Part shown: piece by piece, positions 1-64,000 of the stretch | Layout: each line of letters starts with the position of its first letter | Numbering within the stretch: the stretch's first letter is position 1 | Assembly (NCBI GenBank): GCA_012797605.1 | Contig: JAAZOT010000050.1 | Span: 4,655-68,654 of the forward strand | Reading direction: 5' to 3' | Source: Spirochaetales bacterium | GTDB lineage: Bacteria; Spirochaetota; JAAYUW01 | Length of the DNA stretch: 64,000 nucleotides | Notes under the pieces: model-generated | Told to the model about the DNA's origin: nothing | What the model saw: the letters and a program-made list of their open reading frames with translations, nothing else | The model's database searches: none | Translations under genes and position numbers: made by a program

Positions 1-156
1 CTTCATAAGTCCACTTATAGTTCTTAATGTTGTTGTTTTCCCAGCTCCATTTGCTCCAATTAATGTAACTATTTTCTTTTCAGCAACTTCGAAAGATATC
101 CCTTTTATAGCTTTAATAGCTCCATAATCTACTTCTAAATTTTCGACTTTTAGCAT
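1..156 (-). CDS. livF: Branched-chain amino acid ABC transporter ATP-binding protein LivF (N-terminal part only; gene runs off the left edge)
   Basis: Reverse translation from the ATG at 156-154 gives MLKVENLEVDYGAIKAIKGISFEVAEKKIVTLIGANGAGKTTTLRTISGLMK, with Walker A GANGAGKTT. It starts 1 nt after the livG stop, completing the livJHMGF order. Confidence 0.8.
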   Translation of the reverse strand, partial: MLKVENLEVDYGAIKAIKGISFEVAEKKIVTLIGANGAGKTTTLRTISGLMK

Positions 157-157
157 G

Positions 158-979
158 CTATTCTCCTTTTCCTAGGTAAGCTTCTATTACTTTTGGATTA
201 TTAGCGACTTCTTTTGGACTTCCTTCAGCAATAGTTTCACCAAAGTCTATTACTTTAATATATTCGCAAATACCCATTACAACTTTCATATGATGTTCTA
301 TTAAAAGAATTGTAAGATTAAACTTATCTCTGATAAAATGGATCAACTCCATTAAATTACCTACTTCAGCAGGATTCATGCCTGCGGCAGGCTCATCCAA
401 TAAAAGTAGTGATGGATGAGTAGCTAATGCTCTTGCTATTTCAAGTTTTCTTAGCATACCATAAGGAAGATTTTTTGCCGTATCATACATACAAGCTTCT
501 AGTTTAAAGATTTTTAGAAGTTCATATGCTTCTTCTTTTATTTGTTCTTCAACCAGATTGTATCTTGAAGTTCTAAACAACGAATCAAACAAAGATGTTC
601 TTGAAAATTGTTTAGTATAATTTTCATCCCTAGTATGAGTATGCTTAGAACTTTGTGTTGTATAATGTCTTGCTATTCTTATATTATCTAAAACTGAAAG
701 AGAATTAAATATTCTTAAATTTTGAAAAGTTCTCGCAATACCCATATGAACGATTTGATAAGGTTTTTTACCAGTTATTGGATGTTCAAGAAAGTTTATT
801 GAACCTTCAGTTGGGTTATATATGCCAGTCACAAGATTAAATATGGTGGTTTTACCTGCACCATTCGGACCTATTAATCCCCATAATGCATGAGGAGGAA
901 GGTCTAAGTTAAAATCATATACTGCCCTAAGTCCACCAAAATAATGTGTAAGTTTTTCTATTTTAAGAACACTTCCCAT
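158..979 (-). CDS. livG: Branched-chain amino acid ABC transporter ATP-binding protein LivG
   Basis: 273-aa ORF with Walker A GPNGAGKTT and Walker B LLLLDEPAAGMNP. The N-terminus LKIEKLTHYFGGLRAV is typical of LivG. It overlaps livM by 17 nt. Confidence 0.9.
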   Translation of the reverse strand: MGSVLKIEKLTHYFGGLRAVYDFNLDLPPHALWGLIGPNGAGKTTIFNLVTGIYNPTEGSINFLEHPITGKKPYQIVHMGIARTFQNLRIFNSLSVLDNIRIARHYTTQSSKHTHTRDENYTKQFSRTSLFDSLFRTSRYNLVEEQIKEEAYELLKIFKLEACMYDTAKNLPYGMLRKLEIARALATHPSLLLLDEPAAGMNPAEVGNLMELIHFIRDKFNLTILLIEHHMKVVMGICEYIKVIDFGETIAEGSPKEVANNPKVIEAYLGKGE

Positions 980-2015
980 CTATATCCTCCTCTTCAGGGA
1001 TTAAAAATTTAAGTTCTTTCATGCCCATCAACCCTTCAGTTCTAAAAAGCATGATGAAAATAAGCAATAAGGAATATATAACCATTCTCCATTGGTCTCC
1101 AACAGGAAATTTAATTAAATCCGATAAAGAAGCTAAACCAACTCTAAGACCTTCTGATAGGAATGTTAAAACAAAGGCTGCTATTACTGATCCAGATATA
1201 CTTCCCATACCTCCAGCATAAACCATTATTAATACTAAAATAGAATACATAAAACCAAATTGAGTAGGATGAGCTATTTGAATAAGATGAGCTAAAAGAC
1301 CACCACCAATACCTGCAAAGAATGCACCAATAACAAAAGCTAATATCTTGTATCTAGTTGTATCAATACCTACCAATTCTGATGCAACCTCATTTTCTCT
1401 TATTGAAAGTAAAGCTCTACCATGAGTAGAGAACACGAGATTTCTGATTATTATTATTGTTAAAATTGCAGTAATAAAAATAATAGGAAATGTTGAAAAT
1501 TTAGGTATTCCTAAAAGACCCCTTGGACCGCCAACATAATTTATATTATTAAATATTGTTCTTATTATTTCACCAAATCCCAAAGTCATAATCGCAAGAT
1601 AGTCACCTTTCAATCTCAATGAAGGAAATCCGATTATAAAACCAGTCAATCCAGCTAGACAACCACCTAATAGGAGGGCGATAATAAAAACTAAATAATT
1701 TGGTAGTGATGTTGGCGTGATCTTCAACAGTAAAGTCGTAATAGTTGCAGAAGTGTATGCGCCTACAGCGGCAAACCCCATGTGACCTATAGAGAATTGA
1801 CCTGTAAACCCATTAATTAGGTTTAACGACACTGCTAGGATAACATATACCAAAGAAACATTAATAATCTGGATTATATATGAATTAAGAATTTCAAATT
1901 GGTGAAGAAGCATTATTATAAGCATAACAAGAAGGGATCCTATAAAAAACAACACAATTCTACGTTTAAAAAAATTTAAAAATTGAGAAAAAAAGGAATT
2001 CTTATTTAATTTCAT
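963..2015 (-). CDS. livM: Branched-chain amino acid ABC transporter permease LivM
   Basis: 350-aa polytopic membrane protein located between livH and livG, with a LivM-like hydrophobic profile. Confidence 0.85.
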   Translation of the reverse strand: MKLNKNSFFSQFLNFFKRRIVLFFIGSLLVMLIIMLLHQFEILNSYIIQIINVSLVYVILAVSLNLINGFTGQFSIGHMGFAAVGAYTSATITTLLLKITPTSLPNYLVFIIALLLGGCLAGLTGFIIGFPSLRLKGDYLAIMTLGFGEIIRTIFNNINYVGGPRGLLGIPKFSTFPIIFITAILTIIIIRNLVFSTHGRALLSIRENEVASELVGIDTTRYKILAFVIGAFFAGIGGGLLAHLIQIAHPTQFGFMYSILVLIMVYAGGMGSISGSVIAAFVLTFLSEGLRVGLASLSDLIKFPVGDQWRMVIYSLLLIFIMLFRTEGLMGMKELKFLIPEEEDIDGKCS

Positions 2016-2026
2016 AGTTTCTGCTC

Positions 2027-2956
2027 CTAAATCTTATCAGCAACTTTTTCGCCGAGTAAACCTTGCGGTCTAAAGAGAAGCACAACAATAAGTATAGCGA
2101 ACGCTATTCCTTCACCTATTAAAGAATTTACAGCAGTAGCGAAAGTTTCTGCTATACCCATTATATAACTTCCAAGAACAGCTCCAGGAATATTACCTAT
2201 ACCACCTAAAACAGCAGCTATAAAAGCCTTTAAGCCAGGTAGAATACCCATATATGGATAAATTCTTGGGTAAGTAAGACCTGCAAGTAAACCAGCAACT
2301 CCAGCAAATGAACCACCTATTAAAAATGTTGTTGCAATTACACTTTCTATGTTAATTCCCATGAGTTTAGCAGCATCTTTATCTTGAGATACTGCTCGCA
2401 TGGCTTTACCAATTTTTGTATACCTTACTAAAACCGTTAAAAAAATCATCAATATAGCGGCTACTCCTAAATCTAATAGAACAAAATTCGATACAATAGC
2501 TGGTCCAAAATTATATGTTGTTTTTTTAATAAGTTCAGGAAAACCTCTGTAAGAAGGACCTACAACTGGAAGAGCCGAAAGAAAATATTCCAAAAACATA
2601 GATACTCCAATTGCTGTTATCAAAGAAGAAAGTCGAGGTTTATTTCTTAAGGGTTTATAGGCAAACTGGTTTGCCAAAAGAGCTATCGTTCCACCACTAA
2701 TCATACTTCCTAATAGAATAATAATAAAAAGAATAATAGCTGCAGTAGGACCAGAAAAACTTGACGCAACTAATGTTCCTATGGCAAAAAATAAACCATA
2801 GGAAGCATATGCACCAATCATATAAAAATCACCATGTGCAAAATTAATAAGTCTAACAATACCATAAACCATGGTATATCCTAGCGCTATTAAGGCATAT
2901 ATACTACCTAATTGTAAACCATTAAAAATCTGTTGTAAAATTGTACTGATATCCAT
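2027..2956 (-). CDS. livH: Branched-chain amino acid ABC transporter permease LivH
   Basis: 309-aa polytopic membrane protein. The N-terminus FNGLQLGSIYALIALGYTMVYG is typical of LivH. Confidence 0.85.
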   Translation of the reverse strand: MDISTILQQIFNGLQLGSIYALIALGYTMVYGIVRLINFAHGDFYMIGAYASYGLFFAIGTLVASSFSGPTAAIILFIIILLGSMISGGTIALLANQFAYKPLRNKPRLSSLITAIGVSMFLEYFLSALPVVGPSYRGFPELIKKTTYNFGPAIVSNFVLLDLGVAAILMIFLTVLVRYTKIGKAMRAVSQDKDAAKLMGINIESVIATTFLIGGSFAGVAGLLAGLTYPRIYPYMGILPGLKAFIAAVLGGIGNIPGAVLGSYIMGIAETFATAVNSLIGEGIAFAILIVVLLFRPQGLLGEKVADKI

Positions 2957-3012
2957 TTGATCCCCCTGATAGAAAAAAGTCAGGGGGATTACTCCCCCTG
3001 AAATAATAAAAA

Positions 3013-4152
3013 TTATGGATTAACTGTTGCTTGATAAACCTGTTGACCATTTTTAATAGCAATAATAACTGCAGATTTGATAGGATTTCTGTTTTTGTCA
3101 AAAGTAATAAGTCCAGAAACAACATTGATATTTGTTTCAGCAAGAGCTTTTTTGATCTTTTCTGGATCTGTTGAACCTGCTCTTTTTATAGCATCAAGCA
3201 TAATTTGCATAGCATCATAAGCAAGAGCTGCTAAAGCATCTGGAACTTTACCAAATTTAGCTTGATATTTTTTAACAAATTCTTGAACAATTGGTCTTGG
3301 GTCATCTTTTGAGAAATGGTTTGTGAAGTAACCATTTTCGACAGCGGTACCACCAATTTTAACTAAATCTGGAGAATCCCAACCATCACCGCCAACAAGA
3401 GGTCCATTAAAACCAAGTTCTCTAGCTTGCTTTGCAATTAAACCAACATCATTGTAATAATCTGAAATATAAATTACATCTGGTTTTGCAGCTATGATCT
3501 TTGTAAGTTGAGCTTTGAAATCTGTTGTACCTGTTGGGTGAGCTTCGAAAGCCACTATTGTTCCACCAAGTTCTGTAAATTTGTCTCTAAAGAATTCAGC
3601 AAGACCTTTTGTGTAGTCATTACCAACATCAAAAATACAAGCAGCTTTTCTTGCTTTCAAGTTTTCATAAGCAAACTTTGCACCAACTGTTCCTTGGAAT
3701 GGATCTATAAAGCATGCTCTAAAAATGTAATCACCAACTTCTGTAACTTTTGGGTTAGTAGAGGTTGGGCTTATCATAGGAACTTTGTACTGTTGACTTA
3801 TTGGTGCACCAGCTAAAGAACATTTACTCATAACTGTTCCAACTATTGCAACAACCTTATCTTGTGTGATAAGTTTTGTCCAAACTGTTGCTGCTTCAGT
3901 AGGGTCACCTTTATCATCCTGATAGATCAATTTAATGTTCTTACCAAGAAGACCACCTGCTGCATTCCATTCTTCAACAGCAAGTTCACATCCTTCTTTG
4001 GTAGATTGACCAAAAGTTGCAGCTTCTCCAGAAACAGGGCCGACACCACCGATGACTATTTCTGTTGCTTCCTTTTTACAGCCAGAAAAAATAAGGCCTA
4101 TAACCAAAAGAATAGCAAGAGTGAATAGCAAAATTCTTAAATTTCGTTTCAT
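3013..4152 (-). CDS. livJ: Leu/Ile/Val-type periplasmic substrate-binding lipoprotein of the Liv transporter
   Basis: The ORF track starts at 4182. The ATG at 4152, preceded by AAGGAG, gives a lipoprotein signal MKRNLRILLFTLAILLVIGLIFSGC. The body resembles a type I periplasmic binding protein (LivJ/K family). Confidence 0.85.
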   Translation of the reverse strand: MKRNLRILLFTLAILLVIGLIFSGCKKEATEIVIGGVGPVSGEAATFGQSTKEGCELAVEEWNAAGGLLGKNIKLIYQDDKGDPTEAATVWTKLITQDKVVAIVGTVMSKCSLAGAPISQQYKVPMISPTSTNPKVTEVGDYIFRACFIDPFQGTVGAKFAYENLKARKAACIFDVGNDYTKGLAEFFRDKFTELGGTIVAFEAHPTGTTDFKAQLTKIIAAKPDVIYISDYYNDVGLIAKQARELGFNGPLVGGDGWDSPDLVKIGGTAVENGYFTNHFSKDDPRPIVQEFVKKYQAKFGKVPDALAALAYDAMQIMLDAIKRAGSTDPEKIKKALAETNINVVSGLITFDKNRNPIKSAVIIAIKNGQQVYQATVNP

Positions 4153-4261
4153 AACAACTCTCCTTAAAAAAAATTTTGACACTCTTGCTATTACCTTAAT
4201 TTAATGATTTAATTTTGTCAATATTTTTAATAAAAAAAAAATAAAATTTAATAAAAATAGA

Positions 4262-5695
4262 TTATCCTTTAACAACTGATATTGGTAAGGTTTTAGCAAC
4301 TGGTTTTGCCAAATTATTAGATTTCAAAATTTCTATTATATTTGAAATGTTTTTATAAGCTAAAGGCGCTTCTTCTTTTACTAACTTTATATCTTGAGCT
4401 AAAAGTAAAATATTTTCTTCTTTTAGTTCCTTTTGAATTTTAGAATAGTCAAAGATTTTATTTGCTTGATGTCTACTTAAAGCCCTTCCAGCCCCATGAG
4501 AAACAGAGCCAAAAGTTTGCTTCATGGATTCATCTGTTCCTATAAGAATGAAAGAACCTCTACGCATATCACCAGGTATCAAAATTGGTTGTCCAATATT
4601 AAAATATATATCTGGAACTTCATCATTTTTTGCAGGGAAAGATCTTGTTGCTCCCTTTCTATGGACTAAAATCTTTTTTTCTTCTTTTTTGATTTTATGT
4701 TTTTCAAATTTAGCTATATTATGACATACATCATAAAGTAAAAATAAGCCTAATTTATCATAAGTTTTATTGAAAATACTTTGAAAAACTTCTCTAATAA
4801 TATGGGTTATCATTTGTCTATTGCAATAAGCGTAATTCGCAGCACAATTCATTGCCTTTAAGTATTCTTTTGATAATTCATCTTTGATAGGTAGATAAAC
4901 AAGGTCTGGTTCTTTAAGTTTTAAATTATAGTGTAGCATTTTTTTTCTCATTTTCTCTATATATTCTTTTGCAATTTGATGACCAAAACCCCTTGAACCT
5001 GTATGTATCCAAATTACTACTTGATTTAAAAATAAACCAAATTCCTTTGCTATTTTCTGCTCATAAATGTCACTAACATATCCTATTTCTAAAAAATGAT
5101 TTCCAGCGCCTAATGTTCCAATCTCACTTTTCCCTCTGTTCAAACTTTCTTCACTTAAAATATGACTGTCTGCATCGGATAAGCAACCATAATCTTCTAT
5201 GTACTCTGAATCGGATTTTTGTGCAAAACCATTTTTAATCATCCATCTTATGCCTTCCTCAGAGATTTTTTTTATCTCATTTGTAGAAAATTTATTTAAA
5301 CCCTGAGAACCGACCCCTGAAGGTATGTTATTAAAAAGCTGCCTTGATATTTTTTCTAAATATTTTTCTATATCTTTTTTTTCAAAATTGGTTTTTATAA
5401 GTCTTATTCCACAATTTATATCGAAACCAACCCCTCCTGGACATATTATTCCTTCCTCACTATCAAAAGCAGCAACTCCTCCTATAGGGAACCCATATCC
5501 CTGATGTATATCTGGCATGGCAATTGCGTAGTTAACAATTCCTTCAAGTTCCGAGACATTAATAATCTGATTAAGTGAATTATCTGATGATACATTTTTA
5601 ATAATTTCATCATCACAGTAAAGTATAACAGGGACTCTCATTTTTCCAGTAGGAGAAATAATAAATTTGTTATTCGCTAATTTTTCAATTTTCAT
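4262..5695 (-). CDS. rtcB: RNA 3'-phosphate/2',3'-cyclic phosphate ligase RtcB
   Basis: 477 aa with RtcB metal and GTP-binding motifs: MPDIHQGYGFPIGG, DINCGIR, GAGNHFLE, HTGSRGFGH, HGAGR. Confidence 0.9.
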   Translation of the reverse strand: MKIEKLANNKFIISPTGKMRVPVILYCDDEIIKNVSSDNSLNQIINVSELEGIVNYAIAMPDIHQGYGFPIGGVAAFDSEEGIICPGGVGFDINCGIRLIKTNFEKKDIEKYLEKISRQLFNNIPSGVGSQGLNKFSTNEIKKISEEGIRWMIKNGFAQKSDSEYIEDYGCLSDADSHILSEESLNRGKSEIGTLGAGNHFLEIGYVSDIYEQKIAKEFGLFLNQVVIWIHTGSRGFGHQIAKEYIEKMRKKMLHYNLKLKEPDLVYLPIKDELSKEYLKAMNCAANYAYCNRQMITHIIREVFQSIFNKTYDKLGLFLLYDVCHNIAKFEKHKIKKEEKKILVHRKGATRSFPAKNDEVPDIYFNIGQPILIPGDMRRGSFILIGTDESMKQTFGSVSHGAGRALSRHQANKIFDYSKIQKELKEENILLLAQDIKLVKEEAPLAYKNISNIIEILKSNNLAKPVAKTLPISVVKG

Positions 5696-5746
5696 ATTAA
5701 CTATTTCATTTTAATTTCATTTTATTTGTTTCTTTTTTTGTTTATT

Positions 5747-6244
5747 CTATATTTTTAATTGTTCATTTTTTTCTGTTGATAGAACGCACATAGGATTTGT
5801 ATATGGATTTGATGGCACATTTTCGATCTTTACGACATCAAAATCATTATTTACATATCTTAAAACTACTTTTGTAATTCCGAAAGATTCTGGATCTCTT
5901 ATTATCATGTTTATATTATTATCTTCAAATTGTGTAAGATAAAGATAATGATCGGGAGATTCATGACTAATTTTTATTCTCATAATATTTAATGCTGTTT
6001 CTTTGATAAAATCGAAATATTCAGAATTTCTATTATCAAATGGATTTTTTATATCAAACTTATTTACAAGTTCATCTATTAATTTAGCTTGTTCAATAAA
6101 ATAAATTTCATCACCACCTTTTGCAGGGAATAAAACTCTCGTATGAATGATTTGAGATTTTTCTAGAATTTCTTTGCAATATGTTAATGCTTCTAAGAAA
6201 AGATTATAGCCAATTTGAGATAATTTGACCTTATCTTTTATCAT
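5747..6244 (-). CDS. Hypothetical 165-aa protein, first gene of a two-gene operon with rtcB
   Basis: Clean ORF with GAGG 7 nt upstream of the ATG and a 51-nt gap to rtcB on the same strand. I recognise no motif, and the archease signatures are absent. Confidence 0.6.
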   Translation of the reverse strand: MIKDKVKLSQIGYNLFLEALTYCKEILEKSQIIHTRVLFPAKGGDEIYFIEQAKLIDELVNKFDIKNPFDNRNSEYFDFIKETALNIMRIKISHESPDHYLYLTQFEDNNINMIIRDPESFGITKVVLRYVNNDFDVVKIENVPSNPYTNPMCVLSTEKNEQLKI

Positions 6245-6333
6245 CTTAACCTCAATTTTATTTTATTTGTTCTTTTCTTGATTTACTATAATTTAATTCT
6301 TGAAGAATTTCAAATATATGTAAGATTTTTGGT

Positions 6334-6915
6334 ATGAGATTATTTTTGGCATATGATTTTGAAAGCACAATTGTTTCTGAAATTGAAAAGATCTCTTCTT
6401 TTTTAAAAAAAGAATTTAAAGATAACCCTAATTTTACTAAAAATTTTAAGGCAAATTTTGTAGATACATCTTCTATTCATATAACTTTAAAGTTTTTTGA
6501 AGATGAAGATGAGAATTTAATTGTAAATTCTTTGAGAAATAGCAATGAAGATTTTTCACTACATAATTATGACTTTTATCTTTTAGGATTAAATGCATTT
6601 CCAGATAAAAATCAACCCAAAGTACTTGTTTTACCAGTATATGATGAAGCAAATTTGATAGAAAAAAATTTTTTAAAAATTGAGAAGATATTAAATAGTG
6701 TTGGAATAAAAAAAGAGACAAGAAAATTTAAACCTCACTTAACAATTGCAAGAATCAAATATTGCAACTTTAATAGTTTTGATAATTTTAATTATTGGGG
6801 AAAACTCATAATATATGAATCTGATAAATTAAAATTTAAGCTAAATAAATTAAAACTTTATCAATCTATTCTTACTCCTGAAAAACCGATATATAAAGAA
6901 ATGTACGAATTTTAA
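6334..6915 (+). CDS. thpR: 2H-phosphoesterase family RNA 2',3'-cyclic phosphodiesterase / 2'-5' RNA ligase (ThpR/LigT-like)
   Basis: 193 aa carrying the two HxT/S motifs of the 2H superfamily (HITLKF and HLTIAR) at the expected spacing. It is divergent from the rtcB operon. Confidence 0.75.
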   Translation: MRLFLAYDFESTIVSEIEKISSFLKKEFKDNPNFTKNFKANFVDTSSIHITLKFFEDEDENLIVNSLRNSNEDFSLHNYDFYLLGLNAFPDKNQPKVLVLPVYDEANLIEKNFLKIEKILNSVGIKKETRKFKPHLTIARIKYCNFNSFDNFNYWGKLIIYESDKLKFKLNKLKLYQSILTPEKPIYKEMYEF

Positions 6916-6920
6916 TAAAA

Positions 6921-7628
6921 ATGAATTTTAAAGAAATCGTTAATAACAGAAATAAATCTACTTTATTTTTTTTCTTTCTCATTATATTTTTTATATTTTC
7001 AGGATGTTCTTCCTCATATAAATACTATAGAGATTATGAATATATAAAAAATTTTTACTCTTTTAAGATTATTTCTAATCCTTTGGAGAAGAAATATGAT
7101 AATGAGCAAATAAATCAAATTAGACAAAATATAGCTCAACTGGCAATCCAATCCATTGGATTAAAATCCTTTATCGCAGATTCAAGATCATTTTTATATG
7201 ATTGTTCTGGTTTTGTTTTTTATATTTTCTATAAATGCGGTATAGATTTGACATCATATATTGTTGATCAGACGCCTTTAGGAGGAGTTCATCAATTATA
7301 TCTGATAGCAAAAAACTATTTTTCTATAAGTGAGATATCATTTAACATCGCTGATGTTATAATTTTTAATAACACTTATGACAGAAACAAAAATGGGAAA
7401 GAAGATGATTTATTTACACATGTAGCAATAATTACTGAAATTAAAGATGATGGAACGATAGTATTTGTTCATAAATCTAATTCTGGCGTTCAAAAAGGAT
7501 ACATGAACTTATTAAAAAATGATTCACATATTATCGACGATGATACTATAAATAGCTATTTAAAGGATTCTGGTGATAAGGGTTTAGCCTCTTATTTATT
7601 TAATACTTTTGCTACATTTTTTAGATAA
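6921..7628 (+). CDS. NlpC/P60-family cell-wall peptidase lipoprotein
   Basis: Signal peptide with lipobox FSGCSS. A catalytic Cys context DCSGFVFYIF and a downstream His (FTHVAII) are typical of NlpC/P60. Confidence 0.65.
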   Translation: MNFKEIVNNRNKSTLFFFFLIIFFIFSGCSSSYKYYRDYEYIKNFYSFKIISNPLEKKYDNEQINQIRQNIAQLAIQSIGLKSFIADSRSFLYDCSGFVFYIFYKCGIDLTSYIVDQTPLGGVHQLYLIAKNYFSISEISFNIADVIIFNNTYDRNKNGKEDDLFTHVAIITEIKDDGTIVFVHKSNSGVQKGYMNLLKNDSHIIDDDTINSYLKDSGDKGLASYLFNTFATFFR

Positions 7629-7784
7629 AATAAAGGAATGTTGCCATTTAATAAAAAATTTAATATATTTTAATTATAATATCCTATTACTATTTAATGA
7701 ATTCTTAATTTTGATGCTAGATTAAGATTAGTAATTATATTATTGTTTTAATAAAAAGTTCAAAAAGTTTATTAGGGGGAATTT

Positions 7785-9287
7785 ATGAAACTAAAAAAGG
7801 CTCTACCTTATTTAATTCTTTTTCTTATCCTTACAGCATCAATAACAGTAGCATTATTTATCAACAATGTAATAGTAGAAAAAAACTTAAAAACAGCAGA
7901 TACAATAATAAATGCACAAGATTCAAATCAATCTCAAGATACAAGTCAAACAAATACAAGTGATAGTAATATTACATCAAACTATCTTGCTCTTCAACAG
8001 CAGTTTAGAAAAATCGCAAAGGATAATTTGCCTGCAGTAGTTCACATTACATCGCTTATTGAACAAGAAGTTCCTAATTTTCCATTCTTCTTTCCTTTTG
8101 GTGATCCTTTTTCTCAAAATCAACCTTCAAAAAGAGAAGTTGAAGTTTTTGGCTCTGGCTTTATTATTTCAAAAGAGGGACATATTTTAACAAATTATCA
8201 TGTAGTGAATAATGTTAAAGATTTGAAGATTAAATTGATGGATGGTTCAGAATATGAAGGGAAAGTTTTAGGTGTGGATCAAGATCTTGATGTTGCTGTA
8301 ATAAAAATCAATGCGTCTGGGAAAATATTGCCAGTAGTTAAACTTGGAGATTCAGATTCTATTGAAATTGGAGATATTATCTTCGCTATAGGTAATCCTT
8401 TTGGATTAGATGGTACTTTTACCCAAGGTATCGTCTCAGCCAAAGGGAGAACTTCATTAGGCATAAATCAATTTGAGAATTTTATACAAATAGATGCGGC
8501 AATAAATCCTGGTAACTCTGGTGGACCTTTACTTAATATTAAAGGAGAGGTTATTGGAATTAATGATGCTATTTATTCTCAAACTGGAAATTATGCAGGA
8601 GTTGGATTTGCAATACCTATAAATATAGTAAAGAAAAACTTGAATGATTTAATTAATGGGAAACCTATAGAGTATGGTTATCTTGGAGTAACAGTCTATC
8701 CAATGGATAAAAATAAAGCAGATTACTTTGGATTAAAAGAAATTACTGGAGTAATAATAGCTTCAATAGAACCTGGTTCTCCTTCAGCTAAAGCTGGACT
8801 TAAAAATTTAGATGTCATTTTGACATATAATGGTAAAAAAATTCTAAATCCAGGGGATCTTGCATTTCAGGTTAAAAGCACAAAACCAGGAGAGAAAGTA
8901 AATTTACAGATTTTAAGAAAAGAAGATGGTAAAATAAAAAATCTGACAATTGCTGTAATTGTTGAAAAAAAGCAAACCAAAACATCAACTTTAGAAAAAC
9001 CAAATAACTGGCTTGGGGTTTTGGTTGGCGAACTAGATCCTCAAACCAAGGAAAAATATAAGGCATACGGAGTAAAAAATGGAGTTATTGTCCTTGCTGT
9101 TGCCCCAAATTCACCAGCTGCTCAGTTAGGAATAGCTGAGGGTGATGTTATTTATCAAATAAATGATTACGAAATTACTAGTCCAGAACAATTTTATCAG
9201 GTTTTAGAAAAACTAAAAACAGCAAAGAAAATAATAATTCTTATAAATCGAAAGGGAATGAGTTTGATGTTGTCAATTGGTAGATAA
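7785..9287 (+). CDS. htrA: HtrA/DegP-family periplasmic serine protease with two PDZ domains
   Basis: 500 aa with an N-terminal TM/signal segment. Trypsin-like triad contexts are present (TNYHVV, DLDVAVIKI, GNSGGPLLN), followed by two PDZ-like segments. Confidence 0.9.
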   Translation: MKLKKALPYLILFLILTASITVALFINNVIVEKNLKTADTIINAQDSNQSQDTSQTNTSDSNITSNYLALQQQFRKIAKDNLPAVVHITSLIEQEVPNFPFFFPFGDPFSQNQPSKREVEVFGSGFIISKEGHILTNYHVVNNVKDLKIKLMDGSEYEGKVLGVDQDLDVAVIKINASGKILPVVKLGDSDSIEIGDIIFAIGNPFGLDGTFTQGIVSAKGRTSLGINQFENFIQIDAAINPGNSGGPLLNIKGEVIGINDAIYSQTGNYAGVGFAIPINIVKKNLNDLINGKPIEYGYLGVTVYPMDKNKADYFGLKEITGVIIASIEPGSPSAKAGLKNLDVILTYNGKKILNPGDLAFQVKSTKPGEKVNLQILRKEDGKIKNLTIAVIVEKKQTKTSTLEKPNNWLGVLVGELDPQTKEKYKAYGVKNGVIVLAVAPNSPAAQLGIAEGDVIYQINDYEITSPEQFYQVLEKLKTAKKIIILINRKGMSLMLSIGR

Positions 9288-9343
9288 AATATTTGACAAT
9301 AATATTAAATATGTTAATTAATTTTCAGTCGTAATTGAAAGAT

Positions 9344-9415
9344 GGCGGCGTAGCTCAGTGGTAGAGCACTCGGCTCATATCCGATTGGTCAGGGGTTCAA
9401 ATCCCTTCGCCGCTA
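9344..9415 (+). tRNA. tRNA with anticodon CAU (elongator Met, or lysidine-modified Ile2); CCA not encoded
   Basis: Cloverleaf folded by hand: acceptor GGCGGCG/CGCCGCU (G1-U72), D-arm GCTC-AGTGGTA-GAGC, anticodon loop CTCATAT, T-arm AGGGG-TTCAAAT-CCCTT, discriminator A. It lacks the C1-A72 mismatch and the 3-GC anticodon stem of initiator tRNA. Confidence 0.85.
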
Positions 9416-9493
9416 ATCTTTTCTTTTAATCAAAATCATTACATTAACTTGACATTAAATTTTATCATTGTATTTAGTTTGTGTTAAAACAAA

Positions 9494-9525
9494 TCATCTA
9501 AATTTCTTAATACATTTTTAGATGA
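9494..9525 (+). promoter_or_regulatory. Perfect 9-bp inverted repeat (TCATCTAAA-N14-TTTAGATGA) in the argF leader
   Basis: Read directly from the sequence. It ends 18 nt before the argF ATG, just upstream of the AAGGAG RBS, and no U-run follows it. Confidence 0.3.
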
Positions 9526-9543
9526 GAAATAAAGGAGAAAAAA

Positions 9544-10524
9544 ATGCCAGTGAACATGAAGGGAAGAAGTTTTCTGAGACTAATGGATTGCTCACCTTAT
9601 GAAATTGAAATGCTTATCGATATGGCTATCGACTTAAAAAAACAGAAAAGAATTGGAATTTCTGGAAAAAATCTTGAAGGAAAGAATGTTGCCTTAATTT
9701 TTGAAAAGGCTTCTACAAGAACAAGATGCGCTTTTGTTGTCGCTTGTTATGATGAAGGTGCTCATCCAGAATATTTAGGAAAAGATGACATACAACTTGG
9801 TAAGAAAGAAACGGTAAAAGATACTGCTAGAGTTCTTGGAAGAATGTTTGATGGTATTCAGTTCAGAGGTTTTAAGCATGATACAGTTGAACAACTTGCA
9901 AAATATGCTGGAGTTCCAGTATGGAATGGTTTAACCGATAAATTTCATCCAACTCAAGTACTTGCAGATTTTCAGACTGTTAAAGAAAAATTCGGATACT
10001 TAAAAGGAATAAAATTTGCTTATGTTGGAGATGGAAGAAACAATATGGCAAATTCCTTAATGGAAGGTGCGGCAATGGTAGGAATGGATTATAGAATTGT
10101 TGCTCCTACTTCACTTCATCCTGAAAAAGATTTATTAAACGAATGTACTGAATATGCAAAGAAAACAGGTGCTAAAATAACAGTTACAGATAATGTCGCA
10201 GAAGGTGTAAAGGGTGCTGATGTCATATATACAGATGTTTGGGCTTCTATGGGTGAAGAAGATAAGATTCCAGAAAGAATAAAGTTGCTTAAACCTTACC
10301 AAATAACAATGGATATGATTAAAAAGACTGGAAATGATGAAGTTATTTTCTTACATTGTCTACCTTCATTTCACAATAATGAAACAGACCTTTCTAAAAA
10401 ATTTCCAGATATCTGTGAAGCAACAGATGAAGTATTTGAATCAAAACATTCTCTTGTTTTTGATGAAGCTGAAAATAGAGTTCATACCATTAAGGCTATA
10501 ATGATAGCTACAATGGGTAAATAA
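9544..10524 (+). CDS. argF: Ornithine carbamoyltransferase
   Basis: 326 aa with carbamoyltransferase motifs [19 protein letters not shown] and HCLP. Anabolic and catabolic roles cannot be separated from sequence alone. Confidence 0.85.
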
Positions 10525-10548
10525 TTATTATTTTTCAATATTAAAAAA

Positions 10549-10580
10549 GGGAACTGCTAAAAATTGCAGTTCCCTTTTTT
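10549..10580. terminator. Rho-independent terminator, bidirectional (argF and the convergent dehydrogenase gene)
   Basis: Stem GGGAACTGC / GCAGTTCCC with an 8-nt loop, flanked by an A-run on the left and TTTTTT on the right. Confidence 0.7.
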
Positions 10581-10719
10581 AATATTTTATTTTTTTAATA
10601 ATTTAAATTTCGCTTTATGAATTCATAATTGGTTTTATGTTAAAATTGATTTTGTATTAATAAATTTGGCTTTTTCATCAAATTCTTTTTCAGTTTTAAA
10701 ATAAATAACTTTGCGAATA

Positions 10720-11649
10720 TTAAAATTTATTAACTTGAAATGTTGTATCATTATTGGCAAAAAAATTAACTATCTGTTTTGCAGCAGCAATCCCTGCATT
10801 ATTATTGGCTTCAACAGTCTGAGCTCCCATCTTCTTCGCTGTAAAAAATACTCTTAAACCGAATTTATCTTCAAACTCTTTTCTATTTGTTGGTGCAACA
10901 TCGGCACAATAATAGAGATCAGATCTTTCTTCAAGTATTTTCATCAAGTCAACTTCATCTACAACTTCTGCTCTTGCTGTGTTTACTACTGTAGCACCTC
11001 TTTTAAGAAGAGATAGTAATTTGTAGTTGATTGACTTTTCCGTTTGAGAAACAAGTGGTAAATGAATAGATACATAATCTGAATTTTTATACAATGATTC
11101 AACAGAATCTACTGGTTCAACTCCGTCATCAAGCATCACTTTTTTATCTATAAAAGGATCAAAAGCAATAATTTTCATTCCAAAACCTTTTGCAATTTTA
11201 GCTACATATTTACCTACATAACCATACGCATGAATACCAATGGTTTTTCCTCTAAGTTCTGTTCCATCCTTTCCAGTATAACCTCTTCTTGCAATATATA
11301 ACATTAGCCCAAATGCAAGTTCAGCAACAGCATTTGAATTCTGACCCGGGGTATTCATTACGACAATTCTTTTTTTTGATGCAGCATCAAGATCTATGTT
11401 ATCATAACCAGCCCCTGCTCTTACCGCAATTTTTAAGTTTTTAGCTGACTCTATAATATCTGCAGTAAGTTTATCTGATCTTACAATTACGGCATCCACA
11501 TCTTTTATTGCCTCTTTTAATTGATCTACGCTTGTATATGATTCTAAAAGGACTGTTTCATAATTTGCTTCATTAAAAACCTTTAATATTGCTTCTACAG
11601 CGGATTTTGCAAACGGTTTTTCTGTTGCAACAAGAATTTTTTTACTCAT
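10720..11649 (-). CDS. D-isomer-specific 2-hydroxyacid dehydrogenase (short SerA-like phosphoglycerate dehydrogenase family)
   Basis: 309 aa with an NAD-binding fold (GIHAYGYVGKYVAKIAKGFGMKIIAFDP). Overall layout matches the D-2-hydroxyacid dehydrogenase family. No ACT domain is present. Confidence 0.8.
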   Translation of the reverse strand: MSKKILVATEKPFAKSAVEAILKVFNEANYETVLLESYTSVDQLKEAIKDVDAVIVRSDKLTADIIESAKNLKIAVRAGAGYDNIDLDAASKKRIVVMNTPGQNSNAVAELAFGLMLYIARRGYTGKDGTELRGKTIGIHAYGYVGKYVAKIAKGFGMKIIAFDPFIDKKVMLDDGVEPVDSVESLYKNSDYVSIHLPLVSQTEKSINYKLLSLLKRGATVVNTARAEVVDEVDLMKILEERSDLYYCADVAPTNRKEFEDKFGLRVFFTAKKMGAQTVEANNNAGIAAAKQIVNFFANNDTTFQVNKF

Positions 11650-11782
11650 AAATTAACTCCTTTTTTTAATAGTGTGGATAAAATGATTGGGACATTATTA
11701 CATTTAAAGATATAAAGTTAAAATAAATTTTTTCAAGAGATTCTTAATTTAATTTTGAAAAAACAAGAAAAATAAAATTAAA

Positions 11783-12820
11783 TTAAGTGATCAAACTATT
11801 CCTTTTCATCTCAACCATTCTAGATTTGGCGTCTAATGAAAGAAATTCAGCTTTATTTAATAAGTTTTTTTCGAATAGATGATAAGCAAGACCTGCTACC
11901 ATTGCACCATTGTCGGAGCATAAATTAAGTGGGGGGAAATATATTTCTATTCCATTATTCTTCAAAATCATAAAACTTTTTCTTATTTCACTATTTGCAG
12001 CAGCACCACCAGAGATTACTAATCTTTTTATACCAGTTTTTTCTAGGGCTTTCATGGTTTTTAATACTAAAGTTTTAGCCACAGCATTTTGAAATGAGGC
12101 TAAAATATCTTCTAACTTTTCATCTTTATTTTGATTTGTCTTATATTTTTTCCTAAAATGAATGACTGCGGTTTTTAGCCCGGAAAAAGAAAAGTTCAAT
12201 CCATATTTTTTGATATCAGCAAGGGCAAGAGGGAAATTGTAAGCATTAGAATTACCATCTTTTGCTAGATTATCTATGATTGGACCACCTGGGTAACCTA
12301 AATCGAAATGTTTTGCTACCTTATCAAATGCCTCTCCGCAAGAATCATCGATGGTCTTACCCAAAATTGTGTAATCTTCAAAAGAATCGAATTTAAAAAG
12401 AGCGGTGTGCCCACCTGATATTAAAAGACCTATAAAAGGGAATTTAATATCATTTTCAAAGAAATTTGAATAAAAATGAGCAATAAGATGATTAATAGGT
12501 ATTATAGGTTTATTATATCGATATGCTAAACCTTTAGCAAAATTCAATCCAACAACAAGTGAACCAATAAGTCCTGGGAAAGTAGTAACTGCAACAGCTG
12601 AAATTTGGGAAATTGGTATTTTAGAGTTAGATATTGCTTTTTCTGTTAAAGAGTAGATGACTTTTAAGTGTTCTCTCGAAGCAATTTCTGGCACAACACC
12701 TTGATATGCTTTATGAGCATCATTTTGAGATAAAGATAATAATGTAAGTATTTTTTTTCCATCTGAAACGATGGAGATTGATGTATCGTCACAAGAAGTT
12801 TCTATTCCAAGTATATTCAT
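11783..12820 (-). CDS. tsaD: tRNA N6-adenosine threonylcarbamoyltransferase TsaD (Kae1/Gcp)
   Basis: 345 aa. The N-terminus MNILGIETSCDDTSISIV and motifs HLIAHFY / GGHT are typical of TsaD. Confidence 0.9.
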   Translation of the reverse strand: MNILGIETSCDDTSISIVSDGKKILTLLSLSQNDAHKAYQGVVPEIASREHLKVIYSLTEKAISNSKIPISQISAVAVTTFPGLIGSLVVGLNFAKGLAYRYNKPIIPINHLIAHFYSNFFENDIKFPFIGLLISGGHTALFKFDSFEDYTILGKTIDDSCGEAFDKVAKHFDLGYPGGPIIDNLAKDGNSNAYNFPLALADIKKYGLNFSFSGLKTAVIHFRKKYKTNQNKDEKLEDILASFQNAVAKTLVLKTMKALEKTGIKRLVISGGAAANSEIRKSFMILKNNGIEIYFPPLNLCSDNGAMVAGLAYHLFEKNLLNKAEFLSLDAKSRMVEMKRNSLIT

Positions 12821-12830
12821 AATAATATAA

Positions 12831-12860
12831 AAGTAGCAGTATGATAAACATCTGCTACTT
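12831..12860 (-). terminator. Terminator-like hairpin between the small ORF and tsaD
   Basis: 9-bp stem AAGTAGCAG / CTGCTACTT with a 12-nt loop. On the minus strand it is followed by TTATATTATT and then directly by the tsaD ATG. Confidence 0.35.
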
Positions 12861-12965
12861 CATAAAAAGCACATTATTTCATTTTTGCAATATTTTTGTA
12901 CCATTTTTCCCCCTTTAATGGTACCTTGAAAAAATAAAATTGATTACCAGTCTTTTTCCGAGATA

Positions 12966-13139
12966 CTATACAACCTTTGTAAAGGTTGAATCTGGATTCT
13001 GTGGGGGGTCTTTCAAGCTCTCTCGAATCACTGTTTGTTGTTCTCTTGTGACATCAAGCATCTTTTTGATAAAGTAAATTTGCGCATTTAAGATGATTCG
13101 AGAGTTTTGATATTCATTTACACCTTCCATGGTTATCAT
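12966..13139 (-). CDS. Small hypothetical protein (57 aa), below the ORF-track cutoff
   Basis: Hand translation: MITMEGVNEYQNSRIILNAQIYFIKKMLDVTREQQTVIRESLKDPPQNPDSTFTKVV. There is a strong AAGGAG RBS 7 nt upstream, plus TATAAT and TCCGATAA boxes further upstream. Confidence 0.4.
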   Translation of the reverse strand: MITMEGVNEYQNSRIILNAQIYFIKKMLDVTREQQTVIRESLKDPPQNPDSTFTKVV

Positions 13140-13163
13140 ATCAAACTCCTTTTCTTATCTATT

Positions 13164-13171
13164 TTATCGGA
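13164..13171 (-). promoter_or_regulatory. Sigma-28-like -10 box TCCGATAA upstream of the 57-aa ORF
   Basis: Minus-strand TCCGATAA lies 24 nt upstream of the ATG. A perfect sigma-70 TATAAT sits at 13183-13188 (minus). No TAAA -35 element occurs at the canonical spacing. Confidence 0.25.
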
Positions 13172-13334
13172 ATATTTACTAAATTATAATAGTGATTTTT
13201 TACTTAGTAAGTTTTTCTTTAATAATTTTTCTTCGATTGTTTCCAATTAAAAAGTTTTTAGTTGCAATATTTTATTAAAATAGTAAAAAAGTGTAAGAAA
13301 TAAATTTTAAGAAGAATAATTTTAAGAGGAACAA

Positions 13335-13955
13335 ATGAATATATTATTAAACAGAAATGAAAATAAGGTTCAAATCGGAAAAGTTGATAATAGTTTTTAT
13401 AAACTACTTTTAACAGTTTTTAAAATATTATTTTATCTTTTAAGCCTTTCTATTAGTTCAAAAATTAAATTTTATATACCTTTTTCACCTGTTCCTTTTA
13501 CATTTCAAATGCTTGTAATTTTCTTTATTATTTTTTCTGAAAATAGGAAATTGGCTTTTTTATCTATTTTATCATACTTGTTATCTGGGTTTTTATCTTT
13601 TCCAGCTTTTGCTCAAAATATTGGATTTCAAGCTTTGCTTGGTCCAACGGGTGGATATATTTTAGGATTTCTATTCACATCTTTTTTAGCTGATGAAAAT
13701 GGAATAAATGTAAAGAAAGAAAAATATTATTATAAAAAATCAAAACAAAATATCTTAACAATTTTGACTATAAAAGGTCTTCTTGCTATTTTCATAGTTT
13801 ACCTTTTTGGTTTTTTAGGTCTTCTGAGATTTACAAATCCTAAAAACGCATTTATTATTGGCATATTACCTTTTATTCTCTTCGATTTATACAAATTAAT
13901 TATTTGCTTATTTATATTTTCTAAATTATACTATAAAAAAGAAATTAAAGGATAA
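13335..13955 (+). CDS. bioY: Biotin transporter S-component BioY
   Basis: 206-aa membrane protein with BioY-like motifs (VPFTFQMLVIFF and LLGPTGGYILGFLF). Confidence 0.65.
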   Translation: MNILLNRNENKVQIGKVDNSFYKLLLTVFKILFYLLSLSISSKIKFYIPFSPVPFTFQMLVIFFIIFSENRKLAFLSILSYLLSGFLSFPAFAQNIGFQALLGPTGGYILGFLFTSFLADENGINVKKEKYYYKKSKQNILTILTIKGLLAIFIVYLFGFLGLLRFTNPKNAFIIGILPFILFDLYKLIICLFIFSKLYYKKEIKG

Positions 13956-13977
13956 GCAATAACGGAACCAAGTTTTG

Positions 13978-14973
13978 ATGAAATCAAAAAAGAGTAATGA
14001 TAATATTTTGAAAGTTTCGGAAGGTAAAATAAAAGTCGATAGTAATCTGATACCTATTGTAAATGGGATAAATGATTCTATAATTCGTTACCTTGAAAAT
14101 CATTTTATGATAGATATTTATATAGGTGATGATGAGTATATAATTCAAGGTTATCCAGAAAAATTATCTTTAATATTAGCTATTTTTGAAAATTTAATTT
14201 CTATAGCGAAGAAAAATGGGCATATACCTTTCGATGAAGTAAGACTTCTTGTCGAACAAGCAGAACAAAACAATTTATTAACATCAGAAAATAGATTAAA
14301 AAATTCTATCAAACTTCAAAGAATTGGCAAGAAAATTGAACCAAAAACAGAAAATCAGATACATTATTTTGAGTCAATGGCAAAATATGACCTTACTATA
14401 TGTTATGGTCCAGCAGGAACTGGAAAAACTTATCTGGCTGTTGGATTTGCCTTACAACAACTTTTTTCAAGCAATTATAAGAGAATTATATTGACAAGAC
14501 CAGTTGTTGAAGCCGGAGAAAAGCTTGGTTTTTTACCTGGAGATTTCATTGAAAAAATTAGTCCTTACTTAAAACCATTATATGATTCCATTTTCGATAT
14601 AGTAGGTTCTCAGACTTATGAATATCTTATTCATTCAGATATAATTGAAATAATACCATTGGCATATATGAGAGGGAGAACCTTAAATGATGCTATCATT
14701 ATCCTAGATGAAGCCCAAAACGCTACTTATTCTCAGTTAAAAATGTTTTTAACCAGAATGGGTTTCCATTCAAAAGTTATAATTACAGGAGATATCACCC
14801 AAATTGACCTTGAAAAGAAAAGTGATTCTGGTCTTTCTTCTATTATAGAATTGTTTAAATCCATAAAAGATATTTCTATAATTGAATTTGAAAAAAAAGA
14901 TATTATAAGGCATAGTCTTGTAAGAAAAATGCTAAATGTTCTAGAAGAATATGAACAAAAAATACAAAAATAA
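13978..14973 (+). CDS. phoH: PhoH-family ATPase
   Basis: Walker A GPAGTGKTYLAV and Walker B IIILDEAQN. The track starts at a TTG at 13975, but the ATG at 13978 is more likely. This is the first gene of the phoH-pgpH-ybeY cluster. Confidence 0.85.
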   Translation: MKSKKSNDNILKVSEGKIKVDSNLIPIVNGINDSIIRYLENHFMIDIYIGDDEYIIQGYPEKLSLILAIFENLISIAKKNGHIPFDEVRLLVEQAEQNNLLTSENRLKNSIKLQRIGKKIEPKTENQIHYFESMAKYDLTICYGPAGTGKTYLAVGFALQQLFSSNYKRIILTRPVVEAGEKLGFLPGDFIEKISPYLKPLYDSIFDIVGSQTYEYLIHSDIIEIIPLAYMRGRTLNDAIIILDEAQNATYSQLKMFLTRMGFHSKVIITGDITQIDLEKKSDSGLSSIIELFKSIKDISIIEFEKKDIIRHSLVRKMLNVLEEYEQKIQK

Positions 14974-17167
14974 TAATAATATATTGCACAAAAAAAATTC
15001 TCAAATTATCATATTTTTTTCATTATATTTTGTCTTTTTAGTTTTTTATATATTATTTGAGATTTTTGTTATTAACAATATCATAATAAATCCAAACATT
15101 AATGATATTGCTAAGGAAGATATAATTATAAATAAAGATATATCTATTGTAGATGAATTAAGCTCTGAAGAAGAAAAGAAAATATTTTTACAGGAAATCC
15201 CTTCTGTATATAATATTTATGATTCTGTTTTTTATCGTCAATGGAATTATTTCGAAAAACTTTTCAATTACATCTCATTAGAAAGACCAATCCCACAAGA
15301 GATAGAAAAGTATATAAAAAGTAAAACAGATTTAACTATTTCAAGTACTAGAGTCATTCCTATTTTAATTCAAATAGCAGATAATCCTTCTCTTATAAAA
15401 TTCTTAAAAACCTTTCTATATAATATTTATAGTAAAGGTGTTTCAAGTTTAAATGAAAATGATTTGGTGACGAATTCAAAAAAGATGATTTATGTTGATT
15501 GGTATAGGCAATTCGATACTATAAGAAAGGAGACTACGACTGAGACATTTATAACAGAAGATAAAAAAGATGAAAAAATCGAAGTGATTTTCAATCAAAT
15601 ATTTGATGGAACAGATTTTGAAAAAAATCTTCTTCCTGATGAAAGGCAGATTTTTTTAGATTTTATAAAAAGCAACTTAAGAGAAAATGTGGTATATGAT
15701 CAACTCCAAAGTGATGAAATAAAAAAAGAAGTCTTAGCAAGCTTTAAACCAAAGACAATTAATTTAACTTCTGGAACAGTATTAGTAAAGAAAGGTGAAA
15801 AAATTAGTGCAGAAAAAAAAAGACTATTAATGCTAATTCAAAAATCAATTAGAAGCAACCTTATAACGATAGTACTATCATCCTTTGCCCTATTAATTTT
15901 TACTGGTTTGATTTTAGCATATTTTCTTTTTAACTTTTCCAATTCTTTCAAATTATATAAAAGATATTCAGTTTATTTTTTTATTCTTCTGTTTTTATCA
16001 TCCTGCTTTTATATCTTATATAAATTAAAATCATTAAGTTTCATTCCATCTTTTTTTATTTTCCCTATTTTACTGTTGATACTTTTAGTTGAGTTTGCTT
16101 ATTCTAAAAAAGAAAAATTTTTAGTATATATCTCACTTATATTTATGCTATTCGTAATGACAAATTTTGATTATATACTTTTATTCTACGGGCTTTTTTT
16201 GTTTACCGCCTTGGTTTCTTTTCCAATACAATTGCATAGTTATAAGAAAACAGTATTTTCAAGAATCGCTTTTTCTTTATTAATAACTATAATTTTTTCA
16301 TTGATGGTAAATCTTTTATTTTCCAAAAATTTCAAAATATTAGATTTATTAATATCGGGGATTTTGAATATTTTTATTTCAATGATATTATTCTTTGGTT
16401 TAACACCAATTTTAGAAAATATCTTTAATTTCCCTACTAATTCAAAACTACTTGAAATATGTGACTTAAATAACCAATTTTTTTCTGATTTTATGCTAAA
16501 AGCACCAGGTACTTACCACCATTCGGTTATTGTTGCAACTTTAGCTGAAAAAGCAGCTGCAAGTTGTAATTGTAACCCATATATCTCTAAAGCTGGCGGT
16601 CTATATCATGATATTGGTAAAATTCGATATTCAAAATATTTTGTTGAAAATCAACATGGAGAAAATCCTACAGTAGAAGTATTAAATCCAAATATGGCTG
16701 TTACAATAATAAAGAATCATGTTAAATATGGTGTTATAGAAGCACAAAAACTTCACCTTCCTAAAGAAGTAATAGACATAATTGAGCAACATCATGGCAC
16801 ATCTTTAATAAGTTTTTTCTATGTCAAAGCACTTGAAAAAAAACTTGAAAATATTGACAAGATCAATTTTTGTTATAACTATCCTAAACCTAAAACAAAA
16901 GAAGCTGCAATTATTATGATTGTCGATTCAATTGAAGCAGCTTCTAGAACATTAAAAAATACAGATAAAAGAAGCATTGAAAAAATGGTTGAAGATGTGA
17001 TATCCAATAAATCTAAAGAAGGGCAATTGGAAGAATCACCTTTAACATTAAAAGACCTTTATTTTATTAAAAATTCTATTATAAATAGTTTGTATTCAAT
17101 GTACCATAATAGGGTAAATTATCCTGATGAAAAAGAACTTAAAAAGTTGGAAGAAGATAATAGATGA
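14951..17167 (+). CDS. pgpH: 7TM-receptor HD-domain phosphohydrolase (PgpH/YqfF family, putative c-di-AMP phosphodiesterase)
   Basis: 738 aa: N-terminal TM, an extracytoplasmic region, about 7 TM helices, then an HD domain (GTYHHSVIVATLAE, LYHDIGK, EQHHG). It holds the conserved position between phoH and ybeY. Confidence 0.8.
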   Translation: MNKKYKNNNNILHKKNSQIIIFFSLYFVFLVFYILFEIFVINNIIINPNINDIAKEDIIINKDISIVDELSSEEEKKIFLQEIPSVYNIYDSVFYRQWNYFEKLFNYISLERPIPQEIEKYIKSKTDLTISSTRVIPILIQIADNPSLIKFLKTFLYNIYSKGVSSLNENDLVTNSKKMIYVDWYRQFDTIRKETTTETFITEDKKDEKIEVIFNQIFDGTDFEKNLLPDERQIFLDFIKSNLRENVVYDQLQSDEIKKEVLASFKPKTINLTSGTVLVKKGEKISAEKKRLLMLIQKSIRSNLITIVLSSFALLIFTGLILAYFLFNFSNSFKLYKRYSVYFFILLFLSSCFYILYKLKSLSFIPSFFIFPILLLILLVEFAYSKKEKFLVYISLIFMLFVMTNFDYILLFYGLFLFTALVSFPIQLHSYKKTVFSRIAFSLLITIIFSLMVNLLFSKNFKILDLLISGILNIFISMILFFGLTPILENIFNFPTNSKLLEICDLNNQFFSDFMLKAPGTYHHSVIVATLAEKAAASCNCNPYISKAGGLYHDIGKIRYSKYFVENQHGENPTVEVLNPNMAVTIIKNHVKYGVIEAQKLHLPKEVIDIIEQHHGTSLISFFYVKALEKKLENIDKINFCYNYPKPKTKEAAIIMIVDSIEAASRTLKNTDKRSIEKMVEDVISNKSKEGQLEESPLTLKDLYFIKNSIINSLYSMYHNRVNYPDEKELKKLEEDNR

Positions 17168-17619
17168 AGCAAAGACTTATGAAAATTTTGTATGATTTTG
17201 AAGACGAAAAGCAGAAAGAATTGGTAACCGAAGTTTTGCCAGATTTTGAAAAAATTATAAGTAAGATAAAAAAATCTATATCTGATATTTATAAAACAGA
17301 AAAGGATTTATCCTTATATTTTGTTAAAGAAAATACCATAAGATTATTGAACTTAAAATATAGAAATATAGATAAATCAACCGATGTGCTTTCTTTTCCA
17401 TCTTTAGATGAAAAAAATTTTCTGGGAGAGATAGTAATATCTTTTGAAAATATAGTCAAAAGATCAGAAATGGAAGATGAAAATATCGAAAATACTTTGG
17501 TATATATGATATTTCATTCATATTTACATTTACTTGGTTATGAACATGATACAGATAAGGATTATGAAATTATAGAAGAAAAAACCGAAGAGCTTTTAGG
17601 GAGGTATAACAATCTATGA
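17164..17619 (+). CDS. ybeY: Endoribonuclease YbeY (rRNA maturation factor)
   Basis: 151 aa with the zinc-binding motif HSYLHLLGYEHD. The start overlaps the upstream stop by 4 nt. Confidence 0.85.
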   Translation: MKQRLMKILYDFEDEKQKELVTEVLPDFEKIISKIKKSISDIYKTEKDLSLYFVKENTIRLLNLKYRNIDKSTDVLSFPSLDEKNFLGEIVISFENIVKRSEMEDENIENTLVYMIFHSYLHLLGYEHDTDKDYEIIEEKTEELLGRYNNL

Positions 17620-18419
17620 ATTTTTTCCGTATGCTTTTTTCAAATAAAAAAGAATCAAAATCAAAAGATGAAGAAATTCCAGATCAAAGTAGTTTAAAAG
17701 ATTTAAAAAAAGAACAGATCAAAATGATAAATGGAATCATTGCTCTATCTGATACATATGCTCATGAGATAATGAAACCAAGAATAGATGTTGACTCTAT
17801 AGACATAAATGAACCTCTTGATAAAATCTTTGATAAAATAATAAATTGTGGTCATTCGAGAATCCCAGCCTATGATGAGTCTATAGACAATATTGTTGGA
17901 GTTCTATATGCAAAAGATTTATTAAAGTATTTTTTCAAAGAGCAAAAAGCAGAAATAAATATAAAAAAAATATTAAGAGAACCATTTTTTATTCCAGAAA
18001 CAAAAAAAGTGTCAGATTTATTGAGAGAATTTAAAGAAAAAAAAGTTCATATTGCCATAGTATTGGATGAATATGGTGGATTTTCTGGAATTGTATGTCT
18101 TGAAGATATTCTTGAGGAAATAGTTGGAGAAATTTTTGATGAATATGATACCGAAGAAAAATTAATAGAAAAAATTTCTGATAAAGAGTATTTAATAACT
18201 TCAAAAATCTCAATCTTTGACTTAAATGAAGAATTAAAACTTTCACTTCCAGAGGATTTGGCTGATACTCTTGGAGGTTTCATAATGGAGAATTTAGGAG
18301 ATATTCCTAAAAAAGGAGATAGTTTTACATATCAAAATTGTGAATTTTCAATTCATTCTATGACTGGATATAAAATAGATAAGGTTCTTCTTAAAATGAA
18401 AGAGCTGGATAATGAATGA
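17616..18419 (+). CDS. CBS-pair plus CorC/HlyC C-terminal domain protein (CorC/TlyC-like)
   Basis: 267 aa with a CBS pair (IMKPRIDV, HSRIPAY) and a transporter-associated C-terminal domain. It overlaps ybeY by 4 nt. Confidence 0.8.
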   Translation: MNFFRMLFSNKKESKSKDEEIPDQSSLKDLKKEQIKMINGIIALSDTYAHEIMKPRIDVDSIDINEPLDKIFDKIINCGHSRIPAYDESIDNIVGVLYAKDLLKYFFKEQKAEINIKKILREPFFIPETKKVSDLLREFKEKKVHIAIVLDEYGGFSGIVCLEDILEEIVGEIFDEYDTEEKLIEKISDKEYLITSKISIFDLNEELKLSLPEDLADTLGGFIMENLGDIPKKGDSFTYQNCEFSIHSMTGYKIDKVLLKMKELDNE

Positions 18420-19215
18420 AGGATTGATAATTGATACTGTAAATTTTGGAGTAAATAATAAAACTGTTTTAATATTTTCTAAAGATTCGATTTTGGAAAA
18501 ATTTTTTATTTATCTTCCAAAAGATAACTTTAATCTTATAGATAAATATAATAGATTGGACTATTTTATGATTATTTCATATGAAGTTCAACGAAAAGGA
18601 AATAGATTTGATTTTGAAATCATAGATGAATTTTTAGGTTTAAAAAAAGATTATAGAAAAATAATTATTAGCGCAATTTTGTCTGATTTATTAAAGAATT
18701 CTTTAGTCGAAGGTGATAAGTCAAATATTGATTATGAAAAAATCCAATTATTTATCGATTTCATGATAAAGGAATTAAATAACGATATAAAAAGTTATTT
18801 TTCATTACTTATTCTATTTATTTATTATCTTATTTCAAATTCTGGAGAGATTAATTTTTCATTTATTGAGAATGATAACAAGATATCTTCCGAATCTAGT
18901 TTGTTTTTTGATATTTATCATTATCAATTTATAGTTGCAAATAAGTTAGATAATGATCCATCAAAGTTTAATCAATCGACGCATGACCAATTAGATTTTC
19001 ATAATCGAAACTATTTTAAATGTCCTCAGCAGATATTATCAATCTTACAATTTAAACCCGCAAGTTTTGATAATATATATTATTACTTTAACAACCTAAA
19101 GAATTATGAGATAAAAATATTAAATAATCTTCTTTTCTTTTTATCAAATTTATTTAAAGTAGCTTATCACAGAAAGAATATTAAATCTTTAGAATTTTTA
19201 AAATATTTAAGTTAA
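18412..19215 (+). CDS. Hypothetical protein, possibly a divergent RecO lacking the Cys4 zinc finger
   Basis: 267 aa with an 8-nt overlap onto the upstream gene. The N-terminus EGLIIDTVNFGVNNKTVLIFSKDS matches the RecO OB-fold start pattern (EGIVLR..YGE..KIV.L), and the gene sits where recO follows ybeY in Firmicute-type operons. Similarity is weak. Confidence 0.4.
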   Translation: MNEGLIIDTVNFGVNNKTVLIFSKDSILEKFFIYLPKDNFNLIDKYNRLDYFMIISYEVQRKGNRFDFEIIDEFLGLKKDYRKIIISAILSDLLKNSLVEGDKSNIDYEKIQLFIDFMIKELNNDIKSYFSLLILFIYYLISNSGEINFSFIENDNKISSESSLFFDIYHYQFIVANKLDNDPSKFNQSTHDQLDFHNRNYFKCPQQILSILQFKPASFDNIYYYFNNLKNYEIKILNNLLFFLSNLFKVAYHRKNIKSLEFLKYLS

Positions 19216-19293
19216 AAAAATATTGCAACAGATAAATTTAAATTCTTACTTTTTTTTGCGTCTATTATAATTAATATGATGGGATTTTATTAA

Positions 19294-22155
19294 ATGGGAA
19301 AAGTGAAGATTAATCTACAAGATATAAAAATAGTTGGTGCAAGAGAACATAACTTAAAAAACATCTCTGTTACCATCCCAAGAAATTCATTTACAGTTAT
19401 AACAGGTGTATCTGGATCAGGCAAATCCTCTTTAGCCTTTGACACATTATATGCAGAAGGGCAAAGAAGATATGTTGAAAGTCTTTCATCATATGCAAGA
19501 CAATTTTTAGGACTGATGAAAAAGCCAGATGTCGATTTTATTGAAGGACTATCTCCTGCTATATCTATTGAGCAAAAGAAACTAAATAGAAATCCAAGAT
19601 CGACTGTTGGTACTATTACAGAAATTTATGATTATCTTCGTCTTTTATATACAAATGCATCTGAGGTATTTTGTTATCAATGTGGAAGAAAACTTGAAAA
19701 ACAATCTATAGACCAAATTGTTAATTCAATCTTTTCATTACCCCAAGGAACAAAAATAATGATTTTATCTCCCTATGCCGTCAATAAAAAAGGAACTTAT
19801 AAGAATGATTTCGAAAACTTAAGAAAAATTGGTTTTTATAGAATCATAGTCGATGATAAGGAATATACCTTAGATCAAAATATTGAACTAAATAAAAATG
19901 AAAAACATGATATTTATATTGTAGTCGATAGAATTCAATTAGCTTTAGATAAGAAAAAAAGGATATTTGAATCTGTCGAACAAGCCATAAAATATGGTAA
20001 TGATAAAGTTTTAATAAGGATAATTGAATCTGAAAAGGATAATAAAGATATACTTTACTCTACAAAACTTGCTTGCCCTAACTGTGATATATCCTATCCA
20101 GATATTAGCCCTGCATTATTTTCATTTAATGCGCCAGAAGGAGCATGCGAAGCATGTCACGGACTTGGAGTAAATTTAGAATTTGATGTCGATAAGATCT
20201 TTGATTTTACTTTGTCAATAGAAGAAGGTGGAATAATACCATTTTCATACGATGAAAATAGTTGGTTTGGTTCTATAATAAGTTCTGCTTGTAAATCTTA
20301 TGGTATTCCTTTAGATAAGCCATTAGAAAAGATTCCTAAAGAAAAATTAGATTTACTTTTATATGGAAGTAAAAAAGAGATAACGGTATCTTATAAATCT
20401 GAAAAAAGTGAATATACAGGGAAAAAGGTATTTGAAGGAATTATCCCTTTATTATATAGAAGATACAATGAAACAAGCTCAGAAGATATTCGACAATGGT
20501 TAGAGCAATACATGAAAGAAAGTGTCTGTACAAAATGTAATGGTGATAGGTTGAATAATTATGCTCTTTCAATAAGGATTGAAGGGCTTAATATAATCGA
20601 ATTTACTAGAAATTCTGTGGAAAAGTCCCTTGAGTTTATAAAAAACCTAAGATTATCTGAAACAAAGCAGTTAATAGTGAAGGAGATTTTAAAGGAAATA
20701 ACAAGCCGATTAAAATTTTTAAATGATGTTGGTCTTGGATATATTACTTTAGATAGAAAATCCTATACATTATCCGGTGGAGAAGCACAAAGAATACATC
20801 TAGCAACTCAAATAGGCAGTCAACTTTCTGGTGTAATGTATGTTCTAGATGAACCAACCATTGGTCTTCATCAAAAGGATAATGAAAAGCTTATCAATGC
20901 ATTGAAAGAATTGCAAAGCATTGGAAATACTTTAATTGTTGTTGAGCATGATAAACAGACAATGCTTGAAGCAGATTACATAATAGATTTGGGACCTCAA
21001 GCCGGATTAAATGGCGGTAAGGTAATGTTTGAAGGTTCAGTTGAACAACTTATGAAATCAAATACTCTAACTTCAGATTATTTAAACGGGAAAAAAATTA
21101 TAAAATTGCCAGAAAAAAGACGAAAAGGCAGTGGTAAATTCATCAAAATAAAAAAAGCATCATTGCACAACTTGAAAAATATAGATGTACAAATTCCATT
21201 AGAAACCTTTACTGTAGTAACTGGGGTTTCTGGGTCAGGTAAATCAAGTTTAATAATAGATTTATTGTATCCAGCTTTACAATATGAAAAATCATTTAAG
21301 AAAAAAAATTCTGAGCTTACCCCTTTTTACAAGAGTATAGAAGGCTTCGAATTTATTAATTCGGTGTATCATATAGATCAATCGCCGATTGGCAGGACCC
21401 CAAGGTCTAATCCAGCAACATATACAAAGGTTTTTGATCATATCAGAGCACTCTATGCTTCTTTGCCTGAATCAAAAGCAAGAGGCTATAATCAAGGGCG
21501 TTTTTCTTTTAATGTTAAGGGTGGAAGATGTGAACATTGTCAGGGAGAAGGTGAGACTACAATACATATGCATTTTTTACCAGATATCTCAGTTACATGC
21601 GAAGTATGTAAGGGGAAAAGATTTAATTCACAAACTCTAGAAGTTTTATACAAGGGGAAAAGTATCGCAGATATACTTGAACTTTCAGTAGATGAAGCAT
21701 ATGATTTTTTCAGTACAATACCATCGATAGCAAACAAGTTGAAACTTTTAATTGATGTTGGACTTGGATATATAAAACTTGGTCAGTCTGCCACAACTTT
21801 ATCCGGGGGTGAGGCTCAAAGATTAAAGCTAACTAGAGAACTCGGTAAAACAAGTAAAAATGGGATTTCAAATATATATTTTCTTGATGAACCAACTACT
21901 GGACTGCATTTTGATGATATTAGAAAATTAATAGCAATCTTACAGAGATTGGTGGATAATGGTAATACTGTTGTAGTGATTGAACATAATCTTGATCTAA
22001 TAAAATCAGCAGATTATATTATTGATTTGGGACCAGAAGGAGGAGAACATGGCGGCAATCTTGTATTCCAAGGTTATATGGACCAGTTCTTATCCTTTGA
22101 AAATTCATATACTTCTTTTTACTTAAAAAAGGAAATTGATGAAGATAGAAAATAG
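19294..22155 (+). CDS. uvrA: Excinuclease ABC subunit A
   Basis: 953 aa with two ABC modules (GVSGSGKSS twice, LSGGEAQR twice) and CxxC zinc-finger pairs. Confidence 0.95.
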   Translation: MGKVKINLQDIKIVGAREHNLKNISVTIPRNSFTVITGVSGSGKSSLAFDTLYAEGQRRYVESLSSYARQFLGLMKKPDVDFIEGLSPAISIEQKKLNRNPRSTVGTITEIYDYLRLLYTNASEVFCYQCGRKLEKQSIDQIVNSIFSLPQGTKIMILSPYAVNKKGTYKNDFENLRKIGFYRIIVDDKEYTLDQNIELNKNEKHDIYIVVDRIQLALDKKKRIFESVEQAIKYGNDKVLIRIIESEKDNKDILYSTKLACPNCDISYPDISPALFSFNAPEGACEACHGLGVNLEFDVDKIFDFTLSIEEGGIIPFSYDENSWFGSIISSACKSYGIPLDKPLEKIPKEKLDLLLYGSKKEITVSYKSEKSEYTGKKVFEGIIPLLYRRYNETSSEDIRQWLEQYMKESVCTKCNGDRLNNYALSIRIEGLNIIEFTRNSVEKSLEFIKNLRLSETKQLIVKEILKEITSRLKFLNDVGLGYITLDRKSYTLSGGEAQRIHLATQIGSQLSGVMYVLDEPTIGLHQKDNEKLINALKELQSIGNTLIVVEHDKQTMLEADYIIDLGPQAGLNGGKVMFEGSVEQLMKSNTLTSDYLNGKKIIKLPEKRRKGSGKFIKIKKASLHNLKNIDVQIPLETFTVVTGVSGSGKSSLIIDLLYPALQYEKSFKKKNSELTPFYKSIEGFEFINSVYHIDQSPIGRTPRSNPATYTKVFDHIRALYASLPESKARGYNQGRFSFNVKGGRCEHCQGEGETTIHMHFLPDISVTCEVCKGKRFNSQTLEVLYKGKSIADILELSVDEAYDFFSTIPSIANKLKLLIDVGLGYIKLGQSATTLSGGEAQRLKLTRELGKTSKNGISNIYFLDEPTTGLHFDDIRKLIAILQRLVDNGNTVVVIEHNLDLIKSADYIIDLGPEGGEHGGNLVFQGYMDQFLSFENSYTSFYLKKEIDEDRK

Positions 22156-22171
22156 ATTATTAGAGGAAACT

Positions 22172-22744
22172 ATGAAGACAAAATCAAATCTTCCTTTTTT
22201 ATTGATTCTTTTTTCATTATTCTTTTTTCTTGTTAACTTATCATCAATAAATTGCTACGCACAGGTAGCACCGACACTTCCACCAAATTTTTTTACTGAT
22301 GTTCCTTCAAATCATTGGGCTTATCAAGCTCTATTGAAGTTGTATCAGTTAGGGTTAATAACTGGTTATCCAGATGGAACTTACAAAGGAAATCAAGCTA
22401 TGTCGAGATATGAAATAGCTTTAGTCATTTATAAACTTCTAATTTATCTTCAGTCACAAATAAATAATACCAGCACTAATTTAACAAATACAAACTTGAC
22501 AAATGATAATTTCGAAAAAATCATCGCTGAAATATTACAAAAATCAAAACTAACTGAAGAAGAATTAAAAATATTGAAAGATCTTATAAATGAATTCAAA
22601 AATGAATTAATTTCCATGGAGAATCAGTATAAATCTTTGGAATTGAGAGTTCAAGCTCTTGAAAAAAATCAGACGGCTTTATATGTTTCTATTTCCTCTC
22701 TTGTGGTTTCTATTATTTCAATTATAATTGCCTTGGTTTTTTGA
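22172..22744 (+). CDS. SLH-domain coiled-coil envelope protein with C-terminal membrane anchor (Omp-alpha-like)
   Basis: Start moved to the ATG at 22172 (GAGG upstream). Signal peptide MKTKSNLPFLLILFSLFFFLVNLSSINCYAQ. SLH motif FTDVPSNHWAYQALLKLYQLGLITGYPDGTYKGNQAMSRYEIALVIYKLL. Heptad-rich segment, then a C-terminal hydrophobic helix ALYVSISSLVVSIISIIIALVF. Confidence 0.7.
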   Translation: MKTKSNLPFLLILFSLFFFLVNLSSINCYAQVAPTLPPNFFTDVPSNHWAYQALLKLYQLGLITGYPDGTYKGNQAMSRYEIALVIYKLLIYLQSQINNTSTNLTNTNLTNDNFEKIIAEILQKSKLTEEELKILKDLINEFKNELISMENQYKSLELRVQALEKNQTALYVSISSLVVSIISIIIALVF

Positions 22745-22754
22745 CGGAGTATTC

Positions 22755-25310
22755 ATGATTCTTACATATATCAGTAATTTTAGTATTCCAATTATTAAAA
22801 GAGTCTTTCTATTTATTATTTTTATTAGTACTATCATTTTTCTAATAAATACTTTGAGTTTCTCTTTGTATGCGCAAGAATCATCGAAAGATCAAAATCA
22901 ATATAATGAGTCAATTTATACTTATTTAAGTCCAGAAGAAGCTTATTTTATTATAACTTATTCTAATATAGATGAATTAAAAAAAATCGCTACTGCGCTT
23001 GGGATAAGTTTTTCAGATGATATCACAATTGACAACTTAAGAAAACTTCTATATGAGTATTATAATTTTAAGGAAATTAAAAAAGAAAGTTCTGAAGATT
23101 CCATCTTTATTAAAACTACAGATATAATAAATATTTCTGAAGAAGGCAAAATAATAGATCTTGTAGGTAATAATTATATAATTTATAAAGGATATATATT
23201 TAAAGCAGACAGAGTAGTTTTTTATACTGATGAAGAAACATTCTATGGATATGGAAATGTTAGTTTTAAATCATCCTCACTTGAAGCGACAGCAGAATCT
23301 TTTGAGTATTCTATTCCAAAAAAAAATGGAATACTTTATAATGCAACTATTTATATTGATAAATATATAATATCTACGAAAAAAGCAAACATTTCAAATA
23401 ATAGTGTGTTAACAACTGAAAAAGCAACTGTTACTCAATGTAATTATGATGATCCACATTATTTTTTAAAGGTAAGCAGAGTTTTATATTCTGAATCTAT
23501 AATCTATTTTTATGAAATTGAGCTTTATATAGGAAATGAAAATATGCTTTATCTACCTATCTATATTTCATATGAAAAAGGTTATGGCTATCCATTATTA
23601 TTTAGTATGGATTATGGGTATAGAGAAGGTTTCATGTTCTTTAATACTTTGAGCAAAAAAAATTATGAAATGTATTTTGATTTATATGAAAGACTTGGTT
23701 TATATATTGGTTTTAAAACTTCATTTAAATGGGCAAAAAATAGTTACAATTTATTAGCTGGATTTGCTATAAGTCCAGACTTGTTTTATTTACAAGAAGA
23801 TTATAGTTGGACAATTATTCCACCAGATAGTAAATTTTCATTATATAATATTAACTTAAGAACAGCTTTTAATGGGACATTAAAATTAAATCCTTTTTCT
23901 TCTTTGGGTATTACTATTAATTATGCTTACTATTCAGATCCTTATTTTAAATATGATTATTTTTTAAGGGAAAGATTTTTAAGATTTGATATTACCCAAT
24001 TTACTTCGTTTGATTGGGAAAATGATTATAATCTTTTTCCTTCAGCATTAATGAGCTTTAATGAAGAAGTTATAGTTAATATTAAGATATTAAAATATAA
24101 TTTAAACATATCTTCAGCTTTAAACTTTACTGCAACAAAAAATACTGAAGTAGATGAGCAGTCTCTTTTAAATTATCTATATTCTCCTAAGTATTATCAA
24201 TACTATTTGAGTTCGATTAAATGGTATTCTGCAAATTTTGGGGTTAACTTGTTCACATTTTCAAATAACTTTATAAATTTTAGCCTTAACAATTCAAATT
24301 ATTCAAATTATTATTCATATTATAATACTGATTTTGAGGTAACTAAAAAAACATTAATGGCAAATACTTCCTTAAATCCAAGTTTCTCATTTAAGTATAA
24401 CTTTTTTTCTTACTCTTTTTCTATGAATAATAATATTTCTTATTCAGAAACAATTACTGAAGGTACTACTCAGACTATTAATGAAACTTTAATCTATTAT
24501 TCTACTATTTCAAATTCAATTAATATTCAAATACCATTTGTTCGTCTTACTTTTAACATAGCTCAAAGTTACAGAAATTCTCTATTAGAACCAGTAGATT
24601 TTGGTTGGTTATCAAACAAGGCTACAGCTTCAATAATATTTAATCCATTTAGTTTTATAAGTTTTTCATCTAGTTTAGGCTATAGCTTTTTGAATACATC
24701 AAATCAAGATTTGTGGGAGATTAATCCTGAAAACTTTGATATTTTGAATCTTTCTGGTCAAATAAAAGATAAATATTTATTACTATCATGGAATTCTAGA
24801 TTTTATATTAATATTGAAAGATTTTTGTATCATCAATTTAACTTTTCAGTTAATATTCCTAAAATGAAGTTTTGGTTTTTTTGGATAACTTTATCAAATA
24901 GTATGAGCTTAAAAATAGATGAAACAAATCCATTTTTAAGTTCATTCGAAAATAATTTTAATCTTGCATTTTCTATAGAAAATCAACTTCAAATACTTTT
25001 TAGAGTTACTTCATATAATCAATTCCTATATAGATACTCATCTTTTGACGAAGCCTTTATAGATCTTATAAATTCTTTTAACTTTTTTAATTATGAAGCT
25101 AGGCTAAATTCTTATTTTGATTTAAGATCCTTATCATTATCAATAACTAGATACCTCCATGATATGACCTTACAATTTCAAATAACAGGTTCATTTGTTT
25201 TATCATCTGATAATACTCAGTATAGCTTTGTTCTTTCATATGCAATATATATAATATCAAACTTCTTAGAAGGTTATAAATATTCAAATCAATGGGAGAA
25301 TATTTTTTAA
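22755..25310 (+). CDS. Large outer-membrane beta-barrel protein with OstA/LptD-like N-terminal domain
   Basis: Start moved to the ATG at 22755 (GGAG upstream). N-terminal signal ends in SLYAQ. An OstA-like segment is present (GNNYIIYKGYIFKADRVVFYTDEETFYGYGNVSF). The C-terminal region is long, aromatic and Asn/Ser-rich, and ends in a terminal Phe (QWENIF), as in OMP beta-barrels. Confidence 0.5.
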   Translation: MILTYISNFSIPIIKRVFLFIIFISTIIFLINTLSFSLYAQESSKDQNQYNESIYTYLSPEEAYFIITYSNIDELKKIATALGISFSDDITIDNLRKLLYEYYNFKEIKKESSEDSIFIKTTDIINISEEGKIIDLVGNNYIIYKGYIFKADRVVFYTDEETFYGYGNVSFKSSSLEATAESFEYSIPKKNGILYNATIYIDKYIISTKKANISNNSVLTTEKATVTQCNYDDPHYFLKVSRVLYSESIIYFYEIELYIGNENMLYLPIYISYEKGYGYPLLFSMDYGYREGFMFFNTLSKKNYEMYFDLYERLGLYIGFKTSFKWAKNSYNLLAGFAISPDLFYLQEDYSWTIIPPDSKFSLYNINLRTAFNGTLKLNPFSSLGITINYAYYSDPYFKYDYFLRERFLRFDITQFTSFDWENDYNLFPSALMSFNEEVIVNIKILKYNLNISSALNFTATKNTEVDEQSLLNYLYSPKYYQYYLSSIKWYSANFGVNLFTFSNNFINFSLNNSNYSNYYSYYNTDFEVTKKTLMANTSLNPSFSFKYNFFSYSFSMNNNISYSETITEGTTQTINETLIYYSTISNSINIQIPFVRLTFNIAQSYRNSLLEPVDFGWLSNKATASIIFNPFSFISFSSSLGYSFLNTSNQDLWEINPENFDILNLSGQIKDKYLLLSWNSRFYINIERFLYHQFNFSVNIPKMKFWFFWITLSNSMSLKIDETNPFLSSFENNFNLAFSIENQLQILFRVTSYNQFLYRYSSFDEAFIDLINSFNFFNYEARLNSYFDLRSLSLSITRYLHDMTLQFQITGSFVLSSDNTQYSFVLSYAIYIISNFLEGYKYSNQWENIF

Positions 25311-28129
25311 TGAAAATAAAATTAAAAAAAGTAACTATTTATGGTTTTAAATCTTTTGCAGAAAAGACTCAATTTGTTTTCGATAGCGATATTACTGGAA
25401 TAGTCGGTCCTAATGGTTGTGGTAAATCGAATATAGTTGATGCAATTTATTGGGTATTTCAAAATCATAGCTTAAAAACATTAAGAGCAAATGAAAAACA
25501 GGATTTAATATTTAAAGGAAATGATATTAAACCTCCAGCTGGGTTTGCCGAAGTTGAAATTGTTTTTGATGTCTATGATACAAAAGATAATGAAATTGAC
25601 GGGACTGAAAATTTAAAAGAAGAGTTTTCAATAAAAAAAAGATTATATCCTTCCGGTGAAGTTATATATTATTTAAATAAAAAAGAAGTCAGACCAAAAG
25701 ATATTTCGGAATTCTTAAAAAATTATTCGATTAATACTATAGATTATTCAATAATAGGGCAGGGATCGGTTTCAAAAATAATTGATATGAAACCAGAAGA
25801 TAGGGTAGAACTTATAGAATCTGCTGCTGGGATTAAAAATATTAAGAATGATAGAATTAAAGCTTTTGTTGAACTTTCAAAAACCGATGAGAATCTTAAA
25901 TCAGTCTCACTTCTCTTAGAAGAACTTGAAAATGAAGTAAATAAATTAAAACAACAAGCAGATAAAGCTAAATTATATAAGGAATTAAATGAAAAAATAG
26001 TTTTTTCTGAACAAGCTTTAGCAATACTCAAATATAGAAAACTTTTAGATAATTTAAATAAATTACAGATTGATTTTGATAATAGCACTCAAAATTTGAA
26101 AAAATATGAAGAAAAAATTTTAGAGATTGAAAACTTAAAATCAAATATATCCTCTAAAATAAAAGAGATCGAGCGAAATATCAATGAGAAAAGGGAAAAT
26201 ATTTTTAAATTAGAATCAGATATTGCAGTAATTGAAAAGACTATACTTCTTTCTCAAAAAAGATATGAAGAGTTAGGGATAGAAAAAAGAAGAAAAATAG
26301 AGGATCTTCAATTTTTCCAAAATAGATTAAAAAAAATCGATGAAGTTCTATCATTTCCAATAAATGAAATAAAGGAAGAGCTTGAATATGAGATTAATAA
26401 AAAGGAAGAATTAGAATCAGAGATTACAAAAATAAATGAAAAGATTAATAACTATAATTCCAATCAAGAGAAATCTATATCTGAAGTAAAAAAGATTGAA
26501 AAGCAATTGAAAGAACTATATAAAGAACAAGAAGATTTTTTAAATGAGGAAATAACAAATCTTTTTTCAAATCTTTCAATTGCAAAGATGAAAGTCTTGA
26601 ATCTTTCAAATAATGCAAATCTTTTAAATGATGATTCAAAAATGACTCATGCAAAGTTAATTTCATTAGAAAAAAGAATAGACGATATTTTAAAATTTTC
26701 TGATTCCTCTCAATTGAATAAGTTACTTAACTATATAAATGAGATTAAAAAGGAAATAGATCTTTTATCTAAGCAAATTTCAAATAATAATGGTAGATTT
26801 GAAATGCTTTTATCTACATCAAAAGAAATTGAATCATTGTTATTTGGAAAAGATTCAATTTTTACAAAATTTCAAGAGTTTAATGATAAAATATCTTCAC
26901 TCGATGAAAAGATAGATGTTGAAAAAAACAACTTATCTTTTATAGAACAGGAACTTGCTTCTTCTTTAGAAACAAAAAATCTAATTAATAAAAGATTAGA
27001 AGAAATAAATAGAAAGATTTTTCAACTAGAAGAAAAAATAAAAAATTATGAATCAAACAAAATTAGATTGGAAAATGAAAAAGTTGAATTACTTTACAAT
27101 ATAAAGCAGAAAGAGGAAGAGATCTCTCAATTAGAAAGCAATCTCGAAAAAATAAAGAAAGAAGGAATAGAATTAATAGATGAAAAAGATAAAATATTTA
27201 AAAATAAAAAAGAGTTAGATGGACAGATTAGGGATTATGAAAAAGAAATAGATAAATATAAGGATGAACTCACAAAATGTTATATTGAAAACGAATCAGT
27301 CATAAAAGAGAAAAACAATCTTTTATCTATAAGGGAAAACTTTAATATCACAAAAACAAAGATAGAGACTCAATGCGAATCGATTAGAATGAGTTTTTAT
27401 GAAAATTATAGAATCATCCTATCAGATGATTTTATAAATAGTGAAAAGTTTTCAAATATTAAGGAATCTGAGATTAGAAATGTAATTTTCGAATCAAGGA
27501 AAATTCTTGAAGAAATAGGGCAGGTAAATTTTTTATCTATTGAAGAATATGAGGAAGTTTCCAAAAGATATAATTTTATTAATAAACAAAAGCAGGATAT
27601 TATAGAAGCAAAAGAAAAAATTATTCAATTAATAAATGAACTTGATGAAAAAATTAAAGTCAAATTCATCGATGCATTTGATAGAATTAATGAAAATTTC
27701 AAGACTATTTTCTGCGAAGTTTTTGGTGGTGGAAATGCATCTATGATTTTAACAAAACCAGATAATATTTATGAAACTGGGATTGAAATAGTAATACAAC
27801 CTCCTGGAAAAAATATTTCAAATATTTCACTTCTTTCTGGAGGAGAAACAGCGATGTCTTCTATTTCTCTTCTTTTTGCATTTTTTTTATATAATCCATC
27901 TCCATTTTGTATAATGGATGAAGTCGACGCACCTTTCGATGAAAATAATATTATGCTTTTTAAAAGGCTCATTCAAAGGTTTTCTAAGGATACTCAATTT
28001 TTCTTGATCTCTCATAATAAATTGACCTTAGAAATTGCAGATATTTTATATGGTATTACAATGGAAAATGATGGTATATCTAAAGTTGTCTCAGTTAAAC
28101 TTGAAGAGATTAAAAATGCTGCTTCATAA
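25310..28129 (+). CDS. smc: Chromosome partition protein Smc with canonical head but no recognisable hinge domain
   Basis: Start at the ATG at 25310 (TAATG overlap with the upstream stop). N-terminal head FKSFAEKTQFVFDSDITGIVGPNGCGKSNIVDAIYWVF. Q-loop IIGQGSVSKII. C-terminal head LLSGGETAMSSISLLFAFF and FCIMDEVDAPFD. At 939 aa it is much shorter than typical Smc proteins. Confidence 0.85.
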   Translation: MKIKLKKVTIYGFKSFAEKTQFVFDSDITGIVGPNGCGKSNIVDAIYWVFQNHSLKTLRANEKQDLIFKGNDIKPPAGFAEVEIVFDVYDTKDNEIDGTENLKEEFSIKKRLYPSGEVIYYLNKKEVRPKDISEFLKNYSINTIDYSIIGQGSVSKIIDMKPEDRVELIESAAGIKNIKNDRIKAFVELSKTDENLKSVSLLLEELENEVNKLKQQADKAKLYKELNEKIVFSEQALAILKYRKLLDNLNKLQIDFDNSTQNLKKYEEKILEIENLKSNISSKIKEIERNINEKRENIFKLESDIAVIEKTILLSQKRYEELGIEKRRKIEDLQFFQNRLKKIDEVLSFPINEIKEELEYEINKKEELESEITKINEKINNYNSNQEKSISEVKKIEKQLKELYKEQEDFLNEEITNLFSNLSIAKMKVLNLSNNANLLNDDSKMTHAKLISLEKRIDDILKFSDSSQLNKLLNYINEIKKEIDLLSKQISNNNGRFEMLLSTSKEIESLLFGKDSIFTKFQEFNDKISSLDEKIDVEKNNLSFIEQELASSLETKNLINKRLEEINRKIFQLEEKIKNYESNKIRLENEKVELLYNIKQKEEEISQLESNLEKIKKEGIELIDEKDKIFKNKKELDGQIRDYEKEIDKYKDELTKCYIENESVIKEKNNLLSIRENFNITKTKIETQCESIRMSFYENYRIILSDDFINSEKFSNIKESEIRNVIFESRKILEEIGQVNFLSIEEYEEVSKRYNFINKQKQDIIEAKEKIIQLINELDEKIKVKFIDAFDRINENFKTIFCEVFGGGNASMILTKPDNIYETGIEIVIQPPGKNISNISLLSGGETAMSSISLLFAFFLYNPSPFCIMDEVDAPFDENNIMLFKRLIQRFSKDTQFFLISHNKLTLEIADILYGITMENDGISKVVSVKLEEIKNAAS

Positions 28130-28178
28130 AAAAGTATTATAAGAAAAACTAATATAAATAATAAAATAAAATAAAAAG

Positions 28179-28565
28179 ATGAAACAATTTAATTTTAAAG
28201 AGTTCTTTGAGTTCCTTTTCCCTGAAGATACAATAAAAGTAATTGCTCTTATCATTATTGTAATTTTATTAATACTATCAATTGTTATAACATTTGTTGT
28301 AGTCAAACATACAAAAAAAAATATAATTGAACAAGAGCCTCAACAAAAGGTAGTTCCCAAAATCGAAGATATGGATCTAATTGAACCAGAATATTTTATA
28401 GAAGAAAATTATGATTTCAATCTTATTATTAATCAAAAGGGAAAGCCAGAATTAAGTGATTTTGAGAATCTATTGAAATACCATGAATTCAGTGATTTTA
28501 CAGATTATTTTTTAAATTTGCAATTTTACGAAAAAAAAGTAAATGAGTTTTTGAAAAATGATTAA
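28179..28565 (+). CDS. Hypothetical single-pass membrane protein
   Basis: 128-aa ORF with one TM helix (VIALIIIVILLILSIVITFVVV). No recognisable motif. Confidence 0.5.
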   Translation: MKQFNFKEFFEFLFPEDTIKVIALIIIVILLILSIVITFVVVKHTKKNIIEQEPQQKVVPKIEDMDLIEPEYFIEENYDFNLIINQKGKPELSDFENLLKYHEFSDFTDYFLNLQFYEKKVNEFLKND

Positions 28566-28588
28566 TAACTAAAAAATCAGGAATAAAT

Positions 28589-29614
28589 TTGAAAAAATTT
28601 TGTGTTTTAAAAAAATTTTCAGTGCTTTTCTTTTTATACTTTTTATTTTATTTTTTTATTATTAATTGTTTTGTTCTTGTTATATATGGAGAAGAAAACA
28701 ATTATTCAAAAGATGTCTTGATGAATTCAATTTTTTCGATTCAATTCGATTCGAATAGTTGGATAATTCAATCGATTGATAAGGATTATCTCACTTTGGT
28801 TTCTAAAGATATCGCTTATGATACAGTATCTTTTCATTTCAAACCAAAAAAAATTGGTAAAACCTCTATAGAATTTTATGATTTATATAAAAAAGGAAGT
28901 ATCATTTATAACATAAATATCTCTGAAAATGTACAGATAAATCCGAGTTTTACATTTTCTTTTGCGGAAAATACAAATATTTCTAATACTTCTAATACAA
29001 CCTCCTATTTTGATATTGCTTTTTTTCTTTTTTCAAATGGTATGTATCAAGATGCAATAAATTATTTTATTAAGGGAAAAGAAAACGAACCATTGAATTT
29101 TCAAAAAATTGGTGCATCCAAAATAGCCTATTATCTTGGAGTTTGCTATTTTAACTTAAAACAATACAATGTTGCATCTTCGTACTTTGCCCAAGCAAAA
29201 AACTCTTCAATCTTTGATATTCAGGTTTATTCATATTACTATATGGCCAAAACTCAAATAATGCTAAAAAATTATGATTTGGCTCTCGATAATTTGTTTT
29301 TCTTGATTTATAAATTAAATCCAGATAACTCACTCTATGATAATTCATATTTTTTGATTTCATCTATTTATTATGAAAAAAAAGATTATGAGCATATAAT
29401 CTTACTTATTTATCCCAAGATAGATATACTTGATAGATCCGTATTCAAGGATTATTTTAATTATTATCTTGCGATCTCATACTATGATGGTAGAAAAGAT
29501 TTTCTAACAGCGTATAGTTTTTTGAAGAAGATATCAAATAGTTCTTTTGAGTATTATGATAAAGTTCAAGAAATGATAAAAAATATAGAAGCTAATTTTA
29601 TAGATTTTCATTAA
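28589..29614 (+). CDS. TPR-repeat protein with N-terminal membrane anchor/signal
   Basis: 341 aa with a TTG start and a hydrophobic N-terminus. The C-terminal half has several TPR-like repeats (YFDIAFFLFSNGMYQDAINYFIKG, AYYLGVCYFNLKQYNVASSYFAQA). Confidence 0.55.
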   Translation: MKKFCVLKKFSVLFFLYFLFYFFIINCFVLVIYGEENNYSKDVLMNSIFSIQFDSNSWIIQSIDKDYLTLVSKDIAYDTVSFHFKPKKIGKTSIEFYDLYKKGSIIYNINISENVQINPSFTFSFAENTNISNTSNTTSYFDIAFFLFSNGMYQDAINYFIKGKENEPLNFQKIGASKIAYYLGVCYFNLKQYNVASSYFAQAKNSSIFDIQVYSYYYMAKTQIMLKNYDLALDNLFFLIYKLNPDNSLYDNSYFLISSIYYEKKDYEHIILLIYPKIDILDRSVFKDYFNYYLAISYYDGRKDFLTAYSFLKKISNSSFEYYDKVQEMIKNIEANFIDFH

Positions 29615-29668
29615 ATTAAATCTTATATTAAAATTTTGTTATTTAAATCTGGTTAAAGGAGTTTATTG

Positions 29669-31024
29669 ATGCTTGAAGCTATCGCTAAAGGTTTTGATAA
29701 TGCTATAACATTGATATTCAAAAAAGGATTGATTACTGAAGGTAAGATTAATGAAGCATTAGAAGAATTAAAAAAAATACTTGTTGATGCTGATGTTAAC
29801 TATGAAGTTGTAAATGAATTTTTGAAAAATGTAAAAGAGAAAGCAATAGGACAACAGATAGTAAAGGGAATATCTGCAAGGGAAAAATTTATAAAAATTG
29901 TCTATGATGAAATAGTATATTTTCTTGGAGAAGGGAAAAAAGAGGTTAAGATTAAATCAAAAGGGAACAGAAGTGTCATCCTCCTTGCAGGACTTCAAGG
30001 TAGTGGTAAAACAACTACTGCTGCCAAGCTTGCGAAGCTTTATAAAGGGCAGAAATTTCCTCTTTTGGTTGCTGCAGATATATATAGACCAGCAGCCATA
30101 GAACAACTTAAAATACTAGGTCAGCAAGTAGGAGTTGAGGTTTTTAGCCAGTCCAAAAAAACTCCAGATAAAATAGTTAAGGAAGCCATAAATTATGCAG
30201 ATTCAAAAGGATTAGATTTAGTCATAATAGATACTGCCGGAAGACTGCAGATAGATAAAAATTTGATGGATGAATTAAAACTCATTTCTCAGATTTCAAA
30301 ACCAGATGAAATCTTACTAGTCGTTGATTCCATGACTGGCCAGGTCGCTGCAGATGTCGCTTTTGAATTTACAAAATATGTCAAATTAACAGGTGTCATC
30401 CTTTCGAAGTTTGATTCTGATGCAAAAGGCGGTGCCGCTCTTTCTGTAAAGCATGTGGCAAAGGTTCCAATTGTTTTTGTTACAAGTGGAGAGCAGTTGG
30501 ATAAGATAGAATACTTTTATCCAGATAGAGTAGCTCAAAGAATAATAGGAATGGGAGATGTCCTTACTCTTGTAGAAAAAGCAGAAAAAGAATTTTCTTT
30601 AGCTGAAGCAGAGAAACTTGCTAAGAAGATAGAGACAAATAAATTTGACTATAACGATATGCTCGTTCAACTCGAAAGCATAGCTAAAATGGGAGGATTT
30701 GATCAGGTTTTATCCATGCTTCCAGGAGCCGCTAAAATAAATCAAAGTAAGGTTGATACTCAGATAAGAAAATTCATTAACTATAAGGTAATTATTCAAT
30801 CTATGACTAAAAAGGAAAGAGAAAACCCGCTTCTAATAAATAACCCTTCAAGAAGAAGGAGAATAGCAAAGGGAAGTGGTAAAAAACTTATAGATATCAT
30901 CCAACTTCAAAGAGATTTTGATAATATGAAAAAGATGATGCAAAAGATGAAAGGTGGAAAGATAAAACCAGAAATGCTTGGATTAGATATGGAAGCATTA
31001 AAAAACTCTGGTATCCAATTTTAA
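29669..31024 (+). CDS. ffh: Signal recognition particle protein Ffh (SRP54)
   Basis: NG domain with GLQGSGKTTT, DTAGR and SKFDSDAKGG, plus a Met-rich M domain. The ATG at 29669 is preferred over the TTG at 29666. Confidence 0.95.
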   Translation: MLEAIAKGFDNAITLIFKKGLITEGKINEALEELKKILVDADVNYEVVNEFLKNVKEKAIGQQIVKGISAREKFIKIVYDEIVYFLGEGKKEVKIKSKGNRSVILLAGLQGSGKTTTAAKLAKLYKGQKFPLLVAADIYRPAAIEQLKILGQQVGVEVFSQSKKTPDKIVKEAINYADSKGLDLVIIDTAGRLQIDKNLMDELKLISQISKPDEILLVVDSMTGQVAADVAFEFTKYVKLTGVILSKFDSDAKGGAALSVKHVAKVPIVFVTSGEQLDKIEYFYPDRVAQRIIGMGDVLTLVEKAEKEFSLAEAEKLAKKIETNKFDYNDMLVQLESIAKMGGFDQVLSMLPGAAKINQSKVDTQIRKFINYKVIIQSMTKKERENPLLINNPSRRRRIAKGSGKKLIDIIQLQRDFDNMKKMMQKMKGGKIKPEMLGLDMEALKNSGIQF

Positions 31025-31360
31025 AAAAAGAGAGTTTATAAAAAATAATGGCTGATTTGATGAATAAATTTGATGTGTAATTAACTAACCTTCTAATTTA
31101 TAAATATTAAAAATAGTATTGATTGATTAAATTAGCAATAATGAAATTTAATATAAATGATGCCAAAAAAATTGTGAATAAGATGTGAACAAAAATTGTC
31201 ATATAATTATTAAAATACACCTTTGAAAAAATTAAGTTTGAGAACGCTTGTAAAATAAAGATATTTCAAATGTCAAGAATTTTAATGCTAAAATTTACAG
31301 AAATTTTAATAAAAAGATTATTGTTAGTAAATTGTGAATAAAATGTTAAAAGGAATTCAA

Positions 31361-32344
31361 ATGAGTATAAATGAAAATGAAATACTGGTAGAAAAGGAAA
31401 GATTTATTTTACAGAGAAAAAAACCAATTGTTAAAATAAGGGTGGGATTTCTAGAAAACTTTCGTAGATTTTTTATTTCACAGGATTTTTTAGAGGTTGA
31501 AACTCCCATAAGGATCAAATACCCAGCTCCAGAAGCAAATATTGAAACATATAAAAGTGAGGATAGATTTTTAATTGCCTCACCTGAAATACAGATGAAA
31601 TTGCTCATAATGGCTGGTTATGAAAAAATCTTTCAGATTACCCATTGTTTTAGAAAAGAAAGCTGTAGCAACCTTCATCAGACAGAATTTACGATGTGTG
31701 AATGGTATAGAGTAGGATCGTCTATCTATGATCTAATGGATGATTGTGAAAGGATAATTAAACTTCAGATAGAATTTATTTCAAATTTTCTTGAAAAAAA
31801 TAAAACTTACGAGATTGACAGAAAAAAATGTGAAGAATTTTTTAAGAAAATCAGATTTCCATTTGAAAGAATAGAAATTCAGCAAATTTATAAGGATCTT
31901 GCTGGTTGGGACCCTATCGAAGTCTATGACCCACAAAGATTTGATATAGATATGGTAACTAAAATAGAGCCTTACCTAAAAACCAAACCAGCAGTCTTTT
32001 TAATAGGTTATCCATATTATCAAGCATCTTTAGCAAGATTACGAAAAAATTCAGATAAAATTGCAGAAAGATTTGAGTTATATATTGAAGGCATCGAAAT
32101 CGCCAATGCTTTTGATGAGCTTACAGATGCAGAGGAGCAAGAGAAAAGATTTTTAGAAGAACTTAAAATTAGAAGTGAAAAAAATATGAATGAATATCAG
32201 TTAGATAGAAGATTTATTGATAATTTAAAAAAAGGTATGCCTCAAACAAGCGGGATAGCTTTAGGAATAGATCGCCTTTTAATGATTCTTCTATGTAAAA
32301 ACTCAATAAATGATGTAATTTTGTTTCCTCAAGGGACTTTTTAA
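31361..32344 (+). CDS. epmA: EF-P lysine beta-lysyltransferase EpmA (PoxA/GenX, truncated class II LysRS paralog)
   Basis: Class II aaRS catalytic core without an anticodon-binding domain: FLEVETP (motif 1), CFRKE...EFTMCEWY (motif 2), GIALGIDRLLM (motif 3). The ATG at 31361, preceded by AAGGA, is preferred over the GTG at 31334. Confidence 0.7.
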   Translation: MSINENEILVEKERFILQRKKPIVKIRVGFLENFRRFFISQDFLEVETPIRIKYPAPEANIETYKSEDRFLIASPEIQMKLLIMAGYEKIFQITHCFRKESCSNLHQTEFTMCEWYRVGSSIYDLMDDCERIIKLQIEFISNFLEKNKTYEIDRKKCEEFFKKIRFPFERIEIQQIYKDLAGWDPIEVYDPQRFDIDMVTKIEPYLKTKPAVFLIGYPYYQASLARLRKNSDKIAERFELYIEGIEIANAFDELTDAEEQEKRFLEELKIRSEKNMNEYQLDRRFIDNLKKGMPQTSGIALGIDRLLMILLCKNSINDVILFPQGTF

Positions 32345-32350
32345 TTGAAT

Positions 32351-33403
32351 TTACCACAACGCTCTTTGAATTTCGGTTACTCCCCAAGCATTTTCAAAAT
32401 GAATCTCTTTTTTATTATCAGCATGTAAAGTTCCAGAAAAAATTCCAAGATATTGGCGAAAATATATTTTCAAAAAACCTAGATTTAACTTTTGAACCCT
32501 TTTTTTCAAGGGATTGAATTTTAAAAGCACTTTATTATCATCACTATTTATTGTCCATAGATTTTCTGGATTATTATTTGCAAAATTAAATATTACTTTA
32601 TTTAGCTTAAACATTTCATGATCTATCCAGTATGCATTTTCAGTAATATAGGTCTCATTTATAAATGAGGCAAAATTACCACCTAAAGTCATTTTTAAGT
32701 TTGGGTCTACCGCTGAAAATGCTGCCCAATGCCAATTGGTAAGCCTTTTCATATAACCGCAAGACCAATCATAAAGCAAAGTTGTTTTTGATAAATCTGG
32801 TTGTACATTTTTATCTTTTATTTTTATCTTCAAAAGAGTCGGTTCTATACAGCTACATTTTTCGGTAAATGTCCAGCAGTTTATTCCATTTGGAGCACAT
32901 ATTCTTAAAGGATTATTTGTTTTACTTCCATAAAAAAATTGCCCATCTATCTCAAATTCGTTTTTAAAATTAATATTTATTTTAAGTTGTGAATTATCTT
33001 TATTTTTCTCTATACTTACAAAATCATTTTTATTTTTATAGGAGATAATGTAATTATCTGGATTTATAGGATATTTTAAGTTTAATTCGAAAGGAACCTT
33101 TTTATCAATTTCAAAATATTCTTTATTTTGTATAGAATATGAAAAAACAAATATATTAGATATATATGTGAGTCCAATTATTCCTATTCCAATAAGATGA
33201 GAGTCTGTTATTATTAATGCAAAAATAAATTTATGAAATCTAAATTTTTCTATTAGTTTAGGTATATTTTTATCAAAGATTGATTTTAATCTATAATCCT
33301 CATAATTTAAAGATATTTCACCGTCAATTTTACCAAAAAAAACTTCATTTGTATCTGGATTCACTAATTTTTGCATAAAAGTTCCTTGATTTTGTTTATT
33401 CAT
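32351..33403 (-). CDS. Hypothetical 350-aa protein (beta-rich, no signal peptide)
   Basis: Long clean ORF with no motif I can assign confidently. It may belong to a conserved domain-of-unknown-function family. Confidence 0.55.
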   Translation of the reverse strand: MNKQNQGTFMQKLVNPDTNEVFFGKIDGEISLNYEDYRLKSIFDKNIPKLIEKFRFHKFIFALIITDSHLIGIGIIGLTYISNIFVFSYSIQNKEYFEIDKKVPFELNLKYPINPDNYIISYKNKNDFVSIEKNKDNSQLKININFKNEFEIDGQFFYGSKTNNPLRICAPNGINCWTFTEKCSCIEPTLLKIKIKDKNVQPDLSKTTLLYDWSCGYMKRLTNWHWAAFSAVDPNLKMTLGGNFASFINETYITENAYWIDHEMFKLNKVIFNFANNNPENLWTINSDDNKVLLKFNPLKKRVQKLNLGFLKIYFRQYLGIFSGTLHADNKKEIHFENAWGVTEIQRALW

Positions 33404-33568
33404 ATATCGGTATTAAAAGTAATTCATTTAGAATTTGATTTATTTTATGGAAAAAGATTAAGGAAAAATTTTATTTTCGCCTAGCAATACTTTTTTATTG
33501 ACAGTTACTAAAAATAAAATATTTTCTTTATCAAATATCAATTTTTCATCAGACAAAATGAGGGTTAT

Positions 33569-36013
33569 ATGGAAGGTTACAATCATATTGAAATCGAACA
33601 AAAGTGGCAAAAATATTGGGAAGAAAATAAGTGTAATGAAGTTAAAGAGGATAACTCTTTCCCAAAAGAAAAGAGAATCTATATCCTTGACATGTTCCCT
33701 TATCCTTCTGGGGAAGGACTACATGTTGGTCATCCTGAAGGTTACACCGCAACAGATATATTATCAAGATATTATAGATTGAATGGGTATAATGTACTTC
33801 ATCCCATTGGATTTGATTCATTTGGCCTTCCAGCTGAAAACTATGCTATTAAAACTAAGATTCATCCTTCTATTACTACAGAAAAAAATATCAAAACATT
33901 TACAAGGCAGATAAAATCATTAGGTTTTTCTTATGACTGGTCAAGATCTTTTAGTACAACAGATCCAGATTATTTTAAGTGGACACAGTGGATCTTCTTA
34001 AAACTTTTCGAAAAAGGATTGGCATATAAATCTAAAGCTCCAATAAATTATTGTCCATCTTGTAAAACAGGTGTTGCAAACGAAGAAGTTGTTGATGGTA
34101 AATGTGAAAGATGTGGAACACCTGTAGAGAGAAGGTTGATAGATCAATGGATACTGAAAATAACAGCATATGCTGAAAGATTACTTAAAGATTTAGACCT
34201 TGTCGATTGGCCTGAAGATATTAAGATAATGCAGAGAAACTGGATAGGAAAATCTGAAGGCGCAACTATAATATTTGAAGTCGATGGAAAAGACGAACAG
34301 ATAGAAGTATTTACGACAAGAGCAGACACATTGTTTGGCGCTACATACCTTGTTTTAGCTCCAGAACATCCTATAGTAGAAAGGATAACGACTGAATCTC
34401 AAAAATCCGAGGTTGAAAGATATAAAAAAGAAACTTCAAATAAATCCGATTTGGAAAGGACATCTTTAAATAAAGATAAGACAGGAGCTTTTACTGGAGC
34501 TTATGCTATTCATCCATTAAACGGAAAGAAGATTCCTATTTATATATCTGACTATATCCTTCTTCAATATGGTACTGGAGCCATAATGGCTGTTCCTGCT
34601 CATGATGAAAGAGATTTTGAATTTGCAAAAAAATTTAATCTTCCAATAATTCAAGTTGTAGCCCCAGAATTAGGCAAAGAAATTGAATTGAAGGAAGCTT
34701 TTACTCAGCAAGGTTATTCTATAAATAGTGCAGAATTTTCAAATTTAACTACATCGGAATGCACAAAAAGAATAATCGAAAAACTTACTAAGATTGGAAA
34801 AGGCAAAGCAGCTGTAACATATAAACTAAGAGACTGGATATTTTCTAGACAAAGATACTGGGGTGAACCAATTCCTATTATAAACTGTCCAAAATGTGGG
34901 CATGTTCCATTAAAGGAAAGCGAACTTCCTTTACTTTTACCTCAAGTTGAATCTTATGAACCATCAGGAGATGGCAGTTCTCCTTTAGCGAAAGTCACTT
35001 CATGGGTTAAAGTAAAGTGTCCAATTTGTGGGGAAGATGCTGAAAGAGAAACGAACACTATGCCGAACTGGGCTGGAAGTTGCTGGTATTATCTAAGATA
35101 TACAGATCCACATAATGATAAAGAATTTGCCTCTTTAGAAAAACAAAATTATTGGATTCCAGTCGACATATATGTCGGTGGTAAAGAACATGCCGTCTTA
35201 CATCTATTATATGCAAGATTCTGGCACAAATTTCTATTTGACATTGGGCTTGTAAATTCCGCTGAACCTTTTATAAAACTTAGAAACCAGGGAATAATAC
35301 TTGGCGAAGACAATCAAAAGATGTCTAAATCAAGAGGAAATGTCATTAATCCAGATGATATAGTTAAAGAATATGGGGCAGATACTCTTAGAATGTATGA
35401 AATGTTTATGGGGCCTTTAGAAACTTCAAAACCTTGGAATAAAAGTTCAATAGGGGGGATAAGAAGATTCTTAGAAAAGGTATATTCATATTTTAACAAA
35501 GTTTCGTTAGATGCACAAAACCTTCCTCCCAATGTTGAAAAATTGTTTCACAAGACAATTAAAAAAGTTTCAGAAGATATTGAATCTATTTCCGCCTATA
35601 ATACGGCAATCTCTGCTCTTATGATTTGCTTAAACGAGCTTGTAAAACTAGAATCCATTCCTAGAAAAGTTGCTCAAGATTATATAATCATGCTTTCGAC
35701 ATTTGCTCCTCATTTAGGCGAAGAAATATGGACTAAAGTTGGTGATGGAAGACCAATCTACTTACCGATAGGGACTCGTAATCCTTTGTGGCCAAAGTAT
35801 GATAAAGATAAGATTATAGATGAAGTTGTTACCTATGCCATTATGGTAAATGGTAAAAAAAGAGCAACTTTAGAAATCGCTGCAGGTTCCGATAAAGAGC
35901 AGGTCGCTAAAGAAAGTTTGAAACAACAAAATGTAAGTAAATATGTTGCGGAAGATAAAATTCAAAACATCATTTTTGTTCAAGATAAGATAATTAATTT
36001 TATAGTGAAATAA
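33569..36013 (+). CDS. leuS: Leucyl-tRNA synthetase
   Basis: 814 aa with the class I motifs HVGH (MFPYPSGEGLHVGHPEGY) and KMSKS (KMSKSRGN), plus a CP1 editing insertion. Confidence 0.95.
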   Translation: MEGYNHIEIEQKWQKYWEENKCNEVKEDNSFPKEKRIYILDMFPYPSGEGLHVGHPEGYTATDILSRYYRLNGYNVLHPIGFDSFGLPAENYAIKTKIHPSITTEKNIKTFTRQIKSLGFSYDWSRSFSTTDPDYFKWTQWIFLKLFEKGLAYKSKAPINYCPSCKTGVANEEVVDGKCERCGTPVERRLIDQWILKITAYAERLLKDLDLVDWPEDIKIMQRNWIGKSEGATIIFEVDGKDEQIEVFTTRADTLFGATYLVLAPEHPIVERITTESQKSEVERYKKETSNKSDLERTSLNKDKTGAFTGAYAIHPLNGKKIPIYISDYILLQYGTGAIMAVPAHDERDFEFAKKFNLPIIQVVAPELGKEIELKEAFTQQGYSINSAEFSNLTTSECTKRIIEKLTKIGKGKAAVTYKLRDWIFSRQRYWGEPIPIINCPKCGHVPLKESELPLLLPQVESYEPSGDGSSPLAKVTSWVKVKCPICGEDAERETNTMPNWAGSCWYYLRYTDPHNDKEFASLEKQNYWIPVDIYVGGKEHAVLHLLYARFWHKFLFDIGLVNSAEPFIKLRNQGIILGEDNQKMSKSRGNVINPDDIVKEYGADTLRMYEMFMGPLETSKPWNKSSIGGIRRFLEKVYSYFNKVSLDAQNLPPNVEKLFHKTIKKVSEDIESISAYNTAISALMICLNELVKLESIPRKVAQDYIIMLSTFAPHLGEEIWTKVGDGRPIYLPIGTRNPLWPKYDKDKIIDEVVTYAIMVNGKKRATLEIAAGSDKEQVAKESLKQQNVSKYVAEDKIQNIIFVQDKIINFIVK

Positions 36014-36050
36014 TATTAAAATAAAATTTCAAAAAATTTTCTCAAAAAAA

Positions 36051-36090
36051 GGGGCAACCCTTCCGAAGAGGAAGGATTGCCCCTTTTTTT
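36051..36090. terminator. Strong bidirectional rho-independent terminator between convergent leuS and hydA
   Basis: GGGGCAACCCTTCC-GAAG-AGGAAGGATTGCCCC hairpin, flanked by AAAAAAA on the left and TTTTTTT on the right. Confidence 0.8.
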
Positions 36091-36135
36091 ATTACATTAT
36101 TTTTTATTATTAAGGAAAGTATCTTTACCTAAAGA

Positions 36136-37905
36136 TTATTCTCTCCACTTACCGCCATGAACGCCTTTAAATAGTGGTCTTGGAATATAATGAGTATGTA
36201 AATATTTTTTAGATTTACTTGAAAGTGGTTTTTCTAAAAATTCTTTATACAATTTTTGAATAGATGGATTGTTATGTGATTCCCTATGTGGTAAGGATTT
36301 ATCTTCATTATAGAGAGCTTGAGCTCTAATTTCTCTTTTCTTAATGGTAGATCCATAAGGTTGTCCGCCACCTCCAACACAACCTCCAAGACAAGCCATA
36401 ACTTCTATGAAGTGATATGGTATTTCCTTTTTATTCTCTTTTGCTTCTCTGACCTTTAATAGAATTTTTTCTACATTTGAAAGACCAGATGCGACTGCAA
36501 TTCTGACTTTTTTACCTAATACTTCTATTTCTCCCTCTTTGATGCCTTTAGTACCTCTAACAAAAGGTATATCTGGATTAGGTAGCTCATGCCCTGTAAT
36601 ATAGAAATATGCAGTTCTTAATGCTGCTTCCATTACACCACCAGAAGCTCCAAAGATGGTTCCAGCACCAGAATATTCTCCAAGTGGATTATCTGCTTCA
36701 CCATCTTCTAGGGATGTAAGATCAATTCCTACCTGTTTAAGCATTCTTGCGAATTCCCTTGTTGTTATTGTAGCATCAACATCCTTATGACCAGATGAAT
36801 ACATATCTTCCATTCTATCTATCTCATATTTTTTAGCTGTACAAGGCATAACAGAAACAAGGAAGATTTTTTCAGCAGGTATATTCATTTTTTGAGCCCA
36901 ATAGGTTTTAACCATGGTTCCAAGCATCTGATGAGGAGATTTTGCAGTTGAGAAATGTGAAATTAAATCTGGGAAAAATTTCTCGAGATAATCAACCCAT
37001 GATGGGCAGCAGGATGTTATAAGAGGAAATTCATCGGGATTTTCCTTGAAAATTTCAGCAAATTCAGATGCTTCTTCAATTATAGTCAAATCTGCACCGA
37101 AGTTTGTATCAAAAACATATTTAAAACCTAGTTTTCTTAAGGCAGTATACATCTTCTTAACAACATTTGTTCCTATTGGAAGTCCAAACTCTTCACCCAA
37201 AGCGACTCTTACAGCTGGAGCTTCTTGAGCTACAACTATAAGTTCTGGATTATTCAATGCTTCCCATACTAATGAAGTATCATCCTTTTCAATAATAGCC
37301 CCAACTGGACAAACTGCCGAACATTGTCCGCATTTGACACATTCAGAATCATTGAGGACCCTTTCCATTGTGGGACCAACAAAAGAAGAAAAACCCCTAA
37401 AACTTGTCTCAAGTGCATGAACATTTTGAACATTTTGGCAGACCTGAGTACATCTTCCACATTGGATACAGTATGCTGGTCTTAATATTATTGATGGTGA
37501 TGAATCATCCACCTTTGTTATTGTTCTATCGATATGGTCGTAAGAGATCTTTCTGATCCCTAAGCTTGCAGCTATTTTTTGTAGTTCGCAAACACCATTT
37601 TTAGGACATTCAAGACAATCATTTGGATGATTTGATAAAAGAAGTTCTACAACTGTTTTTCTAGCTTTTAAAAGAGAAGCTGTTCTAGTATAAATTTCCA
37701 TCCCTTCAACAACTGGTGTGGAGCAAGCTCTAACAGTTTTACCACCTTTTTGCTCGACAACACATATTCCACAATTGCCAGTAGGTGGCAAATCTTCATG
37801 ATAACATAGAGTAGGTATATTTATTCCAAGTTTTAAGGCAGCCCTCAATATGGTTGTACCATTATCTACTTCTACTTCTTTTCCATCAATTTTCAATTTA
37901 ACCAT
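36136..37905 (-). CDS. hydA: Monomeric [FeFe]-hydrogenase catalytic subunit (CpI-like, with N-terminal 2Fe-2S and 4Fe-4S accessory domains)
   Basis: 589 aa with an N-terminal 2Fe-2S ferredoxin-like fold and two CxxCxxCxxxCP ferredoxin motifs. H-cluster signatures are TSCCPSW, MPCTAKKYE and EVMACLGGCVGGGGQP. A small-subunit-like C-terminal tail is present. Confidence 0.9.
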   Translation of the reverse strand: MVKLKIDGKEVEVDNGTTILRAALKLGINIPTLCYHEDLPPTGNCGICVVEQKGGKTVRACSTPVVEGMEIYTRTASLLKARKTVVELLLSNHPNDCLECPKNGVCELQKIAASLGIRKISYDHIDRTITKVDDSSPSIILRPAYCIQCGRCTQVCQNVQNVHALETSFRGFSSFVGPTMERVLNDSECVKCGQCSAVCPVGAIIEKDDTSLVWEALNNPELIVVAQEAPAVRVALGEEFGLPIGTNVVKKMYTALRKLGFKYVFDTNFGADLTIIEEASEFAEIFKENPDEFPLITSCCPSWVDYLEKFFPDLISHFSTAKSPHQMLGTMVKTYWAQKMNIPAEKIFLVSVMPCTAKKYEIDRMEDMYSSGHKDVDATITTREFARMLKQVGIDLTSLEDGEADNPLGEYSGAGTIFGASGGVMEAALRTAYFYITGHELPNPDIPFVRGTKGIKEGEIEVLGKKVRIAVASGLSNVEKILLKVREAKENKKEIPYHFIEVMACLGGCVGGGGQPYGSTIKKREIRAQALYNEDKSLPHRESHNNPSIQKLYKEFLEKPLSSKSKKYLHTHYIPRPLFKGVHGGKWRE

Positions 37906-38161
37906 CTTTTCTCCCTAAATACTAGTTGCTTCATTTATAAAAAAATATTTTATTTTAGCAATAAAAAATTGTTATTGTTTTAAAAATATTTAAATAGAAA
38001 AAAACAAAATAAAAAAGAAAAAAAATTGCAATATCTTTAATAATTATCTATGCATTTAAATTTGATGTTTTAACTAAAAAAATTTGACATTTTTTATTTT
38101 ATTTGTTATCTATATATACGAGATTTAAAATATATAATTGTAAAAAAGAGTCACCTTTTAT

Positions 38162-38502
38162 GGGGGTGAATCTGGTTTCGACTGTAAGGCAAAGTAACAG
38201 ATTGCATGCAGACTTTCTGAAAGTCTTTAAACTTCAGAAAAAAACGAATTGACAACAATTCACTAGCACTTGCTGCTTAATTGTAAGTAGCAGGGAAGTC
38301 TGAGATAGCTTCTGGTTTCAGAACTTCCCCCGATTACAGAAGCGAACTTTTTTCTTTGTCTGGGAGAAGAAAGTAAAAACACAGGCTGGTTTATTTCAAG
38401 TTTGGAATTTTTCTTGAAATAAACGAGATTGAAAAATTCCTAAGCATGTAGATATCCGTTAACGAACCTTGTAGGACGGGAGTTCAACTCTCCCCACCTC
38501 CA
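38162..38502 (+). ncRNA. ssrA: tmRNA (SsrA), CCA not encoded
   Basis: The 5' GGGGGUG pairs with the 3' CACCUCC, including the G3-U70 alanine identity pair, followed by discriminator A. T-arm GGACGGGAGTTCAACTCTCCC. An internal tag frame ends ...GAC AAC AAT TCA CTA GCA CTT GCT GCT TAA (DNNSLALAA*) at 38251-38280. Confidence 0.9.
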
Positions 38503-38831
38503 ATATCCTTATCATTCTTTTAACTTCTTTATTTTAAAAATTCAATTTCTTTTATTAAAATTAAATTTCACCTAAAATTTTTTCTCAAACTACATTATTC
38601 ATAATTTTTTATTTTTTTGTTATGAGATCTTTCTTTTTTTTATTATGAGATTTTAGTTTCTTTTAATTTCTTTATTTCTCAAAATTATTTACTAATCTGT
38701 TGACTAAGTTATTAAATAAAAGCATGAAAATAAAAAAATATCATAAAATTTGAAATAATTTTAAAATGGGCAATAATTATTAAAGAAGGGAAATAAGAAA
38801 GAAAAAAAAGACAAGTATTAAGGAATATTTT

Positions 38832-39140
38832 ATGAAGAAAAAAACTAAAAAGACAATTCTATTTGTTATTCTATTAATAATTATTTTATTTTTAGCATTT
38901 TATTTTTTTACTGGTTTTTATATTATCCCTCCAGGTGCAATAGCTAAAGGTGCAACCCATTGGTTTGTAAGAACTGGAACTGGCTACCCATTTATAAGTT
39001 CACCAAATAGTATATTAAAAAGAACAAAAGATTTCAACTCGATGAAATCTAACCTCAAAAAGGTATTAAATTTTCCCAAAGATAAGGTTATAGCAACTTT
39101 TAAGTACTCTGATTGGTTATATTCCTTTACCCAAAAATAG
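38832..39140 (+). CDS. Hypothetical small membrane protein
   Basis: 102-aa ORF with an N-terminal TM helix (ILFVILLIIILFLAFYFFTGFYII). No known motif. Confidence 0.45.
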   Translation: MKKKTKKTILFVILLIIILFLAFYFFTGFYIIPPGAIAKGATHWFVRTGTGYPFISSPNSILKRTKDFNSMKSNLKKVLNFPKDKVIATFKYSDWLYSFTQK

Positions 39141-39314
39141 TTTCTTCTTAAAATAATATTTTCTTAAAAGAAATATTTATCATTAAAAAGATAATCTAAT
39201 TTAAAAAATTCTATTTTAAAATATGATTCTTTAATTTAATCTTAAATGTTGATTTAATTTTCACTTAATTTATTTTAGTTAAAATATTAATAACTGAAAT
39301 TTTGAAGGTTTAGT

Positions 39315-40289
39315 ATGATATATATTTTTGGTGGGATATCTTTGGATTTTATTTTCACAAAAGAAACTTTTATTAAAGGAACATCAAACCCATCCTGTTT
39401 TACTTACAGAATCGGGGGAGTAGCTTATAATATATTTAATTCATTGGAAGCAAAGGAAAAAATCTTTATTACAACAATTGGAAATGATGCATTTGGAAAA
39501 ATTATTTTAGATAGTATTAATAGTAGAGATATAAATAAAATAATATTTGATGATTATACAGATAATGATAATGATTTAGTAAAATTTAAAAGTAATCTTA
39601 AAAATAATGATGATAATCAAAAAAAACTTGAATCACTAGATTTAAATAATTTACCAGCAATTATTTTCATGATAGTAAAAGATTATCCGACATCCATTTA
39701 CAATGTTTTAATGCAGCAAGGGAGTTGTTATATAGCTACCGCTGATTTTAGAATAATAGAAAAAAATCTTACATTTTCAAAATTGTCCAATATATTGAGT
39801 AAGATAAAAGAAGATGATATTGTTGTTTTAGATTCAAATATTCATAATGATGAACTCGAAAAAATTTTTAATAATTTAAGTGAAAGAAAAATCAAAATCT
39901 TTTTTGAAACTATATCTTTTGAAAAGACAAAAAGGGCAAAAAATACATTAAAAAATATCTATTTTACTTCACCAGATAATTTAGAATTCGATGCATTAAT
40001 AGAGGGATATGAATCTGTTTTTGATTGTATGGAAAACCAAAATATCGAATATATCTTGAGAACAGATGGAGCAGATGGTTCGACTTTATTTAAAAAGAAA
40101 GATAGATCTTTTGTAAAATATAAACCAAAAAGAGTTTTGAATGTTAAAGATACAACTGGAGCAGGTGATTTTTTATTTTCGAAGATAATTCAATTATCTT
40201 TTGAGGGTTTTTCTATTGAAAAATCTATTGAAATAGCAAGTGAAAAAGTTATAGAATATCTTATAAAGTTAAATGATAGAATTAGTTAA
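39315..40289 (+). CDS. psuK: PfkB-family carbohydrate kinase, probable pseudouridine kinase
   Basis: 324 aa with the C-terminal PfkB signature DTTGAGDFLFS. It lies upstream of psuG. It carries a D/N-rich low-complexity insertion (DDYTDNDNDLVKFKSNLKNNDDNQKK). Confidence 0.6.
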   Translation: MIYIFGGISLDFIFTKETFIKGTSNPSCFTYRIGGVAYNIFNSLEAKEKIFITTIGNDAFGKIILDSINSRDINKIIFDDYTDNDNDLVKFKSNLKNNDDNQKKLESLDLNNLPAIIFMIVKDYPTSIYNVLMQQGSCYIATADFRIIEKNLTFSKLSNILSKIKEDDIVVLDSNIHNDELEKIFNNLSERKIKIFFETISFEKTKRAKNTLKNIYFTSPDNLEFDALIEGYESVFDCMENQNIEYILRTDGADGSTLFKKKDRSFVKYKPKRVLNVKDTTGAGDFLFSKIIQLSFEGFSIEKSIEIASEKVIEYLIKLNDRIS

Positions 40290-40682
40290 ACTTGTTGAAA
40301 TTTATAGATATAATATTTATATAAAAAATTGAAAAAAAAGATAGTTTATTTCAAGTAATTTATATCAAGTGAAATTTAAATAATTAATTGGAATATTCAT
40401 TGAGGATTATTAAAAAAATAATGGATAGGAATTTAACAAAAAAAAAGTAATAGAAGAAAAAAATTAAAAAAAAATTTAAAAAAACAAATAACTAAAAATA
40501 ACAAAAAAAATAATGAAATAAAAAAGTAGCAAAAATAATATTTAAAAAACTAATAAAAAAAAAGGAAAAAGATATCAAAAAAAAAATAAAGGAAGAAGAA
40601 TAGTTAAAAAAGAATAATAAAAAATGAATAATAGAAATCAAGTAGAACTAAATATAATAAATAAAAAGGGAAAGAGGTTATC

Positions 40683-41621
40683 ATGAATGAAGAATTTTTA
40701 AAAATCTCACAAATTATAAATGAAGCCCTCAAAAATAAAAAACCGATTGTGGCGCTAGAATCAACAATAATTACCCATGGACTTCCCTATCCAGTAAATC
40801 TTGAAGTCGCAAAAGCCTGTCAAAATATCGCCATTGAAAATGGTGCTATACCTGCCACTATAGGTATTATAGATGGTGTTGCTAAAATTGGGCTAGATGA
40901 TGACGAGATAGATTTTTTAGCAAAAAATTCAAATAGATGTTTCAAGGCTTCTACAAAAGATTTAGGATTTTGTTATGCTAATAAATTAAACGCTGGTACA
41001 ACAGTTGCAGCCACATTATTTCTTGCAAGAAAATCGAAGATAGATTGCTTCGCAACTGGAGGAATAGGTGGTGTTCATAGAAATGCAGAAAAGACTTTTG
41101 ATATTTCTGCAGATATTCATGCCCTTTCTTCTTATGGTGGGGTAGTCGTTTGTGCTGGATGTAAATCGATTTTGGATATCGCCAAAACTATTGAAATTCT
41201 TGAAACATATGAAATTCCAGTTTATGGATATAAAACTGAGGAATTTCCGGCTTTTTATTCCAGAAAATCTAGTTTTAAGTTGCAACTTAAGGCAAATGAT
41301 GTGGAAGAAATTGCAAAAGCATATGTTTTCAATGAAAAACTTGGCTTAACAAGTAGTATACTTGTTGTCAACCCTATAAATGAAGATGATGAAATTCCAT
41401 ATGAACAGGTTTCTAAAATAATAGACAAGGCTATTTTAGAACTTGAAGAAAAAGGAATTATTGGTAAAGAAGTAACGCCATTTTTATTGGAAAGACTTTC
41501 AAATTTAAGTTCTGGAAAAACCTTGAATGCTAATAAATCCTTGATATATAATAATGTGGCTGTAGCATCAAAAATCGCTAATGAAATTAATAAAATTAAA
41601 TTAATAAAATTAGATAATTAA
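40683..41621 (+). CDS. psuG: Pseudouridine-5'-phosphate glycosidase
   Basis: 312 aa in the IndA/YeiN family. The motif KPIVALESTIITHGLPYP and the overall length fit. Confidence 0.9.
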   Translation: MNEEFLKISQIINEALKNKKPIVALESTIITHGLPYPVNLEVAKACQNIAIENGAIPATIGIIDGVAKIGLDDDEIDFLAKNSNRCFKASTKDLGFCYANKLNAGTTVAATLFLARKSKIDCFATGGIGGVHRNAEKTFDISADIHALSSYGGVVVCAGCKSILDIAKTIEILETYEIPVYGYKTEEFPAFYSRKSSFKLQLKANDVEEIAKAYVFNEKLGLTSSILVVNPINEDDEIPYEQVSKIIDKAILELEEKGIIGKEVTPFLLERLSNLSSGKTLNANKSLIYNNVAVASKIANEINKIKLIKLDN

Positions 41622-41749
41622 AATTGAATAAATTGAACTAAATGAATAAATTACAAAAAACATATTAAATAATAAAATTAAGTTAAGCAAAATTAAAAGA
41701 AAAAATAAATAAATATTTTCAAATTCCTTATTATCGAAAATCAGATTTT

Positions 41750-41757
41750 TCCGATAT
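41750..41757 (+). promoter_or_regulatory. Sigma-28-like -10 box (TCCGATAT) upstream of flgC
   Basis: Matches 7 of 8 positions of the GCCGATAT/GCCGATAA consensus and lies 31 nt before the flgC ATG. No clear TAAA -35 element. It is embedded in an imperfect inverted repeat TATCGAAAAT..ATTTTTCCGATA. Confidence 0.3.
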
Positions 41758-41788
41758 ATAATAAAATCTTCTAAAAAAGGCTATTATT

Positions 41789-42238
41789 ATGCTAGGAGCT
41801 TTTAATATAGCATCTACAGGTCTATCAGCACAAAGATTAAGAATGGATGTTATTGCAAATAATATTGCTAACGCAAACACAACTAGGACCCCTGAAGGCG
41901 GTGCATATCAACGAAAGATGGTTATATTTAGAACATATGACGAGAATCCTCAATTCTTATCTCCTTTTACTCCAGCAGGTTATGATAATAAAGTTGGAAA
42001 AGGAGTTAAAGTTGTAAAGATAGAAGCTGATGATTCACCATTTAGGTTAGTTTGGGATCCAAATCATCCTGATGCTATACAATCTGGTCCAAAAAAGGGA
42101 TATGTGATGATGCCAAATGTAAATATTGTTAAAGAGATGACAGATTTAATAAGTGCATCAAGAAGTTATGAAGCAAACACAGTCGTGATAAATAATGCAA
42201 AACAATTATATATGAAAAGTATTGACTTATTAAAGTAA
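41789..42238 (+). CDS. flgC: Flagellar basal-body rod protein FlgC
   Basis: 149 aa. N-terminus FNIASTGLSAQRLRMDVIANNIANANTTRT and C-terminus SRSYEANTVVINNAKQLYMKSIDLL are typical of FlgC. Confidence 0.9.
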   Translation: MLGAFNIASTGLSAQRLRMDVIANNIANANTTRTPEGGAYQRKMVIFRTYDENPQFLSPFTPAGYDNKVGKGVKVVKIEADDSPFRLVWDPNHPDAIQSGPKKGYVMMPNVNIVKEMTDLISASRSYEANTVVINNAKQLYMKSIDLLK

Positions 42239-42331
42239 TATTTTATAAATAGATGTGTAATAATATAAAAAGCTTTATTATACATTTGCAAAATATTTGA
42301 AATTTATAAAATGTTTTTTAAGGGGGAGGGG

Positions 42332-42706
42332 ATGCAATCATTTTTTAATTCTATTTCAAATGTTGTAAGTAATGTCAATGTTTCAAGAGTCACAAACTTA
42401 AAAACAGTAACTCCTACTGGTTACAATGTCCAAATGAAATCAACTTCATCAAAGCATTTCAATTATGTAGAAAAAAGCACTGATTCGCCAAATTTTTTAA
42501 ACTATCTTACAAATTCCATTAATGGAACTAATAATGCTTTGGTTAACGCAGAATTTTTGCAGCAGCAACTAATAGAGGATCCAGACAATACAAATATTGA
42601 TGAAGTTACTATAGCTGCAAAAGAAGCTGAAATAGCTTTAAATCTAACAAAATCTGTTATTAACAAACTAATCACTGGGTATAAAGAATTAATTAATATT
42701 AGATAA
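42332..42706 (+). CDS. fliE: Flagellar hook-basal body complex protein FliE
   Basis: Start at the ATG at 42332, preceded by GGGGGAGGGG. The C-terminal FliE pattern is present (VTIAAKEAEIALNLTKSVINKLITGYKELINI). Confidence 0.8.
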   Translation: MQSFFNSISNVVSNVNVSRVTNLKTVTPTGYNVQMKSTSSKHFNYVEKSTDSPNFLNYLTNSINGTNNALVNAEFLQQQLIEDPDNTNIDEVTIAAKEAEIALNLTKSVINKLITGYKELINIR

Positions 42707-42814
42707 AGACTAAATTTGAATTATTTATAAAAGGATTTATAATTAGATTGAAAAATAAAAGGAGTATAGATATAGAAAAATAGATATTTATTGCCTGTTT
42801 TTTGGGGAGGGGGT

Positions 42815-44527
42815 ATGGGAGATTTTTTCAAAAGAATTGGTGAGTTCTTCTCATCAAATTTATCAAAGTTAAATCAAACGCAAAAAATCATTATATTTTC
42901 AGTTATAGGCGTAATAGTAATATCATTAATAATAATAATCGCATTTTCTTCAAAACCAGATAAGACTCTATTATTTCAAAAACCTTTATCACCTGAAGAC
43001 TATGCAAAGGTTACAAAAGCATTGCAAGACATAAATGCAGATTTTTCAACTAAAGATGATAAATACATCATTGTAAAAGATCAAAAAACCGCTCAAACTT
43101 TAAGAATGAAACTTGGACAACAAGGGATCATTCCAAATAATGTTACGGGTTGGGAACTTTTTGATACTCAAAAATGGACAACCACTGATTTTGAAAGAGA
43201 TGTGAATCTTAAAAGAGCAATAAAAGGCGAAATAGAAAGACAGTTAAAACTATTAGATGGAGTCGAAGAATGTTATCTTAATATTGCATGGCCAAAGGAA
43301 AGTCTCTTTACAAATACAGCTCAAGAGATTACTGCTTCTTTAACAATTATTCCAAAACCATATTCGAATATTTTGGAAAACAGAAAACAGATAGAAGGTA
43401 TTAAAAAACTTGTAGCTTTCGGTATCCCAGGACTTAAAGAAGAAAATGTCGTTATTACAGATCCTTCTGGCAATATTGTCTCAGATTTTAGTTCAATGGA
43501 TAACACCGCTTATCTTGAAATTGTTAAACAGCAACTTCAAATAAAAGAAAGAGAAAGAGTCAAGATTGAACAAAGAATAAGAGATCAACTTCAGAAGATT
43601 ATAGGTAAAAATAAAATAGATATTCAATTAGATATAGATATTAGATTTGATCAGGTTCAAAGCGAAGCTAACAAAATCATACCGGTCGTCATTAAACCAG
43701 ACAATCCAAATACACCTTATGATGATTCTGTCATAGTGCCAAATGTTACAATATCTGAACAAACAATCCAAAAGGAATACAAAGGTCCACAAACAATTCC
43801 AGAGGGACCTCCTGGTACTGAACCAAATGTTCCTCCTGGATATAAAGAGCTTTTACCTAGTTCAGTTGTAGTTAACGAAAATCAACAGACAAAAAACTAT
43901 GAGGTTTCTACTGAAAAAGTGATATCTTCATTAACACCATATCAAATAAATAAAGTTTCTTGTTCTGTTATGGTAGATGGAAAATGGGAGATAGAGATTG
44001 ATAGTAAAGGAAACCTTGTTGTTGATAAGTCAAAACTAGGATATAAAAGAAAATATACACCTTTATCAAATGATGAAATTAAAAAAATTGAAGAAGTAGT
44101 AAAAGGTGCAATAGGATATGATAAGGCAAGAGGGGATATAGTTACAGTTCAAAATATTCCTTTCAATCATGAGTCTGAATTTGCAGCAGAAGATGCAATT
44201 ATTAAAAGAAAAGATTTATTAAGAAAAGCATTGATAACATCATTCGCTTCAATTCTTGTATTTTTGCTTATCATTGTTTTATATAGGGTTATTTCCGCTG
44301 AAGTTCAACGAAGAAAAAAACTTAAAGAAGAAGAACTTCTTAGAAAACAGCAAGAACTTAGAGAAAAAGCTCTTCGTGCCGCTGAAAAAGAAGGTATTGA
44401 AGTTGAGCTTTCTATGGAAGAAAAAGCCAGACTTGAGATGCAAGAAAATGCCATCAATGTTGCAAGAGAGCATCCTGAAGAAGTCGCTAAACTTATTAGG
44501 ACATGGCTTGCTGAAGATGTTAGCTAA
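42815..44527 (+). CDS. fliF: Flagellar MS-ring protein FliF
   Basis: Start at the ATG at 42815 (GGGGAGGGGG upstream). An N-terminal TM, a large periplasmic region, a second TM and a charged C-terminal FliG-binding tail (ARLIRTWL-like KLIRTWLAED). Confidence 0.9.
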   Translation: MGDFFKRIGEFFSSNLSKLNQTQKIIIFSVIGVIVISLIIIIAFSSKPDKTLLFQKPLSPEDYAKVTKALQDINADFSTKDDKYIIVKDQKTAQTLRMKLGQQGIIPNNVTGWELFDTQKWTTTDFERDVNLKRAIKGEIERQLKLLDGVEECYLNIAWPKESLFTNTAQEITASLTIIPKPYSNILENRKQIEGIKKLVAFGIPGLKEENVVITDPSGNIVSDFSSMDNTAYLEIVKQQLQIKERERVKIEQRIRDQLQKIIGKNKIDIQLDIDIRFDQVQSEANKIIPVVIKPDNPNTPYDDSVIVPNVTISEQTIQKEYKGPQTIPEGPPGTEPNVPPGYKELLPSSVVVNENQQTKNYEVSTEKVISSLTPYQINKVSCSVMVDGKWEIEIDSKGNLVVDKSKLGYKRKYTPLSNDEIKKIEEVVKGAIGYDKARGDIVTVQNIPFNHESEFAAEDAIIKRKDLLRKALITSFASILVFLLIIVLYRVISAEVQRRKKLKEEELLRKQQELREKALRAAEKEGIEVELSMEEKARLEMQENAINVAREHPEEVAKLIRTWLAEDVS

Positions 44528-44594
44528 TTTATTTTGTTTTGATTCATAATGAAATAGTATTGATAAATAGAAAGATAGAGGAAAGAGGTTTAAA

Positions 44595-45626
44595 ATGGGA
44601 AAGGCTGCTCCAAAAGCTAAAGAAAAGACAAAACTTACAGGAAAGAAAAAGGCAGCGATATTTCTTGTTACTCTAGGTTCGGAAGTTGCCTCGCAAGTTT
44701 TAAAATACTTAAAAGAAGAAGAAGTTGATTCTATAACATACGAAATTGCAAGAATAGAAAAGGTAGATCCAGAAGAAAGAGATAAAGTCCTTATGGAATT
44801 TCAAGAGTTGATGATGGCACAGGACTTTATAACAACTGGTGGTCTTGATTATGCAAAAGAACTTCTAGAAAAAGCTTTGGGTTCTCAGAAAGCCGTGGAT
44901 ATCATCAATAGACTTACAACTACTATGGCTGTTAGACCATTTGAATTTGCTAGAAGAACAGACCCACAACATCTGATTAACTTTATTCAAAATGAACATC
45001 CTCAAACAATTGCCTTAATCTTATCATATCTTGATCAGAAAAAGGCAGCTACAATACTTCAACAATTAAATCCAACATTGCAAGCAGATGTTACAAGAAG
45101 AATCGCTAAAATGGATAGAACATCTCCAGAAATTGTCAGAGAAGTAGAAAGAATTCTTGAAAGACAGATTTCCGCTATTGCCTCAGAGGAATTTGCAAGT
45201 GTTGGAGGTGTTCCAGCTGCTGTAAATATTTTGAACTCATCTGATCAGACTACTCAGAAAAACATTTTGGAAAAATTGGAAGAAGAAGATCCAGAACTTG
45301 CTGAAGAGATTAAGAAGAACATGTTTGTCTTTGAAGATATTGTACAACTTGATGATCGTTCAGTAATGAGACTATTGAGGGAAGTTGATACTAATGATCT
45401 TGCTAAAGCCTTAAAAAATGTCGAAGCAGAAGTTCAAGATAAAATTTTTAGAAACATGTCAAAACGTGGTTCAACAATGCTAAAAGAAGATATGCAATTT
45501 ATGGGTCCAATTAGATTGAAGGATGTTGAAGAGGCTCAATCAAAAATTGTTTCTATCATAAGAAAGCTTGAACAAGCAGGTGAAATCACCATTTCTCGTG
45601 GTAGTGAAGATGAGATTATTTACTAA
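44595..45626 (+). CDS. fliG: Flagellar motor switch protein FliG
   Basis: 343 aa with EHPQTIALILSYL, the MFVFEDI motif and a C-terminal torque-helix region. Confidence 0.95.
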   Translation: MGKAAPKAKEKTKLTGKKKAAIFLVTLGSEVASQVLKYLKEEEVDSITYEIARIEKVDPEERDKVLMEFQELMMAQDFITTGGLDYAKELLEKALGSQKAVDIINRLTTTMAVRPFEFARRTDPQHLINFIQNEHPQTIALILSYLDQKKAATILQQLNPTLQADVTRRIAKMDRTSPEIVREVERILERQISAIASEEFASVGGVPAAVNILNSSDQTTQKNILEKLEEEDPELAEEIKKNMFVFEDIVQLDDRSVMRLLREVDTNDLAKALKNVEAEVQDKIFRNMSKRGSTMLKEDMQFMGPIRLKDVEEAQSKIVSIIRKLEQAGEITISRGSEDEIIY

Positions 45627-45641
45627 TTTTAGGAAAATAAA

Positions 45642-46574
45642 ATGGCAAAGAATGTCCTAAAAAATGATGAAATAAAAAAAATCGAAAAAAAGTATATTAT
45701 CCCTCCTCCAAAAATAAAATCAAAAGAAGAGGTTATTGAAGGAACCGAAAAAGGTGAAATTTCTTCTGCTTATAAAGGCCCATCAGTTGAAGATATTAAA
45801 CTTGAGATTGATAGATTGAGGCAAGAGTGGAAGATTGAATATGAGAATATGCGAAAAAAAGCAGAAGAAGAAGCAAAACAAATAGTCGAAAAAGCAGAAG
45901 ACCTAGCATTTGCAAAGATTAAAGAATCCAAAGCTCAAGCTAATATCGAAATCGAAAAGTTAAAACAAGAAGCTCAGAAAATATTAGATGAAGCCAAACT
46001 TGAAGCAAAACAGATAATTGAAGCAGCAGAACAAAAGAGTGAAGAGATAATTGAACAAAATAGAAAACAGGGATACGATCAAGGATATGAAGATGGTTTT
46101 GCAAAAGGTTTAGAAGAAGTTAAACATTTGATTGAAAGATTGCATAAAATAATTTCTGAAGTTATTGCAAAGCGTCAGGAAATAATAGAAGGAACAGAAT
46201 ATCAAGTAATATCAATTGTTCTGTTGATCGTAAAAAAAATTATAAAAATAATCACTGAAAATCAAAAAACTGTAATAATAAACAATGTAGTTGAAGCATT
46301 GAAAAAAGTAAAAGGTTCAAAAAATGTCATTATTAGAGTCAATCTTGATGACATAGCAATGGTTACCAAACATAAAGAAGACTTTATTAGAATGATAGAA
46401 GGGTTAGAGGGAATTCAATTCTTAGAAGATTCATCGATAGAACGAGGTGGTTGCATTATTGAAACTGACTTTGGTGAAATAGACGCTAGAATCTCATTGC
46501 AGTTGAAAGAGATTGAAGATAAGATACTTGAGCTTATGCCGATCAAAAAAAGAATGATAGAGGAGTCTAAATAA
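45642..46574 (+). CDS. fliH: Flagellar assembly protein FliH
   Basis: 310 aa with an E/K/A-rich coiled-coil middle (AEEEAKQIVEKAE...) and a FliH/YscL-like C-terminal domain. It is positioned between fliG and fliI. Confidence 0.8.
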   Translation: MAKNVLKNDEIKKIEKKYIIPPPKIKSKEEVIEGTEKGEISSAYKGPSVEDIKLEIDRLRQEWKIEYENMRKKAEEEAKQIVEKAEDLAFAKIKESKAQANIEIEKLKQEAQKILDEAKLEAKQIIEAAEQKSEEIIEQNRKQGYDQGYEDGFAKGLEEVKHLIERLHKIISEVIAKRQEIIEGTEYQVISIVLLIVKKIIKIITENQKTVIINNVVEALKKVKGSKNVIIRVNLDDIAMVTKHKEDFIRMIEGLEGIQFLEDSSIERGGCIIETDFGEIDARISLQLKEIEDKILELMPIKKRMIEESK

Positions 46575-46576
46575 CA

Positions 46577-47932
46577 ATGTCAGTATATGATAAATATGAA
46601 CAAACCATAATGACAATTGACCCCATCAAATATAGAGGAAAAGTAAAAGAAGTAAGAGGATTTCTAATAAAAGGAAATGGCCCATATGCTCAAGTAGGAG
46701 AGATTTGCAAAATATATCAAAATAAAGAAGATCCAAATGATTTTGATCACTATATATCTTCTGAGGTCGTTGGTTTTAATGAAAAAGAAATGCTTTTGAT
46801 GCCACTATCCGATATGGTAGGAATCGAGCCAAATCAGGTAATAATTGCAACAGGTGAACCTTTATCTATACCTGTATCAGAAAAACTATTGGGGAGAGTA
46901 TTAAATGGGATGGGAACACCTATTGACAATCTTGGAGAGATATTTTCACCAATTAGATACCCCATATTTAATAAAGCTCCATCTTCCCTAGATAGAAAAA
47001 GGATAAAAACTAAATTAGCGGTAGGGGTAAAGGCGATTGATATCCCACTAACCTTAGGAAAAGGTCAAAGAATAGGCATATTTGCAGGTTCTGGTGTGGG
47101 TAAATCAACTCTTTTGGGTATGATCGCACATTATACAGAGGCAGATGTCAATGTCATTTGTCTTATAGGGGAAAGAGGGAGAGAAGTAAAGGAGTTCATC
47201 GAAGATATTTTACAAAAGGAAGGTTTAGCGAGATCAGTTGTGGTAGTAGCGACATCTGACGCATCACCTTTGGAAAGAGTTCGTTCTATTTATGTTGCTC
47301 AAACTATTGCAGAATATTTTAGAGATGCTGGCAAAGATGTCCTTTTAATGGTAGACAGTATTACAAGATTTGCCTGGGCTCAAAGGGAGATTGGTCTTTC
47401 AATAGGAGAGCCTCCTGCCACAAGAGGATATCCCACCTCTGTTTTTACACTTTTACCTAAAATATTTGAAAGAGCTGGTTGCTCAGATAAAGGTAGTATT
47501 ACAGGTATATACACGGTTTTAGTAGAAGGAGATGATGTTAATGAACCAATCTCTGATACAGTAAGAGGGGTACTAGACGGTCATATCGTTCTCTCAAGAA
47601 ATCTTGCTGAAAAAGGGCAATATCCTTCCATAGATGTATTAAAATCAATTTCAAGATTATTTCCAAATATTACCGATAAGGAGCATAAAGAACTAGTGAA
47701 GAAACTAAGGCAGATTATTGCCATATATTCTGAGAATGAAGATTTAATTTCTATAGGTGCATATCAAAAAGGAACAAATAGAGATATTGATTTTGCAATA
47801 GATAAAATAAAGGATATTTATTCATTTTTAAGTCAAGATGTTTCTGAAGGTTATAGCTTTGATGAAAGTTTGATGCTGTTAAAAAGATTATTTGAGTCTG
47901 AAGTTGAAGAAAATGAAGATAATTATTTATGA
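46577..47932 (+). CDS. fliI: Flagellum-specific ATPase FliI
   Basis: 451 aa with Walker A GSGVGKST and Walker B LLMVDSITRFA, consistent with an F1/T3SS ATPase fold. Confidence 0.95.
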   Translation: MSVYDKYEQTIMTIDPIKYRGKVKEVRGFLIKGNGPYAQVGEICKIYQNKEDPNDFDHYISSEVVGFNEKEMLLMPLSDMVGIEPNQVIIATGEPLSIPVSEKLLGRVLNGMGTPIDNLGEIFSPIRYPIFNKAPSSLDRKRIKTKLAVGVKAIDIPLTLGKGQRIGIFAGSGVGKSTLLGMIAHYTEADVNVICLIGERGREVKEFIEDILQKEGLARSVVVVATSDASPLERVRSIYVAQTIAEYFRDAGKDVLLMVDSITRFAWAQREIGLSIGEPPATRGYPTSVFTLLPKIFERAGCSDKGSITGIYTVLVEGDDVNEPISDTVRGVLDGHIVLSRNLAEKGQYPSIDVLKSISRLFPNITDKEHKELVKKLRQIIAIYSENEDLISIGAYQKGTNRDIDFAIDKIKDIYSFLSQDVSEGYSFDESLMLLKRLFESEVEENEDNYL

Positions 47933-47991
47933 AATCTTATAAAACATAGATAATTAAGTGATCAAACTAATGAAATTATTAAGGTAATTTT

Positions 47992-48408
47992 ATGAGAAAT
48001 TTTTCTTATCGATATGAAAAAATTCTTCATCTTAAGAGTTTTATAAGAAAGCAAAGAGAATTAGAATTTAGTGAAATTGCCTTGATAATTGAGAAGATGA
48101 GGGGAAAAATATTGGAGTATAAGGAATTTTTGGAAAATCCTCCTCAAATTTCAGATAGTAGCTTAGATCTTGAATACAGAAGATATTTTGATGCTATTGC
48201 AGCTGAAATAAAATTTTTAGAAAATGAGATTGAAAAATTAACACCAGAATATAATAGAAGAAAAGAAAAATATATTGCTGCAAAGAAAGAAGAAAGAATA
48301 CTAGAAAAACTCAAAGAAAAAAGATATAAAAGTTACATTACAGACTATTTCAAAGAGGAATCAAAAATACTTGATGAAATATCAACTAGAAAGTTTTACG
48401 AAAGTTAA
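47992..48408 (+). CDS. fliJ: Flagellar export chaperone-like protein FliJ
   Basis: 138-aa predicted coiled-coil protein directly after fliI, the position and size typical of FliJ. Confidence 0.65.
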   Translation: MRNFSYRYEKILHLKSFIRKQRELEFSEIALIIEKMRGKILEYKEFLENPPQISDSSLDLEYRRYFDAIAAEIKFLENEIEKLTPEYNRRKEKYIAAKKEERILEKLKEKRYKSYITDYFKEESKILDEISTRKFYES

Positions 48409-48500
48409 AAAATATATGAAAGAGATTAATAGTATATAGATAAATATTATAAATATATAGATGGATATTATAAAGAAATTATGAAATTGGCGGTACATAT

Positions 48501-49121
48501 ATGAAAGCTAAACATGGATTTACAGTTATGTTTTTATTGATTTTATTGATAATAGTTCTTTTTGCTGTTGTATATTGGTTTAATTATCTTGGACTTGTTA
48601 ATTTACCTAGAGCTTACAGTAAAATTGTATCAAGAATTCCAGCTATATCTTATGGAAAAGATATCACCGATCCTTTTTTACTTGAGAAAGAATTTTATGA
48701 TAAATTAAAAATATCATATGAATCCCAATTTACTCAATTAAAGCAATTTGAAGAACAATTGAAATTAAAAGAAGAACAGACAAACGAAAAAGAGAAAGCC
48801 ATATCTGAATTGGAAGCTTCTTTAAAAGAAAAAGAAGAAAATATTTATAGGAAATTAAAAGAATACGATGATTATAAAGAGAATATCAAAAAAGAGGCGA
48901 TTCAGTTTATTAACATGCCTCCTGCGGAAGCTGTTAAGATACTGAACAATATGGATATTCTTAAAGTTGTAGATATTCTTCGAGCTATGGATGAATACTT
49001 TGCCTCAATTGGTGAAACATCCTTGGTTCCTTATCTTGTAAGCTTGATGCCACCAGACAGAGCAGCAAAGTTAAGTGAATATAAGATTGAGGGATCTACA
49101 ACTTTTAGTCCAGCGCCATAA
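48501..49121 (+). CDS. flbB: Flagellar protein with N-terminal TM and MgtE-N/MotE-like domain (FlbB/YlxF family)
   Basis: 206 aa with a TM helix, a coiled coil and an MgtE-N-like segment (MPPAEAVKILNNMDILKVVDILRAMD). It holds the same position as ylxF/flbB between fliJ and fliK. Confidence 0.6.
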   Translation: MKAKHGFTVMFLLILLIIVLFAVVYWFNYLGLVNLPRAYSKIVSRIPAISYGKDITDPFLLEKEFYDKLKISYESQFTQLKQFEEQLKLKEEQTNEKEKAISELEASLKEKEENIYRKLKEYDDYKENIKKEAIQFINMPPAEAVKILNNMDILKVVDILRAMDEYFASIGETSLVPYLVSLMPPDRAAKLSEYKIEGSTTFSPAP

Positions 49122-49145
49122 GAAGCCAAACAAGGAGGAATTGTC

Positions 49146-50498
49146 ATGCTAACTCTTCCCAATATTCAGAAGATGGAATTGGGGGGGGAAGATTCAACTC
49201 GTTTGATTAAGAGGACTAAATCTGATGCTAAATCAAATGTGAAATTTGATGACTTGTTAAAGGAAGATGAACAAATACTAAGTCCTATTAAAAAGCGAGT
49301 AAAAGAGGGAGATATTGCAAAATCATGGATGAATGCTCAAATCATCCAAAATATTGAATCTGGCTTAAGGCGCAAGGATGCGGACCAATTTCCAGGGAAG
49401 GATACAAATTTTAAGACATTTTTAACAGAAAAGCTTACCTTAAGAGGTAAAACAAACCTTACTTTACATGAAAATGCTTCCGACTTAAGTAAAATTAATT
49501 TGGATGAGACCCTTGAAGCTCATTTTGAAAATCAAAGAGGTGAAATTCAAAAAAATCAAGGGTTAAAAGAAAATGGATCGCTGAAAAATACTAAAAACAA
49601 AAAGGATTTTGAAGCTTTAAAAGAAAAGTATTTTTCAAGTCCAAATGATGCTATTCACATTCATGCATCAGATTCTAAAATTAACAGACGAAAATTTATT
49701 GGTACCCATAATTTTATTGATACCGAAGATTCACAATTAAAAAGAGAAGATGAAGCTTATAATCTTTCAGAAAGCATCGAGCAAAATGGTTTTCAACAGT
49801 CTGACAACTTTGAAAATAGCAGTAGGATTGGATCAAAAAATTTAAAAGGTTTTCCAAAAAATGAAAAATCTGAAAACTTTACAGACGATCTTTCCTCTAT
49901 TAATTCCAAAGCAAAATCTGATTTGTCTAATTTAAACTTAAATCTTGATTTTATTTTGGATGATTCTACCATAAGTTTTAACAAGTTTTCATCGAATCAA
50001 AATAGGATTGCAGAGCCTATATTACGTCATTTAGCACAAAATATTTCACAAAATTATTCTATATCTTTAGACAAACTAATCAACTCATTTGATAATATTA
50101 GTTTCAAGCCTTTGGAATCTGGTTTTGCTTTAAAGATGAGATTATATCCAGAGGAACTTGGCGAGCTTGAATTGCATCTTAAAAAAGAGGGATTGAATAT
50201 ATCTTTGGTAGCTTTTGTTATGAATGATGAAGCGAAGCAAGTCATGATGAATGACACACAAAATCTTTCCAATTTTTTTATGAATCAAGGGTATAATCTT
50301 GAGCAGATAATGGTCGAAGTTAAAAATGATAACCAGAATCAAAATTTCGAGAATTTTGATAAAATTATAGCTGAGAATAAAAATACATTTAATTTAAAAG
50401 AAAATGATGAAATTCTACCCGAGAAGAAAAGCATTAGTAGTATTAAAAAGTTTGGTTACTTCAAGGGAATTGGTAGACTTATAAATAAGTATGTCTAA
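49146..50498 (+). CDS. fliK: Flagellar hook-length control protein FliK
   Basis: 450 aa with a low-complexity N-terminal part and the C-terminal Flg_hook pattern LRLYPEELGELELHLKKEGLNISLVAFVMNDEAKQVM. It lies upstream of flgD. Confidence 0.7.
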   Translation: MLTLPNIQKMELGGEDSTRLIKRTKSDAKSNVKFDDLLKEDEQILSPIKKRVKEGDIAKSWMNAQIIQNIESGLRRKDADQFPGKDTNFKTFLTEKLTLRGKTNLTLHENASDLSKINLDETLEAHFENQRGEIQKNQGLKENGSLKNTKNKKDFEALKEKYFSSPNDAIHIHASDSKINRRKFIGTHNFIDTEDSQLKREDEAYNLSESIEQNGFQQSDNFENSSRIGSKNLKGFPKNEKSENFTDDLSSINSKAKSDLSNLNLNLDFILDDSTISFNKFSSNQNRIAEPILRHLAQNISQNYSISLDKLINSFDNISFKPLESGFALKMRLYPEELGELELHLKKEGLNISLVAFVMNDEAKQVMMNDTQNLSNFFMNQGYNLEQIMVEVKNDNQNQNFENFDKIIAENKNTFNLKENDEILPEKKSISSIKKFGYFKGIGRLINKYV

Positions 50499-50533
50499 CT
50501 TGAAACTCAAGATTATATAAAAAAGGAGAAAAA

Positions 50534-51172
50534 ATGAGTGGTTTAACTTCAATAAATACCTATCAGAGTAAAGAAGAATACGCAAAAACTCAACTTTTAG
50601 TTGAATCTTTCAATAAATCTTTAATGGTTGATGGTAAAGAGATAAAACATGAGCTTGGTAAAGATGACTTTTTAAAGCTTTTAATTGCTCAGTTACAACA
50701 TCAGGATCCAACTAAACCTCTTGAAGATAAAGAATTTATAGCTCAGATGGCTCAATTTTCAAGTCTTGAGCAGATGAAACAGGTCAATGACACATTAGCT
50801 CTTTTGAATCAAGGTTTTTTAGTGAACCAAACATTAGCATTGCTAGGAACTGAGGTTAATGTTCAGACTCCTTATGGTGTAGACACTGGCATAGTTGAAT
50901 CCGTTATTTTTGAGGGCGGAATTCCAAAAGTTTCAGTAAATGGAAATCTTTATCCAACATCATTTATATTTTCTATTGGATTACCACAAGGTTACCCAAT
51001 ACAGAATGAATCTGTAAATAAGAATAATAAAGTAGATGAGCAAAATATATCTAATGATACTATTGAATCTGAAACCGAGTATTCAAATCAGGTAAGTAAT
51101 ACTTCAAATACATCAAACACTACAAATGAACCTAATACTGCTACTTCATATGAAGAAAATGAAAGAAATTAA
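50534..51172 (+). CDS. flgD: Flagellar hook assembly (capping) protein FlgD
   Basis: The motif LGKDDFLKLLIAQLQHQDPTKPLEDKEFIAQMAQFSSLEQM is typical of FlgD. The C-terminal tail is low-complexity and S/N/T-rich. Confidence 0.9.
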   Translation: MSGLTSINTYQSKEEYAKTQLLVESFNKSLMVDGKEIKHELGKDDFLKLLIAQLQHQDPTKPLEDKEFIAQMAQFSSLEQMKQVNDTLALLNQGFLVNQTLALLGTEVNVQTPYGVDTGIVESVIFEGGIPKVSVNGNLYPTSFIFSIGLPQGYPIQNESVNKNNKVDEQNISNDTIESETEYSNQVSNTSNTSNTTNEPNTATSYEENERN

Positions 51173-51191
51173 ATAAAAAAAGGAGTTTATT

Positions 51192-52574
51192 ATGATGCGA
51201 TGTTTATATGCAGGAGTTGCTGGATTACAAAATCATCAAGTTAGAATGGATGTTATTGGTAACAATGTATCAAATGTTAATACATATGGGTATAAGAAGA
51301 ACAGAGTTAGTTTTCAAGATTTATTATACCAAAATATGTCTGGTGCAGCTGCACCAACCGTAGAAGTTGGAGGAATAAATCCAAAACAGGTTGGTCTTGG
51401 AATGTCTATAGCTCAGATAGGTACCATATTTACTCAGGGCGCCCTTCAGACAACCGGAAGGAACCTAGACCTCGCGATCACAGGTGAAGGTTTTTTTATT
51501 TTGAAAAAAGGTGAAAATGTTTTTTATTCAAGATCTGGAGTATTTGGTATTGATAAAGATGGTGTTTTGGTTAATCCCGCAAATGGTTATAGAGTACAAG
51601 GATGGAATGCAGAATTTGTTGATGGTAAATATGTCATAAATACTGCTAACCCTATAGGTGAAATACAAATACCAGTTGGAGGTAAATCTCCAGCAAAAGC
51701 AACAACTAAAATAGATTATAAGTCAAACTTAAATTCAGAAACACAACCACTTCCAGTAGGTAGAGAACCAACTGCTGATGAAGTCGCTGCATCTGTTCAT
51801 AAAACAACGATTGATATTTTTGATTCAAAAGGTAATAAACATCAATTACAACTATCATTCACTAGAGTTCCTGGTACTGTAAATCAATGGACATGCCAAG
51901 CAACTTTACTTGATTTACCGAATGTATCAGTTCAACTAGATGTTCCTGGTGCAAATATAAATGATTCTAATACAGTTTCTCTTATATTTAATAATGAAGG
52001 TGCTATAATTGGAGTAAGCGACAATCCAAATGAACCAGGGGCTCCTTCTGATCTTTCAAACATTGGTAATTTGATTGCAAATGCCACATTTACTCTTCCT
52101 GATGGCCAACAGCAAGCTATAACATTAAATCTTGGAACAAGTGGTCAATATGATGGAATAACACAGTTTGCATCACCCACAACTACAAAAGCAGTAGATC
52201 AAGATGGTTATGGTATGGGTTATCTTGAAACATTTGTTATAGATAACCAAGGTGTAATTACTGGAATTTATTCAAATGGAGAAAAACTACCGTTAGGTCA
52301 AATTGCCCTTGCTACCTTTACAAATCCTGAAGGACTTCAGAAAGTTGGTGACAATGATTTTGCCCAAACAATTAACTCTGGCACAGCTAATGTATCTGCT
52401 GCAAATACTGCTGGGAAAGGTGCTCTAGTTGCTGGTGCCCTTGAAATGAGTAATGTTGACTTATCCGAAGAATTTACTGATATGATTGTAACCCAAAGAG
52501 GATTTGAAGCAAATTCCAAGACTATTCAAACAGCAGATCAGATGCTTCAGGTAATTATGGGATTGAAAAGATAA
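51192..52574 (+). CDS. flgE: Flagellar hook protein FlgE
   Basis: 460 aa. N-terminus MMRCLYAGVAGLQNHQVRMDVIGNNVSNVNTYGYK and C-terminus MSNVDLSEEFTDMIVTQRGFEANSKTIQTADQML are typical of FlgE. Confidence 0.9.
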   Translation: MMRCLYAGVAGLQNHQVRMDVIGNNVSNVNTYGYKKNRVSFQDLLYQNMSGAAAPTVEVGGINPKQVGLGMSIAQIGTIFTQGALQTTGRNLDLAITGEGFFILKKGENVFYSRSGVFGIDKDGVLVNPANGYRVQGWNAEFVDGKYVINTANPIGEIQIPVGGKSPAKATTKIDYKSNLNSETQPLPVGREPTADEVAASVHKTTIDIFDSKGNKHQLQLSFTRVPGTVNQWTCQATLLDLPNVSVQLDVPGANINDSNTVSLIFNNEGAIIGVSDNPNEPGAPSDLSNIGNLIANATFTLPDGQQQAITLNLGTSGQYDGITQFASPTTTKAVDQDGYGMGYLETFVIDNQGVITGIYSNGEKLPLGQIALATFTNPEGLQKVGDNDFAQTINSGTANVSAANTAGKGALVAGALEMSNVDLSEEFTDMIVTQRGFEANSKTIQTADQMLQVIMGLKR

Positions 52575-52641
52575 AATTAATATAAAAATGCTTTGATAAT
52601 CTATTAAAATGTTGTAAATATATTTTTAGTAAATTTGTAGG

Positions 52642-52697
52642 GGGAGCATAGCAATTTAAGGAAAAGAAATAAATTGTAGTGCTCCCTTTTATTTTTT
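52642..52697 (+). terminator. Hairpin plus U-run after flgE (terminator or attenuator inside the flagellar operon)
   Basis: GGGAGCA...TGCTCCC outer stem with an inner AATTT/AAATT extension, followed by TTTTATTTTTT. Confidence 0.5.
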
Positions 52698-52734
52698 ATT
52701 AGATTAAGGATGAATAATGTTAAAAGAGGAAAGG

Positions 52735-52932
52735 ATGGTTAAATTAACTAGACTTAATGGTACATCTTTTTACTTAAATCCTCATTTAATTGAATATATA
52801 GAATCAGTTCCAGACACACTTATTTCCTTGTTAAATGGTACGACTTTATATGTAAAGGAGAAACCTGAAGAGGTTATAGATAGGATTGTAGATTATAGAA
52901 GAAGAATTGGTATATTTAAGAATGAATTATAA
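52735..52932 (+). CDS. flbD: Flagellar protein FlbD
   Basis: Start at the ATG at 52735 (GAGGAAAGG upstream). MVKLTRLNGTSFYLNPHLIEYIESVPDT matches the FlbD family pattern. It lies directly upstream of motA. Confidence 0.8.
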   Translation: MVKLTRLNGTSFYLNPHLIEYIESVPDTLISLLNGTTLYVKEKPEEVIDRIVDYRRRIGIFKNEL

Positions 52933-53005
52933 AACTAAAAATTTTTGATTGGAAGTTTTTCTTTCTATCAAAATAATATAAAGATGTAAGATATAGGAGG
53001 AATTA

Positions 53006-53794
53006 ATGCTTGATTTAGCTTCAGCAATAGGATTAATAGCAGCATTTGTAATGCTTATATTTGGTATTATTTCTGCAGGTGGACCAGGAGGACTTCGATA
53101 TTTTTTCGATCCAGCATCAATTTTTATAACCTTTGGGGGTGGGCTTGCTTGTGCTTTGACATCTGTTCCACTTTCAAGATTTTTATCTATACCAAAATAT
53201 TCAAAATTCGTATTTAGAACGCCAGTTTTTGACCCAAGTTCTATCATTAAAATGCTTATAACATTTTCTGAAAAAGCAAGAAGAGAAGGAATTTTGGCTC
53301 TAGAAGATGATATAGCAGAACTTACCGATCCATTTTTGAAAAAAGGGATACAGCTTGTTGTTGATGGAACAGAGCCAGAAAAGATAAAAAATGTACTACA
53401 GATAGAAATGGATAAAATACTAGAAAGACATTCACAAAATCAACTTGTTTTTGATAAACTCGACAGCTTTTTCCCTGCATTTGGTATGATAGGTACTCTT
53501 ATAGGACTTGTCCTTATGTTGACTCAGTTAAGTAATAAGGAAGCTTTAGGTAAATCTCTTGCGACAGCTCTTATAACCACATTTTATGGAACTGTCGGAG
53601 CTAACATTATCGCACATCCATTTAAAACAAAGCTTGAAGATAGAGACACTCAGGAGATACTTATAAAAGAAATAATGCTTGAAGGGATATTATCTATTCA
53701 AGCTGGTGAAAACCCAAGAATTTTAAAAGATAAACTTGTCTCTTTCTTATCTCCAGCTTTAAGAGAGGCAATAAGTAAAGAGCTTGGTGAATAA
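53006..53794 (+). CDS. motA: Flagellar stator protein MotA/PomA
   Basis: 262 aa with four TM helices and a cytoplasmic loop. The C-terminal TM3-4 region contains PAFGMIGTLIGL. Confidence 0.9.
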   Translation: MLDLASAIGLIAAFVMLIFGIISAGGPGGLRYFFDPASIFITFGGGLACALTSVPLSRFLSIPKYSKFVFRTPVFDPSSIIKMLITFSEKARREGILALEDDIAELTDPFLKKGIQLVVDGTEPEKIKNVLQIEMDKILERHSQNQLVFDKLDSFFPAFGMIGTLIGLVLMLTQLSNKEALGKSLATALITTFYGTVGANIIAHPFKTKLEDRDTQEILIKEIMLEGILSIQAGENPRILKDKLVSFLSPALREAISKELGE

Positions 53795-53814
53795 TTTATA
53801 AAACAGGAATAGAA

Positions 53815-54537
53815 ATGGGCAAAAAAAAGGAAAAACCAGGTAAGGCTCCTTCCTGGATTACAACAATGTCGGATTTAAATAATCTACTTCTTTGTTTTTT
53901 CATATTACTTTATGTCTTGACAGATGTTCAGGTTGAAAATATTCCAAGATTTTTTCCTTCTCCATTTAAAGGTGGTCTTGGACCAATGTCTGGCGGAAAT
54001 GCTTTAGAACCTGGGCAACTTGCTGAAATGGGCTCAAGGATAGAGTCACTTCCTTCTAGTGAAAAAGGTCAAAGTCTAGCAAAAGCGGTGGAAAAGGCAG
54101 TATCTTTGTTTCAACCAGAGATACTTGCCAAAAAAATGAAAATACAGTTAGAAGAAAGAGGAATAGTCATAACTCTTGGTTCAGATTTTTATTTTAAACC
54201 AGGATCAGCAGAATTAAACCAAAACGGAATAGAGGTTTTGCAAAAAATATATAAAGCTTTTGAGTTACTACCAAATAAAATAAGGATAGAGGGTCATACA
54301 GATAATACAATGATACCTTTTGGAAGTGAGCTATCAAAACAGTATCCAACAAATTGGGATTTGTCCTCAAAAAGAGCTATCAATGTCTTACTTTATCTTG
54401 AATTTTTAGGGATTCCATCTAAAAGATTATCCGCTGTTGCTTATGGAGACACAAGACCCATCGAAACAAATGAAACACCAGAAGGAAGAGCTTATAATAG
54501 AAGAGTAGAAATCGTTATTATGAGAGAAGAAGACTGA
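53815..54537 (+). CDS. motB: Flagellar stator protein MotB (OmpA-like peptidoglycan-binding C-terminus)
   Basis: 240 aa. The N-terminal TM is preceded by the conserved Asp (WITTMSDLNNLLL). The OmpA-like domain ends in NRRVEIVI. Confidence 0.9.
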   Translation: MGKKKEKPGKAPSWITTMSDLNNLLLCFFILLYVLTDVQVENIPRFFPSPFKGGLGPMSGGNALEPGQLAEMGSRIESLPSSEKGQSLAKAVEKAVSLFQPEILAKKMKIQLEERGIVITLGSDFYFKPGSAELNQNGIEVLQKIYKAFELLPNKIRIEGHTDNTMIPFGSELSKQYPTNWDLSSKRAINVLLYLEFLGIPSKRLSAVAYGDTRPIETNETPEGRAYNRRVEIVIMREED

Positions 54538-54561
54538 ATTTTATTTTTGTTTTTTTATCTA

Positions 54562-54590
54562 TTGACTTTATAAGTATTTGTTTTATTAAT
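54562..54590 (+). promoter_or_regulatory. Candidate internal sigma-70 promoter upstream of fliL
   Basis: TTGACT-N17-ATTAAT in the 131-nt motB-fliL gap. Confidence 0.25.
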
Positions 54591-54668
54591 AAAAAGGTTA
54601 AATAATAATGTTTATAACTATTGTATTTTGTATACCATAGCTAATTAAGTAAGATAAGGAGAAACAGG

Positions 54669-55253
54669 ATGGGGGATAAAGATAAATTAGATGATTTAAA
54701 TTTTGAAGATGAAGCCGAGTTAAATGAGACTGAAGCTGGTGCTGGTGAAGGTGAAGAGAAGAAACCAGCGGAGAAAAAAGGATTTAAAGGTTTATCTTCT
54801 GGTATAGTTAGAATACTACTATATATTATAGGTATCATTATTTTAATCGCAATATCTGTTACAATCTCTTATCTTGTAGCCTCAAAAACAGCTGAAAAAC
54901 CAGACAAGATTAGTATCGAACAAACATATAAGAATGTTACTCCTCCTTATGATACTTTAAGATTAGCCGATTTTACTATTAACACTTCAGATATTGATGA
55001 GCAGCATGTCATCCGTGTTACAATAGCCCTAGCTTACACTCAAAAAGATGCAGCTGTTAGTGCAGAACTAGCTCAAAGAGAAGCTCAAATAAGAGACATA
55101 ATAAATAGAATATTGAGTGCTAAGAGAAAAGATGAAATTGATTCTATTGAAGGTAAAGAAAACTTAAAAAATGAGATTAAAAATGCTATAAATAATATTT
55201 TAGTAAATGGTAAAATAAAAGATGTTTATTTCATTGATTTCTTTATTTCATAA
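54669..55253 (+). CDS. fliL: Flagellar basal body-associated protein FliL
   Basis: 194 aa with an acidic N-terminus, a single TM and a FliL-like C-terminal domain (FTINTSD...IRVTIALAY, KIKDVYFIDFFI). Confidence 0.8.
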   Translation: MGDKDKLDDLNFEDEAELNETEAGAGEGEEKKPAEKKGFKGLSSGIVRILLYIIGIIILIAISVTISYLVASKTAEKPDKISIEQTYKNVTPPYDTLRLADFTINTSDIDEQHVIRVTIALAYTQKDAAVSAELAQREAQIRDIINRILSAKRKDEIDSIEGKENLKNEIKNAINNILVNGKIKDVYFIDFFIS

Positions 55254-55280
55254 AAAAGAAAAGGTTTTGGTGGAGTTAAT

Positions 55281-56306
55281 ATGACAGAAGTCCTGTCACA
55301 AGATGAGATAGATCAACTATTATCTGCTATTAGTGCTGGTGATACTACTATTGAAGATGTTTCAAAAACAACAACCCAAAAAAAGATTAGAATATACGAT
55401 TTTAAAAGACCTTCCAAATTCTCAAAAGATCAACAGAGAGCCATTCGAATGATTTATGATTCTTTTGCCAGACTCTCTCAAACAACTTTATCTGCTATTT
55501 TGAGAGCACCTGTGCAATTTCATGTTGCATCTGTCGATGAATTGACTTTTGAAGAATTTACTAGGTCGATCCCTACTCCGACCACTATGGCAATAATTAA
55601 CATGGATCCTCTTAAAGGTTCTGCTATTTTTGAGATAGATCCAGCCATTACATTTGCAATAATAGATAGAATTTTTGGCGGAAAAGGTAAAACGACTCAA
55701 AAAATAACGAGAGAATTGACAGATATTGAACAAGCAGTAATGGAAAATATTATTGTAAAGTTGCTTTCAAATTTAAGGGAATCATGGGCAAACTATGTTG
55801 ATTTAAGACCAAGGCTTGGAACTATAGAGGTAAATCCGCAGTTTGCTACAATCATAGCGCCTACACAGATGACTACACTAGTAACTCTCGAGACTAAGAT
55901 TGGTGAAAATGAAGGTATGAGTAATTTCTGTATTCCAGCTTTAACTTTGGACCCTATCATTGGAAAACTTACTCCTACATATTGGTTTTCTTCATATAGA
56001 AAAGGAAAAGGATCAGAATATTTTATTTATTTGAAAAAAAGAATCGAGGATATACCTTTAACTATAAAAGCCGAATTAGGTTCTACAAAGATTAGATTTG
56101 GTGATGTATTAGATTTAAAAGTTGATGATATTGTAGCTTTTCATAATGTAAAAGTGACCGATGATATAAATATAAAAGTTGGAAATCATACAAAATTTCT
56201 TGGAAGACCTGGTATTTTTGATTCCAAGCTATCTGTCCAAATAACAAAAGTCCTTGAATCTCCAACTTTTGAAGATATATTATCCGAGGAGGAAGATAAT
56301 GGGTGA
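55281..56306 (+). CDS. fliM: Flagellar motor switch protein FliM
   Basis: 341 aa with the N-terminal CheY-P binding peptide LSQDEIDQLL, a middle CheC-like fold and a C-terminal SpoA domain. Confidence 0.9.
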   Translation: MTEVLSQDEIDQLLSAISAGDTTIEDVSKTTTQKKIRIYDFKRPSKFSKDQQRAIRMIYDSFARLSQTTLSAILRAPVQFHVASVDELTFEEFTRSIPTPTTMAIINMDPLKGSAIFEIDPAITFAIIDRIFGGKGKTTQKITRELTDIEQAVMENIIVKLLSNLRESWANYVDLRPRLGTIEVNPQFATIIAPTQMTTLVTLETKIGENEGMSNFCIPALTLDPIIGKLTPTYWFSSYRKGKGSEYFIYLKKRIEDIPLTIKAELGSTKIRFGDVLDLKVDDIVAFHNVKVTDDINIKVGNHTKFLGRPGIFDSKLSVQITKVLESPTFEDILSEEEDNG

Positions 56307-57348
56307 TGGTGCTCTTTCTCAAAGTGAAATAGATGCTCTTTTGCAAGGTACCGATAGTTTTCTAGATATGTCTTCTGGTGGTCCAGAATCTTCTGCATTA
56401 AATGAAAATGATATCGCTACATTAAAAGAAATTTTAACAGCTATAATTGATGCACAAAGCACTACTTTGAAGATTTCTACAAATAGTGATGTTCAAATTT
56501 CTAACCCTAAAATTGATATTATCTCAAAAGATGGTCTTGCTACTTTATTACCATTTCCAGTATTGCAGGTAAGTTTACCATTTGAAGATGAATTACCTGG
56601 ATTTAATTCTTATATCTATAAAGTGTCTGATGCCCTTTTACTTGGTTCTAAAATGATGGGACAGGAAAGTAAAGAACTAACCGAAATGATTTCTTCAGCA
56701 GTTTCCGAAGCTACTTCTCAAATAATTGGTTCATCTATTACTTATTTTTCAAATACTTTTAAGATACATATCAATACTGGTTCACCACAACATCTACAGG
56801 CAAATACATTTTCAGATTTAGTATTACCTTCTGACGATGTAATCGTATTTATTACTTACAATTTTAAAATTGATAGAACTGTAACAACTTTATACCATGT
56901 TATTTCTCTTTCAATAGCTCAAGTTTTATCAAGCTTGAAACAGGGAACTAAACCATCAGCAAGACAACAGGAAAGAGTTGAAGCAGTTAAAAGTTATGAA
57001 ATGCCTTCTGAAGCTAAAACAAAGGCTACAAGAACATATCAACCAGCTGCTTTTTCAAAACTTGAACCAGTTCTTTCAGATGAAGAAAATAAAAACATCT
57101 CATTACTTTTAGATGTTGAAATGGAAGTTACTGTTGAACTTGGTAAAACCCAAAAGACGATAAAAGAAATCCTATCTATGGGTGAAGGTACTATTATAAC
57201 ACTTAATAGATTGGCAGGTGAAACTCTTGATGTTCTTGTTAATGGTAAACCTATAGCAAAAGGTGAAGCGATAGTTATAGAAGAATATTTTGGTGTAAGA
57301 ATAACAGAGATTTTAAGTAAAGAGGCGAGAATATCTTCTCTCAAATAA
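56299..57348 (+). CDS. fliY: Flagellar motor switch protein FliY (long FliN with N-terminal CheY-binding peptide)
   Basis: Start at the ATG at 56299, an 8-nt overlap with fliM. N-terminus LSQSEIDALLQG. The C-terminal FliN/SpoA domain reads MEVTVELGKTQKTIKEILSMGEGTIITLNRLAGETLDVLVNGKPIAKGEAIVIEEYFGVRITEI. Confidence 0.85.
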   Translation: MGDGALSQSEIDALLQGTDSFLDMSSGGPESSALNENDIATLKEILTAIIDAQSTTLKISTNSDVQISNPKIDIISKDGLATLLPFPVLQVSLPFEDELPGFNSYIYKVSDALLLGSKMMGQESKELTEMISSAVSEATSQIIGSSITYFSNTFKIHINTGSPQHLQANTFSDLVLPSDDVIVFITYNFKIDRTVTTLYHVISLSIAQVLSSLKQGTKPSARQQERVEAVKSYEMPSEAKTKATRTYQPAAFSKLEPVLSDEENKNISLLLDVEMEVTVELGKTQKTIKEILSMGEGTIITLNRLAGETLDVLVNGKPIAKGEAIVIEEYFGVRITEILSKEARISSLK

Positions 57349-57354
57349 AATTAT

Positions 57355-57957
57355 ATGGAAAAAATTTTAAAAATTTTTACAAAAAAAAAATTGTTTTTTA
57401 TAATATTAGTTCTATTAATTTTTGTCTTCTGTACTCAAATATTTAGCCAAGATAACGGGAAAAATGCCCCCCAAGAACAAAACATTGATGTAATAAATAA
57501 AAATCTTTCTGATCAAAATACTGTTACTGAAAAAAAAGATTCAAATTCAATTGCTTCTTTCTTTTTAAGAACCCTGATAGTATTAATAATTTTGGTTGTA
57601 ATCTACTTCTTCATTAAATATAGATTTTCAAAATCTGTAGAAAATAAATTAACAGATAAAAATTTTTCAATTTTATTGAAACAACAGATTTCTAAAAATA
57701 TCTCTTTAGCTGTGTTGGAATTTTTCGGATCCTATTATATAATTTCAATAGGTAATGATATTAACATTTTGGAAAAAATTGAAAATCAAGAAACTATCGA
57801 TGCAATTAAATTGGAAGCTGGAAAGGAGCAACCAAAAAAAACTTTTTTAGAATATCTAGGATTTTCTGCTACTAAAAGTGAAAATTCTAATGTGATTTTA
57901 AAATTCAACCAATTAAAAGAAAAGATGAATAACATAAAAAAAGGCAACAGAGAATGA
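57355..57957 (+). CDS. fliO: FliO/FliZ-family flagellar biosynthesis membrane protein
   Basis: 200 aa with a signal-like N-terminus, a central TM (FFLRTLIVLIILVVIYFFIKY) and a C-terminal segment (ISLAVLEFFGSYYIISIGNDINILEKIE) resembling FliO/FliZ. It sits directly after fliY, as in Bacillus and spirochaete operons. Confidence 0.55.
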   Translation: MEKILKIFTKKKLFFIILVLLIFVFCTQIFSQDNGKNAPQEQNIDVINKNLSDQNTVTEKKDSNSIASFFLRTLIVLIILVVIYFFIKYRFSKSVENKLTDKNFSILLKQQISKNISLAVLEFFGSYYIISIGNDINILEKIENQETIDAIKLEAGKEQPKKTFLEYLGFSATKSENSNVILKFNQLKEKMNNIKKGNRE

Positions 57958-59195
57958 GTGATAATGTTCGATTTCAGATTTCCAGATATAATCCAAATGC
58001 TGTAATAATGATCAGTGGAGATATCAATAATAAATCATTTTTTATAATACAAGAAGGATCTGTTAGGCTTTCAAGTCCTCTATCAAAGATTATTGATGAT
58101 ATAGATACTGATCTAGTAAAAGGGGATTTTTTTGGCGTAGAATCTTGTATGGCAAATTTACCAAGGATAGAAGGAGCAATAGCTACTTCTCCAACCACAA
58201 TTATTTCAATTCAAAGAGAACAATTTTCAGCACTTATACAAAGGTCCCCAACTATACCTATAAAGATAATTAAATCATTCTCTGAAAAGTTAAGAAAATA
58301 TGATCATTTCATAGCCTCTTTATCATTAAAAGCAATTAATCAATCTAATATTAATGAAGAAGATACAATCTATTGTAATGCTAAATACTATGAACAACAT
58401 TCGAAATTTCCTTTCGCTTATAAAATCTATTTAACTTATTTAAAGCATTACCCTAGTGGGAAATATTCAAATGAAGTCAAACAAAAAGCGGTAAACCTTA
58501 AACCATATATAGAAAATGTTCCTTTGGAGATAAAAGCAAATGGCTTAAATGCTAATGTTCCGAAAGATTTTCTATTGTTTGTAGAAGGTGAACCTGGAGA
58601 TAGACTCTTTATCATTCAAAAAGGGAAAGTAAATATTACCAAAATAATGAATGATAAAGAGATACTTATAGCTGTATTAAAAGAAGGTGATATTTTCGGA
58701 GAGATGGCACTTCTAGAAAATAAACCAAGAACCGCAAATGCAATTACGGCAGAGGATTGCTCCTTTTTAATTGTAGAAAGGAAAAATTTCGATGCTATGG
58801 TTACAAGTCAACCGAGTTTAACAACTAAATTAATCACATTATTATCTGAAAGATCCTGGGTAGCATATAGACAACTTGAAAATTCATTGTTAGCTGAACC
58901 TATAGCAAAAATGTGGGATACTTTACTAATTCAACTTCAGAAGAATAGAGTTCTACCTCAAGATAATGCTAGTTTTACTTTCCCTTTTTCATTTGTTGGT
59001 CTTGTAAAGATGGTTGGACTTCCAGAACATGAAGCTCCAAGATATAAAACTGAATTTTTGCAAACAAAAAAATTCGAAGAGTATGAAGATAAAATCGTAT
59101 GTAAGAATACGATGTTAATACAAAATCAGGTTGAATTTTATCAAAAAATGCTTTTGCGAAAAGAAAAGATTCAAAAATTTAAAGAAGAAACTTAA
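57954..59195 (+). CDS. Tandem cyclic-nucleotide-binding (CNB/Crp-type) domain protein with TPR-like linker and a possible C-terminal wHTH
   Basis: 413 aa, start overlapping the fliO/Z stop (ATGA). CNB domain 1 has a degenerate phosphate-binding cassette (GDFFGVESCMANLPRIEGAIA). CNB domain 2 is canonical (LFIIQKGKVNI...GDIFGEMALLENKPRTANAITA). Confidence 0.75.
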   Translation: MSDNVRFQISRYNPNAVIMISGDINNKSFFIIQEGSVRLSSPLSKIIDDIDTDLVKGDFFGVESCMANLPRIEGAIATSPTTIISIQREQFSALIQRSPTIPIKIIKSFSEKLRKYDHFIASLSLKAINQSNINEEDTIYCNAKYYEQHSKFPFAYKIYLTYLKHYPSGKYSNEVKQKAVNLKPYIENVPLEIKANGLNANVPKDFLLFVEGEPGDRLFIIQKGKVNITKIMNDKEILIAVLKEGDIFGEMALLENKPRTANAITAEDCSFLIVERKNFDAMVTSQPSLTTKLITLLSERSWVAYRQLENSLLAEPIAKMWDTLLIQLQKNRVLPQDNASFTFPFSFVGLVKMVGLPEHEAPRYKTEFLQTKKFEEYEDKIVCKNTMLIQNQVEFYQKMLLRKEKIQKFKEET

Positions 59196-59213
59196 AGAAA
59201 AGGAGAAGTTGTT

Positions 59214-61718
59214 TTGTCATCTTTATTAGATCCTCGAAAAGTTCAAAAAGATTTAGTTATTCCGAAAGGCGCATTAATTTTCTCTTTTGAAGAAAATTTC
59301 AATAAATTAAATATGCTTGAATCTGGTTCGGTACAGCTATTTATTCAGATCGATAGTTCTAAGACCGAAAGATCCATTTGCATAGCAAAAGCAAAAAGAC
59401 TTATATACCCATACACCTTATTTTTAGAAAATAAAATCCCTATTAAATTAATATCATCAGAAGAATCAGTTATAAATTCTTACCCATTTTTACAACATCC
59501 CATCTCATTTTTTTCTCAAAACTTTCAAATGGGCAAATCAATTATGGTCTCCATCTTATCTGACTTTAATGAACTTTTAAATCAATATAAATTGTTTTGT
59601 AATTATTGTATAAGTGTTGAAAAGCTTTACGATAATATCATCCTATATCTTTCTCTGTCTAGAATATATCAAAATCTAGTCATTTATTCTGAAGATTCTT
59701 TCAATATCTATAAAATTGCGAAAGAATATGAAACTTTATTTAATGAAAACAATGGTTTTTTCCCAGGACCAGATAATTTTACCTTTTTTGAAACGGACAA
59801 TTCTAAATTCATAGGTAAAAAATACGAATTTATTTTAGATAAAGATTTGATAGATCAAACAATATTAAATCTTGGCTTAAGTTTTAGAAAGATAGATAAT
59901 GAAGTTCAAAATAATATTTTTAAACAAAATCCAGATTTACCATATTCTATATGTAAATTAAGCAGTAAACAGGTAAATAACCTTATCATTTTGTTTAAAG
60001 AAAAGATAAAGCTTCTGGATTCAAAACTTGATAGACTCTTTTCAAATCAAAACAATTTGTTTTATATTTTATTAAAAGGAATTCAAGATAAATTTGGTAA
60101 AGAAAAGACAAAAGCATTTTTTGATTACCTTTATAAATACTATGAAAATTTCAGTGAAAGATATAAAGATCTTTTTCAACTAATATCACTTCCATTCAAT
60201 CTTAATATAAAAGGCGATTTACTTTATCTTACTGAAAAGAAAGAAAAGAAGGTTGAACCTCAAATAACTAAGAAAGAAGCTAGTTCAGTAGATTCAATTA
60301 TATCAGATATTTTAGAAGATAATAAAAGTGAAAGTTTTTCACTTGATTCAATAATATTGAAAGAACAAAAACCTACAACTTCTACTCAATCTAAAATTTT
60401 CAATGAATTATGTCATTTCGGGAAGATTAAAGAAGACGATTCAAAGCTTTTAGGTAAGGCTCTTGATGCTTTTGTAAAGTTATCAGACAAGTTAGCAGAT
60501 AATGAAACAGTAAGAAAGATTCATAAGGCAATAAAGACAGTATATTTTAAGTTTTATCAATCTATTTTTTTAAGATACATTGAAGAGAAGAATCCTCCAA
60601 AAATAGCTGAGAGATTCCTGAAATTTGGGATTATCGACGAGAGACTCGTAAGTCCAGAAGATATGAACAGCATCATGGAGTTTTTAGATAATTCTAAAAA
60701 TGATTATGAGATATATAACCCTATTGAATGGTTTACTTTAATATATAATGAAAAGATTGAACCATCGATTGATGAACTTGGGCAAAGCTATGCTGATATG
60801 GAAAGGGAGGAAGCAAAAAGATATAAAAAAAGTGAAGATTCCGATCTTCCAACTAATCTTAGGAAATTGAAATTTGAAATAGAATCTTTTTATCAGGTAG
60901 CATATAGAATATTGACTTCTTCTCCGTTGACTGCTATCCCAATCTTTTTTTCTGAAAATTTAAGGGGAGGCTTAAAAGATTCGATTTTATCAAAAGAAAA
61001 AATTGCAAACGAATTTAATCAGATAAGAGATCTAGATTATACCCTTTTTTTTAGAGAAGCCATATATACTCAAGGGGATACCTATGATATTTATAAAAAA
61101 GAAATCCTTCCCTATATAATTATATTACCAGGAATTGGTGATAGAGTCATAATGTGGCAGGATTGTGGTTCAAATAAATACATGCCTGCAAGATTTGTCT
61201 TTCCAGCAGTTTTTACTGGTTCTGATTTAAGCAAATCAATAGCTCAAGCATGTGCTACATTTAGATGGGAGAGCAATAAAACAATGAAGGGGCCTGGTTG
61301 GGCAGATGCTACTTCGGGAGGGATAACAGGACAATATCTTGATTATTTACAGAGTTACCAAAAGAGCAATGAGCTTTCGATGGAAGCAAAGCAACAACTT
61401 AGGGAATCTTTGAGTAAATTCAGAACAGACAGGGAAAAATTTGCAAATGATTATATCCAATGGATTTTCTTTGAATCACAGGGAATATTAAAATTGAATC
61501 TTCTTTTGAGAAGAATCTTTATTTTTGAAATTCCATTTAAAAAAGATATTCTACTTAAATTGCAAAGACTTCCAGCCTATGAAAAACTTGTAACTACATT
61601 TATAAACAAGAGAAAGATAGAACTTAAAACAAGTATCTCAAGATATAGAAAGTTTGAAGATGAAGAAGGAATTCTGCCTCCTGAAATACAAAAACATATG
61701 GAAATGCTTAAAACATAA
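59214..61718 (+). CDS. Large orphan protein (834 aa) of unknown function downstream of the CNB protein
   Basis: TTG start with AAGGAG 8 nt upstream, 18 nt after the preceding stop. No catalytic or transmembrane motif recognised. The N-terminal ~110 aa are vaguely CNB-like. Confidence 0.7.
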   Translation: MSSLLDPRKVQKDLVIPKGALIFSFEENFNKLNMLESGSVQLFIQIDSSKTERSICIAKAKRLIYPYTLFLENKIPIKLISSEESVINSYPFLQHPISFFSQNFQMGKSIMVSILSDFNELLNQYKLFCNYCISVEKLYDNIILYLSLSRIYQNLVIYSEDSFNIYKIAKEYETLFNENNGFFPGPDNFTFFETDNSKFIGKKYEFILDKDLIDQTILNLGLSFRKIDNEVQNNIFKQNPDLPYSICKLSSKQVNNLIILFKEKIKLLDSKLDRLFSNQNNLFYILLKGIQDKFGKEKTKAFFDYLYKYYENFSERYKDLFQLISLPFNLNIKGDLLYLTEKKEKKVEPQITKKEASSVDSIISDILEDNKSESFSLDSIILKEQKPTTSTQSKIFNELCHFGKIKEDDSKLLGKALDAFVKLSDKLADNETVRKIHKAIKTVYFKFYQSIFLRYIEEKNPPKIAERFLKFGIIDERLVSPEDMNSIMEFLDNSKNDYEIYNPIEWFTLIYNEKIEPSIDELGQSYADMEREEAKRYKKSEDSDLPTNLRKLKFEIESFYQVAYRILTSSPLTAIPIFFSENLRGGLKDSILSKEKIANEFNQIRDLDYTLFFREAIYTQGDTYDIYKKEILPYIIILPGIGDRVIMWQDCGSNKYMPARFVFPAVFTGSDLSKSIAQACATFRWESNKTMKGPGWADATSGGITGQYLDYLQSYQKSNELSMEAKQQLRESLSKFRTDREKFANDYIQWIFFESQGILKLNLLLRRIFIFEIPFKKDILLKLQRLPAYEKLVTTFINKRKIELKTSISRYRKFEDEEGILPPEIQKHMEMLKT

Positions 61719-61885
61719 ATCTAATTTTCTATAAATTTCTATAAAGAGTTATTTTTTTAAAATAAACTAATTTTTTCTAAAATTTTTTTTTAATAAAATT
61801 TCTTTTCAACTAAAACTTAAAAATAACTAAAGATATCCATTAAAAATTTACTAAAAACTCTTATTGTTTTCCTTTTAATTATTTA

Positions 61886-61893
61886 GCCGATAT
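61886..61893 (+). promoter_or_regulatory. Sigma-28-type -10 box GCCGATAT upstream of fliD
   Basis: Matches 8 of 8 positions of the Bacillus SigD -10 consensus and lies 112 nt before the fliD ATG. No TAAA element at the canonical -35 spacing. Confidence 0.35.
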
Positions 61894-62005
61894 TTAAAAG
61901 AAAAGAAACCAGTTGAAATTTATTATAATAGTTCTATTTAATATATATAGATTAATAGATATAGATTTGGTTTAAAAAATCTTTTAGTCAAGGAGGGCTA
62001 AAAAG

Positions 62006-63883
62006 ATGGGTAAATTAACAATAAATAATCTTACTAATTCTGGAATTGATGTTCAAAACTATATAGAACAACTTATCAAAATAAAATCCCAACCTATCGA
62101 AAATTTAAAAACTCAAAATGATTCTTATAGCAATAAAATTAAAAAACTAAATGAACTTCTCGATTTAATGAAAAAACTTCAGGATGCTTCTAAATCTCTG
62201 TTTGATTATAGATCACCTTTCGATGAAATGGTTGCGAAATCTTCAAATGAAGAATATTTTACTGCTATAGCATCTAGAGGAGTTGATATTGCAAAGAGAA
62301 GAATAGAAATTTTGCAAACTGCTAAAAGTTATAGAATTGCCAGCGATCCAATAGCTGTAGATACTAAAATAGGAAAGGTAAATTTCAGTATTCAGGTTGG
62401 TGACTCTATAAGAAGAATATCATTTGAAGGTGGAAGTATCATTGACTTAGTAAATGCAATAAAGGAACAGGCAAAAGATATCGTAAATGTAAATCTAACT
62501 TATAAGGATAAAGATACCGTTTATGTCTCTTTCGAAGCTAAAAAGGAAGGGGTAAATAGTAATATTGTATTTTCCGAAGAGATTCAACCAATATTTGAGC
62601 AGCTAGGGATATTAATAAAATCTCAAAAGTCTGAATCCACTCTTTTGAAGGTAAATTCAATTTTATTGGATTCAGGTAAACAAAATAAGGTTGATATCCC
62701 ACAATCTATAAAAGGGCAAAAATTATTTGTAACATTTAATGTTCAAAAAAAGGAGTTTACTTTACCAAGTCCGACTCAAGTTCAAGTTCCAGAAGAAACT
62801 GGCTCTGGAACTCCTATAACTATAGATCCTCAAACAGTATATCCCGATCCAGTAAACGCAAGCCAGATAATAGATACATCTAATGTTTCAAATCAACCTA
62901 TGCAGGTAAAAGTGATAGGAAGTGATGGTGAGAAAATAATAGAGATCAATTCTTCTACTCAAAATTTTACAATAGATAAGGATCAACTAGGAATAGGTGA
63001 GATAAAATCCATTGAATTTGTTAATAGCTCTAGCAATAGTTATACAATAAGTGATTTTACTGTAAAAAGCGTTCAGGAAAAGGAAGGTTTTGTTGCAAAA
63101 AATGTTATTTCAGAAGGTAGAAATGCAATAATAACTGTAGATGGAATTAGAATTGAAAAAGAATCAAATGTCATAGATGATGTTATTAAGGGTGTGACTT
63201 TAACCTTAAAAAAAGAAACTAAAGGAGAAGAAACATTATCTATTGAACCTAATACTGATTTTATGAAAGAAAAAATAATAGAGTGGGTAGGACATTACAA
63301 CAATATGATTGATTTTATTGTTAATGAAACCAAGATCAATAGAGAAGGTGGAGAAAACGGAACGTTTGCTGGAGATACATCCTTTATGATGCTTCACAAT
63401 ACTATTCAGAGATTTATGCAATCTACTTATGGAGAAGGTCCATATAGGATGCTTGCACAACTCGGCATTTCAACTGGTAAACCAGGAAATACTCCAGCTC
63501 AAAAAGGTGGATATCTTGAGATAGATGAAGCTATGCTTGATAAGGCTTTAAAAGAAAATCCTTCAAAAGTCAAAGAATTTTTTGGTTTTGATTCTGATGG
63601 AGATAGAATTCCGGATAATGGTATTGGTCAGAGGATTTTCGATTACTTAAAAGGGATGACAAATTTTTCAGATGGAACTATCAAAAAGAGAACAGATTAC
63701 TTTTCAACTTTGATTACTGGAAATCAAAAGAGAATAGAAACCTTAAATCGGCAGTTAGAGATTTATAGAGATAACTTGATATACAAATTTGCTGTCATGG
63801 AAAATCTTATCTCAAAACTTAAAAGTGATGGAAATTATATCTCAACTTATTTAGGGAATCAAAATGCAAATAGCAACAAATAA
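62006..63883 (+). CDS. fliD: Flagellar filament capping protein FliD (HAP2)
   Basis: 625 aa. The N-terminus (SGIDVQNYIEQLIKIKSQPIENLKTQ) and the C-terminal heptad region (IETLNRQLEIYRDNLIYKFAVMENLISKLK) are typical of FliD. Confidence 0.85.
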   Translation: MGKLTINNLTNSGIDVQNYIEQLIKIKSQPIENLKTQNDSYSNKIKKLNELLDLMKKLQDASKSLFDYRSPFDEMVAKSSNEEYFTAIASRGVDIAKRRIEILQTAKSYRIASDPIAVDTKIGKVNFSIQVGDSIRRISFEGGSIIDLVNAIKEQAKDIVNVNLTYKDKDTVYVSFEAKKEGVNSNIVFSEEIQPIFEQLGILIKSQKSESTLLKVNSILLDSGKQNKVDIPQSIKGQKLFVTFNVQKKEFTLPSPTQVQVPEETGSGTPITIDPQTVYPDPVNASQIIDTSNVSNQPMQVKVIGSDGEKIIEINSSTQNFTIDKDQLGIGEIKSIEFVNSSSNSYTISDFTVKSVQEKEGFVAKNVISEGRNAIITVDGIRIEKESNVIDDVIKGVTLTLKKETKGEETLSIEPNTDFMKEKIIEWVGHYNNMIDFIVNETKINREGGENGTFAGDTSFMMLHNTIQRFMQSTYGEGPYRMLAQLGISTGKPGNTPAQKGGYLEIDEAMLDKALKENPSKVKEFFGFDSDGDRIPDNGIGQRIFDYLKGMTNFSDGTIKKRTDYFSTLITGNQKRIETLNRQLEIYRDNLIYKFAVMENLISKLKSDGNYISTYLGNQNANSNK

Positions 63884-64000
63884 AATAAAAAATACTTTTA
63901 TATTAATAACAACAGTATGTTTATTTATTTTTTTCTTCTCCTGTTCACAAGAGAATATGGAGCTTTTAAAGGCAAACAGATTGGCTTCAAGTGTACAACT
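63864..64000 (+). CDS. Putative lipoprotein, 5' part only (runs off the right edge)
   Basis: The ATG at 63864 overlaps the fliD 3' end by 20 nt in another frame. It translates to MQIATNKIKNTFILITTVCLFIFFFSCSQENMELLKANRLASSVQ, with a lipobox-like FFSC. Confidence 0.4.
   Translation, partial: MQIATNKIKNTFILITTVCLFIFFFSCSQENMELLKANRLASSVQ

Follow-up and report, generated by a model that had tools for sequence, protein, structure and literature searches.

CNB413 is a 413-aa, Crp-like protein with tandem cyclic-nucleotide-binding (CNB) domains, encoded at 57954..59195 of the window (the whole 64,000-nt stretch of DNA analysed here; all coordinates are window positions on the + strand) and delineated by the ORF call, matches to PF00027 and an AF2 model. 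Over residues ~198-385 it is homologous to Crp in full, from the sensor barrel through the C-helix to the winged helix-turn-helix (HTH), and it belongs to a large, uncharacterised family that has thousands of members and is spread across Spirochaetota. In Exilispira-like lineages, the gene lies amid flagellar genes together with that of a second CNB-family protein, p834 (834 aa; 59214..61718), and this flagellar linkage of CNB413 is clade-specific. The position of the two genes hints at cyclic-nucleotide control of swimming. Our leading explanation, held tentatively and at a little under an even chance, is by analogy that CNB413 would act as a cyclic-mononucleotide (cNMP)-gated, Crp-like regulator co-expressed with motility genes.

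Two CNB domains had been proposed by a sequence-only reading of this DNA, and PF00027 indeed matched the whole protein in two stretches (E=1.2e-35). The second beta-barrel, CNB2 (residues 199-285; 58548..58808; best Pfam stretch 202-284), carries a phosphate-binding cassette, FGEMALLENKPRTANA, at 58695-58742, where the motif had previously been placed. As that reading held, the cassette is canonical, with Gly-Glu followed by Arg-Thr-Ala. Across an alignment of 19 sequences (A1), G249, P258, R259 and A261 are invariant and E250 is present in all but one sequence, and the closest PDB sequence matches of CNB2 are the CNB domains of PKG, PKA-R, Epac and Crp. Judged by these residues, CNB413 is probably a cAMP/cGMP sensor, operating via CNB2. 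The residue following the cassette arginine varies within the family (T, A, S, V or N), so ligand specificity is unreadable from sequence.

The first barrel, CNB1 (residues 8-97; 57975..58244), is likewise matched by PF00027 when the N-terminal 130 aa are searched alone (47.6 bits against a cutoff of 27.5 bits; E=1.6e-12). Its cassette, FGVESCMANLPRIEGAIA (58131-58184, again as located before), is non-canonical: Gly-Val takes the place of Gly-Glu in every row of A1, Arg-Ile-Glu stands where a canonical cassette has Arg-Thr-Ala, and Arg71 is not conserved family-wide. CNB1 is therefore degenerate, as had been suspected, with the canonical contact residues missing. FNR, CooA, NtcA, PrfA and CprK are Crp/Fnr-superfamily members with another ligand or none, and the barrels of CNB413 might similarly bind something other than cAMP or cGMP, or nothing, such that the protein reports a different signal. 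The absence of canonical contacts from CNB1 would fit this, as would the variable residue after the CNB2 cassette arginine and the sensor barrel of p834, which is degenerate in the Exilispira-like clade. However, CNB2 retains the full cassette, with Gly, Pro-Arg and Ala in 19/19 sequences and Glu in 18, and its best sequence matches are proven cAMP/cGMP binders, which leaves a non-cAMP/cGMP protein a very improbable alternative.

Between the barrels, the AF2 model (pLDDT 85.3, pTM 0.77) places a helix spanning residues 100-124 and a three-helix linker that looks like a single TPR hairpin (residues 135-186; 58356..58511; helices 135-148, 152-165 and 172-186). Linker residues Y146 and P167 are invariant across A1. 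Of the ‘TPR-like helical linker’ described previously, the helices between the CNBs stand, but the Pfam TPR model did not match CNB413, even when the isolated segment was searched at E<=10; going by the model and by a fit to TPR consensus positions 8, 11, 20, 24 and 32 that was judged by eye, the linker may be said to resemble a TPR. Two CNBs per chain are also found in PKA-R and PKG, which gave the best sequence and Foldseek E-values. Unlike the CNB-A/B pair of these kinases, however, the barrels of CNB413 are held apart by helix 100-124 and the three-helix linker, and the protein combines a single canonical cassette with a winged-HTH C-terminus and has no kinase partner or inhibitor segment. 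A rigid, PKA-R/PKG-like tandem was rejected given a global TM of about 0.2, an rmsd of 15-22 Å and the long helical insert.

The strongest similarity of the C-terminal half is to Crp/CAP proteins (E. coli CAP, M. tuberculosis CRP, C. glutamicum GlxR and S. meliloti Clr), which match CNB413 end to end over residues ~198-385. The family profile aligned positions 198-381/390 in one stretch with residues 21-205 of the 209 of CAP (E about 4e-17), and likewise spanned residues 31-222 of the 224 of MtbCRP (E=1.7e-23) as well as GlxR. Consistently, hhalign paired residues 200-383 with CAP 22-206 at 97.5% probability over 183 columns, HTH and wing included. Foldseek returned target-normalised TM scores of 0.61-0.69 between the model and Clr, MtbCRP and CAP; for the Clr-cAMP-DNA complex (7pzb_A), the score was 0.67 at an rmsd of 3.7 Å. 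The shared architecture comprises a barrel with the canonical Gly-Glu...Arg-Thr/Ser-Ala signature, a C-helix (residues 287-310; 58812..58883) that is modelled as the counterpart of the Crp dimerisation/transmission helix and aligns with the CAP C-helix region, and a Crp-type winged HTH of helix, HTH and beta-hairpin wing (residues 316-385; 58899..59108). Profile and fold comparison thus back the Crp-type winged HTH suspected earlier at the C-terminus, although no Pfam HTH model matches it: PF13545 and PF00325 gave no hit to whole CNB413 at E<=0.1 or to residues 300-413 at E<=10.

CNB413 also departs from Crp/CAP. It is twice the size (413 aa against the ~200-250 aa of a typical single-sensor Crp/Fnr protein), the additions being CNB1, the TPR-like hairpin and a long C-terminal helix (residues 386-412; 59109..59189) which, in the AF2 model, lies beyond the end of the CAP alignment at residue 383. 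The CAP DNA contacts R180/E181/R185 align with E358/H359/R363, positions that are variable across the family. Conservation across 119 family members is lowest in the recognition helix (358-369), averaging 0.46, compared with 0.75-0.82 in the C-helix, the CNB domains and the first helix of the winged HTH. Since the CAP contact residues are not kept, sequence-specific DNA binding is uncertain. Still, finding a whole Crp homologue in the C-terminal half inclines us towards a regulator and away from a motor-bound receptor.

The gene lies directly 3′ of fliM-fliY and a 200-aa ORF for a FliO/FliZ-like membrane protein (57355..57957). Inspection of the ORF list and the sequence substantiated the previously reported overlap of its TGA with the CNB413 ATG (ATGA; 57954..57957) and the CNB413 ORF itself. 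The upstream gene had been called fliO/fliZ. Its place after fliM-fliY agrees with that name, but its scores fall below threshold for both Pfam FliO (19.9 bits against a 22-bit cutoff; E=7.7e-4) and TIGR03500 (24.8 bits against a cutoff of 55; E=1.6e-5), and its identity therefore leans mainly on that position. The flanks are otherwise clearly flagellar, FliY exceeding its NCBIfam cutoff and FliD, the filament cap (62006..63883), its Pfam cutoffs (PF07195, E=1.3e-54; PF02465, E=2.8e-17).

CNB413 and p834 are separated by an 18-nt gap, in which a putative AAGGAG ribosome-binding site (59200..59205) precedes the TTG start of p834 (59214) by 8 nt. The + strand from 54031 to 64000 contains no terminator-like site. 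From this layout, we infer that CNB413 would be co-transcribed with the flagellar operon. A promoter scan returned 60 promoter-like sites versus 65.8 expected in shuffled sequence; as such sites are no commoner than in shuffled sequence, the scan is uninformative on an internal promoter. The 287-nt gap preceding fliD contains GCCGATAT (61886..61893), a look-alike and candidate of a sigma-28-type -10 box, and comparable boxes precede fliD in all four Exilispira-like lineages compared below, again within this gap. GC content is continuous through the region (25-35%), hence there is no sign of recent transfer, and a foreign origin was rejected. No nucleotide cyclase was found among the ORFs scanned in the window, a point against a cNMP-gated regulator. 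A Pycsar-like anti-phage system was likewise rejected: PADLOC matches cover only residues ~190-300, where CNB-TIR effector models have their CNB portion, with neither an effector domain nor an adjacent pyrimidine cyclase, p834 has no PADLOC match and the neighbours are flagellar.

The assignment of p834 to the CNB family derives from its family profile, homologues and structure model (pLDDT 87.2). The protein comprises a degenerate N-terminal CNB and a long helix, followed by about 700 aa without a known fold. It has no Pfam or NCBIfam match itself, but distant members among its widespread homologues (532 representatives) exceed the PF00027 cutoff, and family profile positions 12-132 align with CAP 21-135. 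A search for its function by structure was unproductive, as Foldseek and a PDB profile search matched nothing beyond the Crp/Fnr-like sensor and helix at the N-terminus. Both the CNB-family membership of p834 and the completeness of the Crp homologue in CNB413 had escaped the sequence-only reading.

We compared the locus across the phylum. The gene order fliM-fliY-fliO-CNB-~830 aa-fliD is kept in four Exilispira-like lineages (L002, L082, L084 and L086), in which CNB413 is 50-91% identical and as well conserved as FliY, MotB and FliD. According to gene calls, the CNB start overlaps fliO in three of the four, by 8 nt in L082 and L086 and by 14 nt in L084. Family records extend to Treponema, Leptospirales, Turneriella and Brevinema; when the ortholog of a Leptospiraceae locus served as the query, the homologues returned bore metagenome-derived names only. 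Outside the clade, the gene is not part of a flagellar operon in any of the 79 genome loci whose CNB413 orthologs are full-length (37-42% identical), nor is it in Leadbettera azotonutricia. Neighbours there include CysS, an ECF sigma/anti-sigma pair, MurB, SHMT, MutS, LeuCD and ClpB, so the core function of the family need not concern flagella. ORF clustering of 86 loci, performed in search of conserved neighbours outside the clade, yielded only housekeeping blocks, which differ among Treponema-type, Spirochaetaceae-type and Leptospirales-type loci. The expectation that orthologs stay linked to flagellar genes is thus upheld down to ~50% identity in the four Exilispira-like lineages but fails in the 79 outside loci and Leadbettera. 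A literature search on spirochaetes, Treponema, Leptospira, TP0995/TP0089 and tandem CNB plus HTH proteins found no functional study of any family member.

This distribution bears on whether CNB413 has any special role in motility. It could be a general cNMP-responsive spirochaetal Crp that merely borrows the operon promoter, the CNB413-p834 pair having landed at the ancestral fliO-fliP junction when that junction was broken in this clade. For such a passenger speak the lack of a flagellar setting in all 79 distant loci and in Leadbettera, and neighbours that differ between clades. The p834 homologues of L087, a Leptospiraceae locus, and of L088 similarly have housekeeping, not flagellum-linked, surroundings. 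fliPQR and flhBA are the usual genes after fliO. None of them was found within the window, which places a rearrangement at exactly the fliO junction. On the other hand, the arrangement has lasted across lineages that differ by ~50% in CNB413 and ~60% in p834, its gene junctions either overlap or are very tight, and the pair is bracketed by flagellar fliO and fliD. We regard a passenger without a motility role as unlikely, while taking it seriously.

The regulator that we favour would work by analogy with Crp. Binding of cAMP or cGMP to the canonical CNB2 cassette would re-set the C-helix, and the winged HTH would thereby be released or re-oriented towards its target, most likely DNA, making CNB413 a transcription regulator. 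CNB1 and the hairpin may form a regulatory or partner-binding module instead of a second nucleotide site. CNB413 and p834 stand at the 3′ end of a long flgC-to-fliO motility operon, and both proteins are probably produced each time the flagellar motor genes are switched on. Such joint expression would couple motility in the Exilispira-like clade to cyclic-nucleotide signalling. Ligand binding, DNA binding and any motility effect are all predicted properties of CNB413. The closest precedent is SYCRP1 of Synechocystis, a Crp-family cAMP receptor needed for motility via gene regulation. SYCRP1 is a standard-size Crp that serves pilus-based motility and is not known to be encoded in a motility operon. 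Its motility role is cited in PMC9043183. The broader proposal that an in-operon cNMP input acts on flagellar assembly, expression or rotation found no support beyond gene position in one clade.

The same position invites an analogy with YcgR and MotI (DgrA), second-messenger receptors tied to the flagellum. These are PilZ-domain proteins that bind c-di-GMP. As a cyclic-mononucleotide counterpart of these brakes, cNMP-bound CNB413 might alter rotation, switching or assembly without binding DNA, by docking to part of the flagellum: FliM/FliY/FliG in the C-ring, the MotAB stator, or the export gate and FliO. In this case, p834 could be a partner. Its location directly after fliM-fliY-fliO, overlapping fliO, is a pattern typical of co-made proteins. 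Within the winged helix, variability peaks in the putative DNA-reading helix, and other surfaces are highly conserved. The CNB413 and p834 families, unlinked wherever checked elsewhere except for a truncated p834 homologue ~9 kb away in one locus (L056), are joined at this site. A further point in favour of direct action is the sub-second swimming response of Leptospira to cAMP, for which no receptor has been identified (PMC9043183). Against it, the fold and end-to-end homology of CNB413 are those of transcription factors, orthologs elsewhere in the phylum are not beside motor genes, and neither PilZ (searched in Pfam and NCBIfam) nor another known motor-binding domain is present in CNB413. 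On balance, we consider a direct motor or export effector distinctly unlikely, and the Crp-like regulator remains our preferred reading.

Control of flagella by c-di-GMP through PilZ proteins is well established; what is known of cAMP or cGMP control is mostly transcriptional and slow. Light-made cAMP alters the swimming of Leptospira in <1 s, and direct action on the motor was left open (PMC9043183). CNB413, possibly along with p834, might be the missing direct link from cAMP to the spirochaete motor, built on a re-purposed Crp scaffold. We rate this a long shot; if true, a protein with a degenerate DNA-reading helix would bind the C-ring, stator or export gate, with rotation changing in a matter of seconds. 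It would then explain the rapid response of Leptospira, and the Exilispira-clade operon would be a genomic ‘fossil’ revealing the function of a phylum-wide family. For the study of cAMP-dependent swimming, the analysis offers a specific candidate: a Spirochaetota-wide family with one intact putative cNMP site on a Crp scaffold, its gene set between fliO and fliD in one clade alongside a second CNB-family gene. Even if CNB413 is an ordinary transcription factor, the analysis defines a two-barrel Crp architecture, uncharacterised and numbering thousands of members, as well as an ~830-aa partner family with a C-terminal region of ~700 residues and no known fold.

An earlier, sequence-only reading had placed a gene for a 413-aa protein with two cyclic-nucleotide-binding (CNB) domains inside a flagellar operon, its start overlapping the stop of fliO/fliZ. 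Both the ORF (57954..59195, plus strand; hereafter CNB413) and the overlap were borne out, the ATG lying within an ATGA at 57954-57957. The overlapping upstream ORF (57355..57957, 200 aa) stands where fliO/fliZ is expected, after fliM-fliY, but its FliO matches did not reach threshold (E = 7.7e-4 with Pfam and 1.6e-5 with TIGR03500). Same-strand flagellar domains further upstream comprise a FlgC-like rod protein, then FliE, FliF, FliG, FliH, FliI, FliJ, FliK and FlgD, as well as FlbD and a FliY over the NCBIfam cutoff; additional ORFs occupy the flgE, motA, motB, fliL and fliM positions, and their orthologs at related loci have the matching Pfam domains. The cluster opens with the FlgC-like gene (41789-42706; two rod-protein Pfam domains), upstream of which no flgB was found, the preceding gene being indigoidine-synthase-A-like. 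Four ORFs of 128-860 aa had no Pfam match (48501-49121, 22728-25310, 18412-19215 and 28179-28565); the 206-aa member sits between fliJ and fliK, and the related locus L084 carries a similar-sized ORF in the same place.

Downstream, 18 nt past the CNB413 stop and behind an AAGGAG site, lies the gene for an 834-aa CNB-family protein (p834; 59214..61718, plus strand), followed by a 287-nt gap and fliD. No terminator-like sites were seen on the plus strand after 54031, promoter-like matches in the window did not exceed chance level, and base composition is unbroken across the CNB413 region. In spirochaete and Bacillus operons, fliP, fliQ, fliR, flhB and flhA normally come after fliO/fliZ. None of them was found at 57355-62005 or in any large ORF scanned across the whole window, and the FliO gene is thus separated from that of its usual companion, FliP.

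Two CNB domains were confirmed in CNB413: PF00027 matched twice (E = 1.2e-35 overall), and the N-terminal 130 aa, scanned alone, scored 47.6 bits, over the Pfam curated cutoff. A confident AlphaFold2 model (input, 19 family members; pLDDT 85.3, pTM 0.77) arranges the chain as a first barrel (CNB1, residues 8-97) and its following helix (100-124), three linker helices (135-186), a second barrel (CNB2, 199-285), a C-helix (287-310), a helix/HTH/beta-hairpin unit (316-385) and a long terminal helix (386-412). As the sequence-only reading had proposed, CNB2 holds a canonical phosphate-binding cassette, FGEMALLENKPRTANA, whose Gly, Pro-Arg and Ala never vary, and whose Glu almost never does, in an alignment reaching down to 39% identity. 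That CNB413 senses a ligand other than a cyclic mononucleotide (cNMP; cAMP or cGMP) appears very improbable. The cassette of CNB1, FGVESCMANLPRIEGAIA, is degenerate, as had also been noticed; because all aligned sequences have Gly-Val for Gly-Glu and the Arg varies across the family, this barrel keeps a conservation pattern of its own without the canonical nucleotide contacts. The linker had been called TPR-like: a single TPR hairpin can be fitted by eye (consensus positions 8, 11, 20, 24 and 32), but no Pfam TPR model matched it. Its residues Y146 and P167 are invariant in the alignment.

The C-terminal half of CNB413 is an entire Crp homologue. Positions 198-381/390 of the family profile align unbroken with residues 21-205 of the 209 of E. 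coli CAP (E about 4e-17), and the profile also aligns with MtbCRP (31-222 of 224; E = 1.7e-23) and GlxR. By hhalign, residues 200-383 match the CAP sequence at 97.5% probability, covering HTH and wing. In Foldseek comparisons, the model superposes on the Clr-cAMP-DNA complex with a target-normalised TM of 0.67 (rmsd 3.7 Å), on MtbCRP with 0.64-0.65 and on CAP with 0.69. The tandem CNB proteins PKA-R and PKG gave the top E-values, but their global fit was poor (TM about 0.2), and we rejected a PKA-R-type tandem module, as we did a PilZ brake and a Pycsar-type defence protein.

The suspected Crp-type winged HTH thus finds support in profile, hhalign and Foldseek comparisons but not in the Pfam HTH models, none of which matched CNB413. 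Besides this absence, two observations count against a standard DNA-binding role: the recognition-helix equivalent (358-369) is, at 0.46, the least conserved stretch across 119 family members, in which the barrels, C-helix and first wHTH helix reach 0.75-0.82, and hhalign places E358/H359/R363 opposite CAP R180/E181/R185. Since CNB413 departs from Crp-type receptors in its size, in its DNA-reading residues and in having no sequence-level HTH signature, calling it 'a Crp' would be too strong. A variable recognition helix and the tight coupling to fliO would suit a direct effector acting on the motor or on the export apparatus, and so would the change that cAMP makes to Leptospira swimming in under a second, by a route that may or may not run directly through the motor (PMC9043183); we consider this reading rather unlikely.

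CNB413 is 100% identical to an uncultured spirochaete protein, and its close relatives carry the label Exilispira. Records titled Treponema, Spirochaetaceae, Leptospirales/Leptospiraceae, Turneriella and Brevinema contain full-length orthologs at 37-42% identity, and 3673 proteins came up at E ≤ 1e-30 when an ortholog from a Leptospiraceae-titled locus served as the query. Among 80 genome loci fetched, only L002 (CNB413 91% identical) carries the flagellar genes of the window in an operon-like arrangement no more than 10 kb away. This locus (CAYVTU010000011.1) is fully syntenic with the window, with proteins 64-97% identical; its title, 'uncultured Brachyspira sp.', is probably wrong, given the Exilispira label of the window's close relatives. 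The more distant L082/83, L084/85 and L086 (50-55% identity) keep the order fliM-fliY-fliO (206-219 aa)-CNB-(818-847 aa)-fliD, with start overlaps of 8-14 nt; in these lineages CNB413 matches FliY, MotB or FliD in conservation and is much better conserved than FliO.

At the other loci, CNB413 orthologs have housekeeping neighbours that vary by clade: Treponema-type loci, as annotated by Pfam in L001, have CysS, an ECF sigma/anti-sigma pair, transglutaminase and MurB upstream and DUF192 and ClpB downstream, and representative sequences from other clades, identified by reading, include SHMT, MutS, MiaB, PurB and LeuCD. The only further flagellar proximity outside the clade was in two unclassified Spirochaetota MAGs (L077, L078), where tblastn matched flgC and fliE at about 3500-4950 on the minus strand; the CNB413 ortholog is encoded on the other strand, with ~5 kb and unrelated ORFs between it and this pair upstream, which in L077 a flgB-sized ORF adjoins. 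Linkage to flagellar genes is therefore real in the Exilispira-like clade, where intermediate relatives keep the order, and old within it, but does not extend to the other loci. These non-flagellar contexts, like the missing fliPQR/flhBA, would fit a hitch-hiker set at a broken fliO-fliP junction, an explanation we regard as unlikely, if less so than a direct effector.

The partner protein p834 matched nothing in Pfam or NCBIfam. Word-index search gave only seven relatives; an exhaustive profile search gave 532 representative homologues, 343 of them at E ≤ 1e-30 with a typical length of 750-870 aa. Where names exist, they read 'cyclic nucleotide-binding domain-containing protein', from Leptospiraceae or Spirochaetota. 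Several distant members exceed the PF00027 cutoff at the N-terminus, profile positions 12-132 align with the CAP sensor and C-helix, and the first ~230 positions align with CNB413 residues 195-408 (E = 3e-16). The cassette is degenerate in the Exilispira-like clade (YPY...IPIK), and canonical FGE...PRTA occurs in one of 52 aligned members (P0178). Past the sensor, about 700 residues of the confident model (pLDDT 87.2) have no Pfam, NCBIfam, PDB fold or sequence match. Two homologues from other spirochaetes have non-flagellar surroundings, and neither lies close to a CNB413 gene; the sole, loose linkage outside the clade is in a Spirochaetota MAG (L056), where a truncated p834-family gene (135-1010) lies upstream of the CNB413 ortholog at a distance of ~9 kb. 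Both families are widespread and, L056 aside, unlinked where checked; in the contexts read, they become adjacent, inside a motility cluster, only in this clade.

The AT-rich p834-fliD gap contains a sigma-28 -10 box lookalike, GCCGATAT (61886-61893), with comparable boxes in the same gap of L002, L082, L084 and L086 (TCCGATAT, TTCGATAA, GCCGATAA and ATCGATAA). TCCGATAT is present too at 41750-41757, with 32 nt between it and the start of the flagellar cluster downstream. None of these boxes had a convincing -35 element. An inverted repeat (61868-61904; 15 nt, 87% complementary, 7-nt spacer) flanks the box before fliD and could be an operator, or chance given the AT-rich DNA.

Public annotations already read 'cyclic nucleotide-binding domain-containing protein' or 'Crp/Fnr family transcriptional regulator', and our literature search found no functional study of the CNB413 family. 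Its components are familiar, and its link to motility is circumstantial; as far as we found, neither a Crp architecture with two barrels nor the pairing with p834 within a flagellar operon, which is specific to this clade, has been described. We tentatively favour, at somewhat short of an even chance, a cNMP-gated Crp-like regulator, homologous to Crp-type receptors and perhaps working as they do. Nucleotide would bind CNB2, the C-helix would shift and the winged HTH would then engage its target, with CNB1 and the hairpin as an accessory module; beyond the canonical cassette, each step is inferred by analogy with Crp. In the Exilispira-like clade, such a regulator would be co-expressed with the motor genes.

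Follow-up and report, generated by a model that had tools for sequence, protein, structure and literature searches.

Within the window, as we call the 64,000-nucleotide stretch of Spirochaetales DNA that was analysed, the last cistron of a flagellar fliL-fliM-fliY-fliZ unit encodes a protein of 834 residues, here called X834. The gene directly follows that of a tandem-CNB protein (CNB2) and precedes fliD:

55281..57957, + strand: fliM, fliY/N and fliO/Z, just upstream of CNB2 (Pfam FliM and FliMN_C; weak FliO match)
57954..59195, + strand: CNB2, a 413-residue tandem-CNB protein (PF00027 at E 1.2e-35; matches to CNB domains in the PDB)
59200-59205, + strand: Shine-Dalgarno sequence AAGGAG, 8 nt upstream of the X834 TTG, by direct reading
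59214..61718, + strand: X834 gene, 834 residues, TTG start, TAA stop at 61716-61718
61719..62005, + strand: AT-rich 287-nt spacer from X834 to fliD, containing GCCGATAT at 61886-61893
62006..63883, + strand: fliD, the filament cap gene (Pfam FliD_N and FliD_C)

The three genes upstream of CNB2 share one orientation, with overlapping or short junctions, the end of fliO/Z and the start of CNB2 share 4 nt, and 18 nt separate the CNB2 stop (59193-59195) from the X834 start. On rereading the coordinates, the layout given by an earlier, sequence-only reading of this DNA proved correct, with a TTG start, AAGGAG at -8, 18 nt from the CNB gene and 287 nt to fliD. X834 starts in the frame in which CNB2 ends; readthrough from one into the other is ruled out by a 16-nt spacer in one of the corresponding loci (L001). 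The transcription unit probably ends in the 287-nt spacer. A promoter and terminator scan gave background-level results, with no terminator-like site in this spacer, and the sigma-28-like hexamer GCCGATAT before fliD is not consistently conserved in orthologous spacers.

X834 is a real gene under strong purifying selection. Compared with orthologues of 73% and 60% identity, it shows a pS of ~0.73, at which synonymous sites are saturated, and a pN of 0.17-0.25. The dN/dS ratio is ~0.05-0.09 in the C-terminal domain and highest, among the segments of the protein, in the linker. The start region is retained among homologues as (M/L/V)SS(L/I)(L/I)DPRK, and the identical protein occurs on 23 metagenome contigs. 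As the sequence-only reading had it, there is neither a recognised domain motif nor a TM segment: whole-protein searches of Pfam and NCBIfam found no domain, and the top 19-residue Kyte-Doolittle mean is 1.24.

Domain organisation of X834 and CNB2

X834 begins with a CNB barrel and its long C-helix, continues with a helical domain and a disordered linker, and ends in a conserved domain of ~440 residues. The features of the N-terminal half, together with the corresponding cassettes of CNB2, are as follows:

59244..59486, + strand: CNB-fold (CRP/FNR-type) beta-barrel, residues 11-91 (AF2, Foldseek, family-level PF00027)
59388..59456, + strand: equivalent of the phosphate-binding cassette, KAKRLIYPYTLFLENKIPIKLIS, with none of the canonical FGE...R[ST]A residues Gly, Glu and Arg
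59523..59657, + strand: long C-helix, residues 104-148 (AF2 secondary structure)
59661..60233, + strand: all-helical middle domain, residues 150-340 (AF2; poorly conserved)
60237..60383, + strand: disordered K/E/S-rich linker, residues 342-390 (pLDDT <50 for 342-363 and 365-390)
58128..58178, + strand: semi-degenerate cassette of CNB2 domain A, FFGVESCMANLPRIEGA (alignment)
58695..58742, + strand: canonical phosphate-binding cassette of CNB2 domain B, FGEMALLENKPRTANA, residues 248-263 (orthologue alignment)

The proposal that the N-terminal ~110 residues form a degenerate CNB-like barrel is confirmed at the level of the fold, the structure belonging to the CNB superfamily and being followed by a C-helix. 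Three lines of evidence agree: a Foldseek search with the X834 model matched FNR, NtcA and CRP at E 5e-5 to 1e-3, PF00027 was detected in 40 of 45 family members (X834 itself scores under the Pfam reporting level), and the family profile matched PDB CNB domains at E 4e-21. In Foldseek, the alignments with CRP-family chains run on through the C-helix. This helix is the dimerising element of CRP/FNR proteins, and it probably serves for dimerisation in X834 as well.

To assess the nucleotide pocket, X834 was aligned with the CNB domains of CNB2, with 44 homologues and with E. coli CRP. X834 lacks the canonical cassette F-G-E-x-[AG]-L...R-[ST]-A, which is present in just two of 135 family representatives (P0058 and P0085), and in the Exilispira-like clade all canonical cNMP-contacting residues are gone from the X834 barrel. 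Canonical binding of cAMP or cGMP is not predicted for X834 from its sequence. In domain B of CNB2, the core FGEMALLE-KPRTA is invariant among six orthologues down to 50% identity, with variation at the N/D and N/S positions. CNB2-like proteins are also found without X834.

The middle of the protein had been described as K/E/N-rich and helical. Residues 150-340 are indeed helical, but the stretch is not uniform, since residues 342-390 form the disordered linker. Beyond the linker lie the following features:

60393..61715, + strand: conserved C-terminal domain, residues 394-834 (HMM matches align to query 395-833)
61050..61214, + strand: five-stranded beta-sheet core of this domain, residues 613-667 (AF2 and conservation)
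61227..61364, + strand: helix pair of this domain, with near-invariant R684-W685-E686 and T705/Y708/D710/Y711/K717 (AF2 and conservation)

In the Foldseek search with the full-length model, matches to the CNB domain prevailed, and the C-terminal domain was therefore modelled and searched separately. By itself, it was predicted by AF2 as a single compact domain (pLDDT 97.1, pTM 0.94), in which a five-stranded sheet lies between two helical parts. Over 134 sequences, 7 residues are invariant and ~30 near-invariant; the conserved positions of the sheet core are F-x-R-E (612-615), P633, G642, M-W-Q-[ED] (647-650) and R660. X834 carries all motifs of the domain, namely D-[FY]-S-x-F-x-R-E, M-W-Q-[ED], F-R-W-E-x-x-[KR]-T, T-x-x-Y-x-D-Y, D-Y-x-x-W-x-x-x-E and L-N-x-x-x-R. 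The abundance of invariant polar residues points towards a site for catalysis or ligand binding.

A compact conserved C-terminal domain outside any curated family had been anticipated by the sequence-only reading, which placed its size at ~250 residues; the first part stands, whereas the size is ~440 residues (394-834). The suggested AlphaFold and Foldseek analysis recognised the CNB barrel and left the C-terminal domain without a fold match, nothing significant being found in the PDB or BFVD. Likewise, a profile of 34 C-terminal domains had zero matches among PDB sequences at E<=10, which rules out 'methionine synthase II', as IMG labels one member. For the orthologues in Leptospira and Brachyspira, neither NCBIfam nor PADLOC has a model. 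A Pfam Alpha-E match (PF04168, E 8e-4) was obtained for one of 45 family members; the member concerned was not found in one batch of 10 members.

Family range and gene neighbourhoods

Far from being an orphan, as first thought, X834 belongs to a large unstudied family that combines a CNB-like domain with a C-terminal domain without recognised relative. The family was exposed by an exhaustive HMM search, which returned 532 clusters at 50% identity (343 at E<1e-30); family profile matches at E 1e-60 to 1e-110 cover either query residues 395-833 or the full length. A genome scan, with a 15-sequence subset alignment as the query, located at least 463 family loci in Leptospira, Brachyspira, Leptonemataceae, Turneriellaceae and other Spirochaetota, and members are also found in Lachnospiraceae (Clostridia). 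A word-index homology search had yielded only 7 close relatives, to which alignment-based repeats added almost nothing, probably because low-complexity words swamped the candidates. The sensitive profile searches that the earlier reading called for thus revealed an uncharacterised family rather than a known one, with no Pfam or NCBIfam family for X834. NCBI names its members 'cyclic nucleotide-binding domain-containing protein' or 'hypothetical', and literature searches found no study of them.

The gene order fliM-fliY-fliZ-CNB2-X-fliD, where X is the X834 homologue, is shared by the window and 11 distinct loci, which represent about eight lineages (L001-L003, L004, L006, L093, L094, L095/L096, L101 and L102/L103), with 18-nt or overlapping junctions. 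L099/L100 duplicate the lineage and contig of L001, and the partial contig L098 holds the CNB2-X pair only. The pairing with a CNB gene at the end of a flagellar unit, noted from the window, thus recurs in every Exilispira-like lineage examined: the block is kept down to an X identity of 39%, and the genes past fliD differ.

Elsewhere, the neighbourhood does not hold. None of 80 further loci (L011-L090) has CNB2 or a flagellar operon adjoining the X834 homologue, and neither flagellar nor CNB2 neighbours were found at L005 and L007-L010 or in the Pfam-annotated gene tables of L091 and L092. Instead, the family gene neighbours NamZ, Ddl-like and radical-SAM genes in Leptospira, rRNA, Lon and PurA in Brachyspira, and GatCAB, PBP/FtsW and LeuA in other lineages. 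As the arrangement is confined to Exilispira-like genomes, the operon link effectively represents one evolutionary event.

In six of the 80 loci, all from Leptospirales MAGs, a single fliM in convergent orientation is found 2-3.5 kb away, with a TPR gene and unknown genes in between and no other flagellar genes around, which is weak evidence.

Possible roles of X834

Tentatively, and with something less than even confidence, we propose that in the Exilispira-like clade X834 is a one-component-style signalling protein that works with CNB2 on the flagellar motor or its assembly. Proteins of the family would be cytoplasmic, with a CNB-fold sensor barrel and C-helix connected, through the helical domain and a flexible tether of ~50 residues, to an autonomous conserved output domain. 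The cyclic nucleotide would be read by CNB2, and the signal would pass to X834 by protein–protein contact, plausibly through the CNB and helix modules. The target of the C-terminal domain of X834 may then be the flagellar motor, switch or export apparatus, at its cytoplasmic face. We infer both the interaction with CNB2 and the flagellar target, and regard X834 as a candidate link between second-messenger signalling and motility. The sequence-only reading had suggested an effector partner of the upstream cNMP sensor. Its grounds are two, the lineage-specific operon arrangement and the complementary states of the nucleotide pockets in CNB2 and X834; outside the one clade, the two genes are unlinked.

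Several known systems share parts of this organisation. The effector domains of CRP, FNR, NtcA, CprK and CLP have an eight-stranded barrel and a long C-helix like those of X834, and the pockets of FNR, NtcA and CprK are, like its own, not canonical cAMP sites. However, in place of the winged HTH of CRP/FNR proteins, X834 has the helical domain, the disordered tether and the 440-residue domain. An N-terminal sensor with a C-terminal effector is also found where CNB domains are joined to outputs that do not bind DNA (Bdellovibrio Bd1971 CNB-EAL, PKG, Epac and Mycobacterium Pat CNB-GNAT), and proteins of the Bd1971, PKG, Epac and Pat types are among the sequence matches of the X834 family and CNB2. 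The output domain of X834 nonetheless differs from these EAL, kinase, GEF and GNAT domains, as it does from any Pfam, NCBIfam or PDB entry. Endoh and Engel (2009), whose study is cited in PMC11139211, are said to have described CbpA of Pseudomonas aeruginosa as a cAMP-binding protein located at the pole, in which one CNB domain is degenerate and the other canonical. By description only, CbpA resembles CNB2 in its degenerate and canonical tandem CNB domains, as a non-CRP cAMP effector and in its place at a flagellated pole, but it has no X834-like partner.

The PilZ proteins YcgR, FlgZ and PlzA offer a functional analogy only, that of a messenger receptor acting post-translationally on the motor. 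YcgR homologues exist in Leptospirales (PMC11800159), and proteins of the YcgR type are c-di-GMP-dependent flagellar brakes. X834 differs from such brakes in messenger and size, shares no homology with them and has no PilZ/YcgR Pfam match. In most bacteria, cAMP acts via CRP (2024 review, PMC11139211), and non-CRP cAMP effectors have therefore been little studied. PADLOC models of the Pycsar system (PycTIR, PycTM) match the CNB part of CNB2 and that of one family member. They do not match X834, and neither a TIR or TM effector nor a neighbouring cyclase was found. A defence role is ruled out, as X834 matches no PADLOC model and is a conserved chromosomal gene with flagellar neighbours, outside any defence island.

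It is possible, if rather doubtful, that X834 instead has a general housekeeping or regulatory function unrelated to flagella, perhaps as an enzyme under allosteric control by a ligand-binding, CRP/FNR-like barrel, and that its place in the operon is an accident of neutral rearrangement. Such a role would suit the monocistronic family genes, or those among unrelated genes, in Leptospira, Brachyspira, Lachnospiraceae and other Spirochaetota. It would equally suit the non-canonical pocket of 133 of the 135 members, most of which probably sense a ligand other than cAMP, and the resemblance of the many invariant polar residues of the C-terminal domain to an active site. However, X834 and CNB2 lie inside a motor/switch unit at a spacing typical of translational coupling, and are kept there to 39% identity while the flanks change. 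To our knowledge, moreover, all named lineages with the family are flagellated.

The signalling role proposed above for one clade could in principle extend to the whole family. CNB2 and X834 would then be a new two-protein cyclic-nucleotide receptor of the motor, in which CNB2 binds cAMP or cGMP and the 440-residue domain, as a new fold, engages or modifies the C-ring, stator or export apparatus; in Leptospira and Brachyspira, the orthologues would do likewise from unlinked genes. We consider this broader reading unlikely. In Leptospira, LprA is a photoactivated adenylate cyclase, and cAMP from the polar cyclase rapidly controls swimming; direct action of cAMP on the motor is a question left by that work (PMC9043183). 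The X834 family is conserved in Leptospira, although the orthologues there have no canonical cassette and lie away from flagellar genes. If true, the broader reading would supply the missing effector for this rapid control, in a family conserved in the pathogens Leptospira and Brachyspira.

Improbable, in our view, is a structural or assembly accessory such as a C-ring or export-gate scaffold, with the CNB-like barrel as a non-signalling fossil. The X834 barrel is indeed devoid of cNMP-binding residues, and the gene is putatively co-transcribed with structural genes of class-II type (fliM, fliY and fliZ) rather than with late genes. On the other hand, the family is conserved where it is unlinked to flagellar genes, some members (P0058, P0085) keep the canonical cassette, and in the Exilispira-like clade the immediate neighbour is always a canonical cNMP binder, as predicted from the CNB2 cassette.

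Still less probable is an extremely diverged, catalytically dead zincin-like module (M2/M3/M32, 'neurolysin-like') as the origin of the C-terminal domain. The order of secondary structure and the motif spacing in gluzincins are similar: here the five-stranded sheet is followed by a helix with W-E-x-x-K at the place of H-E-x-x-H, and D710 lies ~24 residues further on. The best zincin matches in Foldseek were ACE2/ACE, botulinum light chain, a viral M3A/M3B peptidase and a viral Zn-metallopeptidase, none of them significant (E >=0.15, probability <=0.07, TM <=0.16, rmsd 17-30 Å) or a real superposition, and the higher-probability rows in these lists are non-zincin. Furthermore, the PDB includes M2 and M3 structures, yet the family profile had no sequence match there at E<=10, and HExxH occurs in none of the members shown, the motif position being R-W-E-x-x-K throughout.

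A CRP/FNR-family transcription factor for flagellar genes, to which the matches of barrel and C-helix to CRP, FNR and NtcA and the label 'CRP-like cAMP-binding protein' given to relatives by some sources might point, is scarcely credible, as neither X834 nor 45 homologues have an HTH_Crp or other HTH Pfam match, residues 150-340 form helices only, without wing strands, and CRP has no counterpart of the conserved 440-residue domain.

Even without a flagellar link, the 440-residue module constitutes a new and well-defined family of domains that merits a DUF entry. It occurs in three architectures: fused to a CNB domain, anchored by a TM segment in place of that domain (P0055, a paralogue of the WP_000465640.1 type on chromosome II of L. 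interrogans) and, apparently, stand-alone. The latter two identify it as an independent module.

The X834 gene and its flagellar setting

X834, the gene for an 834-residue protein, joins a CNB-type sensor to an output domain not described before, and is associated with a flagellar operon in one lineage. The window, whose G+C content is 29%, has an Exilispira sp. MAG as its closest named relative in a homology search, and is therefore of spirochaete origin. Its flagellar genes follow the order usual for spirochaetes, and X834 lies directly downstream of CNB2, the gene for a tandem-CNB protein:

42.8–57.9 kb: flagellar operon (fliF, fliG, fliH, fliI, fliJ, unknown 206-aa ORF, fliK, flgD, flgE, flbD, motA, motB, fliL, fliM, fliY/N, fliO/Z)
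48501–49121, + strand: the 206-aa ORF between fliJ and fliK, inside the operon; no Pfam match
57954–59195, + strand: CNB2, 413 aa, tandem CNB; start overlaps the fliO/Z stop by 4 nt
59214–61718, + strand: X834, 834 aa, 18 nt 3' of CNB2; TTG start with AAGGAG upstream

The end of X834 is separated from the start of fliD by 287 nt. In Borrelia and Treponema, fliZ is followed by fliP-fliQ-fliR-flhB-flhA. In the window (57355–62005), the operon runs on after fliZ into CNB2 and X834 and ends before fliD; the export-gate genes must be elsewhere.

X834 is a real gene under selection. Re-reading of the sequence bore out the coordinates, TTG start and AAGGAG distance of the sequence-only reading, and the start position is kept among homologues. 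In comparisons with orthologues at 73% and 60% identity, synonymous sites are saturated and pN is only 0.17–0.25, while dN/dS is ~0.05–0.09 for the conserved C-terminal domain (C-domain). Gene calls on 23 metagenomic contigs give the identical protein.

The CNB2 stop codon (TAA, 59193–59195) is in frame with the X834 start 18 nt downstream. Programmed readthrough from CNB2 into X834 was considered and rejected, because the spacer is 16 nt in L001, a related locus, and the in-frame arrangement is probably a coincidence. The sigma-28 −10 consensus is GCCGATAA, and GCCGATAT at 61886–61893, ~112 nt 5' of fliD, matches it well; a similar site, CCGATAA, is present in L001 and absent from the related loci L004 and L006. 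Further upstream in the window, an 860-aa ORF without a Pfam match (22728–25310, + strand) lies 3' of uvrA (19294–22155) and overlaps the start of an SMC-like gene (25292–28129).

Domain architecture of X834

Searches of Pfam, NCBIfam and PDB sequences with X834 returned no family or sequence match and no TM segment was found, in agreement with what had been read from the sequence. The full-length protein was modelled by AlphaFold2 with a 45-sequence alignment (mean pLDDT 87.8), giving the following elements:

Strands between residues 11 and 91: beta-barrel
Residues 104–148: long helix
Residues 150–340: all-helical domain, poorly conserved
Residues 342–390: disordered K/E/S-rich tether (pLDDT below 50)
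After the tether: large C-terminal domain

A Foldseek search of the PDB with this model returned only CRP/FNR-family chains (FNR, NtcA, CRP, CLP, CprK, GlxR) and PKG, with E-values of 5e-5 to 1e-3. PF00027 was found in 40 of 45 homologues, and the family profile matches CNB domains of PKG, PKA-R and CRP with E-values down to 4e-21. The proposal of a third, degenerate CNB-like barrel at the N-terminus was therefore correct. When the N-termini were aligned with E. coli CRP and both CNB domains of CNB2, X834 and its clade were found to read KAKRLIYPYTLFLENKIPIKLIS at the position of the phosphate-binding cassette, with the conserved Gly, Glu and Arg missing; the canonical G-E...R-[TN]-A cassette occurs in only 2 of 135 full-length representatives (P0058 and P0085). 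X834 thus shares the CNB/CRP-FNR fold but has lost the canonical cassette, and, judging from the cassette residues, classical binding of cAMP or cGMP is improbable for the barrel of most family members, as for FNR, NtcA and CprK.

Modelled alone (residues 391–834) with 134 sequences, the C-domain is one compact domain (pLDDT 97.1, pTM 0.94), in which ~215 residues of helices are followed by a five-stranded sheet (613–667) and eight more helices. Seven residues are invariant among the 134 sequences, which come from two phyla (E555, D608, P633, G642, Y747, E754, R766), and ~30 further positions are at least 90% conserved, including R614, W648-Q649, R660, R684-W685-E686, W696, T705, Y708, D710-Y711, K717, K726, D746, W750 and N762. 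So many conserved polar residues may mark a catalytic or ligand site. For the C-domain, Foldseek gave no significant match in either the PDB (best E 0.15, TM at most 0.17) or BFVD (lowest E 0.17), and a profile of 34 C-domains matched zero PDB sequences at E<=10.

The C-domain is an autonomous module, which also occurs in other architectures. In Leptospira interrogans serovar Copenhageni, a 707-aa 'hypothetical' paralogue on chromosome II (WP_000465640.1; NZ_CP020413.2 107244–109367, L097 5230–7353) carries the C-domain after an N-terminal TM helix, with an unrelated ~200-aa region and the TM helix where the CNB barrel would be. Across 476 aligned positions it shares 25% identity with the chromosome I orthologue (E 2e-47), and the family member P0055 has the same TM-anchored architecture. 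Four proteins of 444–473 aa with a Met start (P0072, P0076, P0098, P0111) are apparent stand-alone C-domains, or have mis-called starts on short contigs.

Family range and genomic contexts

X834 had been taken for an orphan, and a fast word-index search gave just seven close relatives. An HMM profile built from these seven, run exhaustively against 1.84 billion representatives, matched 532 clusters (E<=1e-3), of which 343 reached E<=1e-30, and a scan of one genome per species confirmed at least 463 loci, so that X834 is no orphan. Members are mostly 750–850 aa, and the common alignment covers X834 residues ~395–833. Holders in the genome scan are pathogenic and saprophytic Leptospira, Leptonemataceae, Turneriellaceae, many Brachyspira species and numerous Spirochaetota MAGs; a Lachnospiraceae subgroup of ~770 aa includes Mobilitalea sibirica (WP_197662150.1) and Parasporobacterium. 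In the source databases, members go by 'hypothetical' or 'cyclic nucleotide-binding domain-containing protein', neither Pfam nor NCBIfam has a curated model for the conserved part, and a literature search found no study of the family. The family and its C-domain are well defined, found in pathogens and directly testable.

The IMG label of P0219, 'methionine synthase II (cobalamin-independent)/CRP-like cAMP-binding protein', was rejected in its MetE part, which looks spurious because the C-domain profile matches nothing among PDB sequences at E<=10. One of the 45 aligned homologues has a match to Pfam Alpha-E (PF04168, 'alpha-helical domain with conserved ER motif'; E 8e-4).

The suggested tie to CNB and flagellar genes stood in one clade. 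A fliM-fliY-fliZ-CNB2-X-fliD block with 18-nt or overlapping junctions is shared by the window and all the Exilispira-like relatives examined, the latter being 11 distinct loci from about eight lineages (L001–L003, L004, L006, L093, L094, L095/L096, L101, L102/L103; L099/L100 duplicate the lineage and contig of L001). The partial contig L098 holds the CNB2-X pair only. Across the block loci, X identity drops to 39% and CNB2 identity to 50%, and the genes beyond fliD vary (TPR-DprA, an MCP, an ABC ATPase, CheD).

Outside this clade the tie did not hold: tblastn with the ten flagellar and CNB proteins of the window against the 80 genome loci L011–L090, plus L005 and L007–L010, found neither CNB2 nor a flagellar operon beside the X-family gene. 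The sole flagellar match was a lone convergent fliM, 2–3.5 kb away and among non-flagellar genes, in six Leptospirales MAGs. L091 and L092 have no flagellar genes in their Pfam-annotated gene tables. The annotated contexts are as follows:

Leptospira: NamZ / X / Ddl-like and radical-SAM genes
Brachyspira: 23S-5S rRNA / X / aminotransferase, Lon, PurA; in B. pilosicoli (L090 2206–5428) the orthologue adjoins the divergent 23S and 5S rRNA genes, then come aminotransferase, Lon protease and adenylosuccinate synthetase
Others: GatCAB, PBP2/FtsW, LeuA

In one Spirochaetota MAG (L008 10622–14284), a CHASE2 adenylate/guanylate cyclase and a GAF-HD protein are encoded directly after the family member, on its strand, the only non-Exilispira context to hint at cyclic-nucleotide signalling. 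A metagenome scan with the CNB2 profile gave full-length tandem-CNB proteins, 32–40% identical to CNB2, in loci without an X834 neighbour or flagellar operon (L104–L114); in L107 the gene is flanked by enolase and a RodZ-like gene, and fliL is ~2 kb away. These solo proteins indicate that, in one lineage, two families independent elsewhere were joined at the end of the motor/switch operon and retained.

CNB2 and the possible role of the pair

Of the two CNB2 barrels, the second carries a textbook cassette, FGEMALLE(N/D)KPRTA, kept in all six aligned orthologues, and the first is semi-degenerate (FFGV...PRI); the protein matches CNB domains of PKG, PKA-R, Epac and CRP (E 1e-23 to 1e-10). The clade with the most eroded X pocket is the one where X always adjoins this canonical cNMP binder, a single evolutionary observation that fits sensing in trans.

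Our preferred reading, held tentatively, is that X834 is a one-component-style signalling protein which, with CNB2, acts on the cytoplasmic flagellar motor, switch or export apparatus in this clade. CNB2 would provide cyclic-nucleotide sensing, the CRP-like barrel and helix of X834 would serve dimerisation or partner binding, and the tethered C-domain would be the output, possibly enzymatic rather than scaffolding; the two proteins would be in contact and co-expressed with the genes of their presumed flagellar target. The flagellar role rests on the gene order of one clade, and the main rival, somewhat less probable, makes X834 a housekeeping regulator or enzyme and its place in the operon incidental. 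That X834 is a structural accessory without a signalling role seems improbable, and the structural labelling of the C-domain as a dead zincin-like fold slightly more so. The C-domain does recall gluzincins in that a helix bearing W-E-x-x-K comes after the sheet, with an acidic residue 24 positions on, and ACE2/ACE, botulinum light chain and two viral metallopeptidases recur among the non-significant Foldseek matches; with superpositions at rmsd 17–30 Å and an empty profile search of the PDB, however, the likeness is only a lead. X834 is very improbable as a transcription factor, since it has no HTH and so falls outside the CRP-family transcription factors.

X834 belongs neither with the PilZ brakes nor with the Pycsar effectors. 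Its nearest functional analogues are Bd1971 and other CNB-fused effectors and, where the proposed role is concerned, YcgR-type second-messenger brakes. In design, CNB2 is similar to P. aeruginosa CbpA (PMC11139211). The last ~100 residues of CNB2 (~310–413) have no Pfam match and look like a diverged CRP-type (wHTH-like) C-terminal domain, in which case CNB2 could be a transcription factor, not a motor-binding protein; one PDB CRP-family match reaches residue 359.
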